Positions 1 through 64,000 of a DNA stretch of 64,000 nucleotides are shown here, piece by piece. Made by a program: the position numbers and the translations under genes. Positions within the stretch are counted from its first letter, which is position 1. The number at the start of each line of letters is the position of its first letter. The notes beneath the pieces are model-generated. The model made no database searches. It was given only the letters and a program-made list of their open reading frames with translations, and was not told where the DNA came from. Source of the DNA: Paramoeba atlantica (taxonomy: Eukaryota > Protista > Discosea); the NCBI GenBank assembly GCA_977017575.1, contig CDRNVI010000088.1, forward strand, positions 1 through 64,000. Direction: 5' to 3'.

Positions 1-182
1 TTTCCCTTTGTAGTGAGGCCGCCAGGTTGCGAGTTTTGTCGATAGCTGGAATCGAACCCAGAACCTGCAGGTTGTAAGACCCACCGTCTAACAACTACGC
101 CCGTACCGCACAACTACGCCCGCACCGCGCCAGTAATAATGCTCGCCAGTAATAATGTAAGTAATAACCGCCAGTAATAATG

Positions 183-260
183 TGATGAGCGGGTTTGAAC
201 TCGCTGTATGGGCACCATGTTCTTCAAACTTTGAATTCTTGCCACTCCGCCACCTCACTA
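183..260 (-). other. Degenerate tRNA-like module with Pol III A and B boxes (one per array unit; a second copy lies at ~985-1075)
   Basis: The minus strand reads TGGCGGAGTGG (A box, 252-242), then 39 nt, then GAGTTCAAACCC (B box, 202-191). It has a TTCAAAG anticodon-like loop. The acceptor stem pairs only 5/7. Confidence 0.6.
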
Positions 261-984
261 CTCAACTCAATACACAACTACGCTCTTCTTGGGTGTCTGG
301 TTGGTAAAGTGTTTTGGTTGCCGTGTTCCAGCGGTTGCTGTTGAAACGTGTGGCGGCCATGCGCTTTGGACTACAGCTTCGTCGTGGGAGATTCGTTCGA
401 ATTTTCAAGTCTCTTTAAGCCGGTGGATAATTGTCTGTATTTCACTTCTGTTGTTCCTCCTATCCTTGCTCATCTTAACGAACACTAGTAAAGAGGGTTT
501 CTTTTACAATGCAAAAACGCAAACTCACGTACAGTAGTTTTGAAGTGTTTTATTATAAATAATATTACTTGTAACCCTGTGTTTTTAACTTTAACACAAA
601 GAACATTCTTCCATACTCTTAAACAGCGATGAACTATCCGTCCGAACGTTCTCAATCCAAACCGAGACTCTCATCGCCCAAATCCAAAATCCAAATCATT
701 CCGGATTGCTCCGGATAGTCACTGGCAAGCCAGACCCTTCACAGACAGATTTGGAAGTTCCGAGGCCGACGTCCTCTACCAGTTTCCGCTTTTCCAAGGC
801 GGCACCAACGTGCTGTTGCCAACACGCTGCGTCGACGAATTGTACGTCAACACGGCCTACCCAAGAGGTGTAAGCCGGGTAAGGGAGCTGGTTCCCTGAG
901 GGGAGGGTCCGGGACGGTCCTCCGAGTACTGGGCCTAGTCGGTTATCAGCCCAGCCTCTTAGAGCGCGGCCGCCGGGAATATTG

Positions 985-1075
985 CGATGAACGGGTTTGA
1001 ACTCGCCGTCTGAGCACCATGTGCTTCAAACTTTGAATTCTTGCCACTCCGCCACCTCCGCCCACTCCGCCACCT
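985..1075 (-). other. Second tRNA-like A/B-box module of the unit, with a duplicated A box and an AGCAC-ATG-GTGCT variable-arm-like hairpin
   Basis: Direct-repeat homologue of 185-255. The B box is at 993-1004 and the A boxes at 1044-1054 and 1062-1072. Confidence 0.55.
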
Positions 1076-1231
1076 CCGCCCTGGTGCCGCCTTGGACAAG
1101 AGGAAACTGGTAGAGGACGTCGGCCTCGGAACTTCCGAATCTGTCTGTGAAGGGTCTGGCTTGCCAGCGACCATCCGGAGCAATCCGGAATGATTTGGAT
1201 GATGATGATGATGATTTTGGTCACCATCCCG

Positions 1232-1538
1232 GTAGCTACCCGGACGGGCGTCCAACCCCGTTGCATCGTGTAGGCTGTGTCTCAAGCCTTCTTTGCGTAA
1301 GCAGCTCGCATTTAGCGGCTGCGCTGGGGCCTGGTTCGGCGAGGCGGTTCCGGGTCGGTCCTCCAGGGGAGCGGGGTTGGGTGTGGGCCTTGAAGGCACT
1401 ACTGATCGCTTTCCCTTTGTAGTGAGGCCGCCAGGTTGCGAGTTTTGTCGATAGCTGGAATCGAACCCAGAACCTGCAGGTTGTAAGACCCACCGTCTAA
1501 CAACTACGCCCGTACCGCACAACTACGCCCGCACCGCG
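1232..1538 (-). mobile_element. 5' ~290 nt of the tRNA-like SINE (one per array unit)
   Basis: Reverse-complement near-identity to 17037-17325. It contains the B box GGTTCGATTCC, and the 19-nt head is tandemly duplicated. Confidence 0.8.
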
Positions 1539-2375
1539 CCAGTAATAATGCTCGCCAGTAATAATGTAAGTAATAACCGCCAGTAATAATGTGATGAGCG
1601 GGTTTGAACTCGCTGTATGGGCACCATGTTCTTCAAACTTTGAATTCTTGCCACTCCGCCACCTCACTACTCAACTCAATACACAACTACGCTCTTCTTG
1701 GGTGTCTGGTTGGTAAAGTGTTTTGGTTGCCGTGTTCCAGCGGTTGCTGTTGAAACGTGTGGCGGCCATGCGCTTTGGACTACAGCTTCGTCGTGGGAGA
1801 TTCGTTCGAATTTTCAAGTCTCTTTAAGCCGGTGGATAATTGTCTGTATTTCACTTCTGTTGTTCCTCCTATCCTTGCTCATCTTAACGAACACTAGTAA
1901 AGAGGGTTTCTTTTACAATGCAAAAACGCAAACTCACGTACAGTAGTTTTGAAGTGTTTTATTATAAATAATATTACTTGTAACCCTGTGTTTTTTAACT
2001 TTAACACAAAGAACATTCTTCCATACTCTTAAACAGCGATGAACTATCCGTCCGAACGTTCTCAATCCAAAACCGAGACTCTCATCGCCCAAATCCAAAA
2101 TCCAAATCATTCCGGATTGCTCCGGATAGTCACTGGCAAGCCAGACCCTTCACAGACAGATTTGGAAGTTCCGAGGCCGACGTCCTCTACCAGTTTCCGC
2201 TTTTCCAAGGCGGCACCAACGTGCTGTTGCCAACACGCTGCGTCGACGAATTGTACGTCAACACGGCCTACCCAAGAGGTGTAAGCCGGGTAAGGGAGCT
2301 GGTTCCCTGAGGGGAGGGTCCGGGACGGTCCTCCGAGTACTGGGCCTAGTCGGTTATCAGCCCAGCCTCTTAGAG

Positions 2376-2943
2376 TTTATAAAGATACAGTTTCTGTACC
2401 TTGTTGCCCTTCTTTTCTTTTCCCGGAAACGGGCATACATTTTCCTTTTAAATGCCCGTTTCCGGCTGACGGCTAGCAGGGACTGTCCCTCTTTGTCGTG
2501 GAAGTAGGGGACGTACTTCCGACTTTTCACCCCTCCCCGGCTCACTCCTTGAGTGAGTTTTTTTTCCCTCCCCGGCTTTCTTCTTCTCGCGCCTGTCTCT
2601 TCCCGGGAGCTATGCGCCATGGTGGCCTCCCTTGAGGACCACTGGGCGTGACTCTGCCTCGCATTATCGCGAGGCAGCGGTCGGTTGCAGTGCGCCCCTC
2701 CGGCTGCGTAAAGAGGTGGTGAGTTGCCTGGACCACCTCTACCGACTGGGACCGAGTCGGTTGCAGTACGCCCCTCCGGCTGCGTAAAGAGAGGGCGAGT
2801 TGCCTGGACCCCCTCTACCGACCGAGTCCGTGTCGAACCCCCTTTGGCGACATCCGTTGTGGGCGGATTATGTGCCGATGATATCGGCCGTCGCATTAAG
2901 AGGATTATCTCTGCGCCAAAGAGCGCATGATAAACAAACAAAG
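2376..2943 (+). mobile_element. 568-bp SL-headed, A-rich-tailed non-coding retro-insertion (copy 1)
   Basis: Present only in B units, between TAGAG and CG(C/A)GGCC of the empty A unit. It starts with ATAAAGATACAGTTTCTGTACCTTGTTG (2379-2406) and ends ATAAACAAACAAAG. Confidence 0.8.
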
Positions 2944-5767
2944 CGAGGCCGCCGGGAATATTGCGATGAACGGGTTTGAACTCGCCGTCTGAGCACCATG
3001 TGCTTCAAACTTTGAATTCTTGCCACTCCGCCACCTCCGCCCACTCCGCCACCTCCGCCCTGGTGCCGCCTTGGACAAGAGGAAACTGGTAGAGGACGTC
3101 GGCCTCGGAACTTCCGAATCTGTCTGTGAAGGGTCTGGCTTTCCAGCGACCATCCGGAGCAATCCGGAATGATTTGGATGATGATGATGATGATTTTGGT
3201 CACCATCCCGGTAGCTACCCGGACGGGCGTCCAACCCCGTTGCATCGTGTAGGCTGTGTCTCAAGCCTTCTTTGCGTAAGCAGCTCGCAATTTAGCGGCT
3301 GCGCTGGGGCCTGGTTCGGCGAGGCGGTTCCGGGTCGGTCCTCCAGGGGAGCGGGGTTGGGTGTGGGCCTTGAAGGCACTACTGATCGCTTTCCCTTTGT
3401 AGTGAGGCCGCCAGGTTGCGAGTTTTGTCGATAGCTGGAATCGAACCCAGAACCTGCAGGTTGTAAGACCCACCGTCTAACAACTACGCCCGTACCGCAC
3501 AACTACGCCCGCACCGCGCCAGTAATAATGCTCGCCAGTAATAATGTAAGTAATAACCGCCAGTAATAATGTGATGAGCGGGTTTGAACTCGCTGTATGG
3601 GCACCATGTTCTTCAAACTTTGAATTCTTGCCACTCCGCCACCTCACTACTCAACTCAATACACAACTACGCTCTTCTTGGGTGTCTGGTTGGTAAAGTG
3701 TTTTGGTTGCCGTGTTCCAGCGGTTGCTGTTGAAACGTGTGGCGGCCATGCGCTTTGGACTACAGCTTCGTCGTGGGAGATTCGTTCGAATTTTCAAGTC
3801 TCTTTAAGCCGGTGGATAATTGTCTGTATTTCACTTCTGTTGTTCCTCCTATCCTTGCTCATCTTAACGAACACTAGTAAAGAGGGTTTCTTTTACAATG
3901 CAAAAACGCAAACTCACGTACAGTAGTTTTGAAGTGTTTTATTATAAATAATATTACTTGTAACCCTGTGTTTTTTAACTTTAACACAAAGAACATTCTT
4001 CCATACTCTTAAACAGCGATGAACTATCCGTCCGAACGTTCTCAATCCAAAACCGAGACTCTCATCGCCCAAATTCAAAATCCAAATCATTCCGGATTGC
4101 TCCGGATAGTCACTGGCAAGCCAGACCCTTCACAGACAGATTTGGAAGTTCCGAGGCCGACGTCCTCTACCAGTTTCCGCTTTTCCAAGGCGGCACCAAC
4201 GTGCTGTTGCCAACACGCTGCGTCGACGAATTGTACGTCAACACGGCCTACCCAAGAGGTGTAAGCCGGGTAAGGGAGCTGGTTCCCTGAGGGGAGGGTC
4301 CGGGACGGTCCTCCGAGTACTGCGCCTAGTCGGTTATCAGCCCAGCCTCTTAGAGCGCGGCCGCCGGGAATATTGCGATGAACGGGTTTGAACTCGCCGT
4401 CTGAGCACCATGTGCTTCAAACTTTGAATTCTTGCCACTCCGCCACCTCCGCCCACTCCGCCACCTCCGCCCTGGTGCCGCCTTGGACAAGAGGAAACTG
4501 GTAGAGGACGTCGGCCTCGGAACTTCCGAATCTGTCTGTGAAGGGTCTGGCTTGCCAGCGACCATCCGGAGCAATCCGGAATGATTTGGATGATGATGAT
4601 GATGATTTTGGTCACCATCCCGGTAGCTACCCGGACGGGCGTCCAACCCCGTTGCATCGTGTAGGCTGTGTCTCAAGCCTTCTTTGCGTAAGCAGCTCGC
4701 AATTTAGCGGCTGCGCTGGGGCCTGGTTCGGCGAGGCGGTTCCGGGTCGGTCCTCCAGGGGAGCGGGGTTGGGTGTGGGCCTTGAAGGCACTACTGATCG
4801 CTTTCCCTTTGTAGTGAGGCCGCCAGGTTGCGAGTTTTGTCGATAGCTGGAATCGAACCCAGAACCTGCAGGTTGTAAGACCCACCGTCTAACAACTACG
4901 CCCGTACCGCACAACTACGCCCGCACCGCGCCAGTAATAATGCTCGCCAGTAATAATGTAAGTAATAACCGCCAGTAATAATGTGATGAGCGGGTTTGAA
5001 CTCGCTGTATGGGCACCATGTTCTTCAAACTTTGAATTCTTGCCACTCCGCCACCTCACTACTCAACTCAATACACAACTACGCTCTTCTTGGGTGTCTG
5101 GTTGGTAAAGTGTTTTGGTTGCCGTGTTCCAGCGGTTGCTGTTGAAACGTGTGGCGGCCATGCGCTTTGGACTACAGCTTCGTCGTGGGAGATTCGTTCG
5201 AATTTTCAAGTCTCTTTAAGCCGGTGGATAATTGTCTGTATTTCACTTCTGTTGTTCCTCCTATCCTTGCTCATCTTAACGAACACTAGTAAAGAGGGTT
5301 TCTTTTACAATGCAAAAACGCAAACTCACGTACAGTAGTTTTGAAGTGTTTTATTATAAATAATATTACTTGTAACCCTGTGTTTTTTAACTTTAACACA
5401 AAGAACATTCTTCCATACTCTTAAACAGCGATGAACTATCCGTCCGAACGTTCTCAATCCAAAACCGAGACTCTCATCGCCCAAATCCAAAATCCAAATC
5501 ATTCCGGATTGCTCCGGATAGTCACTGGCAAGCCAGACCCTTCACAGACAGATTTGGAAGTTCCGAGGCCGACGTCCTCTACCAGTTTCCGCTTTTCCAA
5601 GGCGGCACCAACGTGCTGTTGCCAACACGCTGCGTCGACGAATTGTACGTCAACACGGCCTACCCAAGAGGTGTAAGCCGGGTAAGGGAGCTGGTTCCCT
5701 GAGGGGAGGGTCCGGGACGGTCCTCCGAGTACTGGGCCTAGTCGGTTATCAGCCCAGCCTCTTAGAG

Positions 5768-6335
5768 TTTATAAAGATACAGTTTCTGTACCTTGTTGCC
5801 CTTCTTTTCTTTTCCCGGAAACGGGCATACATTTTCCTTTTAAATGCCCGTTTCCGGCTGACGGCTAGCAGGGACTGTCCCTCTTTGTCGTGGAAGTAGG
5901 GGACGTACTTCCGACTTTTCACCCCTCCCCGGCTCACTCCTTGAGTGAGTTTTTTTTCCCTCCCCGGCTTTCTTCTTCTCGCGCCTGTCTCTTCCCGGGA
6001 GCTATGCGCCATGGTGGCCTCCCTTGAGGACCACTGGGCGTGACTCTGCCTCGCATTATCGCGAGGCAGCGGTCGGTTGCAGTGCGCCCCTCCGGCTGCG
6101 TAAAGAGGTGGTGAGTTGCCTGGACCACCTCTACCGACTGGGACCGAGTCGGTTGCAGTACGCCCCTCCGGCTGCGTAAAGAGAGGGCGAGTTGCCTGGA
6201 CCCCCTCTACCGACCGAGTCCGTGTCGAACCCCCTTTGGCGACATCCGTTGTGGGCGGATTATGTGCCGATGATATCGGCCGTCGCATTAAGAGGATTAT
6301 CTCTGCGCCAAAGAGCGCATGATAAACAAACAAAG
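5768..6335 (+). mobile_element. 568-bp SL-headed insertion (copy 2)
   Basis: Near-identical to 2376-2943, offset by 3392 bp. Confidence 0.8.
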
Positions 6336-9159
6336 CGAGGCCGCCGGGAATATTGCGATGAACGGGTTTGAACTCGCCGTCTGAGCACCATGTGCTTCAA
6401 ACTTTGAATTCTTGCCACTCCGCCACCTCCGCCCACTCCGCCACCTCCGCCCTGGTGCCGCCTTGGACAAGAGGAAACTGGTAGAGGACGTCGGCCTCGG
6501 AACTTCCGAATCTGTCTGTGAAGGGTCTGGCTTTCCAGCGACCATCCGGAGCAATCCGGAATGATTTGGATGATGATGATGATGATTTTGGTCACCATCC
6601 CGGTAGCTACCCGGACGGGCGTCCAACCCCGTTGCATCGTGTAGGCTGTGTCTCAAGCCTTCTTTGCGTAAGCAGCTCGCAATTTAGCGGCTGCGCTGGG
6701 GCCTGGTTCGGCGAGGCGGTTCCGGGTCGGTCCTCCAGGGGAGCGGGGTTGGGTGTGGGCCTTGAAGGCACTACTGATCGCTTTCCCTTTGTAGTGAGGC
6801 CGCCAGGTTGCGAGTTTTGTCGATAGCTGGAATCGAACCCAGAACCTGCAGGTTGTAAGACCCACCGTCTAACAACTACGCCCGTACCGCACAACTACGC
6901 CCGCACCGCGCCAGTAATAATGCTCGCCAGTAATAATGTAAGTAATAACCGCCAGTAATAATGTGATGAGCGGGTTTGAACTCGCTGTATGGGCACCATG
7001 TTCTTCAAACTTTGAATTCTTGCCACTCCGCCACCTCACTACTCAACTCAATACACAACTACGCTCTTCTTGGGTGTCTGGTTGGTAAAGTGTTTTGGTT
7101 GCCGTGTTCCAGCGGTTGCTGTTGAAACGTGTGGCGGCCATGCGCTTTGGACTACAGCTTCGTCGTGGGAGATTCGTTCGAATTTTCAAGTCTCTTTAAG
7201 CCGGTGGATAATTGTCTGTATTTCACTTCTGTTGTTCCTCCTATCCTTGCTCATCTTAACGAACACTAGTAAAGAGGGTTTCTTTTACAATGCAAAAACG
7301 CAAACTCACGTACAGTAGTTTTGAAGTGTTTTATTATAAATAATATTACTTGTAACCCTGTGTTTTTTAACTTTAACACAAAGAACATTCTTCCATACTC
7401 TTAAACAGCGATGAACTATCCGTCCGAACGTTCTCAATCCAAAACCGAGACTCTCATCGCCCAAATTCAAAATCCAAATCATTCCGGATTGCTCCGGATA
7501 GTCACTGGCAAGCCAGACCCTTCACAGACAGATTTGGAAGTTCCGAGGCCGACGTCCTCTACCAGTTTCCGCTTTTCCAAGGCGGCACCAACGTGCTGTT
7601 GCCAACACGCTGCGTCGACGAATTGTACGTCAACACGGCCTACCCAAGAGGTGTAAGCCGGGTAAGGGAGCTGGTTCCCTGAGGGGAGGGTCCGGGACGG
7701 TCCTCCGAGTACTGCGCCTAGTCGGTTATCAGCCCAGCCTCTTAGAGCGCGGCCGCCGGGAATATTGCGATGAACGGGTTTGAACTCGCCGTCTGAGCAC
7801 CATGTGCTTCAAACTTTGAATTCTTGCCACTCCGCCACCTCCGCCCACTCCGCCACCTCCGCCCTGGTGCCGCCTTGGACAAGAGGAAACTGGTAGAGGA
7901 CGTCGGCCTCGGAACTTCCGAATCTGTCTGTGAAGGGTCTGGCTTGCCAGCGACCATCCGGAGCAATCCGGAATGATTTGGATGATGATGATGATGATTT
8001 TGGTCACCATCCCGGTAGCTACCCGGACGGGCGTCCAACCCCGTTGCATCGTGTAGGCTGTGTCTCAAGCCTTCTTTGCGTAAGCAGCTCGCAATTTAGC
8101 GGCTGCGCTGGGGCCTGGTTCGGCGAGGCGGTTCCGGGTCGGTCCTCCAGGGGAGCGGGGTTGGGTGTGGGCCTTGAAGGCACTACTGATCGCTTTCCCT
8201 TTGTAGTGAGGCCGCCAGGTTGCGAGTTTTGTCGATAGCTGGAATCGAACCCAGAACCTGCAGGTTGTAAGACCCACCGTCTAACAACTACGCCCGTACC
8301 GCACAACTACGCCCGCACCGCGCCAGTAATAATGCTCGCCAGTAATAATGTAAGTAATAACCGCCAGTAATAATGTGATGAGCGGGTTTGAACTCGCTGT
8401 ATGGGCACCATGTTCTTCAAACTTTGAATTCTTGCCACTCCGCCACCTCACTACTCAACTCAATACACAACTACGCTCTTCTTGGGTGTCTGGTTGGTAA
8501 AGTGTTTTGGTTGCCGTGTTCCAGCGGTTGCTGTTGAAACGTGTGGCGGCCATGCGCTTTGGACTACAGCTTCGTCGTGGGAGATTCGTTCGAATTTTCA
8601 AGTCTCTTTAAGCCGGTGGATAATTGTCTGTATTTTACTTCTGTTGTTCCTCCTATCCTTGCTCATCTTAACGAACACTAGTAAAGAGGGTTTCTTTTAC
8701 AATGCAAAAACGCAAACTCACGTACAGTAGTTTTGAAGTGTTTTATTATAAATAATATTACTTGTAACCCTGTGTTTTTTAACTTTAACACAAAGAACAT
8801 TCTTCCATACTCTTAAACAGCGATGAACTATCCGTCCGAACGTTCTCAATCCAAAACCGAGACTCTCATCGCCCAAATCCAAAATCCAAATCATTCCGGA
8901 TTGCTCCGGATAGTCACTGGCAAGCCAGACCCTTCACAGACAGATTTGGAAGTTCCGAGGCCGACGTCCTCTACCAGTTTCCGCTTTTCCAAGGCGGCAC
9001 CAACGTGCTGTTGCCAACACGCTGCGTCGACGAATTGTACGTCAACACGGCCTACCCAAGAGGTGTAAGCCGGGTAAGGGAGCTGGTTCCCTGAGGGGAG
9101 GGTCCGGGACGGTCCTCCGAGTACTGGGCCTAGTCGGTTATCAGCCCAGCCTCTTAGAG

Positions 9160-9727
9160 TTTATAAAGATACAGTTTCTGTACGTTGTTGCCCTTCTTTT
9201 CTTTTCCCGGAAACGGGCATACATTTTCCTTTTAAATGCCCGTTTCCGGCTGACGGCTAGCAGGGACTGTCCCTCTTTGTCGTGGAAGTAGGGGACGTAC
9301 TTCCGACTTTTCACCCCTCCCCGGCTCACTCCTTGAGTGAGTTTTTTTTCCCTCCCCGGCTTTCTTCTTCTCGCGCCTGTCTCTTCCCGGGAGCTATGCG
9401 CCATGGTGGCCTCCCTTGAGGACCACTGGGCGTGACTCTGCCTCGCATTATCGCGAGGCAGCGGTCGGTTGCAGTGCGCCCCTCCGGCTGCGTAAAGAGG
9501 TGGTGAGTTGCCTGGACCACCTCTACCGACTGGGACCGAGTCGGTTGCAGTACGCCCCTCCGGCTGCGTAAAGAGAGGGCGAGTTGCCTGGACCCCCTCT
9601 ACCGACCGAGTCCGTGTCGAACCCCCTTTGGCGACATCCGTTGTGGGCGGATTATGTGCCGATGATATCGGCCGTCGCATTAAGAGGATTATCTCTGCGC
9701 CAAAGAGCGCATGATAAACAAACAAAG
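9160..9727 (+). mobile_element. 568-bp SL-headed insertion (copy 3)
   Basis: Near-identical to 2376-2943, with one substitution in the SL part (CTGTACGTTGTTG). Confidence 0.8.
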
Positions 9728-10630
9728 CGAGGCCGCCGGGAATATTGCGATGAACGGGTTTGAACTCGCCGTCTGAGCACCATGTGCTTCAAACTTTGAA
9801 TTCTTGCCACTCCGCCACCTCCGCCCACTCCGCCACCTCCGCCCTGGTGCCGCCTTGGACAAGAGGAAACTGGTAGAGGACGTCGGCCTCGGAACTTCCG
9901 AATCTGTCTGTGAAGGGTCTGGCTTGCCAGCGACCATCCGGAGCAATCCGGAATGATTTGGATGATGATGATGATGATTTTGGTCACCATCCCGGTAGCT
10001 ACCCGGACGGGCGTCCAACCCCGTTGCATCGTGTAGGCTGTGTCTCAAGCCTTCTTTGCGTAAGCAGCTCGCAATTTAGCGGCTGCGCTGGGGCCTGGTT
10101 CGGCGAGGCGGTTCCGGGTCGGTCCTCCAGGGGAGCGGGGTTGGGTGTGGGCCTTGAAGGCACTACTGATCGCTTTCCCTTTGTAGTGAGGCCGCCAGGT
10201 TGCGAGTTTTGTCGATAGCTGGAATCGAACCCAGAACCTGCAGGTTGTAAGACCCACCGTCTAACAACTACGCCCGTACCGCACAACTACGCCCGCACCG
10301 CGCCAGTAATAATGCTCGCCAGTAATAATGTAAGTAATAACCGCCAGTAATAATGTGATGAGCGGGTTTGAACTCGCTGTATGGGCACCATGTTCTTCAA
10401 ACTTTGAATTCTTGCCACTCCGCCACCTCACTACTCAACTCAATACACAACTACGCTCTTCTTGGGTGTCTGGTTGGTAAAGTGTTTTGGTTGCCGTGTT
10501 CCAGCGGTTGCTGTTGAAACGTGTGGCGGCCATGCGCTTTGGACTACAGCTTCGTCGTGGGAGATTCGTTCGAATTTTCAAGTCTCTTTAAGCCGGTGGA
10601 TAATTGTCTGTATTTCACTTCTGTTGTTCC

Positions 10631-11041
10631 TCCTATCCTATCCTATAAGACCGATTTGAATCGGTTAAGAACACATCCGTTTTTGTCGTCGCTTCGACGT
10701 CTTTCACTCAGGTGAATTCGCCCTTTCGTGCCCCTTTTTCGCTTAACCGGGCATGCAACTTTGTTTTTTTGGCATCAAATTCTTCAGCACTATTTCCTCA
10801 AATTCCTCAACACTCTTTCAAGAGAATCCACCCCGGCATCCACAGGTGGCGAGGTACCCTTTTTGGAGAGAGAATAACTTTCCACAATCTTGAAGTAATC
10901 CTGTATTTTCCCTAATGGCTTAGGTATTTGGCCACAGTGTTTCCGAGGACGATTCATGGTTTGAAAATCAAAACTCTGTGCAAAGCAAAACGAAACTCAA
11001 TTATCTTCTTTTTTTCATGCACTTGTAGTGCAGCGATTTGT
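10631..11041 (-). mobile_element. 3' fragment of a second (ATAGG)n-tailed retroelement that truncates the array
   Basis: (TCCTA)3 at 10631-10645 on the plus strand joins the array at its own TCCTATCCT. A hairpin at 10650-10665 is homologous to the LINE 3' hairpin. Confidence 0.6.
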
Positions 11042-11093
11042 CTCTACCTTCCTTATCCTATCCTATTAGGCTGACTTGCGTCGGCTGAAAGTA

Positions 11094-14000
11094 CTACTGC
11101 TTCGTTTTTCGTGAAAACGATTTTCTCTTAGGTGAGTCTTCTACCTTGCGACCCACAATCTTGTGTAACTCCCTTGACCCTTTACGCTCTTCGCTCGCTT
11201 CCTTAACACATTCCGCTTCCTGGAGTGATTTTCGGTCTTTTGATGACCCTGTTCCGGTAGATGGTAAAAGCGAGGAACCCTTTTTGGGTGCACGTTCCTC
11301 TGCAGAAGTAGTGTATCCTCGTTTGTTAGATGCAATGGGTATTGTGCCGTCGTTTGCCGGGGTCTTTCGTGTCGGGCGAACGGAAAGACGCAAGTTTTTA
11401 GATTCACGTCGTTGAGAGTCCCGAGCACTCAATGTCTTCATCCTCTTTGTCAACTGAGAAGAAAGAGGTTTCCGTGAAGCAGCGAGAGCCAAAGCGTCAG
11501 CCTTGTCATTGTACGCATTTCCGTTGTGGGCCTTCACCTTACAAACGTAGATTTCAATATTATTGCTTTGAAGAATACGAATCTTTCGATCTAAAAATTC
11601 AAGAAGCTCACCATTCGCCACCTTCTTGTATCCTACTACTCGTTGCCGCATCCTTACGTGATGGAAAAAATTCCACACGTAAAAGGAATCAGTGTGCACC
11701 AACACAACTTCGGATCCCTCAGGTATTCTTTCAAGTGACTCTTTGAAGGATTCTGCCTCAGCTTGTTCTGCTGAGTCAACGTCCAGCCTCAAAGAAGCAT
11801 AATCATCATTCACCCACTTGCGCCTGATCACGATACCCGCCCCCCCTCTGCATTCATTTGTCGCCTTGATATAGCGTACCGAACCATCGGTGTACATGTG
11901 AACTTCCTTTTCCCGAACTGGAAAAATTTCTGAGTTTTCTTCTACAAATTGCAACTCACTAATTGATTCGTGTTTCAGAGCATGGTTATACTTACTCTTC
12001 CATCGCGAAGAGGTGATCCTCTCATAGTCGACCAACGGTTCCAGAGAAAGCCTGAGAGAGTCACATAACTTTTGCCAGTGTTGTCGGTCTTGAGAAAAAA
12101 CGAGGGCTTCTTCAACCGTTATCCCGAGATCATGAAAACATTCCTCGCTAGGAAACATTCGCCTAGCGTTCTCTCTACTTTTCCACTGAAGCAATTCTCG
12201 AAACACTGTTGAGTGACGAATCATGTGACCCACCACCTTTTCCCTGCTTACACGATGGATGGTGTTGAAGCGAGGTTTTCCACGATAGAGAGATTCTAGG
12301 GGATAACAATGACCGAATTCGTCTAGTTTGACATGATTGCAGGCAAATCGTCTCATCATGTTGATTTCAACCTCAGTTTTCCTGACCATAGCATTCGAGA
12401 TTGGTAGAGATGAAATTCCAAAAGTAAGAACAGGATATACCAAACAATCGAACAGGCGGAGCTTAGTGGAGGCGTCAAGGGGTGAGTTCCAAATTCCTTT
12501 GAGACGTCGAAAAGCGGCCCAGGTCAATGCCAATCTATCCTTAACTGGGGAGGAGGCACCGGATTCTTGAAGCTGCCCCAGATACCTGTATTTGTCAACA
12601 TATGGAATTTTGCCCAGGTAGGCCGTTCTGAGCTCCTTTTGTCCACCTGGAACTCTACCAAACCCCATCCATGCTGTTTTCGTCTTGCCTATGGCGATTT
12701 GCAAATTCGCTCTTTGAGACTCCTGAGCCGTGAGGTCAATCATGCGGGAGATCTCACCTTTAGTTGATGCCAATAGAGCGATATCATCAGCATAGTTGAT
12801 GTCTTGTAGCCGTACCTCTTGTAACCCTCTGCTCTTTGTCCCTTGGCTCCTAAGAAGAACCCCAAGGGGCCTGCCGTCCAATGCTCGGTGTAGAATGCGG
12901 TCAACGACAAGAATGAAGAGATAAGGTGCCAAAACGTCCCCTTGAAGAATACCAGTTGTGATTTGAAATGAATTCGTATTTCCATAGGGGGTCCGAACAA
13001 CACCATGAAGACCTCTGTATATAGACATTATGGTTCGCAGCATTGCAGGGCCAACGTGGAAAGCCTGAAGCGCAGCTGAAAAGAGACAGAGGGAAATGCT
13101 TTCGCAAAGTCCAGAAAAGCGACCACCAACCCAGACTTGTCTCGACATGCCCTGGTCTTCACCTCGTTAAGGAGTATTCTCGCGCCGGATGTAGAGCGTT
13201 CTGGGAGAAACCCATACTGACTGTCCCGCAGAATTGGTTCTATGGTCGGTCGAATTCGTTGCAATATCATGCAGTTCATCAACTTAACGATGCTATTAAC
13301 TAAGCATATTGGGCGCCAATTTGCTATTTGAGATAAGCCGCCCTTCTTCGGGATAGGGACTTGAACTACAGTCTTCCAGCATTCAGGGGCAACCCCCGTA
13401 CCTCATTAATAATATCAAGCATCGCTAGCTTAAGTCCACTATGCTCCGAAATAATGCTTATCACTTCAGCCGGTATTGCATCAATTCCTGGAGCTTTATT
13501 TCGTGCAAGTTTAGAAATTCCATGAATAAGCTCCTCTTCCGTAAATGCTCCATCTTGTATTGGAGTTGATGGTTTAACAACATCGTCGAACTGAATTTCA
13601 GAATCCCCTAAGTCGTTGCTACCCATCCTAGAGAAGAAATCTCGGACTACATTCAGAGTCTCTTTGGTAGATGAAGTGTCAGTGCAAAGCTTTGTCCTAT
13701 AAATGCCGCATAGTCTCCGCAAAGTTTGCCATGGATTCGATCTATTTGCTCTAAGGCCTGATTCTATCGCCTCACATTCGCGTGCAATTTGATCCTCGAC
13801 TTGCTTTCCGTGCACTTTCAAAACTTCCTTGAAATGCTCAGGTTGACGACTCTGTAGAAAAATCTGTCGGAAAGTAGAAGGGATACCAATATCCTGTGGC
13901 TCGCTGTCTGTCGTCGCGGCCTCTATTTTACTGCATTCCGAGGAATTGGCTTCTTTTTTTGATGATTCGTCGTGAAATGCCGGAGACTTCGTATTTCGGA

Positions 14001-15552
14001 GAATCTCTTTGCAAGTATGAACCATAACACCAGAGAGGTTTTCCCATGTAGGTATCGATTCCTTTTGTGTTTCTTCCCAGACTTTCTGTTTAAACTTCTC
14101 TCTGTTCTTTTCATCTCTTAGTTTAACCCATGGAACCCATTCAGACCCTGTTGGACGACCCACTCGCCATTTGATATCAATGTCTGCCAAAACAATGCAA
14201 TGCGTTGTAGGCACTGGCGCCTTAAGGACCTTATGCATGCGAATGCTGGACGAAAAACGGCCCCCTACAAGTATGTGGTCAAGTTGTCTTCTAACTCGTG
14301 AACCTTTCCTCTCCGCACCTTTCTCTGAAGAATAACTATTCATTTCTTTATTTTGAGTTGCTTGGCGTTTCTTTTCTGTATCCGATCGTATTTTTCTTTC
14401 GTGTATAGAAGTTGCTCGGTCTCCCCGAAGACAATTCGTGGATCTACAAGGAAGTTCGCATGTCCATTTCCGCCTGCTTGGGCAGAGCAAGTGGGCAGAT
14501 TTGCATCCTATGGCGCACTTAAGACCCTTAAGTTGTGCAGCAGCTGGGGGATCCATTTTTCGATTTACTATGTAGGTTAAAGGTGAATTAAAATCTCCCA
14601 AAACTAAAAGTGGCCTGCGCCTGAGCTTCGACTCAACTTCACTGCAAACTCTTTCCACATCGCCCAGAAAAGCCGCATGGGCGGCTTCAGAGGAGCCCCT
14701 AATGGGAGCATAGGCATTTAAAAGAGCGCCCTTCCCCTCATTGAGATTGATTCTTCTTACCTTCCGCACCCGCGAAAGAACCCGACGACTAACAATTCCC
14801 ATGCCATTATATGAATCCCCCACGTTCGCCGCCTGTAGGTATATGTGAAACGTGCATCCTAGGTTCTCAACTTTTCTGTAGAGCACGCCGTCCTCACAAG
14901 TATCATCAGAAAACTTAAACCTGGTCTCCTGGAGACACAGTAAGTCAACCCCCTTTTCTACCATAAAGGAGAGAATTTCACAAAAGCGTGTGCATCGTCG
15001 GATAGAAAACTCGTCTTCCCCCTCAAGTTTGAGCGTTGTCACGTTAAGTGTTCCTACGGTAGTACTTTCCTTCACAGCGGAACCTCTCGGGTTCTCCGAT
15101 TCTCGTTGGACACGCTTGCCACGCAATGTCCAGGGCTTGCGCGGGCGATGGGAAGCAATTCTTCGTTTCGCTTTTTTCGGGTTACAAACCTCCACTGCGC
15201 AAAGAACTACACTAGTGGAAGAAAAGGGGGGGAACGGCAGCGTTGCGTGAGGACGTTCTTCGTACCTCACACGAAATAAACCCGACAAAGACTCAGACTT
15301 AAGCCTTGCCAGGCATACATCTACAACCCTCCCGCTCCAAAGCGAGAGTTTACTACTAGTTTCGTGTCTCCACACGACACGGATAAAAGCACCCAATCGA
15401 GCGAACTTAAAAATTGCCCTCACCGCCCGCTGGCGGAGTTTAGCAAACTCTCTTCGCTCCGGAGAACGGAAGATAACTCCCCGAACACGCTTGGTTCGGC
15501 AGAAGGTTTCAAGAAGCTCTGTCCCCCCTGCCGCGCCGGAAGCATCCGCCAT
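11094..15552 (-). pseudogene. LINE polyprotein split by two frameshifts (~13395 and ~13085)
   Basis: APE motifs: TLNV, LCLQET, AYAP, LGDFNS, LDHILV. RT motifs: KAPGID, PIPKKG..NWRPICL, SQYGF, LDFAKAF, GILQGDVLAPYLF, YADD, YRYLG. RNase H motifs: YTDGS, AEQAEA, TDS, VKAHNGNAYNDKADALA. Confidence 0.9.
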
Positions 15553-15578
15553 TTTTTTATAAACGAATTTATAAAAAA

Positions 15579-15606
15579 CAACAAGGTACAGAAACTGTAT
15601 CTTTAT
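15579..15606 (-). other. Spliced-leader exon relic (3' 28 nt) 26 nt upstream of the LINE ATG
   Basis: The minus strand reads ATAAAGATACAGTTTCTGTACCTTGTTG. The core GATACAGTTTCTGTAC and the terminal TTG match the kinetoplastid SL exon. No GT intron follows. Confidence 0.85.
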
Positions 15607-16198
15607 CGTTAAAGATACAGTTTTATTTACTTTATTTTAAAGTACTTTACTTTCTATTTACTTTTTTATTTACTTTATTTTAAAGATACAGTATCTTTAT
15701 CGTTAAAGATACTCTTTATCGTTAAAGATACTCTACCTTCCTTAACCGCATGCGGCTGGTGGGTCAAGTGAGCGTTTGCCGTCTTTCGCGGAGTTGGCGC
15801 CCCAGGCGCAGAGAGCTCTGTGTTCATGCGCAGTTCCAGGTATAAGGGTACGTAATCACAATATTACGGTTCCGGGGGCAAGCCGGATGCAGAGAGCTGC
15901 GGCGGAGCCGAGGTACAGAGAGGTGGTCGCCCTACAGGCCCAAGGAGGCGGGCGGAGTACAAGACTCAAGGGCAGCCGCCTTGACGCATAGAGTAAGATG
16001 AAACTGAGGGCTCTGCAGCGTCAACCTTTAGAGTCTCAGCCAAAGACCCTCATTGCCCTCCAAGACAACAACCCTAAAAATCCAAAAACACCGGCTATTA
16101 AAGCCAGTTGAAAAAATGAAAACAACCTTTGCTTACGTTGTGCGAGTGTAGTTGGTGTAGCGGTGGGGGGGTAGCGGTGCGAGTGTAGTTGTTAGACG

Positions 16199-16660
16199 TT
16201 GCTCATCGCCCAGACAGGCAGCCAGTATTTTGTCACACGTGGAAATGACATACGATGCACTCTTTGCGACGTCATAGTGCCATGTAGAAGGTTATCACAC
16301 CTTTTGAATTTGAAAACTCACAAATCGAAATCTGCGACAGCAAAATTTCAGTCCAAAAATGAGAAGATCATCGCCCAGACAGGCAGCCAGTATTTTGTCA
16401 CACGTGGAAATGACATACGATGCACTCTTTGCGACGTCATAGTGCCATCTAGAAGGTTATCACACCATTTGAATTTGAAAAAGCACAAAGTGAAACCTTC
16501 GACACCAAATTCTGAGCCCACAAACGAGAAACTCATCGCCCAGACAGGCAGCCAGTGTTTTGTCACATGTGGAAATGATATACGGTGCACTCTTTGCGAC
16601 GTCGTAGTGCCATCTAGAAGGTTGTCTCAGCAACTAACTTTGGATAGGCATAGAAAATGC
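16199..16660 (+). repeat. Three 165-bp coding repeats, each a CxxC...H/H (U1/matrin-like) zinc finger
   Basis: IAQTGSQYFVTRGNDIRCTLCDVIVP.RRLSH.LNLK.HK occurs three times. Confidence 0.75.
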
Positions 16661-17036
16661 CTTGCTAGGGCACCAGGTTACTGTGATTTAGGTTTTTTCT
16701 TTGGGAATAAATCTGTTCCAATGGGTACAGAAAGTGGTCAATCTATGGAATTAATGGATAGCGAAAGTGAAGGCACCGAGGGCAACAACTTGGAACAAAA
16801 CGCTGAGAACAGCCCGAAAGAGGCAGTACTAAATTTTCTCAGGGAATCACCGCATTTTCCTCGTCGGTGGGATCAAATTATTGACCCTTGCTCAAACAAC
16901 AAGAAATCAGAAATATTGAGCGATTTTAAAAAACATAACGAAAATTTAGAGCCGTACGAATGTGGATCCTGTGGCATTTTGCAAGCGTCACACATAGCTT
17001 TGAAACTCATTGATTTGTCGTGTTGTAGTGTTTTTC

Positions 17037-17460
17037 GCGGTGCGAGCGTAGTTGTTAGACGGTGGGCCTTACAACCTGCAGGTTGTGGGTTCGATTCCCG
17101 CTATCGACAAAACTCGCAACCTGGCGGCCTCACTACAAAGGGAAAGCGACCAGGAGTGCCTTCAAGGCCCACACCCAACACCGCCCCCCTGGAGGACCGA
17201 CCCGGAACCGCCTCGCCGAACCAGGCTCCAGCGCAGCCGCTAAATTGCGAGCTGCTTACGCAAAGAAGGCTTGAGACACAGCCTACACGATGCAACGGGG
17301 TTGGACGCCCATCCTGGTAGCTACGGTTGGGTAGCCGTTCTCGGGCCGCGAGGCGTCGAGTGCCGTCTGGGAAGGGGGTAGCAAGACGATGAAGGTCGGT
17401 GACCTGAGACTCTACCCTAACGGTTGGCGCTGCAGAGCCCTCCGTCAAACAAAAAAAAAA
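17037..17460 (+). mobile_element. tRNA-like SINE with poly(A) tail and 9-10 bp TSD, inserted in the Helitron ORF
   Basis: TSD (A)GTGTTTTTC at 17027-17036 and 17460-17469. The tail is AAACAAAAAAAAAA and the B box is GGTTCGATTCC. Removing the insert restores the frame CSVFQAADF. Confidence 0.9.
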
Positions 17461-17688
17461 GTGTTTTTCAGGCTGCAGATTTTGAAAATAAAAGCATTAC
17501 ACATGTAGCGAAAGCATGTCAAAATTATCACCACGTGAATTCTGAGCTTCTTGAAGGCACGAAAATACCGGTTTGTGACATCTGCTTTGAACAAGCATCA
17601 AAAGGAAAGGTTCCGAAGTATTCATACAAGTCTGGTTGGGATTTTGGTCTTCCGTTATCTCGTCTTGATCTACCAAAATTAACTATCA

Positions 17689-20604
17689 TTGAAAGATCCT
17701 CCATTTGTCGGGTTTTACATTTCCAAACACTGTGAAGTTCGACACGAAAAGAGTTTTGCAGGCACGCGCTTCAAACGGCATATAATATCATTTGTTTCCT
17801 CAGGAGCAGAAACAGTGGCACAGGTTCTTCCTGTAACGGAGCAACGTGTGTTCGTTACGTTTGTTGGTGAAAACATCAAGGAAAAAGCTTTGATCAACCC
17901 TTCCTTTAGAGCATATTTTGAAGTACGCCCACACGTTGTGAAGAAATGGTTAATATTTCTGAAGAAAAATAATGTGTTTTATCATGATATCATCATATCC
18001 GACGTGAACATTGATAATCTGGCCTCTTCATGCCATGGTATTTTGAATTTAGCTTCGACTGTAAACAACCCCGCGTCGGTAGCCGCTTCCTTTCTCGCCC
18101 ATAACCAGGCGCAATCAAATACCGAAGCCGACGATGAAGATGTTTTGCTACTTAACAGTCACCGCGTAGAAGATCCGGGGCAAGCTTTGGTAGATGGTGT
18201 TACAGGTTTGCTTGAGAAAAAAGAACACGTTTCTTCTTGCAGAAGCCGAATAAAAATTTATGCTAATGCAGCCAATGAGTTTTCGGAAAACCATCTAATT
18301 CTTGGGATGGGGTATCCTGATCTTTTCCCCGTTCTTTCAAATGATTCAGCTAACTTACCTAAAACGCCCTTGACACCATCAGGTGGACTGAGGCATCTTC
18401 TTCTTCAATCTGATTCAAGATGGTGCAGAAGTAGCAATTTCGGTTACTTTCATTTTGACCAAATCAGACGACATTCACTTGCTAGAAATGTGAAGGCGAA
18501 ACCAAGCATGTGGGAAAGAGCAAGATCTTTATTGAAGCGAAAGAATTTATTGGAAAATTTGCGCGCAGCCTTAAAAGATCCACTTGACACGGAAGGTAAT
18601 AAACTCTTACATGAGTCAATGCAGGTTCTCCACATAATAACTCGGAACATTCATTTTTCAGATGCTTCACGCAATGCGTGTTTTAACGACATGGTTGCGA
18701 TGCATTCATTCATGGGATACGGCGCCCTGTATATTACAATATCTCCGTGCGACCCGGATATGAAACTAACATTGAAATATTTAGATAAATGCAGCACAGG
18801 CGTTACGGAAAGCATGCTTATTAAAAATCCTGATCTGAGAGTTCAAGAAGTTAAGAACCACCCTGCATATTGCGCAAACACGTTCAATTTAATGATCCAC
18901 GCTGTGATCAAGCAATTGTTTGGAATTCAACTTTCCAGTTCGTACAAAAAAAGTGGACAGCAACAATCGTTAGATACCTCTTTTAAAACCGAGACGCCAA
19001 ACGGTATTTTCAATTTTTCTAAAGGTCTTTTTGGTGTCGTGGAAACTCAAGGTCGCGGGAGCTTGCATATGCACATGCTTCTTTGGGGTATTCCAGTCTC
19101 AGATTATCTGTCTGAAAATCTTTCTAGTAAAGGTAAAAGAGAACAAATTTGCAATCTTGCATCGGATTACATGACGGTTAGTGTGCCTCGTGAGGGTTTT
19201 GAGCACGACGTATTAAACAAAGTACGGGTGGGTCTTCAGAATTGTCCCAGCTTCGAAGACACTTCAGGAATGCTTTTGAGAGAGTTCTTAGTTGCTTCCA
19301 CGGTCCAAAATCATATCTGCACAGAAATGTGTTTTAAAAATCGTCAGTTTTTGCCCCTAAAGTGCAGGTACGCATACCCACGCCAGCCGTTTCAAGGCGG
19401 CAACTTGTATCTGTTAGAATGCGCGGATGGTGACTTTAAAAATATCAAAGCTTCCCTGCTAACCGACGCCAACTTGCCAAGTCTGCCAAATATATCCAAA
19501 ACATTCTTTAATTATCCTTCATTAGACCTCCGACCTATTGCATACTTTCCAAAAAGAAGCGAGAAAGATGTAAACATTGCCGAATATAACAGCCTGTTGT
19601 CCTGCGCACTCGGTTGCAATACAAATGTCGTACTTCTTGCTTCGCCGTGCACTGCAGCTATTACTATTTTTTACTTGTTCAAATACTTGTCAAAGAATCT
19701 TCTGGACGTGAGTGGTTGTTTAGGAGTAATCCATACAGCGAAAGAGAAAGAAAAATATGAAGGAAAGGGGGGGGACACCAACGCTGCCGATATTCTTATG
19801 TGCAATAGGCTAGGGAATGCTCAACTTGGAATACAAGAAGTATCATCACAGCTTGCGATGTATTGCTGTTTGGGGTATAGTGCGGAAGAACGCAGCCATT
19901 TGACCCCATACTTGAATGTTCAACAAGCGATTCAGCTAATGACGCGCGGTGCTAAAGAAAAACCAGTCAATGATAACGTCGAGCCAGAGGAATCCGATAA
20001 TGAGGATTACGAAGAAGTGGCCTTCGAAGTATTTCTAAATGACGACGGCTCCCCTGAATTATGTAGCAAAGCAACGGATTACTACTATAGAGGGCCTGAA
20101 CTTGCATTCTTGAATTTATATATCTATGCAGCAATAATTGTTCGAGTTCGTGCAGCAAGGGTTAAAACTAAAAGAACACGCGGAAGGCATAAAAACGCTT
20201 GTTTTTCGTTTATGAAGAATCATCCCTTAGCTACCAGTTTTGTTCAACAAATTCGAAGCAAGTTTGTTTTACCTTCTCCTGGATATACATGTATACCTCA
20301 TTGGTCACAACATTCGTACTCCATCGAAAATTCAACCTCTGGATTTTTACGACGTGCAAAATATCACGCAAAGTATTTTTCTGCACTGTTCTGTCCCTTT
20401 TCGGAAGACGTCGAAATCGGTTATGACATAGAAAGTTGGAAAACGTATTTGAAAACACTTAAAAAATATTCGCAACCTGATGAAGCATTGGCTGGTCTTC
20501 CATCGGAGGTTTACGCAACGCTTTTGAAAATTATTAATAATATGCGAATTGGGGTACAAGACAGTGCTTTTGAAGAGCCCAGAAATCTAATAAATCGATT
20601 TTAA
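17689..20604 (+). pseudogene. Helitron Rep (HUH endonuclease) segment
   Basis: Helitron-type motifs YFEVRPHVVKKWLIFLK, YPDLFP, HLLLQSD, ETQGRGSLHMH, VQNH, CRYAYP, EYN..L..ALGCNTNV, YLFKY. Confidence 0.88.
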
Positions 20605-20662
20605 AGCTACTGAATTTAGCGAATGGTGCAATAAAATCGATAAAACAACTGTTGGAAACGTC

Positions 20663-23224
20663 ATGTATTCATCGAATTGCTCTGAGAGAGAAGCTCTAGA
20701 AGGTATAAAAGAGGCTGAAGAAATGCTTTCAATACAACAATCTGAAATAAAACGGAGTGGAAAAAGGAAAAACGAACATGAAACTGAGTTATTTTTGGCA
20801 GGGCTTGAGAAACAAGTGTCCAAGCTAATCAAAGACAAATGTGAGTTACATTCACAAAAAAGCTGCAAAACAGATGGGAATATAATTCAACGCTCTCAAC
20901 TCTCAAAATCAATTTTAAAAAGCCATATAATATTTGTGACCAAAGGTAAATCAGGACGTTTGGCTGTAAATGCACCCGTGGCCCATACAAAAAACGATGT
21001 CTTTGATGCGAAACAAGGTGAAGTCGATTTGAATCAAAGCCCTTTTTCCGCCACTGAGTCCCCTACCCCACTGCATTGCGCAGGATTCAAAGATGCGTTA
21101 AATAATGCAAAGCGAATCCTTCAGAGTCGTCCAAAAGAAAAGGCACTTGATTCAAAGCAGGGGCAATTTGTGCTCCAAACAATGCAACAAACGGAGATAC
21201 ATCGCGACTTGGATGATGGGTATCTTGTTTTTCTTCACGGTGGGCCTGGTACTGGAAAAAGCGAAACGTGCCGTTGTTTAATGGAGGCAAAATTGTTGCA
21301 CCGACCTGGTTCAATCTTGGCCTTTGGGTACTCCGGATATTGTGCAGTTAATGTGTTGGGGGAAACAATTCACTCAGGATTCGCATTTCCGACAGCTTGG
21401 TAGCTTGGAAAACGCAAGGAAAATACATTCACATCATATTTAAATGTTGAAAGACTGGCAAAACTACGAAAAAAGTTTTCCGGTGTGGACACAATAGTTA
21501 TTGACGAAGCGTCGTGCGTTTCGACGAAGATGTTATGGCAAGTTCATGAGCGCTTATGTTGCATATCGAACAAAGAAATAAAATTTGGCGGATTTTCCAT
21601 CATAATGGTCGGTGATTTTTATCAGCTACCCCCTGTTAGGACATCAGGATCGTCGCTGATATATGGAGCCTCTTCCTCCGCGCACTCGAAAACCATTGGT
21701 ATTAATGACTTTTGCTTTTTCGATTTGACAGAGCAACATCGAGCAGTAGGTACTTCGCAAGAAGATGTAATGCATCAAGAAATGCTTAAAGATCTTCGAG
21801 ATCCCGATAAATGCGCCACTGCATTCAAAAATCTATTACAACGAGCCCAATTTGTTACGGAAAGTATTCCGGATAACGCGTTTATGCTTGAGAGTACAAA
21901 TCAAGAACGTGAAATACTGTCATTACTCAGGAGCAGAGAATTCGCCCTTACAAAAGGAATTCCTGTTTTAAAAGTTTCTATTAAAGGGGCTCAATACTTT
22001 TCTGTAACAGGAAAACCGACAATGTGCCTTGCCAATCTCAGTAGGGAGAATAGGCTCATAAACGGCACCCTGATGGAGGAGGATGGGGTGCTGGTTGGAA
22101 ATGAAAATGAAAAAGCACGCTTAACAAAATACGTAAAAGAAAACGGAAGAGCTGGCGAAATTTTAGATTGTACTTCCTTTGCAATTGTAGGAATAGCAGC
22201 AACAACAATCGACGGCAGAGTGTCAGCCGAATTTAAGAAAAGCGACCTGGATGATGAACTAGAAATTGGCTGCGGATTCTCATTCACGATACACAAAGTC
22301 CAAGGGGCCACAATTAACAATAATTTGTGTATTGACCTCAACTGAAGACCAACAAGCTACCGCAAAAGCATGCTAACACACTCAGCCGTGTACGTAGCAT
22401 TGTCGAGAGTAAAATCTGCAAAATTACATTGGTTATTGCCGGAAAGGTGTGAAGGAAGTTTTTCTTACTTGGAAAAGCTCCGACCCAACCCAGACTTGAT
22501 AGAATTCGTAAACGAGATGAAACGCAAGGGCGATAAAACAGTTTACATTCCTCAGAAAAGAACTTTAAAAACAGAATCTACAAAAAATCAACAGAGAGCG
22601 ACCAAGAAAAAGAAGACAGTAGTTCAGTGCCCGGCGGAACGTATTCCAAGGAAATCTTCAGATATGAAACCAATAATACAGACGCCCCCGCCTTGGTCAT
22701 ACACAGGGCAGCTTATCCCAGACACTGTTGTAAATACATTGGGTTCCTTGCTCTCAGAGGAATGCCGCGGATATGTGGTACTCGACAGCTCCGTTCCTTC
22801 TACGGTGTTTAAAAAATTTGTGGATAGCAATTCAAGCATAGGTGGAGAGATAAGGACAAGAATGCTTGAAGCTAACCGGATTGCTATGCCTTTTTACTTC
22901 GACTGCCATTTTGCTGTATGCTTAGCGTTCCCAAATGAAAAACGAGACGGAGGTGACCTACCGTGGTTTGATTCCCTTCCACTTCATAGCCCAAAAAGGC
23001 GAAACGAAATTTTAAGTTCGATAAAAGCTTCCATGATAGACATTTTTGGGGGGAGCAACATGACTTGGAAGTTATTTCCTGGATATGATCTGACTCAGAG
23101 TAATGGTTCGAATGACTGTGCGCTGTTTGTCTGCCGGTGGTTGTTACATTTTTCGAGAAATACTTCAATAGAAATTCCAATGGAATTAACAAGAGAAGAA
23201 TTAGCACGACTAGTGTCTAAATGA
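20663..23224 (+). pseudogene. Pif1 helicase plus C-terminal Ulp1/SENP-like protease segment, with in-frame TAG (21401-21403) and TGA (22343-22345)
   Basis: The three track ORFs are in one frame, separated only by single stops. All Pif1 motifs and the protease H/D/C triad are recognisable. Confidence 0.85.
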
Positions 23225-23339
23225 GCTGTTCATGCAGCTTGGGGTAATGACCTTTCTCATTAACTTACATTTTTTTTTCATTAACTTACATTTTTGTGAG
23301 CTATCTGTCTGCCGTCGATTTTTGAAAAAAAAGTGAACA

Positions 23340-23533
23340 AACCCAGGCTAAAGTGGACGAGGGAGATACTAAAAACACCTCAGGCAAACCACCACAAAAA
23401 TGCAACAGTATCTCCCGTTAAAGATTCTTTTGTCCCATCAGAATCCTTTACAAATCGGGAGATACCGTTGCATTTTTGTGGTGGTTTGCCTGAGGTGTTT
23501 TTAGTATCTCCCTCGTCCACTTTAGCCTGGGTT
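23340..23533. repeat. Fold-back with perfect 67-bp arms (plus a further 10 bp)
   Basis: 23340-23406 is the exact reverse complement of 23467-23533. The inner GTATCTCCCG/CGGGAGATAC also pairs. Confidence 0.95.
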
Positions 23534-23588
23534 ATATTACCGTGTTCTTCTTTATATTTTCACTGTTTTTATTCAGTTATTTGTTCCA

Positions 23589-23765
23589 TTCCGTTTTCTT
23601 CAGCTTTCCAGGCAAAAGTTTCTTTTTTAGGCTCTTGGTTAAATGCTGTGGTAGTTTTCAACGCGAAGCGCGCAGCATGAGTGACTTCTAAGTTGAAAAC
23701 TACCACAGCATTTAACCAATAGCCTAAAAAAGAAACTTTTGCCTGGAAAGCTGAAGAAAACGGAA
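23589..23765. repeat. Fold-back with 74-bp arms (1 mismatch) and a 29-bp loop
   Basis: 23589-23662 versus 23692-23765. Confidence 0.95.
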
Positions 23766-24388
23766 AGATCATAGCCAAAAATGGCCGATTTTCGGGTGAA
23801 AATGGGGTGATTTTTTTGAAATACTTTTTCGCATGTTTTACTCAAAAATGGATCATATTGGGTGGCATACCAAGGCTCGAAGAAGGGGTGTCTGGTAAGA
23901 GCAACTGCGGAGAAAGCTAGTATAGATCCCAAAATGCAACAGGAGAAATGATTTCGAAAAAATATTGTTTTTGCCATTTTTGCTTGTGAAAACGTGTTAA
24001 AACGCTTACCCCCGGAGCCCCCCAACATGCAGACACCCACCCCCTACCCTCTATACGCCCCCTGTGGGGCTCCCGAGCCAAATCTTTCTTACTGGGGGTC
24101 AGCCCAAAAAGGGCCAAATCTCTCTTACTGGGGGGCGGTATCTTACTGGGGGGGTATACGGTATTGTATTACTGTGTACCTCTTTATATTTTCACTGTTT
24201 TTGTTCACTTTTTTTTCAATAATCGAGGGTAGAGCGGTAGTTATACAACCACAGCAATATTTTGTTGTTCACTGCTTTGTCAAGTTCTCTCTTTTATGAC
24301 AGAAAAGGGGGTGGACGTCATGTGCCTTCATCTGGTGGTACCTTCGTCTGGTGGTACTTAAGTTTTTATGGAATAGAGATGGATCGAT

Positions 24389-26383
24389 TTAGTAGTCCAT
24401 AAATTGTTCCTTCTCGTCAGTTCTTTCCGAAGAAATTTCTTTTCGAAATTGTTTTTCGATCTCGCTGACAATTATTTTCCCCATTAATACCGTTGGGATT
24501 GGTTCGTGCAGATTAATGCGGACCATATCTGTGGTAAGTCCCATTGGCTCCCCCAAAAGAAAGTCTGTAAACAACCCCATGTGCTTCGTGTAGCGCTGAG
24601 AGAAGTGAGTAAATAGAGAAAATTTAGCTTTCATTGCACGCGCCACATCTATTGCTTCTGTTATTGTAGAATGAAACTTTGAATGAGCATCTTCCTGTTC
24701 TGAGGGAAGAAATGTAGCTTCATGAATAAGCCAATCTGCGTCCTTTCCTGCATTAATGAGAGTAGAGCATGGACGAGTATCTCCCGAAAAAACAAATTTT
24801 CTTCCATTCAAAGAAAGTACGAATCCGTACGAATCGGAAGGATGAAGAACTCGAACGCAGTGTAACCAATTCGTAACTATTCCTCCATTTCGAGGAAGAG
24901 AAAGACACTTGATTGTTTCTGTACGGCTAGTCCATATACTTATGTGATTCAAACAGCAGGATGCGTACGCTAACATCGAAGGGGGAAGAAAGAGAGTGAT
25001 GCTGGGAGATGATTGTCCGTTAAGACCTTTGTAGAGTATTTCAAAAAGGAAGCTCCAAAGACCAAAATGATGATCTGCATGTCCATGAGTGCAAAGAATC
25101 GCAATTTCATCGGCCCATGACATAAAAGGTTTAATATCGTACATGCGGCGCAACTGCCCGAGGCTACCTTCTCCGCAGTCTATTATAACAATGTATCTTT
25201 TGTGGTTGAACTCAAATAGAAGAAGATTACACGTCACGTTCCGAAACACCGAGGGAACCGCGCAACCGGAACCCAATATCAAAAGAACAGGACCATGACA
25301 CAGTCCTGTATGCCCCTTTGCAACACTCAATGTCAGGCTATCAGAAAAGGTTGTACCATTCTTTTCCACTGAAAATAAACCAGATTCCACGTAGGATTCT
25401 GACGGGACTGTTTTCTTTTTCCTAGAGGAATGAAATATATATCGTAGGCCTGGTTTCATCCAATACCATTGTGGGGAATCTGAGAAAGCTTCATGATCGT
25501 GTTTAAAGGCAACTTGAAAATGGGTCCGAGGAAAGCTGAGGGGGTCAAGTGAATGCAGTCTACGATGTACAATGTCGGAGTCTCGAAAGCAGCTGTGCCA
25601 CGTAGAAGGGTCTAGACGCCACCTAGTCGAGGAAGCGAAATGAATACTTGGTTCGCTCGCTATATTATACTTAGTGTCGATTGATAGAGTAATGTTCATA
25701 TTTTGAACCTGTGCTACAAGCTTAGGAATATATCCATGATAAATTAGAGCATGTTGCACAGGATCCGGACGTCCCAACACTTGATGCGGATGCACCATAA
25801 AATCGGGACGCTCATCACTTTGAACGCTGCATCCCGTTTTCAACAGACTATACTTCGGTCCTGGTAAAACTCCAAGAGCTTTTGCGGCAGAAACGTTGAA
25901 GGTCCCTGCTCGAGCAGGAATCTCAATCAGTAGAGGGCATATGCCGTATGGCCACTGAGTGGTGGAAGATTCTCCTGTAGAGAGAAACTGAAACCTAACT
26001 TTGTCATCAGCATAAACTGTTTCGGTAAACTTCACCCCCAAAGGGCGCTGTACGTTTTGTAAAGCAAAGGAACAGGCCTCCCACCAAGCCTCCGCAGCCA
26101 CTCGAGTGGAGACATTGCTACATAGCACGATGAGATCTCTGTGCTCGGTTGCTACTTCGCAAAGTGTGATGTACAGACCAGGCAGTCCAAAAATACAACC
26201 TGGGCACATACAGGGGAGAATCACAACGCGTAGACGTCCGTTGTGAGCCAAGTGATGGTGTCTCTCGGCGCAATAGCGCTGTGTACCTTCCGGGCAATAT
26301 ATCAAATAGTAAGCGTTTTCTATGGTAAAGAGAAGGGGAGGCACCGCATTAGGTGTATCCGTTCCCAGACACACAACTGACAT
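24389..26383 (-). CDS. tRNase Z (long form, ELAC2/Trz1-like)
   Basis: PEGTQR, GSGCAVPSVFRNV, DCGEGSLGQL, THGHADHHFGL, HPSDSYG, SGDTRP, IHEATF, HST..EA, THFSQRY. Confidence 0.92.
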   Translation of the reverse strand: MSVVCLGTDTPNAVPPLLFTIENAYYLIYCPEGTQRYCAERHHHLAHNGRLRVVILPCMCPGCIFGLPGLYITLCEVATEHRDLIVLCSNVSTRVAAEAWWEACSFALQNVQRPLGVKFTETVYADDKVRFQFLSTGESSTTQWPYGICPLLIEIPARAGTFNVSAAKALGVLPGPKYSLLKTGCSVQSDERPDFMVHPHQVLGRPDPVQHALIYHGYIPKLVAQVQNMNITLSIDTKYNIASEPSIHFASSTRWRLDPSTWHSCFRDSDIVHRRLHSLDPLSFPRTHFQVAFKHDHEAFSDSPQWYWMKPGLRYIFHSSRKKKTVPSESYVESGLFSVEKNGTTFSDSLTLSVAKGHTGLCHGPVLLILGSGCAVPSVFRNVTCNLLLFEFNHKRYIVIIDCGEGSLGQLRRMYDIKPFMSWADEIAILCTHGHADHHFGLWSFLFEILYKGLNGQSSPSITLFLPPSMLAYASCCLNHISIWTSRTETIKCLSLPRNGGIVTNWLHCVRVLHPSDSYGFVLSLNGRKFVFSGDTRPCSTLINAGKDADWLIHEATFLPSEQEDAHSKFHSTITEAIDVARAMKAKFSLFTHFSQRYTKHMGLFTDFLLGEPMGLTTDMVRINLHEPIPTVLMGKIIVSEIEKQFRKEISSERTDEKEQFMDY

Positions 26384-26897
26384 ACAGCAGAGGAAACAGC
26401 GACTCTTAGATCAGATGTGCCGCAGAAAATGCTGGATCCGAGTTAATAAAATCTTATTCTACAGCGTGCTGCTAAAAGTGTAGATACCTACGATCCAGAA
26501 CACTGATTTCCTCGACAGCACATTGTGTAACTGAAAAGTGGTAAGGCGTAGGCTGCCTAAATAAATTACGCAAGGACATTACAAATGATCAGACAGGTAG
26601 ATTCGCATTCATAGAATGTAAAAGAGAATTGTCAGTGAATAATTGCTCTTTCTTCATAAAACATACTAAGAAATGCATACATTTATAACTCTAAAAATGC
26701 ATACATTTATACTCTTGCATCACAAACTTCAATCACTAAAAGTTATGGACATTCTGTATTTCGCTTCATTGCTTTTGAATTTAAGGATTTTTTCAATCTC
26801 CAATCCGGCTCAAGATACCATACATTTACCAATCCGTACATCACGTAATTTGATACAACGCGCCCATTTTCATTTCGACCTTTCGACGTTCTCTCAC

Positions 26898-27362
26898 TCA
26901 CGCACTTTCATACACCCACGGCTGACTGTGGCTTTTCCAATCTACAAGCTCTTCTGGCTTGAACCACAACGCAATTTCCTTCTCCGCGCTCTCTACGCTA
27001 TCACTTCCGTGACAGATGTTGCGACCCACGTCTATGCAGAGATCGCCACGAATTGTCCCGGGAAGGGAATCCTCGGGACGTGTGGCTCCCAAAAGTGTGC
27101 GTCCACCTTTGACCGCACCCAAGCCCTGCCACACCATACCCACAATAGGGCCGTTTGCGATGTAGGAACATAAGCTGGGGTAAAACTTCTTACCCTTCAG
27201 GTCAATATAGTGCTCAAAGGTTTGCTCCAGGGTGGGCTGGATCAGTTTCAGTGCCATCAGTTTGTATCCCTTGACTTCAAACCGTTTAATGATTTCGCCG
27301 ACTAGCCCGCGCTGTACTCCGTCAGGCTTTACAGCAATAAAAGTACGCTCCTCTGTGGACAT
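26898..27362 (-). CDS. NDK: Nucleoside diphosphate kinase
   Basis: [41 protein letters not shown]. Confidence 0.98.
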
Positions 27363-27500
27363 ATTGATATGTGGGCTCTCTGAAAAGAAAGTAACTCTAG
27401 TGAAAGTAAGACAATAATGAATACTACACTTCTGATTAATCTAAAGAAAACTAGTCACGCGAACTAACGGAAAAAAATAAAGGGATTCAACACACAAAAA

Positions 27501-28619
27501 TCAATCCACACGCAATGTCTTTGCCGAGTTTCCTGAACTAGTGTGGGTATTCTGAGTTGCAGTTTCTGCCTCTTTTTCGGAGTGAGTTTCGGTACGAGTG
27601 ACGCAAGCCTCGTCCGCTGATCTTTTAGAGCGAGCCACGTGCGTTACTTTTGTCACGTTGTTTGCTGAATTCGTTGTGGATAATGTATTCTGGTTATCGA
27701 TACGCGCCGTGGTTTGAAACACCGAGATTACATTCCCCGTGGCAGGATTCAGGCTCGTGTGCGCCACCTTAACACTTTTGGCTAAACCTCTGATCTCCCA
27801 CTTCAGCTTCGTCGGGTCGTTCTCCTTTAACAATTCCTCCATCTCCTCCAGTTGCTCTTTTTGCGTCTCACTCAGCTCTGTACCTTCCCGTCGCAACGGA
27901 GCCAGCGCCGCAAGTGCGGAGGTGTACTGCTCACACAACAGGTACGTCTGTGCGAGCTGTAGCGCCCCCTCCGTGCTGGGACACTCCCTCCCCCGGCGCT
28001 CCGCAATATCTCGCGCTGCCTTAAAGTCCTCTCTCTCCACATACGCGCTGCACAGCGTGTGGAGTGACTTGGAGGTGAGCTCAGGGTCTCCTCGACGCTG
28101 TGCCCCGGAGAGCGCCCGGAACAAACACTCCGTGACCACATCCCAGTCCTCTCGTGTGTTTTCATCCTCTCGCTCATCTTTGTCCCCGTCGTCGAGAGAT
28201 TTTTGAAGTAGACGGAAGAAGCAGTTGGCGTAGTCGAAATACGACGCAGCACACTCCGGGTGCGTCTCTCCTAACGCTCGGGTCTGAAAGTGCAGCACGT
28301 GGAAGTACAGGTTAACGGCAGCGGCAAGAGCGGTTTTATCACGGACACGGGAAGAGACCGGGTCGAGGGCGTCCTGTAGTTTCTGGGCCGCGTTATGGCG
28401 GACGGTTTGCAGGTCGTGGGGGGTTTGAATGTTGGGATCCGCGTCCTCCGTTGTGTCGTCTTCCTCCGTCTCTTCATCTTTTTGGTCTTGCTCTTCGATG
28501 GAGGAGGCGCTGTTTATGGTAGACCCCAACGTACTTGAGGAGGTAACGGAGGTGTCCGATTCTTCCGCCGAAGTTGACTCGGCACTCTGCGAAAGGGCAT
28601 GTTCACTTTCACCTTCCAT
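27501..28619 (-). CDS. Acidic TPR-like protein, possibly a NASP/Hif1-type histone chaperone
   Basis: Acidic N-terminus, HPECAASYFDYA, EDWDVVTECL and helical repeats. Family assignment is tentative. Confidence 0.45.
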   Translation of the reverse strand: MEGESEHALSQSAESTSAEESDTSVTSSSTLGSTINSASSIEEQDQKDEETEEDDTTEDADPNIQTPHDLQTVRHNAAQKLQDALDPVSSRVRDKTALAAAVNLYFHVLHFQTRALGETHPECAASYFDYANCFFRLLQKSLDDGDKDEREDENTREDWDVVTECLFRALSGAQRRGDPELTSKSLHTLCSAYVEREDFKAARDIAERRGRECPSTEGALQLAQTYLLCEQYTSALAALAPLRREGTELSETQKEQLEEMEELLKENDPTKLKWEIRGLAKSVKVAHTSLNPATGNVISVFQTTARIDNQNTLSTTNSANNVTKVTHVARSKRSADEACVTRTETHSEKEAETATQNTHTSSGNSAKTLRVD

Positions 28620-28799
28620 TTACAGAATACAACCAGTAAATGATGCTTGTTCAACAATAATTTGTTTAGTGAAGTGTAAAATTAAGAATCAGACAAATTG
28701 TTGGACAAAAGTAAGACACATTGTATTTATGAAACAAATAATTTAAGAATACGCTACTCATTTAATTCTCAGAAAGATCAGAAACTCTGGACTGCTTTT

Positions 28800-30443
28800 T
28801 CATATTTCTTGTGAAATGCGTGCAAGCACGTATTGTGGTAATAACTCTTGAACATCGAGAGGCTGGGATTCTGTCGCCGTACACTGAGCAGATAAATAAG
28901 GAAGACATTCTTTTTGTTGGACAGATATTTCATCAAGAATATTTTTGCGTACGCGACATGCAATTACAAAGACCTCTTTCAAGGTTTCTTTCTGTTTGGA
29001 ATCTAAAGATCCGGTGAGTGCAAGATAGGCATCCAAAGGGGTGAGAAAGACACCCAATGACATACGATGATAAGCGCATTGTTCGAACGGTGACTTACAG
29101 CATGGAAGTTGCGGTGAAGAGCTGTGAACAAAATATCCGGCAAGTTCTACGCACCCCATCGCGACGTACGCAATTGTGGTTTGGCTTTCCATGTGTTTCG
29201 AAGCCAGAGAAATATCAAATAGTATTGAATCGATTTTCACATTAGGACATGAAAGCTGAAGTAAGAAACGGTGCGTTTCGAAGGGGGTGGGAACCCAAAC
29301 AGCAAAAGGACTGAAAGGGAAATTTGCAGAACTTATAGGCTCTATGTCTAAATCCCCATGTGAAAACGAATTTCCAAGAAGACGCTGAATGTTTCGCTTT
29401 GAATCCAAATGAAGTTTCAAGCGAATAGCGTCAACATCTTTTTCCTCCGGTATCAAGCGTATGTACGAATTTTTCACATGTACTTCTTTGTGGCCAAAAG
29501 TAGAAGGATTACGGTAGTGAAACCATGCTAAAATACATCGATGAAATTGATATAAAAGGCTTTTCAGTTGAAATATCGGACATGAGAAAGACATGCTTTT
29601 CATAACCGACGACGAAACTGATGTGGATGAACTCTCTGTACGTATTGGCAGCAAAGCACGGATAAGATCACAGCATACCTTCCATTGCACAGCGGAATTC
29701 GACGACGTTTCAGCAGAGACACGTTGCGACAGAGAGTCCAAAGTCCGAAACAAATTACAGCATACATGAAGGTGCCGTTCTGTAAAAGATTGCAATTTCA
29801 AAAAATCAATGTTTAGGGAGCGATAAAGTTCGGGAGTTCTTACTTGAAACACCTCAGTCACAAATCGACCCCATACGGCGTAGTGTGCTGGTAGCCTGCA
29901 CGTCTTTTCTCCTGGCGGCTTTCTTTTATCAACTTTTTCTTTTACACCATTCCGATTCCAGTTTTTCGTGAGTTTACTGGACGACGCTTTTTGAATCAAC
30001 TCTTTGGATTCTACCTGTACCTTTCTTTCATTTACAGATTCCGGCAAGGTAGTCTTCATTTTTATTGATCTTGGAGGTTCTTTCAAAGCTGCACTACTTC
30101 GTGTTGCACGTCGAGAGCCATGTTCAGGTACAGGTGCAATAGAAACGGAACGAGCACGAGTAGAGCGTGTATTCATTTTGTCTACGGCACCACTCTGACG
30201 ATGTAATCGCGGCTGAGATTCAGAAGGATTCCTACGTCTTTTTGAAGATCGGTTCGAATTTACCTCTTGTTGGGACTGCTTCCTCAATAATTGCCTTGTA
30301 GCGAGCTTATCAGATATTTTTGGAATGTCACTTTTGGCCATTTTTCGGTTCGACTTCGAGGTTCCCATGTGCTTTGAAGTTATAAGATACGGAAACTCAA
30401 TTAAAGACATGCACAATCTTAGTTTTAGATGAAATTCCCTCAT
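28800..30443 (-). CDS. Hypothetical protein
   Basis: 547-aa ORF on the cluster strand with no motif recognised. The start may be an internal Met. Confidence 0.6.
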   Translation of the reverse strand: MREFHLKLRLCMSLIEFPYLITSKHMGTSKSNRKMAKSDIPKISDKLATRQLLRKQSQQEVNSNRSSKRRRNPSESQPRLHRQSGAVDKMNTRSTRARSVSIAPVPEHGSRRATRSSAALKEPPRSIKMKTTLPESVNERKVQVESKELIQKASSSKLTKNWNRNGVKEKVDKRKPPGEKTCRLPAHYAVWGRFVTEVFQVRTPELYRSLNIDFLKLQSFTERHLHVCCNLFRTLDSLSQRVSAETSSNSAVQWKVCCDLIRALLPIRTESSSTSVSSSVMKSMSFSCPIFQLKSLLYQFHRCILAWFHYRNPSTFGHKEVHVKNSYIRLIPEEKDVDAIRLKLHLDSKRNIQRLLGNSFSHGDLDIEPISSANFPFSPFAVWVPTPFETHRFLLQLSCPNVKIDSILFDISLASKHMESQTTIAYVAMGCVELAGYFVHSSSPQLPCCKSPFEQCAYHRMSLGVFLTPLDAYLALTGSLDSKQKETLKEVFVIACRVRKNILDEISVQQKECLPYLSAQCTATESQPLDVQELLPQYVLARISQEI

Positions 30444-30689
30444 GTAGTCTATCCTGCAAAGGCCTGCAACAAATTGTATCTACTAAATTAGTAGTAGTAC
30501 TAATAAAGAATGGCAATAAAGAGCCAACGCTCACCTTAAATTCAATACTGAAAAACAAATTAAGCATGGAAATCTAACTGGCCGGGAATAATAGTTCAAA
30601 ACATGGACTCAACTCCTTGCGTTCAAGTAAGTAATTGCCAGTAAGACTCATGCAAACTCGGTAGAAGACGTTATAAACAAGACTCAGAG

Positions 30690-31835
30690 TTACTCGGGCT
30701 TTTTAAGACATGTGAACTGTGATCGATATACCGTTTGTCTTATACTTTTCACATTCGCAGTGTAAGTACAATTCACTAGCTCATCGCTTACAACCTGAAA
30801 GCCCACGTTGCGCGCGACTTCCAAGATCTCTTCATGCGTGAGTTCCACAGAAACCTCATCCTTTTCACCGGAAAAGTGATACAACAATGGACCAAGATTT
30901 ATCCAACTGCCACCCGGTCGCAGAGCGTTAAAAATTGTTTCAACGTACTCAATTACATTGTGTGCGGTGTCCACAAAAAAACAAGTTACCACCGCGTTCC
31001 ACATTCCTAATTGATCGGGTTTGGAATACACCTCAACGAACTCACCCGCACACATGGAGAAGGAACCCACGGGATGCCCAGCGACTTCCCTCTCGGTTAT
31101 CATATCGCGTGTGGTACGATGTGGAATGCGAATCTCACGAAACTGGTCGTCACGACTTAAGTGGTTAGTGCTGGCGCCTATGTAGGGGTAAATAGAGTGC
31201 TGTTCCGCAATCATGGAGTAGTTCAACACGTAGTGACCTGCGATAAGCATGTGGTAGGAAAACTCATTCCCCTGAGAGTAGAACCCAAGAAGCGAGGCCT
31301 CAAAGCTCAGACGACTTAACCCTGCCCCAGGAAACAAGATGTGGATCGATGAGCGTTGGGGAACATCCGGAAACAGCTCACAGAGTTTATTCAGCAGTGG
31401 GCCGTAACACTGAGAGCGTTCTACCTCTCCTTCAAGCGACCAGTCTCTAACAAACTGACGCAAAGTACTGGCGGCCTTGTCAAGGTCCAAGACCGAAGGT
31501 ATAAGCGGCGATGGTCTGTGCAAATCCTGTGATTGCGTTCCCCAGTAGGAGTCATATAAGGTGTGAGAGGCGCTGAGCACGTGGTTGTAGAAGGAAGCAT
31601 TCTTCGCAATAGCTTTCGCAAAGCGCCCAGGAAGAATAAAAGGATCCTTTCCAAGGAGCCTCTTGTGGTGAGCTGAAAGCTTTTCAAGGTTTCGAAACCA
31701 TTCGACGCTCGACTCTGTGCTGCGTTGTTCCAAGAGCCGAAAAGACTCTGCGGTGCGAAGAAAGCACAATTGATCATTCCAGGTGTCATTCGACTCCTCA
31801 TTCGGGCTTTCCAACCGTTTGTCTGGCAATGTCAT
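30690..31835 (-). CDS. CARNMT1: Carnosine N-methyltransferase (N2227-like)
   Basis: STLRQFVRDWS.EG..ER, FPGAGLSRL, GNEFSYHML, AGEFVEVY, VVTCFFVDTAHNVIEY, WINLGPLLYHF. Confidence 0.92.
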   Translation of the reverse strand: MTLPDKRLESPNEESNDTWNDQLCFLRTAESFRLLEQRSTESSVEWFRNLEKLSAHHKRLLGKDPFILPGRFAKAIAKNASFYNHVLSASHTLYDSYWGTQSQDLHRPSPLIPSVLDLDKAASTLRQFVRDWSLEGEVERSQCYGPLLNKLCELFPDVPQRSSIHILFPGAGLSRLSFEASLLGFYSQGNEFSYHMLIAGHYVLNYSMIAEQHSIYPYIGASTNHLSRDDQFREIRIPHRTTRDMITEREVAGHPVGSFSMCAGEFVEVYSKPDQLGMWNAVVTCFFVDTAHNVIEYVETIFNALRPGGSWINLGPLLYHFSGEKDEVSVELTHEEILEVARNVGFQVVSDELVNCTYTANVKSIRQTVYRSQFTCLKKPE

Positions 31836-32001
31836 GCGCTAGTTACGTACCTAAAAGAAAAGGACTACTGAACCTAAGAAATACCACAGGACTACTACAT
31901 AATACTTTCGCGTTTCTATGTATTTCTCTGAGATTACTGATTCTTAAAGAAAAATTCCTTCACGGTAATTCACGTTCCTCGAATGATTTCCAAGGAATAT
32001 A

Positions 32002-32753
32002 CAGTGGTTTCAGTTGATCTTGCCCCCCCCCCCTCCCTCGGAATTTTAATTTTTTTTATCCGTTTTTGCTCATCTTTGCAGCATTGGAGAGATCTCGTTC
32101 CCCTAGCGAAGAGCTTTGCCGCCTTTTTTTCATAGAGACCCCCTGGTGCCCCCTAGGTCCAAAAAACACTGTTTTTGCGGAGTTTTTCTGTGTACACAAC
32201 CATTTTTTGCCACATTTTCCCGATTTTCTGTATATTTTGCACTTGTAAGTACGAGTGATAGCGTTCTAAATTGATAATTTGAAAGCTCTATGTCTAGTAC
32301 CCTCTCTATTGCCTAGTTCAATTTAGTCAACACCTCTACATTATCAAGATCAGACCCTCATACCCCAAACAGGGGGAGTACGTCGAACAATGTAATGACA
32401 AAAGAGAAGACAACCCCACAATGTGTGCAACACAATTGATTCAATCCCAAATAGACTTCGAAGCGTGTTGCAAAACAATGGAAGCCATTCCGGATACTAG
32501 TTCTTTGCCTTCAGAGTTAACTTTTGGACATAAAATCCGTTTTTTGCTCTATTTTTCATAGGTAAAAAAATGTCATTTGTTATTATTTTGGTCAACTTTC
32601 GGGTCACCCAGGGGGCACCAGGGGATCTCTATGAAAAAAAGGCGGCAAAGCTCTTCGCTAGGGGAATGAGATCTCTCCAATGCTGCAAAGATGAGCAAAA
32701 ACGGAAAAAAAAATCAAAATTCCGATGGGGGGCAAGATCAACTGAAACCACTG
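32002..32753. mobile_element. Tc1/mariner-type MITE, 752 bp, with ~150-bp terminal inverted repeats (TIRs)
   Basis: TA|CAGTGGTTTCAGTTGATCTTGCCCC... on the left and ...GGGGCAAGATCAACTGAAACCACTG|CA on the right. The long arms 32002-32152 and ~32609-32753 are reverse complements. Confidence 0.85.
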
Positions 32754-32765
32754 CATAATTTTAGA

Positions 32766-32794
32766 CCCCCCCATATTTTCGTGCACCCCCCTGT
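32766..32794 (-). mobile_element. Isolated Tc1-family terminus (TA|CAGGGGG..CACGAAAA family)
   Basis: Matches the ends at 35844-35873 and 49209-49229. Confidence 0.6.
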
Positions 32795-33160
32795 ACATAT
32801 TATCATTGGTAACCGTACGTGACGTATCTTGCGATTTACCAGTTGCAACACATTAAATTTGCAAGTGCTCTTCTATACATAGTCCGACTTCTGCGCGTTC
32901 GTTTATCTTCAAGTGGGTTATTAAAAAAGAAATGAAGAAAGAAATAAAAAGGTAATGGAAAATATATTAGCGAAACTTATCAACAGGCAAGAATTAGCAT
33001 TTCATGGAAGATTTGTTCGTTATCCCCGCTGCACTTACAGCAATGTATCTTTTGGCATACGGTACACTTACTTATTTATCATGGAAGGCTTCTATGTACG
33101 ATAGATAAGCTGAAGATAATAGCTCCTTTACAAAAACTACATCTCTTCATTCTTCCTCCC

Positions 33161-34069
33161 TCATAACTTTCCTTCTCCCCCATTGCGCACACGTCGCGAA
33201 ATCTCTGCCGCGTGCATTCGGAAATGATTCACATATATCGCACGGTCCAGTGTCGTCATCCCCGAATTCATTACTTGATACGCCAGATTTCCCCGCAGCA
33301 TACATTTCGCCCGGACCCACGCCGAGGGACAGCCCTGCGTGTGCGGCAAAATATTCTCCATCGCGGTACGCAACACCTGAGCCTCTGAACACACCTCATC
33401 AACCAACCCCACCTCCTTCGCCTCACACGCCGTCCACAACCTCCCCTCCCGCACATGTCTCTCCGCGACACCCGGTCCCACCACATGGGCGAGATGCGCC
33501 ACCATATACCGTGGCACCGTCAACCCCAACGTCGTCTCGGGAAACCCAATACGATACGCCTCAACCGACCCCTCCCCTCCCCCCCTCCCTTCCGTTTTCC
33601 CCTTCCCTGTGCTCTCACCCTCCTCCCGATTCCTGTGTGGCTTCCTCTCCCCCCCTCGGCTCGGGCCATGGGCCATCACCCGCGCATCACAGGCCAGCGC
33701 GAGCCCGAGGCCATAGGAGGGGCAGTGCCCCGCGAGGGCCACGGCGGTGGGCTTCGGGTACAGCAGCAGCTGGGTGTAGAGCGCGCGGGTGGCATTCTGG
33801 AGAAGCACAAAGGGTAGGGTGCGGGGCTGCAGCAGCGTGCGCACGCAGGGGCCCGCGGTGAAGACGCGGGGCCAGGCGGAGGTGAGGACGACGCCGTGGA
33901 TGGCGGGGGCGGAGGCGAGCTGGGCGAGCTTGGTGGAGAGCTCCAGGGCGAGCTTGGGGGTGAGGGTGTTCTCGGCGGTGAAGCCGAGGGAGAGGATCGC
34001 AAGCTTTTGTGTTCCGGAGGACAGGGGGTGGAGGATGGTGTTGAGGTTGTTGTGGAGGACGGTGTGCAT
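33161..34069 (-). CDS. Crotonase-fold protein, enoyl-CoA delta isomerase-like
   Basis: VFTAG.C, YPKPTAVALAGHCPSYGLGLALACDARVM, IGFPETTLGL, A.EVGLVDEV. Confidence 0.85.
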   Translation of the reverse strand: MHTVLHNNLNTILHPLSSGTQKLAILSLGFTAENTLTPKLALELSTKLAQLASAPAIHGVVLTSAWPRVFTAGPCVRTLLQPRTLPFVLLQNATRALYTQLLLYPKPTAVALAGHCPSYGLGLALACDARVMAHGPSRGGERKPHRNREEGESTGKGKTEGRGGGEGSVEAYRIGFPETTLGLTVPRYMVAHLAHVVGPGVAERHVREGRLWTACEAKEVGLVDEVCSEAQVLRTAMENILPHTQGCPSAWVRAKCMLRGNLAYQVMNSGMTTLDRAIYVNHFRMHAAEISRRVRNGGEGKL

Positions 34070-34486
34070 GGGGGAGTGGGGGGGTAGGGTGGGTGGAGCG
34101 GGGAAGGAAGAGTGTAGAGGGATGGAGTTAAAGGTTCTGTGGATTAAGAATGAGTTTCAAAGAAGATGATTTGGTATTACTGTGACAGATAACTAGGGGG
34201 GGTGGTCGACGAAAAAATATTCGAAATGACAAAAAGTGACAGGTAACTAGGGGGGATGATGTGTGACAGCTAACTAGGGGGGGGTACAGTATTTGATACT
34301 GTCATAGAAGGACATAAATAGGTAGCGGAGGTCCAAATACTGGACGAAAGACGTATAGCTTCTTTAGCCCCAGTACATGTATAAAATGTATAGAACAGTG
34401 AGAAGGTCGCATATTCATGCCAACCTAAACTGCATCTGTTGAATGTGCAAGCGGAGTTCGAGAAGAGCCTATGACACAAACACCGC

Positions 34487-35254
34487 TCATGGGCTTTCCA
34501 CTGTGCACGAACACATGTCATCCTCGAACATGGAACTCCAGTGATTATTCTCTTCCAGTGCCATAAGATTGAGGTTAAGAAGAGCCTTGTTAGTCTTACC
34601 GCACCGTGGGCACTGTGTATTCTCGTGCGTTATTTTCTCACGAAGGGCAGTCTCCATTTCAGAACGTTTCCGTAAAACATCCTCCGGCAGCAATAGTTCT
34701 TCTACGGGGCACTGTACGATGTGACGTATCATGCGCTGCGTGTGATTTTCCGACCCTGCAAGCGAGGCCTTGCCAGTGAGAGGAGTGTGCATACGATCGG
34801 ACAAAAGAGAAGATTTTAGCAAGTGTGCTACCGCTTTTGCGTTGTTTTGTAACGCACGTAGACGAGAGAGATACAGAGGGGAGAATGAAGAGGAAGATGG
34901 AAAAGGTGGGTAGAGCTGGAACATCTGCTCCTCAATGTTGTCCACAAATTCTTCGACCCCGGTGCCAACTATTTTTTTCAAGGACTTTCGCACAGCTTGG
35001 CGCATGGAAAAGGTTGGTCCGTCTTGTTTCAACCGCTTTATGTTTTTGTCATCGAAAGAAGGTTTCCTCGACCGCTTAGTCGTGCGAGTAACTTCCTCTG
35101 TTGGTGTAGGAGCCCCATTTGGTTGCGCATTCGCAGTATAAGGGGCACTAAATCTTGTGTCTGGCTTAGAATTCCTTGTCGTGCTTGATTTATTCTCCAG
35201 CTCAGAAAGTGAACTTAATATATCCAGAGTAGTGTCACCGCTTGAGGAATCCAT
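34487..35254 (-). CDS. TFIIS-like protein (central domain plus divergent Zn ribbon)
   Basis: IEEQMF...Y.SRLRALQNN, VEELL..E..RKR, CPRCGK...C.C. The canonical RSADE motif is absent. Confidence 0.55.
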   Translation of the reverse strand: MDSSSGDTTLDILSSLSELENKSSTTRNSKPDTRFSAPYTANAQPNGAPTPTEEVTRTTKRSRKPSFDDKNIKRLKQDGPTFSMRQAVRKSLKKIVGTGVEEFVDNIEEQMFQLYPPFPSSSSFSPLYLSRLRALQNNAKAVAHLLKSSLLSDRMHTPLTGKASLAGSENHTQRMIRHIVQCPVEELLLPEDVLRKRSEMETALREKITHENTQCPRCGKTNKALLNLNLMALEENNHWSSMFEDDMCSCTVESP

Positions 35255-35843
35255 TGGCCCACGTACTTTATGTCATAAATAAAGTATTGTATATTTTATA
35301 AGAATATACTTTGAAAAATATCGACAGACAAACAGCCTACCAAATTCTCATTATTATTATTATTATTATTTATAATAACTTTTTCTTCTTGCAAGACTAC
35401 CACAGTAGTTGTTCAATCAGCCCATCGCTGGAACCTGTAAACTGACATCCTAGGCAAACACAATCAGGTACCAACTAACGGCTCCGGCACTTACTTCGAC
35501 GGTTGCTTCTGAGACAAGTTGCGAGCTATTTGCGACTATTTGATGATTCTGTGGGCTTTGCGTACCGAGATTCGCATGTCTCCAGATTTAGTGGCTGCGA
35601 AAACATAGATTCGGTGCAGTTTAGTCACTTACCATACCTTGGCGGGTACAGCGGGTACGGACCCACTAGGCGGGTACATGGGGGTACGTACCCGGAGTAC
35701 GTACCACATGTACCCGCTTTTAATTTCAATAGGGACCTACCCCCCTGAATACGGGAAACGCAATAGCAGGTGACACGTATCTCTGCGAGAGCTCTCGAAT
35801 GCGGTGCTCTTTTCTAAAATTGGACAAGTTATAAAAAATTTAA

Positions 35844-35873
35844 CCCCCCCATATTTTCGTGCCACCCCCTGTA
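35844..35873 (-). mobile_element. Isolated Tc1-family terminus
   Basis: CCCCCCCATATTTTCGTGCCACCCCCTG|TA. Upstream 35785-35845 also resembles 50953-51012. Confidence 0.6.
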
Positions 35874-35894
35874 GAATAACGTAGGTGTATGTCG

Positions 35895-37136
35895 CTACCA
35901 CCCTTGCTGTACCATCTCCCGAGAACGCACCGGGCACATGTGTATTGTGTGGCCCGGCTCACGACAATAATAGCAGACTATACCCCGAGGGAGTTGTGTA
36001 CCCGCTGTCTCACTGGATCGAGAAGGTGGCTCATTCCCTTGTGGATACCACGCAGTGTCTGAGACCGAACCGGCTTGTACTACGGGTTCTTCGCGAGGGA
36101 ATCTCGTACATGAAACAGTTTCCTGTTCCATGTTGTTTTCAACGTTAAAGTGCTTGGGTACCCTCCCAAGTTTGGTTGAGCGAATCCGCAAGGGATTTCC
36201 CGTGCGAAGATTGCACAACTCCAATGCAGGATTTACGTACCCCACCAAAATAGGTTTACCCATAATTCGTTTCTCATGGAGCCCATCGGCCGCGCCGAAA
36301 GCCTCCGCTGCAGTTTTCATTTGAACCACAGCACAACCATAGTGCATACCACTGCGGTCATTTGTACTCATCCGAAGCTCTTCCACTGTACCATACTCCC
36401 GAAAGTACTCTGTCAGCTGTTCGTCAGTGATATACGGTGAAATGTTATCCACTACAAGATCGGGAACGAATCCGTCTGTATGAAGTAATGGGTGGTCGGG
36501 ATCGAACACAAGTGATGGAACTTCTGTCGTACCTTTACCTTCCATAGAATGTTCATCCAGATGATCGGATAAAAGCAGATGGGCTTCTTTTAAGTCTGTG
36601 GCGGAAAAGTCATTACCACAAAAGGCCATAAACTGTATGTAGGGATGTGGTTGTCTGTCACTCACAGCCGCTGTTACTTGCTCGCTGGAATCGAGTTCAA
36701 TGTAGTAATCATTTCCCGCGATGTGCTCGGCTGAGATAAATCCGTATCTTTGGAAGCAGTATAGCAAGTCCTCCGTAGTCATTGCAGACGCGTTTGTAGC
36801 TATACCGCGTGGTCTGACTCGTGCAAACAAACGGGTCGAATCATTCGGGCTTACAGAGAAACCTTTCGTCCCCTCCAATGCCTTTTCGCTTACTGAATCC
36901 GTGTTTCCAACGATCGTTACCCAATCTTTGACAAGATCAAAACACTCATAGGGTAGAACACGGCACAGGATACGAAGCGTTGCTTTCAACTTGGGAGGTA
37001 GCAAGGTAAAGAAAAATGGGTCATAACGAGGAGTGCGAAGTAAACTCCAGAAGTGGGGCAAAGATCCCGTGGCACGTGAAAATGTAAACCAGTTCAGAAG
37101 CGCCTCCGTGTCAATGTCTTCCCTCAACGAGTTCAT
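35895..37136 (-). CDS. RNA-binding protein with RRM(s) and a C-terminal CCHC zinc knuckle
   Basis: LVVDNISPYITDEQLTEYFREYGTVEEL...GCAVVQM...; CYYCREPGHTIHMC. Confidence 0.8.
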   Translation of the reverse strand: MNSLREDIDTEALLNWFTFSRATGSLPHFWSLLRTPRYDPFFFTLLPPKLKATLRILCRVLPYECFDLVKDWVTIVGNTDSVSEKALEGTKGFSVSPNDSTRLFARVRPRGIATNASAMTTEDLLYCFQRYGFISAEHIAGNDYYIELDSSEQVTAAVSDRQPHPYIQFMAFCGNDFSATDLKEAHLLLSDHLDEHSMEGKGTTEVPSLVFDPDHPLLHTDGFVPDLVVDNISPYITDEQLTEYFREYGTVEELRMSTNDRSGMHYGCAVVQMKTAAEAFGAADGLHEKRIMGKPILVGYVNPALELCNLRTGNPLRIRSTKLGRVPKHFNVENNMEQETVSCTRFPREEPVVQAGSVSDTAWYPQGNEPPSRSSETAGTQLPRGIVCYYCREPGHTIHMCPVRSREMVQQGW

Positions 37137-37468
37137 TTTTGGATCAATAGCATTGATAAAAGAATTGGTTTTCTAAATCCAACATTATGTTATACAGAGC
37201 CTTCGTAAAAGTATTTCATTTGAAACGTACTATCACAAAAAAAGGTCGACTATCGGATAAAACATTCGTTGCTTTCCATTTTCGTGCTGGTTATCTTCTT
37301 GAAAGCCGAGATAATCCATATTTATACAATTTTTAGACGCACGTAATGTATGTACTAAATTTTGTAAAGCATTAGTAGTTCGTCACATTCAGCTAATCCA
37401 TAAACGTAACAATGTATCCCCCCCGTTCGTTGACAAGTTCTACGCAAGGTCCATAGACTCATGAACCG

Positions 37469-38812
37469 CTACATCTCTTCCTCGCCCATCATCTCATCCA
37501 TCCCTCCTCCCATCCCCTCACCCATTCCCATCTGCTCCATCATCATCTGCTGAAACATACGCTGTTGCTGCATACTCTGCATCCGTTGCTTCTGCTCCTT
37601 TTGGTCCGCCTCTCGACGACGTGCAATCATCGACCCATACACCTCCCTTAACTTCTGCACCGTCCCTCCCCACACCGCATCCCGATCCAGTACCTGCACC
37701 AACCCCTCCGCCCGGTCCCTACACCCCCGATCCGTCCCGGAACACCACAACGTGTACAACCCATCAATCCCATCCTGCAACACAAACTCCCGCAGAAACC
37801 CCTCCCGGTCCTCCCTCCCGGTCTCCTGCACCATCACCCCCACCACCTGCAGCGCGATCCCCGCGACACTCCCCCCCCGACGCACCTCCAGCAGCTCCAC
37901 CAGCGCGTGGACACTCTCCGGCCCCCGTAGCACAGCCACGCAATCCGGCAGCGCGTGGGTCGCCATACGGTGTAACACCAGCAGGGCGCGTTCCACGACG
38001 TTACCCGAGTTACTGCTACTGCCACTGCTGCCACTGCTGCCACTACTGCCACTGTGGGCCAACAAGGGAATAAAGTACCCCGCCCCGGGCTTGTCGTCCA
38101 CGGCGGTTGCGAGGGTACGGCAGCCGTGGGGGAGCGCACACAGGTTGGCACAGACCCCGACCATGGCGGCCAGGAAGGGCTCGGGGGCAGTGGGGTCCAG
38201 CGTGCGTAGCATGGAGTTGACCACAGAGGAGAGGGAGAGGAGTGCGAGGGCCGCGGAGGGGGCGGGGGGAGACTCAGGGGACTCAGAGGACTCAGAAGGG
38301 ACAGCGGTGCACTGGAAAAGGGTGTGGGCGATCTCGGTCATGGGGGCGAGGGAAGCGTGGGCGTGGGCGTTTTGCAGGAGGGAGACGAGATGACGGATGC
38401 CGTGGGCGTGGGCGAAGGCGGCGCTGCACGGGGGGTCGTCGTGGCAGCATTGGCGGATGAGACGGAGGGCTTTGAGGAGACAGGCCTCGGTGATGCTGTT
38501 GTGGTGGGCGAGGAGGTGGGTGACTAAGTGGTGGAAGTTGTGTTCGAGTTCCAGTTTGGATCCGGCTTTTTTGTTTTGTAAATCGTCTTCTAGGAGGGAG
38601 AGGAGGTCGTCCACGACACTCTCGACGGCTGCGAAGTCCTTTGCTCGGCTGGCTTTCTTCAGTCGTTGCAGGGCGCTAGAGGTAGGCTGACGAGACGCTT
38701 TGCGTTGTTGCCACAAACTACGCAAGAGCTGGAGTGCGCATACGATTACGGTGCCATGGAGCGCATTTTTCCATGTGCTGTCGTGAATGGGAGACTGTGG
38801 AACGGCTTGCAT
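37469..38812 (-). CDS. Armadillo-type helical repeat protein
   Basis: 447-aa ORF with ARM-like helices and an M/Q-rich C-terminus. No family assigned. Confidence 0.55.
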   Translation of the reverse strand: MQAVPQSPIHDSTWKNALHGTVIVCALQLLRSLWQQRKASRQPTSSALQRLKKASRAKDFAAVESVVDDLLSLLEDDLQNKKAGSKLELEHNFHHLVTHLLAHHNSITEACLLKALRLIRQCCHDDPPCSAAFAHAHGIRHLVSLLQNAHAHASLAPMTEIAHTLFQCTAVPSESSESPESPPAPSAALALLSLSSVVNSMLRTLDPTAPEPFLAAMVGVCANLCALPHGCRTLATAVDDKPGAGYFIPLLAHSGSSGSSGSSGSSSNSGNVVERALLVLHRMATHALPDCVAVLRGPESVHALVELLEVRRGGSVAGIALQVVGVMVQETGREDREGFLREFVLQDGIDGLYTLWCSGTDRGCRDRAEGLVQVLDRDAVWGGTVQKLREVYGSMIARRREADQKEQKQRMQSMQQQRMFQQMMMEQMGMGEGMGGGMDEMMGEEEM

Positions 38813-38987
38813 TTGAATGTAGGATAAGTAACTGCAATATTTCTAAAGAAAATGAATACATTATGTTCAAAAAATTCTTTTGTACAACTCCACTGTAGTC
38901 ACTCCAGTGTAGTGTACATATCATTGTACAGGGACATCTACAACTCAACACAACATCTACAACTCAACACAACCTCCCCATATTAGG

Positions 38988-39740
38988 TTACCGCATTTGT
39001 GGATTCGGATCCCACCTCCCTGTTCTGGCCCGCTCAGAGGTCCAAGCGTAGTAATGTGGGTTGTGGTCACTCCAAGGCACAGGGCGCGGGTCTTTATCCA
39101 TATGGGGGTGGATGTGGTCCGTGTACAACCAAGCTTTCTCCATATGACCCTGCATCAAGTGTTCCTTGCGATTCCAACCACGCTCAACAATCTCACGACG
39201 CAAGAAGTGCCACACCACCATACAGGGGTCCTTATCGTACATGTCAGCGCAGCGCACGGAGTACCGACCACTGGGATACTTTGTCTCCCACCGAATCGGC
39301 ACACGGATCCACTCCTCTCCTACCATCACGGCATCCTTGCAGTTGATCACCACTACGTGGTCTCCCATGATTTTTCCTTGCTCAAAATCGACCCGGTGAT
39401 GACCCTGGACGTAGTGTGAGACGGTCTTTGCGAGAAACGGCATTTGCATTCCTGTCGCATCCAGCAACCACCACCTCTCGCAGTCACGGTGTACATAAGG
39501 TTTTGAGATTTCGTTGTACAAAATTTTACCGAACGGGTGGTGCTTATGGCGCTTTAGGAAATGCGGGAAACCACCTCGGTTCATGTAAACATCGAGGCAG
39601 AGAGGACTCTTTTGCAACATCGGAGGGATATCTGTAACAGAAAGAAATGAAATACAGCAAAAACAAGAACTTACCTTTGCAACCATACCATGTTTAATCA
39701 AGAGTGACAGCATACGTGTACTTGCGAAAACAGTACACAC
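38988..39740 (-). CDS. Mitochondrial ribosomal protein uL13m
   Basis: RWWLLDATG...LAKTVSHYVQGHHR..F....MGDHVVVINCKDAVMVG. The start is probably an internal Met. Confidence 0.8.
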   Translation of the reverse strand: MCTVFASTRMLSLLIKHGMVAKVSSCFCCISFLSVTDIPPMLQKSPLCLDVYMNRGGFPHFLKRHKHHPFGKILYNEISKPYVHRDCERWWLLDATGMQMPFLAKTVSHYVQGHHRVDFEQGKIMGDHVVVINCKDAVMVGEEWIRVPIRWETKYPSGRYSVRCADMYDKDPCMVVWHFLRREIVERGWNRKEHLMQGHMEKAWLYTDHIHPHMDKDPRPVPWSDHNPHYYAWTSERARTGRWDPNPQMR

Positions 39741-39836
39741 TTTCAGGAAGCGCTGTACAATAACACTCTACCAAAACGGTACGATCCAAAAAACTACACA
39801 AAAGGATCATTTTTTCTCATCCACATCCCCACCCCC

Positions 39837-42197
39837 TTAACTCAGTCCACTTACCATATGCAGCACGTCGTAGTTCTCCCCATGCGTCCACACCCGCAGC
39901 AGGGTATACATATCAATCGTCTCTCGCAACATGGCCTCCGAGACCCCTTGCCTGCGTAACCCATCTCGGCACTCTTGGACCTGCACCACGGACCCGGCGG
40001 GGAGGGCCCCGAAGAAGTCTCGAATCATGTTGTACACGTCGCTCTTCTGCAGTGCCCCACGGTGGGTGACCTCGGGCTGCTCCACGAGGCTCACCCGACT
40101 GAGCTCCAGCAGCCGCGCGGCCTCCTTAATGTCCGCATCCTCAATCGCGGGGCTGTACCGCAGACGAGCGAGAGCCCGGGAGAGACGGAGAATACCCAGC
40201 AGGTTACGTGTGGTCACCGCGAACCCGTGGTTGCCCTCTCGTCGCATCAGCAAGTACAGATCCGTAATCAACTGGACACTCGAGGGGGAAAATCGAGGTT
40301 GGACGGACTTGATATCGGCCAGGTACGCGAGCAGCGTGGGACGGTCGTAGCAACGATCGGTGCCTAGCGTGGGCTCGTCCAGAGTGGACACGCCGGCGGC
40401 GTTGGGGTCGTGTCGGTCTTGCGTCACCGCAGCCTCGGGGTGGGTGTGCACCAGCGCGACATGGGTGGCCAGATTCTTGTCGTCCTCCTCGTTGTAACGA
40501 TCCCGGATAACCCAGACGATGTCAAACCGGGAGAACAGTGCGGTGGGGAGGTTAATGTTCTCCATGGGGGTGCGGGAGCTGTTCCACCGCCCGTACTGTG
40601 GGTTACTGGCGGCGAGCACTGCAGTGCGGCAGTTCATTGTGGTGATAATCCCCGCCTTTGCGAGACTAATGGTTTGCTGCTCCATCACCTCGTGCAGCGC
40701 GGTGCGATCGCTTTCGTTCATCTTATCGAACTCGTCAATACAACACACTCCTTTGTCGGCGAAAATCAGCGTACCGGGCTCGAGCATGTTTTCCCCGGTG
40801 ATGGGGTCGCTGACCACGGCGGCGGTGAGCCCTACCCCAGAGCTTCCCATTCCGGAGGTGAACACGCCCCGGGTGGCGACGCCCGAGACCCACTTTAGGA
40901 TTTGCGACTTCGCCACCCCAGGGTCTCCCGTAAGCAAGGCATTAATATCCCCACGAATAATCATCCCGTCCTTCGTGTGCACCGAGTCCCCGCCCGCGAG
41001 CAGACACAACACCACCTTCTTCACCTCCGAGAGCCCAAAAATCTCCGGCGCAATACTATTCACCGCCTTCCGCATCCTCGTCGCATCCTCCTCCCCCCGC
41101 ACCCCTTGCAACGCCGCCGTAACCTCCCCCGACGGCAGCCCCTCCGCGTAATCCCTCCTCATCGGCGTACACCTCAACGCCTGCACCACCAGCGTCACCT
41201 GGCAATCCCCCCTGAACCGCCTCGACACACTGTACGACAAATCCGGCACCAGCGCCCCCAGCACCACCACCGTCCCCCCCGGCGACGCCACCCCACAGCA
41301 CAGCTCCCCCTCACACACCACCTTCACCGTCCGCGGCAGTGTCCCCCGCGGCACGTCCCCCCGCAGCTCCTGCAGCCGCAGCTCCTGGTAGCTCGTCATC
41401 CGGGACGCCTGGTACTGCGGTCGCAGCATCCCGCCCCCCCCGGGCCCGGACCCGCGGCAGCGCCCACTCCCGCACTTGGTGGGCATCGTGAACGTGTCCC
41501 CGGGGACCTCCACGAAGGTCACCGCGGAGCACAGCTCGCACAGTGCCGTGAGCACGCGCAGCACGGGGCGCACCGGGGAGGCGCTGGTGACGGTGCCGCG
41601 GAGCTGGAGGAGGGCGCCGGTGAGCGTGGCCTTCATGTGGCGCAGGGGGGTGAAGGGGGAGTGGTGAAGGGGGGGAGTTGAAGGGGGAAGGGGGGTGAGC
41701 TCGAGACGGAAGCGACGGGTAAGAGCCCTGGGGAGCTGGTCGCCGAACTCAAGGGAGAGGTGGTCGAGGAGGTCGGCGGGGGGAGGGGGGGGAGTGGAAG
41801 GAGTCGTGGAGGAAGAAGAGGGGAGAAGTGAGTCCACGACCTCCGTGACGTCCTCGAGTGCGGAGAGGATGTTGGTGGTCATGTGGTGGGCGAGGGTGTG
41901 GCATTCGGGGCTGTGCGCGGCGAGGGTGGGGAGGGAGAAGGGGAGGGTGGAGCGTTGACGGGAGGCGATGGCGTGGAGGAGGGGGGGGTAGTACGGGGGG
42001 GAGCTGGTGTCGGGGGGTGGGAGGTCGAGGGGGGGTGGCCCACGGGTGGTGAGGAAGAAGTCACGGAGGAGTTCCTTGTTGGCGGCGGTGTTGGGGCCGA
42101 GGGAGGAGTGGTGGTCGTCGGTGGGGCGGGGGGGTGGGCGACCGGGGGGTGGGTCGCGACGCTCGAAACGTCGAGGCGGCGCAGTAGATGAGGACAT
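39837..42197 (-). CDS. MCM7: DNA replication licensing factor MCM7
   Basis: RGDINALLTGDPGVAKSQILK, GSSGVGLTAAV, GVCCIDEFDKM, HEVMEQQTISLAKAGI, LFSRFD. The N-terminal P.ALTRRF fits MCM7. Confidence 0.88.
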   Translation of the reverse strand: MSSSTAPPRRFERRDPPPGRPPPRPTDDHHSSLGPNTAANKELLRDFFLTTRGPPPLDLPPPDTSSPPYYPPLLHAIASRQRSTLPFSLPTLAAHSPECHTLAHHMTTNILSALEDVTEVVDSLLPSSSSTTPSTPPPPPADLLDHLSLEFGDQLPRALTRRFRLELTPLPPSTPPLHHSPFTPLRHMKATLTGALLQLRGTVTSASPVRPVLRVLTALCELCSAVTFVEVPGDTFTMPTKCGSGRCRGSGPGGGGMLRPQYQASRMTSYQELRLQELRGDVPRGTLPRTVKVVCEGELCCGVASPGGTVVVLGALVPDLSYSVSRRFRGDCQVTLVVQALRCTPMRRDYAEGLPSGEVTAALQGVRGEEDATRMRKAVNSIAPEIFGLSEVKKVVLCLLAGGDSVHTKDGMIIRGDINALLTGDPGVAKSQILKWVSGVATRGVFTSGMGSSGVGLTAAVVSDPITGENMLEPGTLIFADKGVCCIDEFDKMNESDRTALHEVMEQQTISLAKAGIITTMNCRTAVLAASNPQYGRWNSSRTPMENINLPTALFSRFDIVWVIRDRYNEEDDKNLATHVALVHTHPEAAVTQDRHDPNAAGVSTLDEPTLGTDRCYDRPTLLAYLADIKSVQPRFSPSSVQLITDLYLLMRREGNHGFAVTTRNLLGILRLSRALARLRYSPAIEDADIKEAARLLELSRVSLVEQPEVTHRGALQKSDVYNMIRDFFGALPAGSVVQVQECRDGLRRQGVSEAMLRETIDMYTLLRVWTHGENYDVLHMVSGLS

Positions 42198-42861
42198 GGT
42201 GTAGGCGTGTGTAGGTGAAGTTGAGTCGTTTCAGATATTTTTTTCAAAAACGGCAATGCCGCCGAGATAGTGTCATTTAGTTGAAACTAAAATTCATGTT
42301 CCTATGAAGAAAGATGTATGAATGAGATGCAGGTTATGTACGATGACCATTTCCCAAAATAGAAATCCCGCTTCATTGAAAATCTGAGGCCAATTTTACG
42401 GCACATTACCTAAAAATAATGTGTACTGAGGATATTTAGTAATGAGGATTGCAACATGCTTATTCAATAATCCCATAAGGTGTCCTTATCGGCCATAAGG
42501 ACCACCAGGATGCGACAAAAATCGCAAACTTGTAAGCAAAAGTTTCGTATATTTGCAATCCTGTTGTTATCGCAACTACTTTGGTTTCAAAATGTTTTTT
42601 TTCCCATTTTGGTTTCAAAATATCTACAGGAGCCTAACTTTTTAATGCAAGAAACAAGATTGTAAGAGCCAAATAACGCTATTTTTCCAAATATTCACAG
42701 AATAATGTTTTGCATGCCGAAATTTTTATAGCTACAAATTCTAAATTACTATCCCGTCATTGAACTCGCATGTCGCACTTGCTACAAGTACACACATCAG
42801 TTTCTCTGCACGAAAGCGCATTTACTTTTTTTCGCATCTACTATGATAAAACGAAGCAGCA

Positions 42862-43506
42862 TTATGCATCGAGAGGAATGTGAAAGGCTGGCACACTTAA
42901 CAACGAAGATAATAGAGTATCCTCCGTAGATTCGCGAATGCGCACGACGAAACTTCGCAGGTCGATGTTAAATTCTTTTTCATTGAGTTGTAGAAACTCG
43001 AGTAGACTCAAACCATTGCAGAAGGAAGCATAGTGGGATGACCACTGTGTTCTGGCTTCCAGCTCGGGAAGCGATATACCTTGAAAATGTGCTCCCACTA
43101 TTTTTCTAAGTTGCTCTACAATTTTGGAGGTGGAAAAATACTCAGGAGAAAAAGTTGCAGCACCTTGTGAGATTGCACCAGAACTAGCAAAAACACTAGC
43201 GTTTATCGGAAGCGGTGATAGCGCAACGCGCTGTTGAGCAATCTTATTTGGATTCGCAGCACTTCTAGGGGTATAACTTATGGAAGGGGAGCTCGCACCG
43301 TAAGAAGCACCTTCTTGCGAGCTCAACTTTGCCGCTGGAGTATTTCCAGGGGTAGTACTCTCGAGCGCTTGCTTGGCTCTTCGGCTCCACTTCGGGAAGA
43401 CCGGGACTGAGACCCGAGTTGGTGTTTCGTGTGAGTCTTCCAAGATATGATCAGCCCAGTTTTTACTCAGCGTCGGGGAGGACGGACCAGAGGCGCCAAT
43501 GTTCAT
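42862..43506 (-). CDS. Hypothetical protein
   Basis: 214-aa ORF on the cluster strand; S/P-rich N-terminus and a globular C-terminus. Confidence 0.55.
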   Translation of the reverse strand: MNIGASGPSSPTLSKNWADHILEDSHETPTRVSVPVFPKWSRRAKQALESTTPGNTPAAKLSSQEGASYGASSPSISYTPRSAANPNKIAQQRVALSPLPINASVFASSGAISQGAATFSPEYFSTSKIVEQLRKIVGAHFQGISLPELEARTQWSSHYASFCNGLSLLEFLQLNEKEFNIDLRSFVVRIRESTEDTLLSSLLSVPAFHIPLDA

Positions 43507-44673
43507 GATCGATTCTTAAGTTAAAAAAGAAGAAAGTAGACAATTTCTACAGAAATTTAACGCTTGAGGAACCAATTCTCCAGAAGACATACACTGATTA
43601 ATGCATTCTTCATACAGGTTCCGCAACGCAGTACCGTTACCCCGATTGCTTAACCCCCATTTTTTATCCCAAAATCCATATTTTGTGGTGAAGCAAGGGG
43701 AGTGGTGAAGTAGGGGAGATGACTAAGTAAGGGGGGGGTAAGTTTGAGTGAGGGAAAAGTGAGGGGCTGCGAATGGACACTATGCAGTTGTCCACTGCCA
43801 TCCAGCGCCATGCAAAACAGAGGTATGGGAATCGAGAGAGTACCCAAGGCATGAAAAAGTAAAGATTATCCTAAGGAATCATAAATACGAATCATAAATT
43901 CGTTAGCAGTGACAACAGGGGTTTCATACTGAAGACACAAAAAAAGTCATAGACGAGGAGGGGGGGGGGTACGTTAAGTGCTGCGGGCCAGAATAACATA
44001 CCCCTCGGTATGTTGTCCAAGGTATAGGCATGTTAACTGGAAATGTGGTTTACATATGAAATTAGGCATCCAGTGAGATCCAGTGCCATACGCTACCATC
44101 CAAATCTTCATAGTGTCCAATGAGGGGAAAAATGGGATCAGCCAAGATCAAGTGAGGCCATTCGAGATCGCATAAGATCACACCCGCAGCCCCTCGAATG
44201 ATTCAACGTTCGATGGTATAATTGGTGGAGAAGATACAAACAGATTCCAAGGGTGATTCCAAGTGAATGAGGGAGATCAATATCAATAGTACAAGTGCGG
44301 CAGTTTCCACAGGAAAAATGGCATCCCACCTTTGTATGCGTCTGTATGCACTCATTCCATAAGGGAGATATCTTTTTCCTGTGGGAAACTACCGCACCTG
44401 TACTATAATAGCAATAGTCTATTGGTATCTCCCTCGTCCACTTTAGCATGGGTTGCATAGCCATCGAATCATGTTCCCTAGGACGTAGGTAGGAGGAAAA
44501 AAATTGACGCATCTTGCTCAACCAGTGGGACCCAGTGGGCTTGTCGTGAAGTAAGGGGGGATAACATTATGATTATTATTCCCTTACAATGCAATAACAT
44601 ACAAACTCCCGACTTCTGCCAACGTGTGCCATGACTCGTAAACAACGCTGTCCATCAAGCTCAATGTGCGAAG

Positions 44674-47052
44674 CTAAGTACCAAACAAGTCATCCAGGGT
44701 GTTGCGACTACTAGAGTTCGAATTCTTATTCTTTGAAGTGGAAGAGTCTGTAGATCTATACAGCTTTTTTTCGGTGGTATTTCGTTTTACTGTGGAAATT
44801 TTCGTATCGTTGGATTCCACGAGGCTAGTTTCACTGGTGCCTGCGAATAACTCTTTGGCAAGTTTCTCTCGGCGGCTGCTACGTACCTTTTCTCTATCAG
44901 CACCTTTCTGCTGTGTAACATAAAAAGAATTTTTCGAATATTCCGCCATAGAAATAGTTTTCATACTAGCTATTTCTTCATCTATGGCGACGTCGTCTAC
45001 CGAAGGAGAGCGCAGTTGATGCGAAGACTCTCCTTCATGCTTTCCCCATTTCCTGTGTTTCGAGGGTAAATGCAATATGTCCTCCTCTGAATCTGGTAGC
45101 GGAAGCGATTCCTCACTCGACGGATTGCGATGTTTCAGTAAGAGCTTGAAGGCTTCATTGTCATGCCCAGAATGCTCTTGGTGATGTGATTTAAGTGTGA
45201 AAAGGCCATCCGGGTCGTATGGGGCAGATCCGTGTTTCGCGGCATTTTGTACGAAGCCATCCAGAAAGGGTAAATTTGCCTCATCACTTTCCGAAGTAGT
45301 TAAAGTAAACGAACTGCTTTCCTCCTTCAACAGCTGTATAAGTTCATAACACTGTTGCTGAAGCTCTATGCAAAAGTAACTCATGTTTTCAAGGATCACA
45401 TGATGTATTGAGTCCATTTCAAGATGAGGTACCCTAAAAAAGAGTTTCAGTGCGGCCGTGAGGGCACATTGTTTGGCATCGTACCCAATAACCGAATTGT
45501 CTACGATTTCTGAAAGAGAGTCCAGCATGGTTTGTGGGCTAAAAGAGGGGGAATAATGACCAAATTCTCCGATGAACCATGTGCACATGGCATATACCTG
45601 ATCGCTGAAAGTCTGTTCCGCACTCAGAAGTCGGTTACTTATTTGTATGACGCTCGAGGAAAGACTTTCAGAAAGTGGAATCAATCGTTCAGTAAATTTG
45701 CAGAGAAGGGAAGATACGAAAGATTCTGGTAATGACTCTGATGCTAGCTGACATAGCTCACCTACTTGAGTAATATACCATTCGGGTTGCGAGGTGCAGT
45801 AGTCATCTAACATGCAAAGAATTTGGCGTACAAGGTCGGAACGTTGATGCACATCCTTCAAATATCGAAGGTATCGCACCAAACGCCGAACGATGAAATC
45901 AACATTTTTCGGATTAGCCATCGAGCATAAAAGAGTAAAACTTTTTTTGCGTAGCATTACGTCGGAATCTTCCAAGCATTCAAGTATCAATTCTTGATTT
46001 TGTACCGCATACAAGAGATCAATTTTTGCAATGCGCGCCAAGGCTTCCAGACCAACGTACCGTAGATTTCCGATACGGGACGCTAAAAATTTGCAGATGT
46101 GCAGATTAGCTTCCCCCAATATCGATGTCTGAGGGTATAAAGATATAGCGCACAAAATGCATTCATAAATTACGGCATTTCCAATGTCTATTCCAATGTC
46201 TGCACGCCTCATAACTTCGCTTACAACTTCGTAGCATTCTTGACTAAGCTTCTCGTCGTTCTTTCCCAAAACTGAAAATATACGCAGAATACGTATTTGC
46301 ATCCAGGGAGCTGGAAGGCGATGATAGTCATACTCGGAAGGTAACCGGTGTGCAATAATTTGCTTCAAAATCGACACCAGCGATGGCGTCAGATGACGTG
46401 AAACTTCCAGATCTGTAGTCGATATTTCCTCACATAAACAGAGAGCGGCGCTCATAACTTGAGGATCACGATCACACAGAGTAGATAAATACACTTGAAT
46501 TTCACTTGTAGAGTTCGGAACTAAACGGTGAAAAGTACATAACAAGAGGACGGTTTTTTTTCGAATGCGCGGGCTATCATGCTTCAATAACGACGTTGTG
46601 TAATCGATAAGTGAGGCTATGAGATCCACGCTAGCCATTTTTACAGCTGTACTTAGAGCAGCTTCAATTTCAAGAATACACGTGCTGTTTAAATCACGCT
46701 GCAAAGTGGACACCAAAAGGTAAGAAAATTCATGTTCAGGAGATAGGAAAAGACTTGCACAAGCGTATCCAATGCGCTTCACCACGGGAGAAACTGACGA
46801 AGCCATGCTCACAGCGCTAAAATACCCGAAATCCGCCGCATGCCCACACATTTCACAATACGCTAGCAGCAAGATCAGTTCAGTTCTCATTTTGTCGTCT
46901 ACTGTGTTGTCTGAAAGTTGAAGTTTTGACTTTGCGAGTTCCTGCGATATCAAGGTATCTTCTTCTTGTTTTGATTTTGCACTTCCCAAAGCTTGTACAA
47001 AAGCAACAAAATTAGTTGAACGTGACACGAAGCGTCCTTTCTTTGATTTCAT
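44674..47052 (-). CDS. AP4E1: AP-4 complex epsilon subunit (adaptin N-terminal domain)
   Basis: KSKQEEDTLI, KRIGYACASLFL, STLQRDL, EYDYHRLPAPWMQIRILRI. Confidence 0.88.
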   Translation of the reverse strand: MKSKKGRFVSRSTNFVAFVQALGSAKSKQEEDTLISQELAKSKLQLSDNTVDDKMRTELILLLAYCEMCGHAADFGYFSAVSMASSVSPVVKRIGYACASLFLSPEHEFSYLLVSTLQRDLNSTCILEIEAALSTAVKMASVDLIASLIDYTTSLLKHDSPRIRKKTVLLLCTFHRLVPNSTSEIQVYLSTLCDRDPQVMSAALCLCEEISTTDLEVSRHLTPSLVSILKQIIAHRLPSEYDYHRLPAPWMQIRILRIFSVLGKNDEKLSQECYEVVSEVMRRADIGIDIGNAVIYECILCAISLYPQTSILGEANLHICKFLASRIGNLRYVGLEALARIAKIDLLYAVQNQELILECLEDSDVMLRKKSFTLLCSMANPKNVDFIVRRLVRYLRYLKDVHQRSDLVRQILCMLDDYCTSQPEWYITQVGELCQLASESLPESFVSSLLCKFTERLIPLSESLSSSVIQISNRLLSAEQTFSDQVYAMCTWFIGEFGHYSPSFSPQTMLDSLSEIVDNSVIGYDAKQCALTAALKLFFRVPHLEMDSIHHVILENMSYFCIELQQQCYELIQLLKEESSSFTLTTSESDEANLPFLDGFVQNAAKHGSAPYDPDGLFTLKSHHQEHSGHDNEAFKLLLKHRNPSSEESLPLPDSEEDILHLPSKHRKWGKHEGESSHQLRSPSVDDVAIDEEIASMKTISMAEYSKNSFYVTQQKGADREKVRSSRREKLAKELFAGTSETSLVESNDTKISTVKRNTTEKKLYRSTDSSTSKNKNSNSSSRNTLDDLFGT

Positions 47053-47139
47053 TGTTCAAGGAGTGATATGATTCTGTCAAAAATGCATAATACAAAAAAT
47101 ATGTAACTTAGGTGTTAAAATGTCATTGTAACTGTATTA

Positions 47140-48777
47140 CTCCTCCTCTCATTAATTTTTATAAATATAAATTATAACAAAAAAGAAAATTTATATTTAG
47201 AGGGCTGAAACTGAGTAAAGCAAATTCAGGCAAATTTTGTGGCGCCCTATTGAGTACTGGTGAGGAATATTGGGTACAACGCGTTTTATAAGACGCTTTA
47301 CAAGGCTTTCTTTTCACTTTTTATAAAACATAAGAACTTTATAAACTTTCTCTTTAAGATCTACATTAGAGGCCAGCTAAATCATGTGGCTTTCGCTTCT
47401 TGGAAACTGCTTCAGTTTCGACACAGTTCGTCTGCTTTACAGACGAATTCAAATTTTGAATTTCAAGACATAGCACCTTTTTGCGCAGGATCGAAATTTC
47501 ATTACGCATTTCTTCTATTTCAACTCGCAACTTTCGAAAATCGGATACGATACTTTCAGTGCGTGTACTACTTTCTTCCACTTTCTCCTTCATTTTTTTA
47601 TTCCGATCCCGGTAAACTTTACCATCTTGGGCATTGCTGCCACGCAACCCTCGCCACATGGTCTTAAACCAATGGGCCAAAACTTCGCGATCTTTCTTCG
47701 TATCCTCATAAACCCCTCCATATTTTTTCTTTAGGAAGTCTTTCATGTGACCAGCGATAACGTCGGTTGAAACATCAGTGAAGCTCAGCGACCATGTCTG
47801 AGTCGATTGCGTCCACTGCCAATGCCCGGGCATCTCTTCCTCCTTTACCCCATGAATTTCTGATCGCTCCGCGTCTTTGAAAAAGAGAAGACCCGTGTCC
47901 CGGGACTTCGTCAAGAGCACAAGACCGTACAGTAATATGTTCTCATCAATGGGGACATTGCACAAAGATTTAAGAACGTTGCTTTCCGGATCAAGTAGTT
48001 GGCGCAGTCGCAAGCTCACCCATCCAGCGCACAAAGCAACGATGTTATCTTCCATTCGCTGGGTTAGTTCCGGTGGAGGCAGTCGCTCAGGGGAGTACTT
48101 GATTGCGTTCTTCTCGGCGTTACTCATACGTGAAAACTCCATTGAAGTTTCCGACCTTTTTAATGGCATGCGGAACGTTTCTTGAATAGAGTACGCCACC
48201 CACTTTCTCAAGGTCAAGTACCTCTCGGAATCAGGAGAATCAGGACCGTCATCCACGTATTCATCGTTGCTCGGAGGAAGGTCGTAGTCGAACATACACC
48301 TTAAGAAAACAGAAAACACAGACAACAAAGAAATCAATGTCAGACAAGTCAATTATTATACAGGTATGTAGTTTAAAAAAGAAGAATACCTAGTAAATGT
48401 TTTTTAGCTAGTAAAGTTCTACCTAGTAAAAGGTTTTTTTGATGGACAACTTCTAAAGCAAATTTAGGCAAATTCAGGCAAATTTAGAAAGGTTTCAGCC
48501 CTCTTATAGTTATATTTATAGAAATTAATGAGAATGTTTAGGCAAAAAGACCTGATAAATGATCCTGCCTGATGGAAAAACGCTAGTTTTCTGCGATAAG
48601 CTATCGCAGAACGTGAGATCCAAGGCCCTTGTCGAAAGTGAGGGTCAATTTTTTCTGCGGTGTTCTCCCCTCTATCCTAGCTTTTCCTCTTTTGTTTCTT
48701 ACATAATTTTTTGAAAAACTATAATTTTTTTCAGAAAAATTAGGAATGGCATTTATAGAAATTAATGAGAAGAGGAG
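47140..48777. mobile_element. TA-flanked TIR element (1638 bp) carrying a non-transposase ORF
   Basis: TA|CTCCTCCTCTCATTAATTTTTATAAAT ... ATTTATAGAAATTAATGAGAAGAGGAG|TA (25/27 match). Confidence 0.8.
47366..48295 (-). CDS. Cargo protein of unknown function with a C-terminal coiled coil
   Basis: Long ORF inside the TIR element. A polypyrimidine tract and AG lie 4 nt before ATG 48295, so that ATG is the likely start rather than 48352. Confidence 0.6.
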   Translation of the reverse strand: MFDYDLPPSNDEYVDDGPDSPDSERYLTLRKWVAYSIQETFRMPLKRSETSMEFSRMSNAEKNAIKYSPERLPPPELTQRMEDNIVALCAGWVSLRLRQLLDPESNVLKSLCNVPIDENILLYGLVLLTKSRDTGLLFFKDAERSEIHGVKEEEMPGHWQWTQSTQTWSLSFTDVSTDVIAGHMKDFLKKKYGGVYEDTKKDREVLAHWFKTMWRGLRGSNAQDGKVYRDRNKKMKEKVEESSTRTESIVSDFRKLRVEIEEMRNEISILRKKVLCLEIQNLNSSVKQTNCVETEAVSKKRKPHDLAGL

Positions 48778-49210
48778 TATACTGAATTCTATATTTCTTA
48801 CAGATGATTTCGGTGAAAGTCAAGCATTATTTCACAAAAAAAAGTCTTTTGTTGATGTTCTCATTTGATCATATTTTACTTACAAAGTGTTTTTTAGGAT
48901 GTTTTTCGCATATTTCTGCACTATTCTCGATGGATTGCTCGTTTTGCCCCAATTTCCAATGTACAGACAGTATTAGCTATAGTGTGCTCGCCCGCGCCCC
49001 CCAAAATGATATTATCGAGTGGTTGAAAGGCCACTAACTTGTTTTCCAGAGCGTCAGCTGTAGCAAGCGGCATGAAACTCGCATTTGCCTGCGGAAAGGC
49101 GATCACTGGGTCTGCCCCGATCGTTTGTGTCGGAGTCATACATACCACATGGAGCCACTCTTAAGTTCCTTCGGTCGCCGAACACCAAGCCAAATTCTTC
49201 AAGTTCTATA

Positions 49211-49893
49211 CAGGGGGGCCACGAAAACTGACAAGGTCCGCATTTTAGCGTCCTGAGGCAGTTTAAGCTGATTTTTGTTGCAAACGAGAGATCTCGTTCT
49301 GAATATCGTGTCTACGCTATTTAAAATACAAAAACGTTCGCCGGAAAACATTTCCAATGAGTTACAAAAGTGAAATTTTAAAGATTTTGCAAATTGAAAA
49401 ACGGGTCTAAATTTCGTAATTTTTACGTACCACGGCCCAAAAAGTACCCAGAAAGTAGGTCTTAATAGCCAGTATTCCCACCTCCACGCTCACGTAGTAT
49501 AGCGAGGCGCGTGGGAAGACTCTTTAGCGTATTCACATACGCCTCATGACATTCGTTCAACAAATATTCCTTGGCCTTTGGAATAGCCGCTTGTAATTCT
49601 TTTCGATTCTGTGGACGGAGATGGCTGTGGATGTACTTATCCATCATGCTCCACAAATTCTCAATCAAATTGAGATCAGGAGATTTCGAAGGCCAATCAA
49701 TAATTTTGATGACTTCCAACTTACCTATTCTCCTGGCTTCCCCATGCCCTGGCGCGTTGTCAAGGACAATTGTAGCCCCGGGGCGGCGATGCATCCAGTT
49801 GAAAAACCCATTTCGTTTTTTCATTGCATTCAAAAAGACCTCATTTGTAACAGTTTCATTTTGTGCGAACGTGTATGGTACGACGAACGGCAA
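49211..49893 (-). mobile_element. Tc1-like transposon 3' part: transposase C-terminus plus terminal repeat
   Basis: LDNAPGH...WPSKSPDLNLIENLW...SLPTRL....GGNTGY (49893-49462), with D-32-E spacing. The TA|CAGGGGGGGCCACGAAAA end is at 49209-49229. Confidence 0.88.
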
Positions 49894-49899
49894 TGGTCG

Positions 49900-50572
49900 T
49901 GATCAATTGACTCTGGAAACACTTTTAAGTAGTCAAACTGTCACAGAATTGACAAAAAAGTTGGAACGTATTGTTGCTTCCGTTCATGAAATGCGAACTG
50001 CGGCTGCACGAGGCACTGTTACTATCATGCAGAAAGACGAAACTTGCTTTTCTAAGCCAAAAAGGGGGGGTAATAACCGACCAGCCCGCATTCGCCAGGG
50101 GGGATCAACCTGGGCAAACCTCCTGACACAGACCTCTCGTTCTCGGAAAGCTGAGCAGATATTTGTAAGCACGCTGGAAGACCGCCGTAGTTCCTCGACT
50201 AATGACCCTGTGTTTTAACTGGACACAAGCGAACGTACCATTGTTCACACGGATGGATGGAGAGGCAGCAATGCCTTGGGCAACAGACTCAACCATGGAA
50301 CAGTAAACCATCGCCGTCACTGGGTTGATCCTGTCACCGGGGTGCACACTCAGACTGCTGAGCGCATGAACGGAATGTTGAAAAAAGAAGTCCGCATGCG
50401 GGGCAACGGCACACTTGGTAGTGGAGTAGAAGCGCGAGACAATAGGCTGAAGTTCGCCGGAGAAGTTGTAAACGGTAAGCTGAAAAGAGGAGAACATGAC
50501 GGTCATGCCCTCCGTCGCCTGTTTCAAGACGTGAAGTGGTATTGCGAGAACGTGGAAATCGTTCTAGAATAA
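49900..50572 (+). pseudogene. Merlin/IS1595-family DDE transposase remnant with an in-frame TAA at 50216-50218
   Basis: QKDETCF.KPKRG, TIVHTDGWRG, HGTVNH..HWVDPVTGVHTQTAERMN. Confidence 0.85.
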
Positions 50573-51073
50573 GTTTAAGCTAGCGTTTAAGATAACTCGA
50601 AGAGAAGATTAAGATGCTATAAATTTTATAAAAGTCGATATGACCAGTCAATATGAGATTTTTCTGAAAGTGTGAAATAATGCTTGACTTTGACCATGAT
50701 TTCAAGATTATTATTGAATTCCACTACACTATAATGAGTTCCTTATTGAGGGAGACACTACTCCCTCGCTACCCTATTTGGTTCGAAATTTGACCCGACA
50801 AAAAAATATGTGGAAAAAGGCATACTATAAAAAGGTCATATTCTGAGGTCGGTTCTCCAAATAACTTTGGAATTAACGTTTCCAATTAAAGCAGCTCTAA
50901 AACACCGACCTCTAAAACTACTGAAAACAACTCATATTCCACAGGAGGGCCTCGCGAGAGCTCTCAAATGCGCTATTGTTTTCATAAATTGGCCAAGAGA
51001 AACTTTAGACCCCCCTGGTTTAGCTGATGGCGTTGTAGTACACATCTCTACGCACTAAACAATCTGTATTTTT

Positions 51074-51883
51074 CTATTCTTCTGTAATTTGAGTGCGTAG
51101 AATTCGAAATTTATAAACATTCCGTGAATATGACAAACGAAAGAGGCCTACGGATGTACTGCGTAGGTTAGAAGGTATTCGATCTAGGCGGCAAACACCT
51201 TTCAAATTCCTATTGCCGGATAGGTGAAGCGTGTTGAGACTGGGCGGGAGGTTGTCTAAGTTGACGGTACCTTCAAAGTTATTTTCAGAGACTCGCAAGT
51301 CTTCGATTCTTAGAGGGAGCTCAGATAAGTTCAAACTTCCTGTAAAATGATTGGACGACAATAGTAGCGCCACTAATTGTTGAGGTAGATTACAAAAATC
51401 CAAGGCCCCACTAAAATTGTTCTCATGCAAATAAAAGTGCTTGATTGGGACAGGCAGGTCTGACAAATTCAATTTCCCGTCAAGCAGGTTTACTTCAGCG
51501 AAAAACGCTTTTAAATTCCGCGGTAATTCCCCCAATTCAACGGTTCCTGTTAGCTTGTTCGAGTACAGTGATAAAAAGGCAAGCGACGCGGGTAACTGTC
51601 TCCAGTGTAGGGGACCACGAAGTTTAGGCCCCACAGCGGTCGATGACCATTCGACGCGCGTCACAACGTCGTCTTGTGTACATTCTACTCGATACCATTT
51701 GCACGCAGGAGTGTTTACGTTCCAACTGCGGTGAGGATTCTCTATGGCACTGATGAATTCTGCCATTGTGTATTCTTGTGGAAGCGATGGTCGTGCTTTT
51801 CCCAAACGCGTTGAGGTCTTCCTAGAGCTAGTGCCTTGAAAAACAGTTGTGTCCGCTGCTTTTACCTCAATGTTAAAAATCAT
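51074..51883 (-). CDS. Leucine-rich repeat protein (GP46/PSA-like LRRs)
   Basis: Repeats L..L.L..N.L.G.L.L..LP; N-terminal WNVNTPACKWYRVEC cap. Confidence 0.85.
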   Translation of the reverse strand: MIFNIEVKAADTTVFQGTSSRKTSTRLGKARPSLPQEYTMAEFISAIENPHRSWNVNTPACKWYRVECTQDDVVTRVEWSSTAVGPKLRGPLHWRQLPASLAFLSLYSNKLTGTVELGELPRNLKAFFAEVNLLDGKLNLSDLPVPIKHFYLHENNFSGALDFCNLPQQLVALLLSSNHFTGSLNLSELPLRIEDLRVSENNFEGTVNLDNLPPSLNTLHLSGNRNLKGVCRLDRIPSNLRSTSVGLFRLSYSRNVYKFRILRTQITEE

Positions 51884-52410
51884 CGACTGAACAAGGATAT
51901 AAAATGGAATAGATTAGATACAAGATACTGTGATATTTAAAAATATTACTTTGAAATGATTCTTAATGTTTCTTCTATTTTCAAAGTCGAAAATTATTTT
52001 AAAGTCGAAAAGTGAACATTTCAACGTACGAAAAGCGTAATTTAGGCTATTAATTAATACACATGATGCATTTGATCAAACTAGTTTGATAATTGCTGCA
52101 AAAAATTAACAAACTGAACAGCCGTTCAAAAGATTTATTATTGAACGGGGGGTCACATCATGACAAAAACAAGCGAAAAAAATAAACTATGCTATCTTGC
52201 TCGAAAGAGATATCTACTAGGCTAGTCCTTCAAACCTCTGACATACTCTAACATACATAATCCTATTTAATAACTTAGAACAACTATATTTCAATAGAAG
52301 AACAATTTAGAGACAATTCGATTTTCCATGTCATGCGAAATAATCTTTAATTATGTTAATTCACTATTGCCCTACAGTTTATCTTATTTCTCAGCAAGAA
52401 TTTGCGTTTA

Positions 52411-53469
52411 TTAGTCTCGTTTTTCGGGATCAACATAATCCAGCTCCAATACTTTAAAAATATCTCGCTCCGTTTGAACATTCAGAGGCTGCGGAAGGGG
52501 AACACCATTTTCGTCGAGTTTGTAAATACCGTATTCGTTCAGCTTGATGCCCATGCGCTTGGCATGCAGGCGAGTATCCTCATTAAATCGGGCGCTTCCA
52601 GTAAAATGAAGCAACGCTGCAGGATAAGAACCATGAGAGACCCAACGAATATCTACCCGACGTGCGATGTGCGGCGTTGGAAACGCCTTCAACTTCGATA
52701 CCATCTCCTTCGCCAAGTCGGGCGACAATGACTTCTTGATTTGACTGGGCTTCGGTAAGGTACAATATCCCATGCACTCTTGCTTTCCCTCTACAAGGGT
52801 AGCAATCAAGAAACCACGACGTCGGAGGGATTTTACGCACCTGTTAAACATCTCTACATTGATTTCGGTCTCTTGGTCCCGGAGAGACAGCAGCACGTCG
52901 ATATCACCGCTGGTCGGACATTTGCGTCGGAAACTACCGCAGCATTTGACGATGAGATCTGAACGCACGTCGGCTCGCAGCAAGTGCTTTAGATAGGTTG
53001 AAAGAAATTCGGTTTCGTTGTATGGAATGCGCTGTGTACCTGCTAGATAGTACTTAAGACCCACGAGCTGTTTTTTGGTGAATTTGATCTTACGACATTT
53101 TTCTACATCTTTAATGGATTTGCAGTTGTAGTCGAAGGCCAATTTATATGCTTGGAGGAATCCGAATCCATGGACGGACCGGAAGAGTTGCGCTGCCTCC
53201 CACTTCGGATCACTTAAAATTGCTTTCCATTGCGCAAGAGTTCCTGTTCTTAGTATTTCCCGTGTCTTTTCGCGCATGCGGTCGCCAATCCTTGGTATCT
53301 TTTTGACTTCTTCATCTGTGCGAATAGGGAAGTCAAGGGCTTTAATTTGCTTCGCCGCCGTAATATACGCTTTGGTACGAAACTTATCGGAACGTGCGCG
53401 ATGTATGTTGGCCAATTCTAAAAATATTTTGACAAACTTTGCGTTGGCCTCACAGGGCAGCATGATCAA
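52411..53469 (-). CDS. X-family DNA polymerase (Pol beta-like)
   Basis: HhH motif KIPRIGDRM, GSFRRKCPTSGDIDVLL, RRVDIR, ALLHFTGSARFN, LNEYGI, TERDIF. Confidence 0.93.
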   Translation of the reverse strand: MIMLPCEANAKFVKIFLELANIHRARSDKFRTKAYITAAKQIKALDFPIRTDEEVKKIPRIGDRMREKTREILRTGTLAQWKAILSDPKWEAAQLFRSVHGFGFLQAYKLAFDYNCKSIKDVEKCRKIKFTKKQLVGLKYYLAGTQRIPYNETEFLSTYLKHLLRADVRSDLIVKCCGSFRRKCPTSGDIDVLLSLRDQETEINVEMFNRCVKSLRRRGFLIATLVEGKQECMGYCTLPKPSQIKKSLSPDLAKEMVSKLKAFPTPHIARRVDIRWVSHGSYPAALLHFTGSARFNEDTRLHAKRMGIKLNEYGIYKLDENGVPLPQPLNVQTERDIFKVLELDYVDPEKRD

Positions 53470-53851
53470 AGTTCACCCGAAAAAGAAAGAATACTACCTA
53501 TTTATTCCTCTAGCCATGTACATAAAAACTTGTATCCAAACAAGTCTAGTGCAATGATAGCAAAAAATAAGGACGCTTTATAAAGGACGCTTTACTAATA
53601 CAAGTAGAACGAGCACAACACATTCTTACTTCATTTATTATCAGTTAGCGCATAAATTCTAAATATACGAGTACCTTTTGGTGCGTGCAATTACACCAAT
53701 AGGTGTATAATGACCAGGAAAAACCTAACGTAAGCTAGTAGGTGTGACTCTGCCACAGCACCTTCCGCGTAAACTATCCAATTCGGGGATTTCTCCAATT
53801 CCGAAATAAGGCTGTACTATGAAAGAAGGAATATAAAGCCCAATTGAAACT

Positions 53852-55066
53852 CTATTTGGCCAAGAAATTTATCATTTTTAGGCTTACATACGGGTATTCA
53901 GTCTGTAGTGCATCATTGTCACCATGCTTTTCATCAAAATTTACTCCCTGAGCCAAGGATTGCATGTGTTTGCGGAGGTCAGCTTCCCTTTTCGAACTCA
54001 CATGCACGAAAAATATGACAAATTCAGGCGGAAGCCCGTACTTCAAAACGCTTTCTACGTAACAACGAGTAATCTTGAGATGTACGTACGCCACGTAACA
54101 CATGGAGAATGTCGTAGTGAGTATCTGTATTAATCTTGCCTTCTTTTCTTCCATTGCACTGTACGATTCTTCACTTGTAGAACACAAACCTTTTGATTCG
54201 ATGGAGGAATTAACATCTCGCACAACCCACTTGCGACCACGACAGACTGTTTTGAATTCGGTAAGAAACTTGCGGAACAAGATTACCGAAAAGAGAGAGT
54301 ACTCGGAGTCCGATACAACGAGTTCGGAGGATCCTGGCAGAACTGAATCGGCAGGTATTAGTGTATCATACTCTTTTCCCCACGTTAAGGCCTCCGAGTT
54401 AGGTAGAACTACGAAAATGGTTGTGAGGTAGTCCGATTCCACCCTGTCATGCCCCTTTTCATAAAATGACGATATAGTGTTATCCAAAGGACGTACGCTC
54501 AGGTTACCAGAAAGCTGCGCATTCTTGGTGTTCCACGCCTTGAGCTGCTCATCGTACGCAGCCAACTGTTGTCGTACGCGCTCGTAGCCCTGCTGTACCT
54601 CAGAGCGTAGCGTCATCAGAAGAGACCCTATAGACTGTCGCGGACAGAAGCGAGATTCATCCCAGCAAAACTGGGTAATATATTCCTTACAGGTCAGGTC
54701 AGAACGAACGCGCACAAGTTCGTGGCGAGAACTACCGGTGATTTCTTCCGCGTGATGTAACAGAGTACGTAGTGTGGCTTCTATCTCACAGTCGACTACG
54801 CCTAACTCATCACTGGCGTCCAGTAGGGTATCCAGAGTACCCACACGAAGCGTCGGCAGGTTTAGCAGGGCGCATTCGTCCTCCTTCGCAAGGTGCAGTT
54901 GATGGAAAATGTGCTCAAATTGCGTAGAACACGGGTTGGATAAGTTGGTGTCGTATGGAAGACTGATCAGATACTCCCTAAATTCTTTCATGTAACACAG
55001 TACTTGGTACTTTAAGTTAGTAATACACCTAACTAATCTACATAAAATGAGGACTAGAAATAACAT
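53852..55066 (-). CDS. V-type ATPase subunit C
   Basis: LRVGTLDTLLDASDEL, FCWDESRF, GNLSVRPL, SDYLTTIFVVLP, YVESVLKYGLPP. The true start is probably MKEFREY. Confidence 0.92.
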   Translation of the reverse strand: MLFLVLILCRLVRCITNLKYQVLCYMKEFREYLISLPYDTNLSNPCSTQFEHIFHQLHLAKEDECALLNLPTLRVGTLDTLLDASDELGVVDCEIEATLRTLLHHAEEITGSSRHELVRVRSDLTCKEYITQFCWDESRFCPRQSIGSLLMTLRSEVQQGYERVRQQLAAYDEQLKAWNTKNAQLSGNLSVRPLDNTISSFYEKGHDRVESDYLTTIFVVLPNSEALTWGKEYDTLIPADSVLPGSSELVVSDSEYSLFSVILFRKFLTEFKTVCRGRKWVVRDVNSSIESKGLCSTSEESYSAMEEKKARLIQILTTTFSMCYVAYVHLKITRCYVESVLKYGLPPEFVIFFVHVSSKREADLRKHMQSLAQGVNFDEKHGDNDALQTEYPYVSLKMINFLAK

Positions 55067-55328
55067 GGAGTAGTCATGAATAGTGACTTGACTGTCACTT
55101 TACATGCAAGTAATATTTCTCATCGGTTATACTAAGGTCTCATTACTCCACGCTATAGCCTTTTATACTTCTTTGGTCTACATAATTCGCCGTGAGTGCC
55201 ATCTATGAGCACCGTCTTTAAGGTTATAACATAAAAGTCTTGGACTAAATAGAGAATACATATACAATGTGAGCTTCGGAATTTGCTACGCCGGTACCAT
55301 CCATCGTACCGACAATAAAGTTCAGGAC

Positions 55329-57449
55329 TTATCGACGTCCCCACCCTCCTGAAGAAGCTGAAGCGCCGGATTTCCCCCATCCACCGCCCGAAGATGTTCC
55401 GCTCGCGCCCTCAGAAGACTTCCCCCAACCCGCTGATCCACTCGAACTACCGCCTGACGCGGGAGATTTTCCCCATCCCGAGGAGCCTTCGGTGGCACTT
55501 CCTTGCGCTGATTTACCCCATCCGGAGTTTCCACTCGATCCACCTCCTTCACCGGTCTTCCCCCACCCAGCATTTCCGCCTTGAGTGGATTTTCCCCAGC
55601 CCGCAGCGCTTCCATCTCCGTCAGGTTTCCCTCCACCGGCACTGGGACCCCATCCACCGCCACGTCCACCGCCTGAGGACCCCCATCCACCCCCGGGGCC
55701 ACCCTCGGAGGATCCCCAGCCGCCTCTTCCACGGTCCGAGGATCCCCAGCCGCCTCTTCCACGGTCTGAGGAACCCCATCCACCCCCTCTTCCCCCCTCT
55801 TGCGAACCCCATCCACCCCCTCTACCCCCTTCCTGCGAACCCCATCCACCCCCTCTGCCCCCCTCCTGCGAACCCCATCCACCCCCTCTGCCTCCCTCCT
55901 GCGAACCCCATCCACCGCCTCTTCCACGACCACCCGGGGCCCCCCACCCCCCTCCTCTACTTTCCCCCCAGCCTCCCCCTCCTCTACTTTCCCCCCAGCC
56001 TCCCCCTCCCCCTCCTCGAGTGCCCCACCCGCGGCCTCTGCTCTCCCCCCACCCCCCACCCCTCCCTCGTCCCCCCCGCTCCCCGCCCTCCTCCTCTGCC
56101 CCCCCTCGGCGCCGGCCCCCGCGTAGGGTCAGCACCTCCGGGTCGTGGCTGTACTTGCACTTCTCCCCGAACACACACTTCCCGGTCTCCACCATGGACC
56201 GACACGCGGTCTGGGACTTTGTCCGTGCGAGCTCCACGTGAAGGCTCTGCGCCTCCCCCAGCGACATCCCGCAGCACTTGGAGACAATATTCTCCGCGTC
56301 GGACTTGGAGTAGCAATAGGCAAACGCGAAGCCTGTTTTCACTTGGATACGCTCCACTTTGCCGTACTGCTGGAGCACCGCGCGAAGCTCCTCCTCGGTG
56401 TTGTTGAGTAAGCCCCCGATGAAGAGGATGGTGTAATGAATCGGGTGGCCATGGAGTTTTTTTATGTGCGTTTGGACAACGGTGCGGTTCTCGAGTTGCG
56501 CAATGTTGTACACCATGACATCTACTTTGTTTCCAGTTCGAAGATCGGTCATTTTCAATGGGACCCCTTTCATATCAGGTTTTAGTTTGAGAGGGGGAAT
56601 GAATTTGGACATCTGACCCGCTGTTACCCAGTATTTACTATAATTGGGTTGCGTAATAGCCACATCAACCAGGGCTTCTTGACAGTGTTGCGCATATTCT
56701 TTCCCTGTTAGACCACTAAACGCCGTTTTCTTCTTGCGAGTGTGTGCTATTTTTAAACGACGGGCGTCAGTAGTTTGATCGATATGGTAGACAACAGTTT
56801 CGACAGGCGTCAAGCTGTCGTCCTCTTCTTTTTTCATAAATGTCAGTTTTACTGGTTTGCTGTCCTCTTTTAGGGAAATGTCAGATTCATTCTCAATTTG
56901 ATTTTCTGCGAGCCATAGACCGCTCCTATACCGATTTCGGATCTGTTGTACGCGAAGTATCATACAACCAGGAAACGGGTACATCTTATTTGTCTTGGCA
57001 TTGCGGGGTACGAATTTGAATTTTTTATAGAGCGGGGCCAGCTTTCCATGTTTCTCAATAATAGAACTGTCTGTGGTTTGCTCCGCATTGTAGTACTCTT
57101 TAATAGTGGGTTCAACTGGTTCTTCAGAAACTGGTTCTGCTTCTTCGGTACTGTTCTCATCCGAGAATTTGCGCCTCGGTCGCTTTTTTTGTACGAGTTG
57201 AATTGGCGTTTGATTTTCTTTCAAAGCAATATCGTATCCGCCTTGAACAAGAGTTTTTAGCTGATTAGCTGTCAACCAATACGGACTTTCGTACTTTCTT
57301 TGTTCGGCGGCGACTCCGAGCTCCTCCATACACGTTCTATACTTGAAAATATTTCCAGTTATGGGGTTGAGCGCCATATACCATCTCAAAGTTTCCCGAG
57401 GAAAAAAAATACAGCCAAGAGCTGAAGGAGCAACTAGACGACGTAACAT
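55329..57449 (-). CDS. Putative mitochondrial nucleic-acid-binding protein: 3x Tc-38/ArdC-N-like domains, RRM, CCCH finger and a GGWG-repeat tail
   Basis: MLRR presequence. Three repeats of N..TG..Y/F...L......Y.S..W.T..Q...L.....P......YN..Q, then LFIGGL/KTGFAFAY (RRM), C-x8-C-x5-C-x3-H, and about 17 GWG motifs. Confidence 0.72.
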   Translation of the reverse strand: MLRRLVAPSALGCIFFPRETLRWYMALNPITGNIFKYRTCMEELGVAAEQRKYESPYWLTANQLKTLVQGGYDIALKENQTPIQLVQKKRPRRKFSDENSTEEAEPVSEEPVEPTIKEYYNAEQTTDSSIIEKHGKLAPLYKKFKFVPRNAKTNKMYPFPGCMILRVQQIRNRYRSGLWLAENQIENESDISLKEDSKPVKLTFMKKEEDDSLTPVETVVYHIDQTTDARRLKIAHTRKKKTAFSGLTGKEYAQHCQEALVDVAITQPNYSKYWVTAGQMSKFIPPLKLKPDMKGVPLKMTDLRTGNKVDVMVYNIAQLENRTVVQTHIKKLHGHPIHYTILFIGGLLNNTEEELRAVLQQYGKVERIQVKTGFAFAYCYSKSDAENIVSKCCGMSLGEAQSLHVELARTKSQTACRSMVETGKCVFGEKCKYSHDPEVLTLRGGRRRGGAEEEGGERGGRGRGGGWGESRGRGWGTRGGGGGGWGESRGGGGWGESRGGGWGAPGGRGRGGGWGSQEGGRGGGWGSQEGGRGGGWGSQEGGRGGGWGSQEGGRGGGWGSSDRGRGGWGSSDRGRGGWGSSEGGPGGGWGSSGGGRGGGWGPSAGGGKPDGDGSAAGWGKSTQGGNAGWGKTGEGGGSSGNSGWGKSAQGSATEGSSGWGKSPASGGSSSGSAGWGKSSEGASGTSSGGGWGKSGASASSGGWGRR

Positions 57450-57877
57450 TTCGCGAGACGGGATAAAATTGTAACGTTTTTGACTTTATTACTAATACTT
57501 TACTGATATTAAATACAAATAAATGGTACTTTCTGTCCGACAGGCCCGAGAGGTAATATTTTTAGCTCAAGAGATAATATTGTCACCGTTATAACATTGA
57601 CCGTTTTATATTGATACGGTATTAGAACGGTATTGATAACGGTGTTATTACCGTTATATTTATTGATGTATGTTATTACCGCAATAACAATCTTCTAAAA
57701 CGCGGCACTGCCTCTAAATTCCGTATAAAGAGAGATGTATTTCCTTCTCACTTTTAAAATTTCGAAAACACACATAAAGATCCCCATATCCATGAGGATT
57801 TCGAATCTCCACAGGGTGACATCTGTGATAACCTCATGGAGCGTACGTCAGAAATTTCAGAAAGGCTAGAGTAAGTA

Positions 57878-58724
57878 CTCTCCCTCTCATTAATTTTTAT
57901 AAATTATAAATTATAACAAAAAGTGAGTTATAATTATAATTATAAAAATTAATGATCCCGTATAAATGACCGCTATTCCAAAAAAAGGTCGGCGTTAGTA
58001 CGATCTGTAAGATGGTAGTGCCAGGGAAGACCGCGAGTAGGTCCCGACCATGCTTCCCCATGCTTTTTCAGTGAATCGCGTTTTACAAAAATCAGTATCT
58101 TCATCTCAGAAAGAAAATCCCCCCCAAAAAGATTGTCTTTTCCCCTACATGAGCATTTTTTCACGAATCAATCTAATATCTGAAGCTGAGAGGGTTGAAA
58201 CTAGAGATTTACGATCCCGACCGATTCCACCTGTCCTGGTTGAATTTACGTGGAAGAACTCCTGGGATCCGGCAGTGCAGTATGCATTACGACATAGGAT
58301 TGCGACCGAGCAACGAAGACGCTCCTTCGGACAAATTAGGCCCGCAGTCGGCTGGGCGACTTATCCGCTTTTTTCTATTTTTTCGACTTTTTGGCAGGCT
58401 AAGTCAAGGGAGGGGGGGTGACGGTACATCTAAAAACGCATAAAAGAAACATTTCTTTAAGAAAGTAAGTGATATTACATGCCTTCTATGCCTCCAGTAT
58501 AGAAATCAACCATTTACGCTTTACTGTAAGAAATTTCTTCGAAGCGCGTCCATCCACGTTCACAAAATAATCCATCTTAAGTAGAATAACAGAAAATTCT
58601 TTGTTTTAGAAAAAAATTAAGAAATAGCGTTCGATAAATTTCTGATTTATAAAAATTAATGATCCCGCATAAACTAAATTTTTATAACTCGAGATCCATT
58701 TATAAAAATTAATGAGAGAGGGAG
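57878..58724. mobile_element. TA-flanked MITE (847 bp), same TIR family as 47140-48777
   Basis: TA|CTCTCCCTCTCATTAATTTTTATAAAT ... ATTTATAAAAATTAATGAGAGAGGGAG|TA. Confidence 0.82.
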
Positions 58725-59304
58725 TAGTAGCTTAAGTTTAAACCGAAAAAATACGAACCCTATTCTTTTATAACGGAACTGAGGTGACGCAAAATCCTCC
58801 CAAAAAGAGGGTTTGCGTCAACCGCTTCAAATTCAGATAGTAGTAGAACTACTTTTCGCTTATCATTTTTCATGTTTTATCAAATGTCCCTAGCAGATTC
58901 TCATCATTAGGCATGAAATTTGTTTCATCTTTATTATCGATTGTAATATTACATATTCTGTACCGCCCGTAGATATCTTCCACCACTTTTTGTGAAATAA
59001 TGATTAGATTAAAATTTTAATTAGATTATACTATATTAATTAGATTGTACTATATCGCTCCACATACCTCGCTCCACATGTACCTTTAAAAATGTCCTAC
59101 CGTGCAAGTGGACAACCTGCGATACAAGTTTGCGACCCAGAAGAAGTTGACAACCCGTAATAAAAGTTGGGAAAATGTACGTACTACATTTTAAATGTAG
59201 TAAATTAAAGTACACACGTATTACTCTACGTAATAGCTAGTTTTGTTTAATTAGGTAGTTTAATTAGTTCTTTTTAAATTCTTTGTTTTTTTCCATTATG
59301 GTTC

Positions 59305-59432
59305 TCTCTCCACCTTCAGCTCAATCCTCAGCAGAGAGTGGCACCCCCCTATTCAACCCCCTTCATTTCTCTCCCCACCTTCAGCTGAATCTTCAGCAGA
59401 GAATGGCAACCCCACCATTCTACCCCCTTCAT
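59305..59432 (+). repeat. Imperfect ~62-bp tandem duplication
   Basis: CCACCTTCAGCT.AATC.TCAGCAGAGA.TGGCA.CCC...C.ACCCCCTTCATT occurs twice. Confidence 0.7.
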
Positions 59433-59523
59433 TGCTCCCCCCCCTGAAAATCCTCCTAATTCACAAACCAGAAAATTGACTTGCTGGGTACGGATATAGG
59501 AGCCCCATCCCCGTATTGGTCTA

Positions 59524-60547
59524 TTGGCCAACTGTTCTGTCGCGTCAGCTCCAGCAGCACCATCGCTTCCAAGTGCTCCAGAAGTTCATCCTACTTCTCA
59601 GCGTAGTTTGACAATGCAAGAGAAGGTTTCAATTTGTAAATCTTCTTGCTCAAACAAAAAGCTTGCGAAAAAGTATGGGACTGCGTTACCCACCATTACA
59701 AGGATTCGAAAGAATGGTATACAACATTACCAGAAGCATTTGAATCGAGGTGGTGCGTCAAGGAAAAGAGAACGTGGTTTCAACGCAGAGCGCCAGGGCA
59801 CTATGGAGTTAGTTCATAGGGATTTGCTGGCGTTGCAAAACGGTATGTTTCATATTTCAAAAGATCACGTCTTTGATCTAATAAACAAACACTCAGATTT
59901 TCCGTAAGAAGTGACGGAACGGAGACGTGAACGTGTCTACCAACACTTCAGATACATGTATCAGATACATGCATGTGTTTGGATGGACTTGGCAGAGATT
60001 TGGCAGAATGCATTATGTTTGGCCAACACACACTTCTCAGAGCATACATGGATGGTCCCGTCAGCTCTTTGCACAACATAGCATTCGCAAATACTCTTAT
60101 GACTTCTTTGGAGATGAAACCTTTGGAGATGAGTGTGGATGGCGAAATACGTGTATTACGTGGTATTACGTAATCCCACGTGATACGTACAGCGTAATAC
60201 GTGGTATTACGCTTACGCAAATTGAAACGAAAACTCTTAAAATTTCTGAAACTAACGGCAAATCAACCGTAACTGTTTTCTTGGCAGGATTATTTGATGT
60301 TAATTCCAAAAGCGTTGTGCCACTGCCACCCGCGATTGTCTTCGAATGGGAAGTTAAATCGCAGGTTTCATCTCGCATTCTCTCAGAGGCTACTCGCGCT
60401 TCCACTGGATTATCGAACGCAGTGTACGTTTTCGTATCGGACACAGTATGTGTCAAAAAAAGAATATTTTTAGTGCCAACGTTCAACACCCAATTCTCAG
60501 AATACCGTATACCCCCCAGTAATAGAATAGGTTTTGGGCCAAAATAA
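59524..60547 (+). pseudogene. Degenerate pogo/Tigger (CENP-B-like) transposase remnant
   Basis: HTH-psq-like RSLTMQEKVSIC...KKLAKKYGTALPTITRIRKNG; a DET/DECG-like motif follows downstream. Stops and frameshifts are present. Confidence 0.55.
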
Positions 60548-61037
60548 CCAAATCTCTGTTACTGGGGGGTATGCTTTTTTGGTGGTAAAAGACCTTTTTT
60601 CTTCATGTGTGCGTTGATTTTCTGCCCAGACAAGCCCGCAACTACGCCATTCGCTTTCACTGTATTTTACATGAAAAAACTTTCATGCGGTTTTGAAAAC
60701 CAGTACTTAAAAAAATCCCATTTTTTGGGGGACATTTCCATGTCACTTGACCTAAATTCTTTTTTAAAAATTTTTGAACCAATAATCTGAAACATTGAAA
60801 TATTCGAAAGACTTCAGTAGTCTATCTGACAAACTCTACATGTATGTTGTCAGTACCAGTTGCCTGATGAGAAGTATAAGATAAACATTTTCCTAAAATG
60901 ATTTTAGTACCGAAAAGAGAAAACAAAGCATGTTTGGACGTGCGTTACACTACTCCAGCCCAGTGCCAAAACAATAATGCTTTAGAGGCATTTCTTTTAA
61001 TCTAAAAGGACTATCTCGTCGTGTTCCTCTCGCGTAA

Positions 61038-62156
61038 TTATCGCAAGCGATAATCTTGTAAAACCTTGTACGAGTCACGTCTACCGCGAAACTCGAAGGA
61101 GAGTTGAATATCAAGATCGCGATGATTCATCGCATTTGGGCGACAAGACAGTGTTCCACGCAATACTTCTCCTTTACAGACACGGAGTGGCTCTTGCAGG
61201 TAGAACACGGTCTGCTTCCAGTGAGTAGAAGTGCCATAGGGTGAGGTGCTTAGCAACACACTGTCGTGGAGAGAGAACAGAGTGTCAAAATGGGCCTGGA
61301 TCGCATGCATTATATCATCACGGGTAAAAGTGAGTTGAAAAGGAGCCTCGAACGAGAGATCAGCAATCTCCACAGTGTTTAAGTCAAAAGTGATGAGCTT
61401 GGATACGTTGGAAATAATCTGCTCCTTATTTACGACATCCACAAGAGGCTCGAGTATGGCTTGGCGGCGGACACATTGATAGTTAAAACCGTAGATATCC
61501 TCCCAGTAGGTTGTCTTGCGTTCCCAGTAGTGCTGATCCTCGATCCCGGCAAGGTACAACGTGGCTCGATCGGGTAGGATACGAACCTTCTCGGCACCGA
61601 AACGATTTCGAGCGGTGAGCACGGAATTCATCATGGATTCGTAGAGCAGAAAGTAGCCCATCCATTCACTGACGATCAGGTCTACCTTTTCCGGGAGTGT
61701 TATCTCCTCCAGTTTGCCCTGAACTACCGTGATGATGTTCTCCAGCTGGTTCTCTTTTACGACTGCCCTGGCTTGCTCCGCTATACTGCTGCACTCGACA
61801 GCATATACTTTCCGAGCCCCACATCGAGCGGCAAAGAGACTTAGAATTCCCGTACCACAACCGACATCCAGCACAACTTTGTTCTCCACCAAGTGCGGGT
61901 TGCGGTAAAAAGCCTCCTGGTAGGACCGCGTGCGAACGGTGTCCTTTAGCATGCTTTCATGAATTCCGTAATATGCGTAGCTGTCAAAGTAGTAGTCCTG
62001 TGCATCCGACACAGGGATTTCTGTACTGGTGGCCATGGGTGGTAATGTATGAGTGCTGCGAGATGAAGTTTGACTGCGGAAGCGGTTGAGTGAGAAAAAA
62101 GGGGTGGGATGATGACGACGCGATAAATTGGAGAAGAGTAATCTGTGAAAGGACAT
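61038..62156 (-). CDS. PRMT1: Protein arginine N-methyltransferase 1-like
   Basis: DYYFDSYAYYGIHESMLKDTVRT, VLDVGCGTGILS, IVSEWMGYFLLYESM, THWKQTVF. Confidence 0.95.
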   Translation of the reverse strand: MSFHRLLFSNLSRRHHPTPFFSLNRFRSQTSSRSTHTLPPMATSTEIPVSDAQDYYFDSYAYYGIHESMLKDTVRTRSYQEAFYRNPHLVENKVVLDVGCGTGILSLFAARCGARKVYAVECSSIAEQARAVVKENQLENIITVVQGKLEEITLPEKVDLIVSEWMGYFLLYESMMNSVLTARNRFGAEKVRILPDRATLYLAGIEDQHYWERKTTYWEDIYGFNYQCVRRQAILEPLVDVVNKEQIISNVSKLITFDLNTVEIADLSFEAPFQLTFTRDDIMHAIQAHFDTLFSLHDSVLLSTSPYGTSTHWKQTVFYLQEPLRVCKGEVLRGTLSCRPNAMNHRDLDIQLSFEFRGRRDSYKVLQDYRLR

Positions 62157-62443
62157 CTATAAGCTATGTGCAAGTTATAATCATTTATTTTTAAGAGATT
62201 GTGTACACAAGTGCCACGGAAAAAACAAAAATGGAGGACACTGTGTATTATCTGTAAGATTGTTTTGCTGCATTTTAGTTTAGAGCAGTAGAAATGGGTA
62301 ATAAATGATGCATACTCTCAACGTATTTGAGCTTTTCTACTTCTCAACGTATTTTTTCGCTCCGCATTACTGCCGTTGTATGACCCAACACGTCACTTCA
62401 TCTGCTACAAGAAGTCCAACTCTCTCTCTCTCTCTCTCTCTCT

Positions 62444-63346
62444 CTACGCAAGCTGCGATTCCGCTAGTTGATCCTCCTCTGTCTCAAATTCCATTTCCTG
62501 TCTTACGACGACCCTTTCGCGCTTAGTAGGAGTTGGTCGATCAGAGGGAGATGAACGTTTCTTTCCAGTACTCTTAGTGGCCTTTCTATTCTTTGGGTTC
62601 TCAATAAGATCCTCAATGTCCCCTCCCGTGGTACGCTGCAACGCGTCAAGTTCCATTTCATCCTCTTCGCACCAATCTTGGTCAACGACATACCTACCCT
62701 CAGCATCTTCCCTGTCCTCGAGGGCCTCCATTGCCTTCTGGTGCTCCGCCTCTTCCTCCTCCTGGATTAGATTCTCAAAAGCTTCAGTGTCGCAGTTCAC
62801 AATGGTATCGTAGTGCCCCTCCTGTAACCGTTTCAACAGCTCGGTACGAATCGCTTGATCCGACTTGAGCGCGCGACCCGCCTTGCGCTCTCGAGCCTGG
62901 AGACGTCGTTCTTCCTTTTTATGCACCCTCACCCACTCCGTGCCCTCCTCCATGGCCTCCGCCTTACGCTGACGAATGAGCATTTGGGTGAGTCGCAGCG
63001 CTCGTTGTTTACACTTGAGCCGCAGGGATTTGTCCCACCAGATTAAATGGGAGTCGATTTGTCGCAGCGCCTCGCGAAAGTCAGAGGGGAGTTCAATCTT
63101 TTCCCACAGGTAGAGTGGGGTGTGCGCCCTCTCGGCAGTCTTCATATAGAGATATAACTTTTTATCAAATTCCAGCACCGTGGCGTACTGGGCGTTTGCC
63201 AGGGGGCAGAACAACCGGGAGCAGGTCCCGGTGACATTGTAGGGGTTGCGACAGAGTGTGGTGCCCGTGTTGGTTTTGACTTTGTAGGAACAGAAGGAGT
63301 CTTTTCCGAGTCCAATGATGGACCAAATGGAGTCATCACATATCAT
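62444..63346 (-). CDS. MAK16: Ribosome biogenesis protein MAK16
   Basis: DDSIWSII...FCSYKVKT....CRNPYNVTG.CSR..CPLAN.QYATV, LYLYMKTAERAH.P..LWEKI. Confidence 0.95.
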   Translation of the reverse strand: MICDDSIWSIIGLGKDSFCSYKVKTNTGTTLCRNPYNVTGTCSRLFCPLANAQYATVLEFDKKLYLYMKTAERAHTPLYLWEKIELPSDFREALRQIDSHLIWWDKSLRLKCKQRALRLTQMLIRQRKAEAMEEGTEWVRVHKKEERRLQARERKAGRALKSDQAIRTELLKRLQEGHYDTIVNCDTEAFENLIQEEEEAEHQKAMEALEDREDAEGRYVVDQDWCEEDEMELDALQRTTGGDIEDLIENPKNRKATKSTGKKRSSPSDRPTPTKRERVVVRQEMEFETEEDQLAESQLA

Positions 63347-64000
63347 CGTAGGTGGAAAGGTACGAATAATAAGGATTAAGCTAGAGGGTTTCTGTTAGAT
63401 AGCAAATAGTAAACGTCGAGATATACTGCGGTGATAGTAAATAACCAAAGTTCTTTTTGTGAATTTTAAAAGAAATACAAAGACGTGAATATGTTTTGTT
63501 ACCAGATCCTGAATTTGATGGCGAAAAGAGAACCGCAGACAGGCAACCATTCCAATACCGTTTAGCAAAAAGGCCGATTCGCCAACATTCGAATGCGAAA
63601 CGTCGTTTATCCGCTCCTCATGGCATCACCGAAGAGGTAAAGGAATGCGGGTCCGAAGAATTCCTCTAGATCGCAGCGCATTCCACACAAGTGGAGCAAC
63701 AATACAAAGAGATGTGATGACGAGTCCCAGAAAATAGCTGAAGTAGGAATTAATTTCGGCGTGTACTGCAGACATGTTTAAAAAAGAATACAGTATAAAG
63801 GTACGTAGTCAATAAGTTGTGTAGTCAAATATCTCAGGTCCAGTGCATGTACGATTCATAAGGCGTACAATAAAAGGAAAGCGACAATACTATTCATCCG
63901 CGCTCATTTGCACACATTTAAAAAACTTCCAAAAGTAAGACCATATCCATCATATTTAGTATAGAAGTTGCGAGTGTTGAACTCATTTTATCCGTGAGTG

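Follow-up and report, generated by a model that had tools for sequence, protein, structure and literature searches.

The 64,000-bp window analysed here (positions 1 to 64,000 on the forward strand of contig CDRNVI010000088.1 of Paramoeba atlantica) starts with a tandem array (1-10640), in which a 1412-bp A unit alternates with a 1980-bp B unit to form a higher-order repeat of 3392 bp. The B unit corresponds to an A unit plus 568 bp. This additional sequence had initially been annotated as a discrete insert without a credible ORF, and it is present as such at three positions (Table 1). Since the three inserts are spaced at 3392 bp, they represent one insertion, which was later amplified with the A (1412 bp) plus B (1980 bp) array unit.

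The limits of the insertion are known to the base. The A units still display the empty target site that had been noted together with its AG overlap, for example between positions 964 and 965 and, in a second A unit, between 4355 and 4356. The empty site (964/965) reads cttagag|cgcggcc, and the filled site reads cttagag, followed by TTT, the element ending in ACAAACAAAG, and cgaggcc; only the AG at the junction is ambiguous. Filled and empty forms are both found among the contigs of three DNA runs, in which the skip of 568 bases was also seen.

Table 1. Features of the putative SINE-like retroposon and of its target in the window (SL, spliced leader).
Feature	Position	Strand	Remarks
SINE-like retroposon (putative), copy 1	2376..2943	+	Filler TTT, SL head, body, 3' stem-loop, short A-rich tail; empty site in A units
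SINE-like retroposon (putative), copy 2	5768..6335	+	100% identical to copy 1; amplified with the 3392-bp higher-order repeat
SINE-like retroposon (putative), copy 3	9160..9727	+	One substitution in the SL head (CGTTG)
Empty target site in A unit	958..974	+	Insertion point between 964 and 965
Filler, T x3, at the 5' junction	2376..2378	+	Seen neither in the empty site nor in other copies
Head, SL exon nt 11-38 (28 nt)	2379..2406	+	Identical to the exon in about 40 SL RNA genes
Polypyrimidine stretch right behind the SL	2407..2421	+	Preceded in the main family by a 14-nt GT..AG-bounded segment, which copy 1 lacks
14-bp hairpin (CCGGAAACGGGCAT arm and complement)	2422..2465	+	One compensatory change, A-U to C-G, in a subfamily
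Anti-SL, internal segment complementary to the SL head	2466..2486	+	Consensus fold
Internal tandem duplication, period 76, 1.9 copies	2680..2822	+	
3' terminal stem-loop, conserved frame	2908..2930	+	Stem 2912-2916 with 2923-2927; common to R2-like LINEs
Short A-rich tail	2928..2943	+	TGATAAAC, then AAAC-like units; last AG ambiguous with target

Several other repeats were found in the window. Within the A unit there are internal inverted repeats and, on the minus strand (about 20-110), a degenerate stretch that resembles a tRNA but is not called by ARAGORN, and pieces related to the A unit adjoin a truncated SL RNA retrocopy at two other loci (L083 and L084). Two LINE 3' ends on the minus strand, each composed of a hairpin and an (ATAGG)n tail, are located at 10631-10700 and 11040-11090; one of them interrupts the tandem array at a tail-like site. 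The LINE on the minus strand at about 11040-15607 was considered as a partner of the insert and rejected, as it encodes APE, RT and RNase H domains, ends in an (ATAGG)n tail and has a longer SL head; its ends do not match those of the insert. Directly upstream of this LINE, at its head region (15560-15740), several incomplete and in part palindromic repeats of the 5' portion of the SL are located, and another locus (L029) has a long perfect palindrome through its SL head; these SL palindromes look like products of snap-back or template switching. A Helitron-type element with a 971-aa ORF (Helitron_like_N and DUF6570 domains) is located at 17689-20604 on the plus strand.

In this genome of kinetoplastid type, the 568-base insert belongs to a young, dispersed and non-coding family of about 50 to 150 copies with 86-100% identity. 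A genome search with the 568 bp, in which 40 of 501 candidates were scored, gave at least 48 matches on many contigs, mostly over the full length and within this identity range, so that the element is not limited to the array. The flanks of about 24 copies are unrelated, except for a few segmental duplicates. The exact 5' junction of the main type has 50 matches in the genome, and the 3' hairpin (within 2 mismatches) has 146, sister subfamilies included. Nearly all copies start at ATAAAGAT, and all have a common 3' end made up of one hairpin, TGATAAAC and a few A-rich bases, namely 0-2 AAAC-like units, which agrees with the (AAAC)n-type tail of the initial annotation.

No conserved ORF was found across the copies, an antisense open stretch shifting in frame and length from copy to copy, and a Pfam search of the element gave no match. 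ARAGORN and Rfam returned nothing for the element, including any Pol III-type head, and Rfam searches at gathering thresholds on the whole window, and at E values up to 10 on a typical copy, revealed no SL RNA, ribozyme, tRNA or snRNA. As in SINEs, the copies are short, non-coding, numerous and dispersed, with the same discrete ends, and their 3' end is common to an autonomous LINE of the same genome, as supported by compensatory changes and a LINE on contig C20 (see below). A Pol III gene head (tRNA, 7SL or 5S) with internal promoter is lacking, and SL nt 11-38 are found in its stead; the proposal of a SINE-like family headed by the SL exon is thus borne out.

The target site duplications that had been anticipated at dispersed copies are essentially absent: the best match between 5' and 3' flanks has a mean length of 3.0 nt, versus 2.0 nt in the control, with a single exception of 11 bp. 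No common target sequence was shared by the flanks at the DNA level, and the insertions are not located at SL-like sites. The upstream flanks of three loci (L035, L045 and L056) display tandem duplications of 9-11 nt of target right before the head, which recall the imprecise 5' junctions of R2-type elements.

The head was traced to the SL RNA genes. A 20-mer taken from it occurs 877 times in the 45.7-Mb genome, the control with the reversed pattern giving 0 occurrences, and some 40 of these occurrences belong to SL RNA genes organised in tandem arrays (contigs C97, C107, C11, C74 and C3). In these genes AACTTTAACG and the 28 nt of the head are followed by GTATGAGAAGC.., with GTATGAG directly behind the exon; the initial annotation had required that the real SL exon end in this way, and it does so in about 40 genes. 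By analogy with other kinetoplastid leaders, which served to place its start, the SL exon would be about 38 nt long. Among the runs listed as containing the element none is recorded as RNA. One possible RNA run (X7) contained a single matching contig, abundant and mRNA-like with the SL sequence at its end, and the match covers only the SL and 12 nt of this mRNA. The initial annotation had also equated the head with that of the LINE in the window. The 28 nt are indeed identical to those at 15570-15597 on the minus strand, but the head of the LINE reaches further, to about SL nt 3.

A targeting of SL genes by the element was rejected. The target of the insert is a tandem-repeat unit without SL, which differs from a CRE/SLACS-type site, and the SL genes are intact; the 7.3-kb SL RNA repeat units of contig C74 (103500-122500) do hold a LINE, but this LINE is of APE type and is located in the spacer, about 370 nt behind an exon that is free of insertions. 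The spacer LINE has a target overlap of about 12-22 bp, and of the SL its 5' end retains no more than the final 8 nt. A tandem array of another SL-containing unit, with SL heads 5093 bp apart and repeated sequence on both sides, was found on contig C1 (9752-25049; L001-L004).

The position at which the heads start separates two classes. The intact 28-mer is preceded by a base other than G at 79 sites (T 40, A 20, C 19) and by G at 512 sites, most of which continue into the SL. The latter class includes SL genes and retro-pseudogenes of unspliced SL RNA, as well as other retrocopies, which number several hundred and in many cases lie behind A runs. While other SL-bearing retrocopies in the genome reach SL nt 3-5, heads with a start at nt 11 are those of the R2-like LINEs and of their short passenger elements. 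At L079-L084 (contigs C87, C83, C6, C24 and C11) there are solitary retro-pseudogenes of unspliced SL RNA, containing exon and intron; they lack the upstream region of the gene and start at SL nt 3-5.

About 85-90% of the family copies are without SL nt 1-10. Among the copies with the SL|GTAC junction that have longer heads, two read TT and then CTTTAACG.., two contain the whole SL with a G at nt 4, about three have the extension TAACG, and about four have ACG; long heads are located, among other sites, at C31:16604 and C56:215897. The rare heads that reach SL nt 1-3 imply that the template RNA can carry the complete leader, nt 11 being the preferred end point. Both whole-SL heads (C19:444031-444077 and C43:577315-577361) have A at nt 22 and, in place of T, a G at nt 4. 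Should they stem from independent insertions, these shared changes would indicate that heads can be inherited, and the change at nt 4 could also result from copying across a modified cap base. A snap-back model for the start at nt 11 was discarded, as it predicts T, and not A, before TAAAG.

The sequence behind the head differs between the window copy and most of its relatives. In the family consensus GTACATTTTGCTAG is located between the SL and CCC, after which the sequence continues as CCCTTCC.., and in a sister subfamily GTACATTTTCCCTTTAG takes this position. Nested among the main-family copies, the window copy is 96.5% identical to that family apart from a gap of 14 nt, and the 14 nt that it lacks begin with GT and end with AG. 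The SL is joined straight to CCCTTCC at seven loci, the window copy and six others at C4:27509, C9:732619, C26:333938, C56:328467, C81:53505 and C91:10671, and another short family on contig C51 has the same direct SL|CCCTTCC arrangement. That CCC rather than an intron GT follows the SL, as had been pointed out initially, therefore holds for the window copy, but since most copies of the family have GTAC behind the SL, the SL|CCC junction is seen as derived.

In the main family CTAG immediately precedes CCC, and the pyrimidine-rich SL relic is located a short way upstream of this internal AG. A gap that extends from the exon end to just past the AG is the expected product of SL trans-splicing onto that AG, which favours a trans-spliced intermediate, and in the window type the 3' end of the SL exon is joined to the sequence behind the AG, as in a retrocopy of a trans-spliced RNA. 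In the R2-like LINEs and in several short families, too, the head stops precisely where the exon does. Moreover, the head is identical across lineages that differ by 14-35% elsewhere, which points either to repeated re-acquisition from the cellular SL or to strong selection. In a DNA copy of the main type the head ends in TG, so that canonical splicing cannot restore the SL|GTAC junction of such a copy.

The initial interpretation of the element as a retrocopy of a trans-spliced RNA is consequently supported by the exon-precise junction, the loss of a 14-nt GT..AG segment and the rare heads reaching nt 1-3, but the SL-less source locus with a polypyrimidine-AG acceptor, for which a search had been suggested, was not found in the assembly. 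The assembly contains no SL-less source with AG before GTACATTTT, and no copy in the genome has a base other than T before GGTACATTTTGCTAGCCCTT. The sole candidate for an acceptor-type sequence is a 17-nt match on the minus strand of contig C194 (40377-40410), composed of AG and the first 15 nt of the main-family sequence behind the SL, after which it diverges; this match is near chance level. A master element driven by an SL promoter was likewise rejected, as no copy carries the upstream sequence of an SL gene before a full head joined to GTACATT.

All eight hairpins named in the initial annotation are present in the sequence, and the fold of the element beats 100 of 100 shuffles (z = -5.8 for the window copy and -4.9 for a typical copy), a score to which the internal 76-bp duplication (2680-2822) may contribute in part. 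The hairpins exist, but the chain that they were proposed to form gains little from covariation: in the family alignment double changes affect 5 of 162 pairs, and this measure is nearly uninformative because the family is young and its copies are 95% alike. The duplex between the SL head and the anti-SL segment (2466-2486) has an energy of -20.1 kcal/mol, a value matched in the main family by 0.4% of shuffles and in the sister family by 1.2%, and it has no significance in the R2-like LINEs. On the alignments compared, the predicted 3' stem-loop is the sole structure with solid comparative support. In a comparison of seven ends representing four stem variants, no stem position of any end is unpaired, three of the five pairs are changed on both sides, and the covariation score was reached by none of 500 shuffles.

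The LINEs that share this end are located elsewhere in the genome. In two of them, at C30:207549-212392 and on C51, a CCHC knuckle and an RPD..E endonuclease motif come after the encoded RT. Among solved proteins the best relatives of these LINEs are those of R2, and their best database relatives are unnamed or named R2, with no SLACS-named protein among the best 120. Each of the two LINEs has its start at SL nt 11, and its 3' end is composed of ATCTCTG, a 5-bp stem, a loop, the complementary stem inside an invariant CATGA, and a short A-rich tail; the 3' end of the element displays the same frame of ATCTCTG, stem, loop, stem and CATGA. Homology between the body of the element and the LINEs is limited to the head, one block of 17 nt and the terminal hairpin. 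At both loci a short element follows, its A11 directly adjoining the LINE tail, and the LINEs themselves are only 62-65% alike. This LINE-then-SINE arrangement fits end-to-end template jumping, a known property of the R2 reverse transcriptase, or repeated tandem insertion. Judged by its sequence, a locus on contig C20 looks like a candidate autonomous partner: within 4.07 kb it contains, in line on one strand, a head of the nt-11 type, an RT with an open frame of 1158 aa and a hairpin that is identical to that of the sister subfamily. A Pfam analysis of ten ORFs located behind full-length SL heads did not sort these into APE and restriction-like types.

Based on the ends common to the element and the R2-like LINEs, from which mobilisation in trans is inferred, the insert is most probably a non-autonomous, non-coding SINE-like retroposon mobilised by R2-like LINEs with a restriction-like endonuclease. 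The LINE protein would recognise the 3' stem-loop, and the RNA would be copied at the nicked target by target-primed reverse transcription. The head would derive from SL trans-splicing of read-through Pol II transcripts, in which case the element would need a splice acceptor only, and no promoter of its own. The window copy may have arisen from a main-family RNA whose internal CTAG served as the acceptor for an SL, the old head and the 14 nt being lost in the process. Copying would mostly end at SL nt 11 and rarely at nt 1-3, and the end at nt 11 may reflect a stop or processing specific to the machinery, or priming of the second strand from a cap-proximal RNA remnant.

More tentatively, and with less confidence than is placed in the mobilisation by R2-like LINEs, the family might exemplify a promoterless class of retroposons with the splice acceptor as its sole 5' signal. 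Such elements would be transcribed by read-through in polycistronic units, capped with the SL and recopied by an R2-like machinery ending at nt 11, perhaps with a cap-proximal remnant of about 10 nt that primes the second strand; the cut position of CRE/SLACS elements is possibly linked to this end point.

Among the alternatives, the head could be a relic of a target site, left by SL-gene-specific ancestors resembling CRE, SLACS and CZAR, in which a duplicated piece of target was fixed, inherited through DNA and kept by selection. Aligned with the T. brucei SL, the start of the head falls on the position that we take to be homologous to the insertion site of the CRE clade. This site is located between nt 11 and 12 of a 39-nt SL, with 28 exon nt downstream (PMC5814959, PMC12278014). 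The restriction-like endonuclease of the partner LINEs, the GTA behind the exon of the main family, which equals the first three intron bases, and the failure to find an SL-less master in the assembly are also consistent with such an origin. We nevertheless regard it as unlikely, as some copies extend to SL nt 1-3, the LINEs and the other short families have no intron bases behind the head, the SL genes examined are all uninterrupted at nt 10/11, the insertions are not at SL-like sites, and the named relatives of the RT are of R2 type, no SLACS-named protein being among the best 120.

As a second alternative, the fixed 5' end at A11 could be due to ribozyme self-cleavage or to a promoter inside the head region, as is the case in R2 and L1Tc (Pr77), with the head then inherited instead of re-acquired. 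HDV-like ribozymes are used by R2 and L1Tc; about 80 heads have a sharp 5' end, in front of which T is in excess, suggesting a true template end, and in this SINE-like family the head pairs with an internal segment. On the other hand, this pairing is without significance in the LINEs, the helix begins 4 nt past the putative cut, unlike an HDV-type P1, and longer heads occur, so that we consider this explanation quite improbable; the absence of any ribozyme family at E values up to 10 adds a weak negative, such ribozymes being poorly conserved. Least credible by far is a mobile SL RNA gene or SL RNA retrocopy (exon plus intron), maybe still donating leaders: most copies have GT behind the exon and true retro-pseudogenes of unspliced SL RNA occur in the genome, but the full exon, conserved intron and upstream promoter region of an SL RNA gene are not found in the element, which bears no likeness to the SL RNA intron past GTA, lacks nt 1-10 and the upstream gene sequence, has no Rfam match and, in the window copy, is without any GT.

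As SINEs are classed by the origin of their head, a head formed by the SL exon would represent a further type. If the head was acquired by trans-splicing, the family would illustrate how a promoterless retroposon can spread in organisms that are nearly devoid of gene-specific promoters, and it would constitute a DNA record of a trans-spliced non-coding RNA. The sharp boundary at nt 11, as opposed to nt 3-5 in the other retrocopies, provides a handle on how R2-like copying is completed at a hyper-modified cap, and is relevant to whether the family might be connected with CRE/SLACS, the elements of trypanosomes that are specific to SL genes.

The literature searched contained no description of an SL-headed LINE/SINE system and no paper with this SL sequence. 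The known groups of kinetoplastid retroposons are CRE, ingi, VIPER and TATE, and in Hydra transposon transcripts are trans-spliced. SINE/LINE pairs of the stringent type share a 3' stem-loop, as in UnaSINE1/UnaL2 of the eel. The present family resembles such pairs in being short, non-coding, young, dispersed and multi-copy, with discrete ends and a 3' stem-loop common with a LINE. It differs from them by its SL-exon head, which replaces a tRNA, 7SL, 5S or snRNA head, by the lack of a Pol III promoter, and by the absence of target duplication, which would be due to the restriction-like endonuclease of its partner. R2 SIDEs, the short internally deleted elements of R2, are likewise non-autonomous passengers of an R2-type LINE that keep 5' and 3' terminal signals. 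In contrast to R2 SIDEs, the body here is not colinear with the 5' and 3' parts of a parent LINE and is no deletion derivative of one (17-nt block only), the insertions are not rDNA-specific, and no ribozyme was detected.

Among kinetoplastid elements, the pairs NARTc/L1Tc and RIME/ingi (Pr77 head) also combine non-autonomous and autonomous members with a common 5' signature, but they are of APE type, with target duplications of 12 bp and a 77-nt promoter/ribozyme head unrelated to the SL. CRE, SLACS and CZAR of trypanosomatids are LINEs with a restriction-like endonuclease that are tied to the SL, and the start of the head is homologous to their site; they insert into SL RNA genes, whereas the elements described here carry a piece of the SL, land elsewhere and leave the SL genes intact. 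Finally, retrogenes of dinoflagellates carry DNA-encoded SL relics (PMC5585692, PMC6050394, PMC12014239). In both cases the mark of an RNA intermediate is a leader that has become the 5' end of a DNA retrocopy, but, apart from the differences in organism and leader, the dinoflagellate retrogenes are retrocopies of mRNAs, whereas the family in P. atlantica is non-coding and presumably self-propagating with the help of a LINE partner.

Follow-up and report, generated by a model that had tools for sequence, protein, structure and literature searches.

What kind of element lies behind the broken reading frames near 16 kb of the window (the whole 64,000-nt stretch of DNA analysed here), whether it could still act, and whether it belongs to the genome in which it is found are the questions raised by this locus. 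An earlier note, made from the letters alone, had described a Helitron2/Helentron-like element with a SUMO-protease domain in a kinetoplastid. Our analysis indicates that the region from about 16196 to 23535 is very probably a dead rolling-circle transposon of the HLE2 type (Helitron2-like, endonuclease-less) in a kinetoplastid-like euglenozoan, and that its single gene once specified a polyprotein with a fused, probably Ulp1/SENP-like protease.

Each ORF piece of the window was searched separately, with the breaks left unjoined. Domain searches and direct motif reading placed the pieces in a single former reading frame at 16196–23224 (+), in the order zinc fingers, DUF6570, HUH Rep (RGSLHMH, YLFKYLSK), Pif1 helicase and C-terminal cysteine-protease-like domain. 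The pieces, the adjoining upstream DNA and the probable 3' end are as follows.

15747–16195, + strand: upstream DNA in common with the second copy, L001 (~98% identical)
16196–17036, + strand: ORF piece 1, zinc fingers followed by a region resembling the intact relative P0136
17037–17459, + strand: tRNA-like SINE of 423 bp, inserted in the ORF
17460–17732, + strand: ORF piece 2, CxxC and first part of DUF6570
17683–20601, + strand: ORF piece 3, remainder of DUF6570 and HUH Rep
20594–21400, + strand: ORF piece 4, linker and start of the Pif1 helicase, closed by TAG
21404–22342, + strand: ORF piece 5, Pif1 helicase core (PIF1 E=1e-11), closed by TGA
22346–22681, + strand: helicase motif VI and basic linker
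22682–23224, + strand: Ulp1/SENP-like (CE-clan) cysteine-protease-like domain
23340–23533, + strand: 194-nt hairpin, the probable 3' terminal structure by analogy with the sister family

The proposal that one polyprotein of ~2200 aa emerges once the SINE is removed and four lesions are repaired was borne out, as one former frame with two frameshifts and two stops was seen. The three zinc fingers, CxxC region, HUH Rep and Pif1 that had been described could all be read directly, with Pfam confirming Rep and PIF1. ORF piece 1 contains three tandem 165-bp C2H2-like zinc-finger repeats (CTLCDV...H...H, 16203–16697), of which L001 has four, and the region after them is 36% identical to P0136 residues 112–190. 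The CxxC motif VCDICF lies at 17571–17588. DUF6570, which is split by the SINE and a frameshift, was matched over two pieces (Pfam 5.4e-10 and 4.6e-4) and reached 1.2e-19 in the unbroken frame of L001. Helitron_like_N was matched at nt 18391–19083 (4.1e-19); the HUH motif RGSLHMH was read directly at 19054–19074, and the two-tyrosine motif FYLFKYLSK, at 19669–19695, aligns with relatives. The helicase has Walker A (GGPGTGKS) at 21239–21262, then VIDEAS, GDFYQLPPV and TIHKVQG (22286–22306) in ORF piece 5 and motif VI (YVALSRV) at 22391–22411, and the frame reaches its natural stop at TGA 23222–23224. The Rep piece gave zero matches to PDB chains by phmmer, and Rfam gave zero matches over the whole window.

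The 5' side of the frame is less complete. No start codon is present at its 5' end, and both a start codon and a 5' terminal motif are absent from 15747–16195, which contains small SINE-derived fragments (16003–16053 inverted, 16140–16201 direct). This interval is upstream DNA common to both copies and at most a candidate part of the element.

The lesions were judged against L001, a natural second copy that is 99.1% identical to the window element. The SINE at 17037–17459 has a poly(A) tail and the target-site duplication GTGTTTTTC, and L001 carries the corresponding empty site. L001 likewise lacks the two frameshifts, which arise from the loss of 2 bp after 17730 and of 8 bp after 20601. The two nonsense codons, TAG 21401–21403 inside the PIF1 profile (with a weak part of the match ahead of it, so that PIF1 matches flank it on both sides) and TGA 22343–22345 between helicase motifs V and VI, are common to the window and L001. 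At these two positions the intact relative P0136 has a Ser codon (TAG site) and an Arg codon (TGA site). Reassignment of the stop codons was considered and rejected, since neither the host ORFs nor the intact 2124-aa relative need read-through and the stops correspond to Ser and Arg in that relative. As read from its sequence, the window copy is unable to act: it carries the SINE, two frameshifts and two nonsense codons, and has neither a start codon nor a 5' terminal motif. Because that 5' motif is missing, the copy is considered not only dead but also damaged at its 5' end.

An exact-protein search for additional members of the window's family returned only L001, and the family is thus known from one locus, with L001 probably the other haplotype or a strain variant. 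A different reading, that L001 is an independent and recently transposed copy, would be compatible with the 99.1% identity, and the far-left flank of L001 does differ, with a retroelement bearing RVT_1 and RNase_H genes in place of the tandem array. Against this, L001 also has ~520 bp left of the element in common with the window, and this flank includes 104 bp from the array unit as well as a 5'-truncated retrotransposon fragment that carries its (CCTAT)n tail. The two nonsense codons and the missing 5' motif are common to both copies, and the differences between them are insertion polymorphisms, namely the SINE, a 4.7-kb retrotransposon and the number of zinc-finger repeats. We therefore consider independent transposition unlikely and treat L001 as an allelic or strain variant of the same locus.

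The assignment to a rolling-circle element of the Helitron2/Helentron group was upheld by the presence of DUF6570, a marker of HLE2 proposed by HELIANO and reported to be specific to HLE2 (PMC11417382), and by the motif Q(G/A)RG(S/N)LHxH, which is common to the window and the other DUF6570-bearing relatives found. Searches for Exo_endo_phos (AP endonuclease) found no such domain in the pieces of the window's element, in L001 or in P0136, the intact relative. Because DUF6570 is present and the AP endonuclease is absent, we place the element in the HLE2 (Helitron2-like) group and not among the Helentrons proper. As in HLE2 without endonuclease (Helitron2-type; Bao and Jurka; Thomas et al. 2014, PMC4067079; HELIANO, PMC11417382), a single RepHel ORF combines an N-terminal zinc finger, DUF6570, HUH Rep and Pif1. 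Helentrons (HLE2 subgroup b) have the same RepHel backbone and a deubiquitinase-type cysteine protease thought to aid transposition, but their C-terminal AP endonuclease is absent here, and their OTU protease occupies a separate upstream ORF, whereas the protease-like domain here is of the CE clan (Ulp1-like) and is fused behind the helicase. In the same window, an Exo_endo_phos ORF at 13366–15552 lies on the opposite strand and is part of a retrotransposon.

The analysis of the termini relied on a sister family from the same assembly, of which at least 6 contigs were found. One member, P0136 (L004:6500–12874), has an intact ORF of 2124 aa in which DUF6570, Helitron_like_N, PIF1 and the same C-terminal domain as in the window form one continuous frame; the search for intact copies that had been suggested thus yielded a relative with the same architecture. 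Compared with P0136, the Rep piece of the window is 51% identical, the helicase 64% and the C-terminal piece 45%, and in P0129 on L003 the helicase end and the protease likewise stand in a single ORF. Judged by its reading frame, P0136 looks intact and could still be active. The sister element is ~12.5 kb with long tandem-repeat tracts, a size and content unlike those of known HLE2, and the contigs that carry its copies also contain other transposons and a host SRP19 gene.

To define the termini of the sister family, we took the points at which homology between L003 and L004 stops. On the 5' side this gives ...TA|TTGAGGGAGATACGGAGTATC, and on the 3' side the element closes with a perfect 207-nt hairpin, ...GTATCTCCCTCGCCCCTTTCAATCTGGGTTA; the left-hand flank is ...TA| and the right-hand flank |A/C/G. 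The 5' motif GAGGGAGATAC recurs inside the 207-nt hairpin as GTATCTCCCTC, an inverted 11-nt motif. The terminal motif pair can be written as 5' TTGAGGGAGATAC with 3' ...GTATCTCCCTCG...CTGGGTT. Several copies with defined ends and no target-site duplication are expected of Helitron-like elements; for the sister family, no empty site was found.

The 194-nt hairpin of the window consists of a 38-nt loop between 78-nt arms of 99% complementarity (DNA fold –101 kcal/mol, z –26), and its outer motif, ...GTATCTCCCTCGTCCACTTTAGCCTGGGTT, is also found at the demonstrated 3' end of the sister family. By this analogy the 3' end of the window copy is probably the hairpin at 23340–23533. L001 ends at 23287, short of the hairpin, and other copies of the window's hairpin type have DNA in common downstream of the hairpin and not upstream of it. 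The 5' terminal motif, sought upstream of the ORF in the window and L001, was absent, leaving the window with the 3' hairpin only, and no terminal inverted repeats of at least 11 nt were found between 10533–16200 and 23222–24390. The search for termini proposed earlier thus defined both ends in the sister family, and in the window a 3' hairpin by analogy.

Canonical Helitrons (HLE1) have the ends 5'-TC ... CTRR-3', a 16-20-nt hairpin and an A-T target, and in HLE2 short terminal inverted repeats, a 3' stem-loop and insertion between T and T are expected. The ends that we observed, TTGAGGGAG... and ...CTGGGTT(A) with a hairpin of ~200 nt, do not fit the canonical form. Since Helitron_like_N and PIF1 occur in all groups, an HLE1 Helitron or a Helentron proper could be considered in place of an endonuclease-less HLE2. 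Such an assignment is highly unlikely given the HLE2-specific DUF6570, the absence of Exo_endo_phos from every piece and from P0136, and sister-family ends that have an inverted 11-nt motif and a CTGGGTT(A)-terminated 3' hairpin instead of 5'-TC...CTRR-3'. Endonuclease-less HLE2 remains our assignment, and the short inverted terminal motif (in the sister family) and the 3' stem-loop (probable in the window) may be further likenesses to that group. The near-perfect fold-backs of 194-207 nt differ from the 5-20-bp palindromes described for known HLE2. If our reading is true, the giant hairpin end with its inverted 5' motif would be a natural system in which to ask how the termination signals of Helitrons are recognised.

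The identity of the C-terminal domain was more difficult to establish. Direct reading located His at 22907–22909, Asp at 22970–22972, Gln at 23096–23098 and Cys at 23117–23119. In the C-terminal piece, identity between the window and the sister family is 64% in the helicase tail, 15.5% in the basic linker and 49% in the protease domain, and the four residues are invariant between these two lineages. Of the profile searches that had been proposed, those with Helitron_like_N and PIF1 gave matches, and Peptidase_C48 gave none in the window's own C-terminal piece, for which Pfam had no protease match even at E<=10. In the sister-family domain, Pfam gave ElaD/SseL-like_C at E=0.002 and Peptidase_C48 (PF02902) at E=0.012 over profile positions 26-178 of 217, with 15.9-16.2 bits against a gathering score of 20.7. 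Among 177,635 PDB sequences, the best match in a profile search was SENP1 (E=0.055; ~15-19% identity), and the His, Asp, Gln and Cys motifs of the domain align in order to VHW, YYDS and QQMNGSDC, which we take to be the catalytic His, Asp, Gln and Cys of SENP1. A PDB sequence search with a 2-sequence profile returned no protease. By language-model features, 28 of the 30 nearest Atlas clusters were Peptidase_C48 (score 0.96).

Two AlphaFold models of the domain had pLDDT of 45 and 52. In this low-confidence modelling, the Cys stands at the start of a predicted helix and the His is part of a strand, and the top Foldseek matches were SENP5, Den1, Ulp1, SENP1 and SseL at TM ~0.3. A structural search independent of Foldseek gave GNAT matches at Z ~5, in the noise range, and one desumoylase at rank 12. 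When the protease-domain profile was compared with 1.84 billion representatives, only this organism's own fragments were returned and no outside relatives. As a local reference, an Ulp1 domain was sought in the pogo-like element of L003, and none was detected there.

Taken with the conserved H/D/Q/C residues, these data suggest a probable Ulp1/SENP-like protease of the CE clan at the C terminus. The earlier description of an Ulp1-like protease with H/D/C intact thus stands for the residues, which are present and align with SENP1, and falls below threshold for Pfam C48. The sub-threshold Pfam scores, the lack of relatives outside the organism, the GNAT acetyltransferase matches and the low confidence of the models would also be expected of some other conserved alpha/beta domain (e.g., acetyltransferase-like, or a binding module) with H, D, Q and C in this order by chance. 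We regard that explanation as improbable: the GNAT scores are within noise, all four residues are retained across lineages only 49% identical in this domain, and the CE clan is indicated by four approaches that overlap partly in their information (SENP1 as top PDB match, two Pfam families of that clan below threshold, the Atlas clusters and Foldseek).

A divergent, probably Ulp1-like domain fused in frame to RepHel sets this element apart from the HLE2 elements described. It had been stated that C48 cargo characterises the Helentron/Helitron2 group; according to the literature consulted, the proteases typical of HLE2 are OTU, UCH and Herpes_teg_N, and Peptidase_C48 is listed among many captured domains, most of them reported from ORFs apart from RepHel (PMC4067079, PMC11417382). 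Ginger1 (PMC2836005) and Mutator/KI-MULEs do join a C-terminal Ulp1 (C48) domain to a transposition enzyme, with a proposed role in transposition or host modification. Theirs, however, is a DDE cut-and-paste enzyme, where the present element has a rolling-circle RepHel. Pfam recognises the Ulp1 domains of those transposases, whereas this one is too divergent for the C48 threshold. The in-frame fusion, if true, would add a rolling-circle case to a recurrent pairing of transposases with ubiquitin-like/SUMO-like proteases, known as OTU, UCH and tegument-type in Helentrons and as Ulp1 in Ginger1 and Mutator.

The steps by which such an element would move are drawn from its family. The former gene would have produced a polyprotein of ~2150-2200 aa with C2H2-like zinc finger(s), DUF6570, HUH Rep nuclease, Pif1-type 5'-3' helicase, basic linker and divergent Ulp1/SENP-like cysteine protease, in that order. 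Rep would nick one strand at the element's 5' end, which in the sister family means at or beside TTGAGGGAGATAC, and become tyrosine-linked to that strand, the helicase would peel the strand off, and the ~200-nt 3' fold-back with its inverted 5' motif (GTATCTCCCTC) would mark the second cleavage and strand transfer. The fused protease may remove SUMO-like or ubiquitin-like modifiers from proteins of the host or of the element, favouring transposition or escape from silencing, or it may process the polyprotein.

The host is kinetoplastid-like and likely a kinetoplastid. The core of a spliced-leader relic, GATACAGTTTCTGTAC, is identical to trypanosomatid leaders (a literature search with the exact variant found the trypanosomatid core only), ~25 ORFs follow one another on a single strand, separated by short spacers, and a Tc-38 domain is present. 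The best named matches of MCM7 are trypanosomatids (40-42% identity), and a quick MCM7 tree, which had no diplonemid or bodonid reference, placed the window with trypanosomatids rather than with a euglenid, on a very long stem. The spliced leader, gene array and MCM7 are compatible with the kinetoplastid assignment made earlier, which at class level is no more than likely; the host may instead be of a diplonemid-like or deeper lineage.

For Diplonema papillatum, the literature mentions Helitron-like ORFs (PMC10161547). Helitron transposases were reported as not found in kinetoplastids (PMC8788227), and, unlike known HLE2, this element would reside in a lineage reported to be without Helitrons. 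The literature agrees with the earlier statement that trypanosomatids lack DNA transposons, or class II elements, and that Merlin has been reported in Bodo and Perkinsela (PMC12278014). Horizontal acquisition, which had been suggested as a possible source, found no evidence. Instead, two lineages that are ~51% identical in Rep have the same fusion and end design in one genome, which suggests long residence.

A fuller reading can be offered tentatively, at somewhat less than even confidence: that a Helitron2-type lineage is native to a kinetoplastid-side protist, that its RepHel became fused to a very divergent SUMO-protease-like domain, and that its short 3' hairpin grew to a perfect fold-back of ~200 nt with an inverted 5' motif, with the P0136 element (~12.5 kb) apparently intact and the window copy a fossil only. 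If true, rolling-circle transposons would extend to the kinetoplastid side of Euglenozoa, which bears on the timing and manner of the loss of class II elements en route to the parasites.

A native origin would be undermined if the contig were chimeric or if the element came from another organism (prey, host or a co-assembled eukaryote). The assembly is metagenome-style (its contig names are metaMDBG-like), and the repeat-rich 1-24 kb is unlike the gene cluster in content. There is scarcely any probability left for this explanation once the indirect evidence of the neighbourhood is considered. A retrotransposon headed by a kinetoplastid-type spliced-leader relic (the core given above) is inserted, with a target-site duplication, just upstream of the element in the flank common to L001. 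The SINE family found in the element also occurs in the array at 1-10.6 kb and on L003 and L005, and the same SINE and hairpin repeats are present on five other contigs, one with the host SRP19 gene. G+C is continuous over 16-30 kb (0.40-0.47), and the element's terminal motif appears again at 44425–44454, between genes of the host cluster.

Six successive open stretches in three frames occupy window 16196-23224 (+), and the anatomy that the earlier note had drawn from them was accurate. The first piece carries AKAP95/C2H2-like zinc fingers, a DUF6570 match is split across the second and third pieces, and Helitron_like_N (4.1e-19) covers nt 18391-19083. The PIF1 match is also split, being weak in the fourth piece, which holds Walker A, and reaching 1e-11 in the fifth. 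The following features were read directly.

16203-16697, +, three 165-bp zinc-finger repeats
17571-17588, +, VCDICF
19054-19074, +, RGSLHMH
19669-19695, +, FYLFKYLSK
21239-21262, +, GGPGTGKS
22286-22306, +, TIHKVQG
22391-22411, +, YVALSRV

The motifs ...CHFAV..., ...WFDSL... and ...QSNGSNDCALFVC... lie in the C-terminal stretch. A search with this piece retrieved P0129, a 408-aa relative (45% identical) from the same metagenome assembly, in which a single ORF takes in both the helicase end and the protease-like domain. The 90% cluster of P0129 includes P0136, an intact 2124-aa ORF (L004:6500-12874) of a sister family with the domains below; its zinc finger is single.

zinc finger
237-371, DUF6570
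496-723, Helitron_like_N
1428-1589, PIF1
the same C-terminal domain

Each window piece, searched alone, aligned colinearly with P0136, which has Ser and Arg opposite the window TAG (21401-21403) and TGA (22343-22345). An unbroken version of the inferred ~2200-aa polyprotein is therefore present in the same sample, in the related sister family to which P0136 belongs.

Identity of window regions to P0136
N-terminal region, 36%
DUF6570, 43%
Rep, 51%
inter-domain region, 42%
helicase, 64%
C-terminal piece, 45%

The Rep piece, used as query in a word search, led to P0001 on L001, a contig of 10,984 bp from ENA assembly ERZ24900291 that is 99.1% identical to window 17460-23287, where the contig stops. 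L001 also matches window 10533-11055 and then runs straight into 15747, so that L001 3693-3706 is the empty site of a 4.7-kb retrotransposon (11056-15746, -; TSD CTCTACCTTCCTTA) that the window has and L001 lacks, and that is headed by a spliced-leader relic. The 423-bp SINE at window 17037-17459 is absent from L001, where 5148-5157 is the exact unoccupied site, with GTGTTTTTC present once. Neither the 2-bp deletion after window 17730 nor the 8-bp deletion after 20601 is in L001, where a nonsense change (window 19352) and a 1-bp deletion (window 23048) are private. The TAG, between PIF1 profile positions 80 and 85, and the TGA, between helicase motifs V and VI, are common to both copies. Compared with these natural relatives, L001 and P0136, the lesions recognized in the earlier note are genuine. 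The common left flank includes a retrotransposon fragment, truncated 5' and bearing a (CCTAT)n tail, and 104 bp of the 1412/1980-bp tandem-array unit. Because this flank, the two nonsense codons and a missing 5' end are common to both, and the differences are insertion polymorphisms, L001 is most simply, and probably, the same locus in the other haplotype or in another strain rather than a fresh transposition.

The window has three of the 165-bp zinc-finger repeats and L001 (4161-4820) has four. Differences between the copies are very uneven, with ~35 events across 17460-20601 (1.1%) and a lone 1-bp indel in 20602-23287, possibly reflecting gene conversion, a recombinant haplotype or assembly mixing. 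The polymorphic SINE is tRNA-like and recurs at 92-96% identity in every array unit (window 1-10.6 kb) and on the sister-family contig L003 and on L005. The 4.7-kb retrotransposon has an Exo_endo_phos ORF and an (ATAGG)n tail, and adjoins the truncated fragment of the same kind (10640-11055) that is present in both window and L001.

DUF6570, present in the window element, was specific to HLE2 (Helitron2 and Helentron) in the HELIANO survey and was proposed there as a marker against canonical Helitrons (PMC11417382). Exo_endo_phos was found by Pfam in none of the window pieces or P0136, so the element, judged by its predicted domains, is an endonuclease-less, Helitron2-like HLE2 and not a Helentron sensu stricto. 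The proposed Helentron/Helitron2 placement is supported at the level of HLE2. The motifs Q(G/A)RG(S/N)LHxH (HUH) and YL(F/T)KYL(S/T)K are common to the other DUF6570-bearing relatives retrieved, and the closest outside relative is P0002, a 1588-aa metagenomic protein that is 27-30% identical.

The C-terminal domain is very isolated by sequence. The window piece gave no Pfam protease match even at E<=10, a PDB sequence search with a two-sequence profile gave no match, and a profile search of 1.84 billion representatives returned nothing beyond this organism's own fragments. Against the sister family, the helicase tail is 64% identical, the linker 15.5% and the domain itself 49%, with its H, D, Q and C invariant between the two. 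The sister-family domain gave sub-threshold Pfam matches to two CE-clan families, ElaD/SseL-like_C (E=0.002) and Peptidase_C48 (E=0.012; 16 bits against a gathering score of 20.7; profile positions 26-178 of 217). With a five-sequence profile, human SENP1 was the top match of 177,635 PDB sequences (E=0.055), and the H, D, Q and C fall on its VHW, YYDS and QQMNGSDC, which we take to carry the catalytic His, Asp, oxyanion Gln and Cys. Among the nearest Atlas clusters by language-model features, 28 of 30 are Peptidase_C48 (score 0.96). Foldseek on a low-confidence model gave SENP5, Den1, Ulp1, SENP1 and SseL as best matches. Speaking against a protease, both structure models of the domain were poor (pLDDT 45 and 52), and a structure-only search gave GNAT matches at noise level. 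On balance the domain is, as the earlier note had proposed, probably an Ulp1-like protease, and of the CE clan. For Pfam C48 itself, the window piece is unmatched and the sister family lies below the gathering score. The claim that C48 cargo characterises the Helentron/Helitron2 group is not supported: the HLE2-linked proteases are OTU, UCH and Herpes_teg_N, and Peptidase_C48 appears among captured domains, most reportedly in ORFs apart from RepHel (PMC4067079, PMC11417382). An Ulp1-transposase fusion is known in Ginger1, and Mutator elements encode Ulp1 domains (PMC2836005).

The termini were located in the sister family by comparing the L004 copy with that of L003, an internally deleted member in which 3931-5415 corresponds to L004 2895-5812 and 5416-7480 to L004 11589-15447 (98.7%). 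Homology starts between ...TA and TTGAGGGAGATACGGAGTATC, a start also seen on L006 and on a second element of L003, and breaks off precisely where a perfect 207-nt hairpin, ...GTATCTCCCTCGCCCCTTTCAATCTGGGTTA, finishes. The outer arm of this hairpin contains GTATCTCCCTC, whose inverse is the 5' GAGGGAGATAC. The pairing of a short inverted motif at the termini with a 3' stem-loop is an HLE2 trait, although stems described for HLE2 are ~10 times shorter than in the sister family (PMC4067079, PMC11417382). The L004 element spans ~12.5 kb (2928-15447), with, in order, a 3.6-kb 5' region that has tandem repeats of 27 bp and 67 bp, the ORF of 6.4 kb, a 112-bp G+C-rich palindrome-bearing repeat in ~17 copies, and the hairpin.

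In the window, a 194-nt hairpin (23340-23533) starts 116 bp after the stop codon. Its 78-nt arms are 99% complementary (DNA fold -101 kcal/mol; z -26 vs shuffles), and it has the outer motif of the sister family and terminates in ...CTGGGTT before A. By analogy with the sister family, the 3' end of the window copy is probably at 23533-23535. Two points call for caution: L001 stops before the hairpin is reached, and other copies of this hairpin type have DNA in common downstream of the hairpin, not upstream. The downstream DNA is a dispersed repeat comprising a spacer, a second hairpin and more repeats to ~24261, and it also follows the L004 hairpin, not that of L003. It may be a short, non-autonomous hairpin element lying head to tail after the Helitron, as in L004. 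The second hairpin (23589-23765) has 177 nt and 99% complementary arms, a near-repeat of the spacer at 24164-24214 is followed by a 5'-motif-like ATAATCGAGGGTAGAGC, and the dispersed copies (window 23534-24261, L004 15445-15703, L005 and L006) are 76-97% identical. A 5' terminal motif was found ahead of the ORF in neither the window nor L001, and the window frame has no start codon; the window copy is 5'-damaged or truncated.

From 24.4 kb onward, ~25 intronless minus-strand ORFs with short spacers include tRNase Z, MCM7, adaptin, V-ATPase C, pol beta, PRMT, Mak16 and a Tc-38-domain protein. Among named relatives, trypanosomatids come closest in MCM7 (40-42% identity), and two ENA genomes reach 56-58%. 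In a quick ML tree without diplonemid or bodonid references, the window sequence had a very long stem and joined trypanosomatids and environmental sequences (SH-aLRT 97) to the exclusion of a euglenid and other eukaryotes. The spliced-leader relic core GATACAGTTTCTGTAC is that of trypanosomatid leaders. The gene clusters of Diplonema papillatum are 'not particularly tightly spaced' (PMC10161547), unlike those of the window. We call the host kinetoplastid-like, at that level only. MCM7 (39837-42197, -) shares its very long branch with the two ENA genomes, its amino-acid composition is unlike the rest of the alignment, and G+C at 40-42 kb is 0.65 against ~0.45 around it.

Indirect evidence suggests that the element belongs to this genome, since a spliced-leader-headed insertion sits in its flank, the same SINE occurs inside it, in the array and on other contigs, its terminal motif lies between host genes (44425-44454), five further contigs carry sister copies alongside other DNA transposons and a host SRP19 gene, and G+C is even across the region. 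As to the horizontal acquisition raised in the earlier note, two lineages at ~51% Rep identity with the same special features in one genome argue for long residence and not recent transfer. Helitron transposases were reported as not found in kinetoplastids (PMC8788227). Class II elements were absent from trypanosomatids in a 57-genome survey, which cites Merlin in Bodo and Perkinsela (PMC12278014), and ORFs like Helitron proteins are mentioned for D. papillatum (PMC10161547). Elements of this kind are already known, and the novelty lies in three aspects: the in-frame fusion of RepHel with an Ulp1-like domain, the giant hairpin end and the host lineage. The earlier observation was confirmed and its interpretation partly supported, in that the window copy reads as a dead HLE2 Helitron with a probable Ulp1-like protease fusion. 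Itself a fossil, it adds a second, decayed Helitron family that can be compared with an intact relative.

A solo Helitron-type terminal arm (GTATCTCCCTCGTCCACTTTAGCATGGGTT) with a conserved tail (GCATAGCCATCGAA...) lies at 44422-44484, where the spacer separating two host genes is unusually long, and L003 and L005 have the same junction. The tandem array (1-10639) has a 3392-bp higher-order unit (1412 + 1980 bp; 99.6-99.9% identical), and every unit includes a SINE copy as well as an inverted repeat of 119-124 nt whose spacer is 274 nt; no Helitron terminal motif occurs in the array. An ARAGORN tRNA-Ser(tga) at 31263-31337 (-) lies inside a carnosine N-methyltransferase-like ORF (30690-31835; Pfam CARME 1.9e-89) and is probably a false positive. 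The host genome is rich in class II elements; neighbouring contigs (L005 1046-6366, L006 6803-7924, L003 8313-9239) carry DDE_Tnp_IS1595 (Merlin-like), DDE_Tnp_4 (PIF/Harbinger-like), DDE_3 (Tc1/mariner-like) and DDE_1 (pogo-like) genes.
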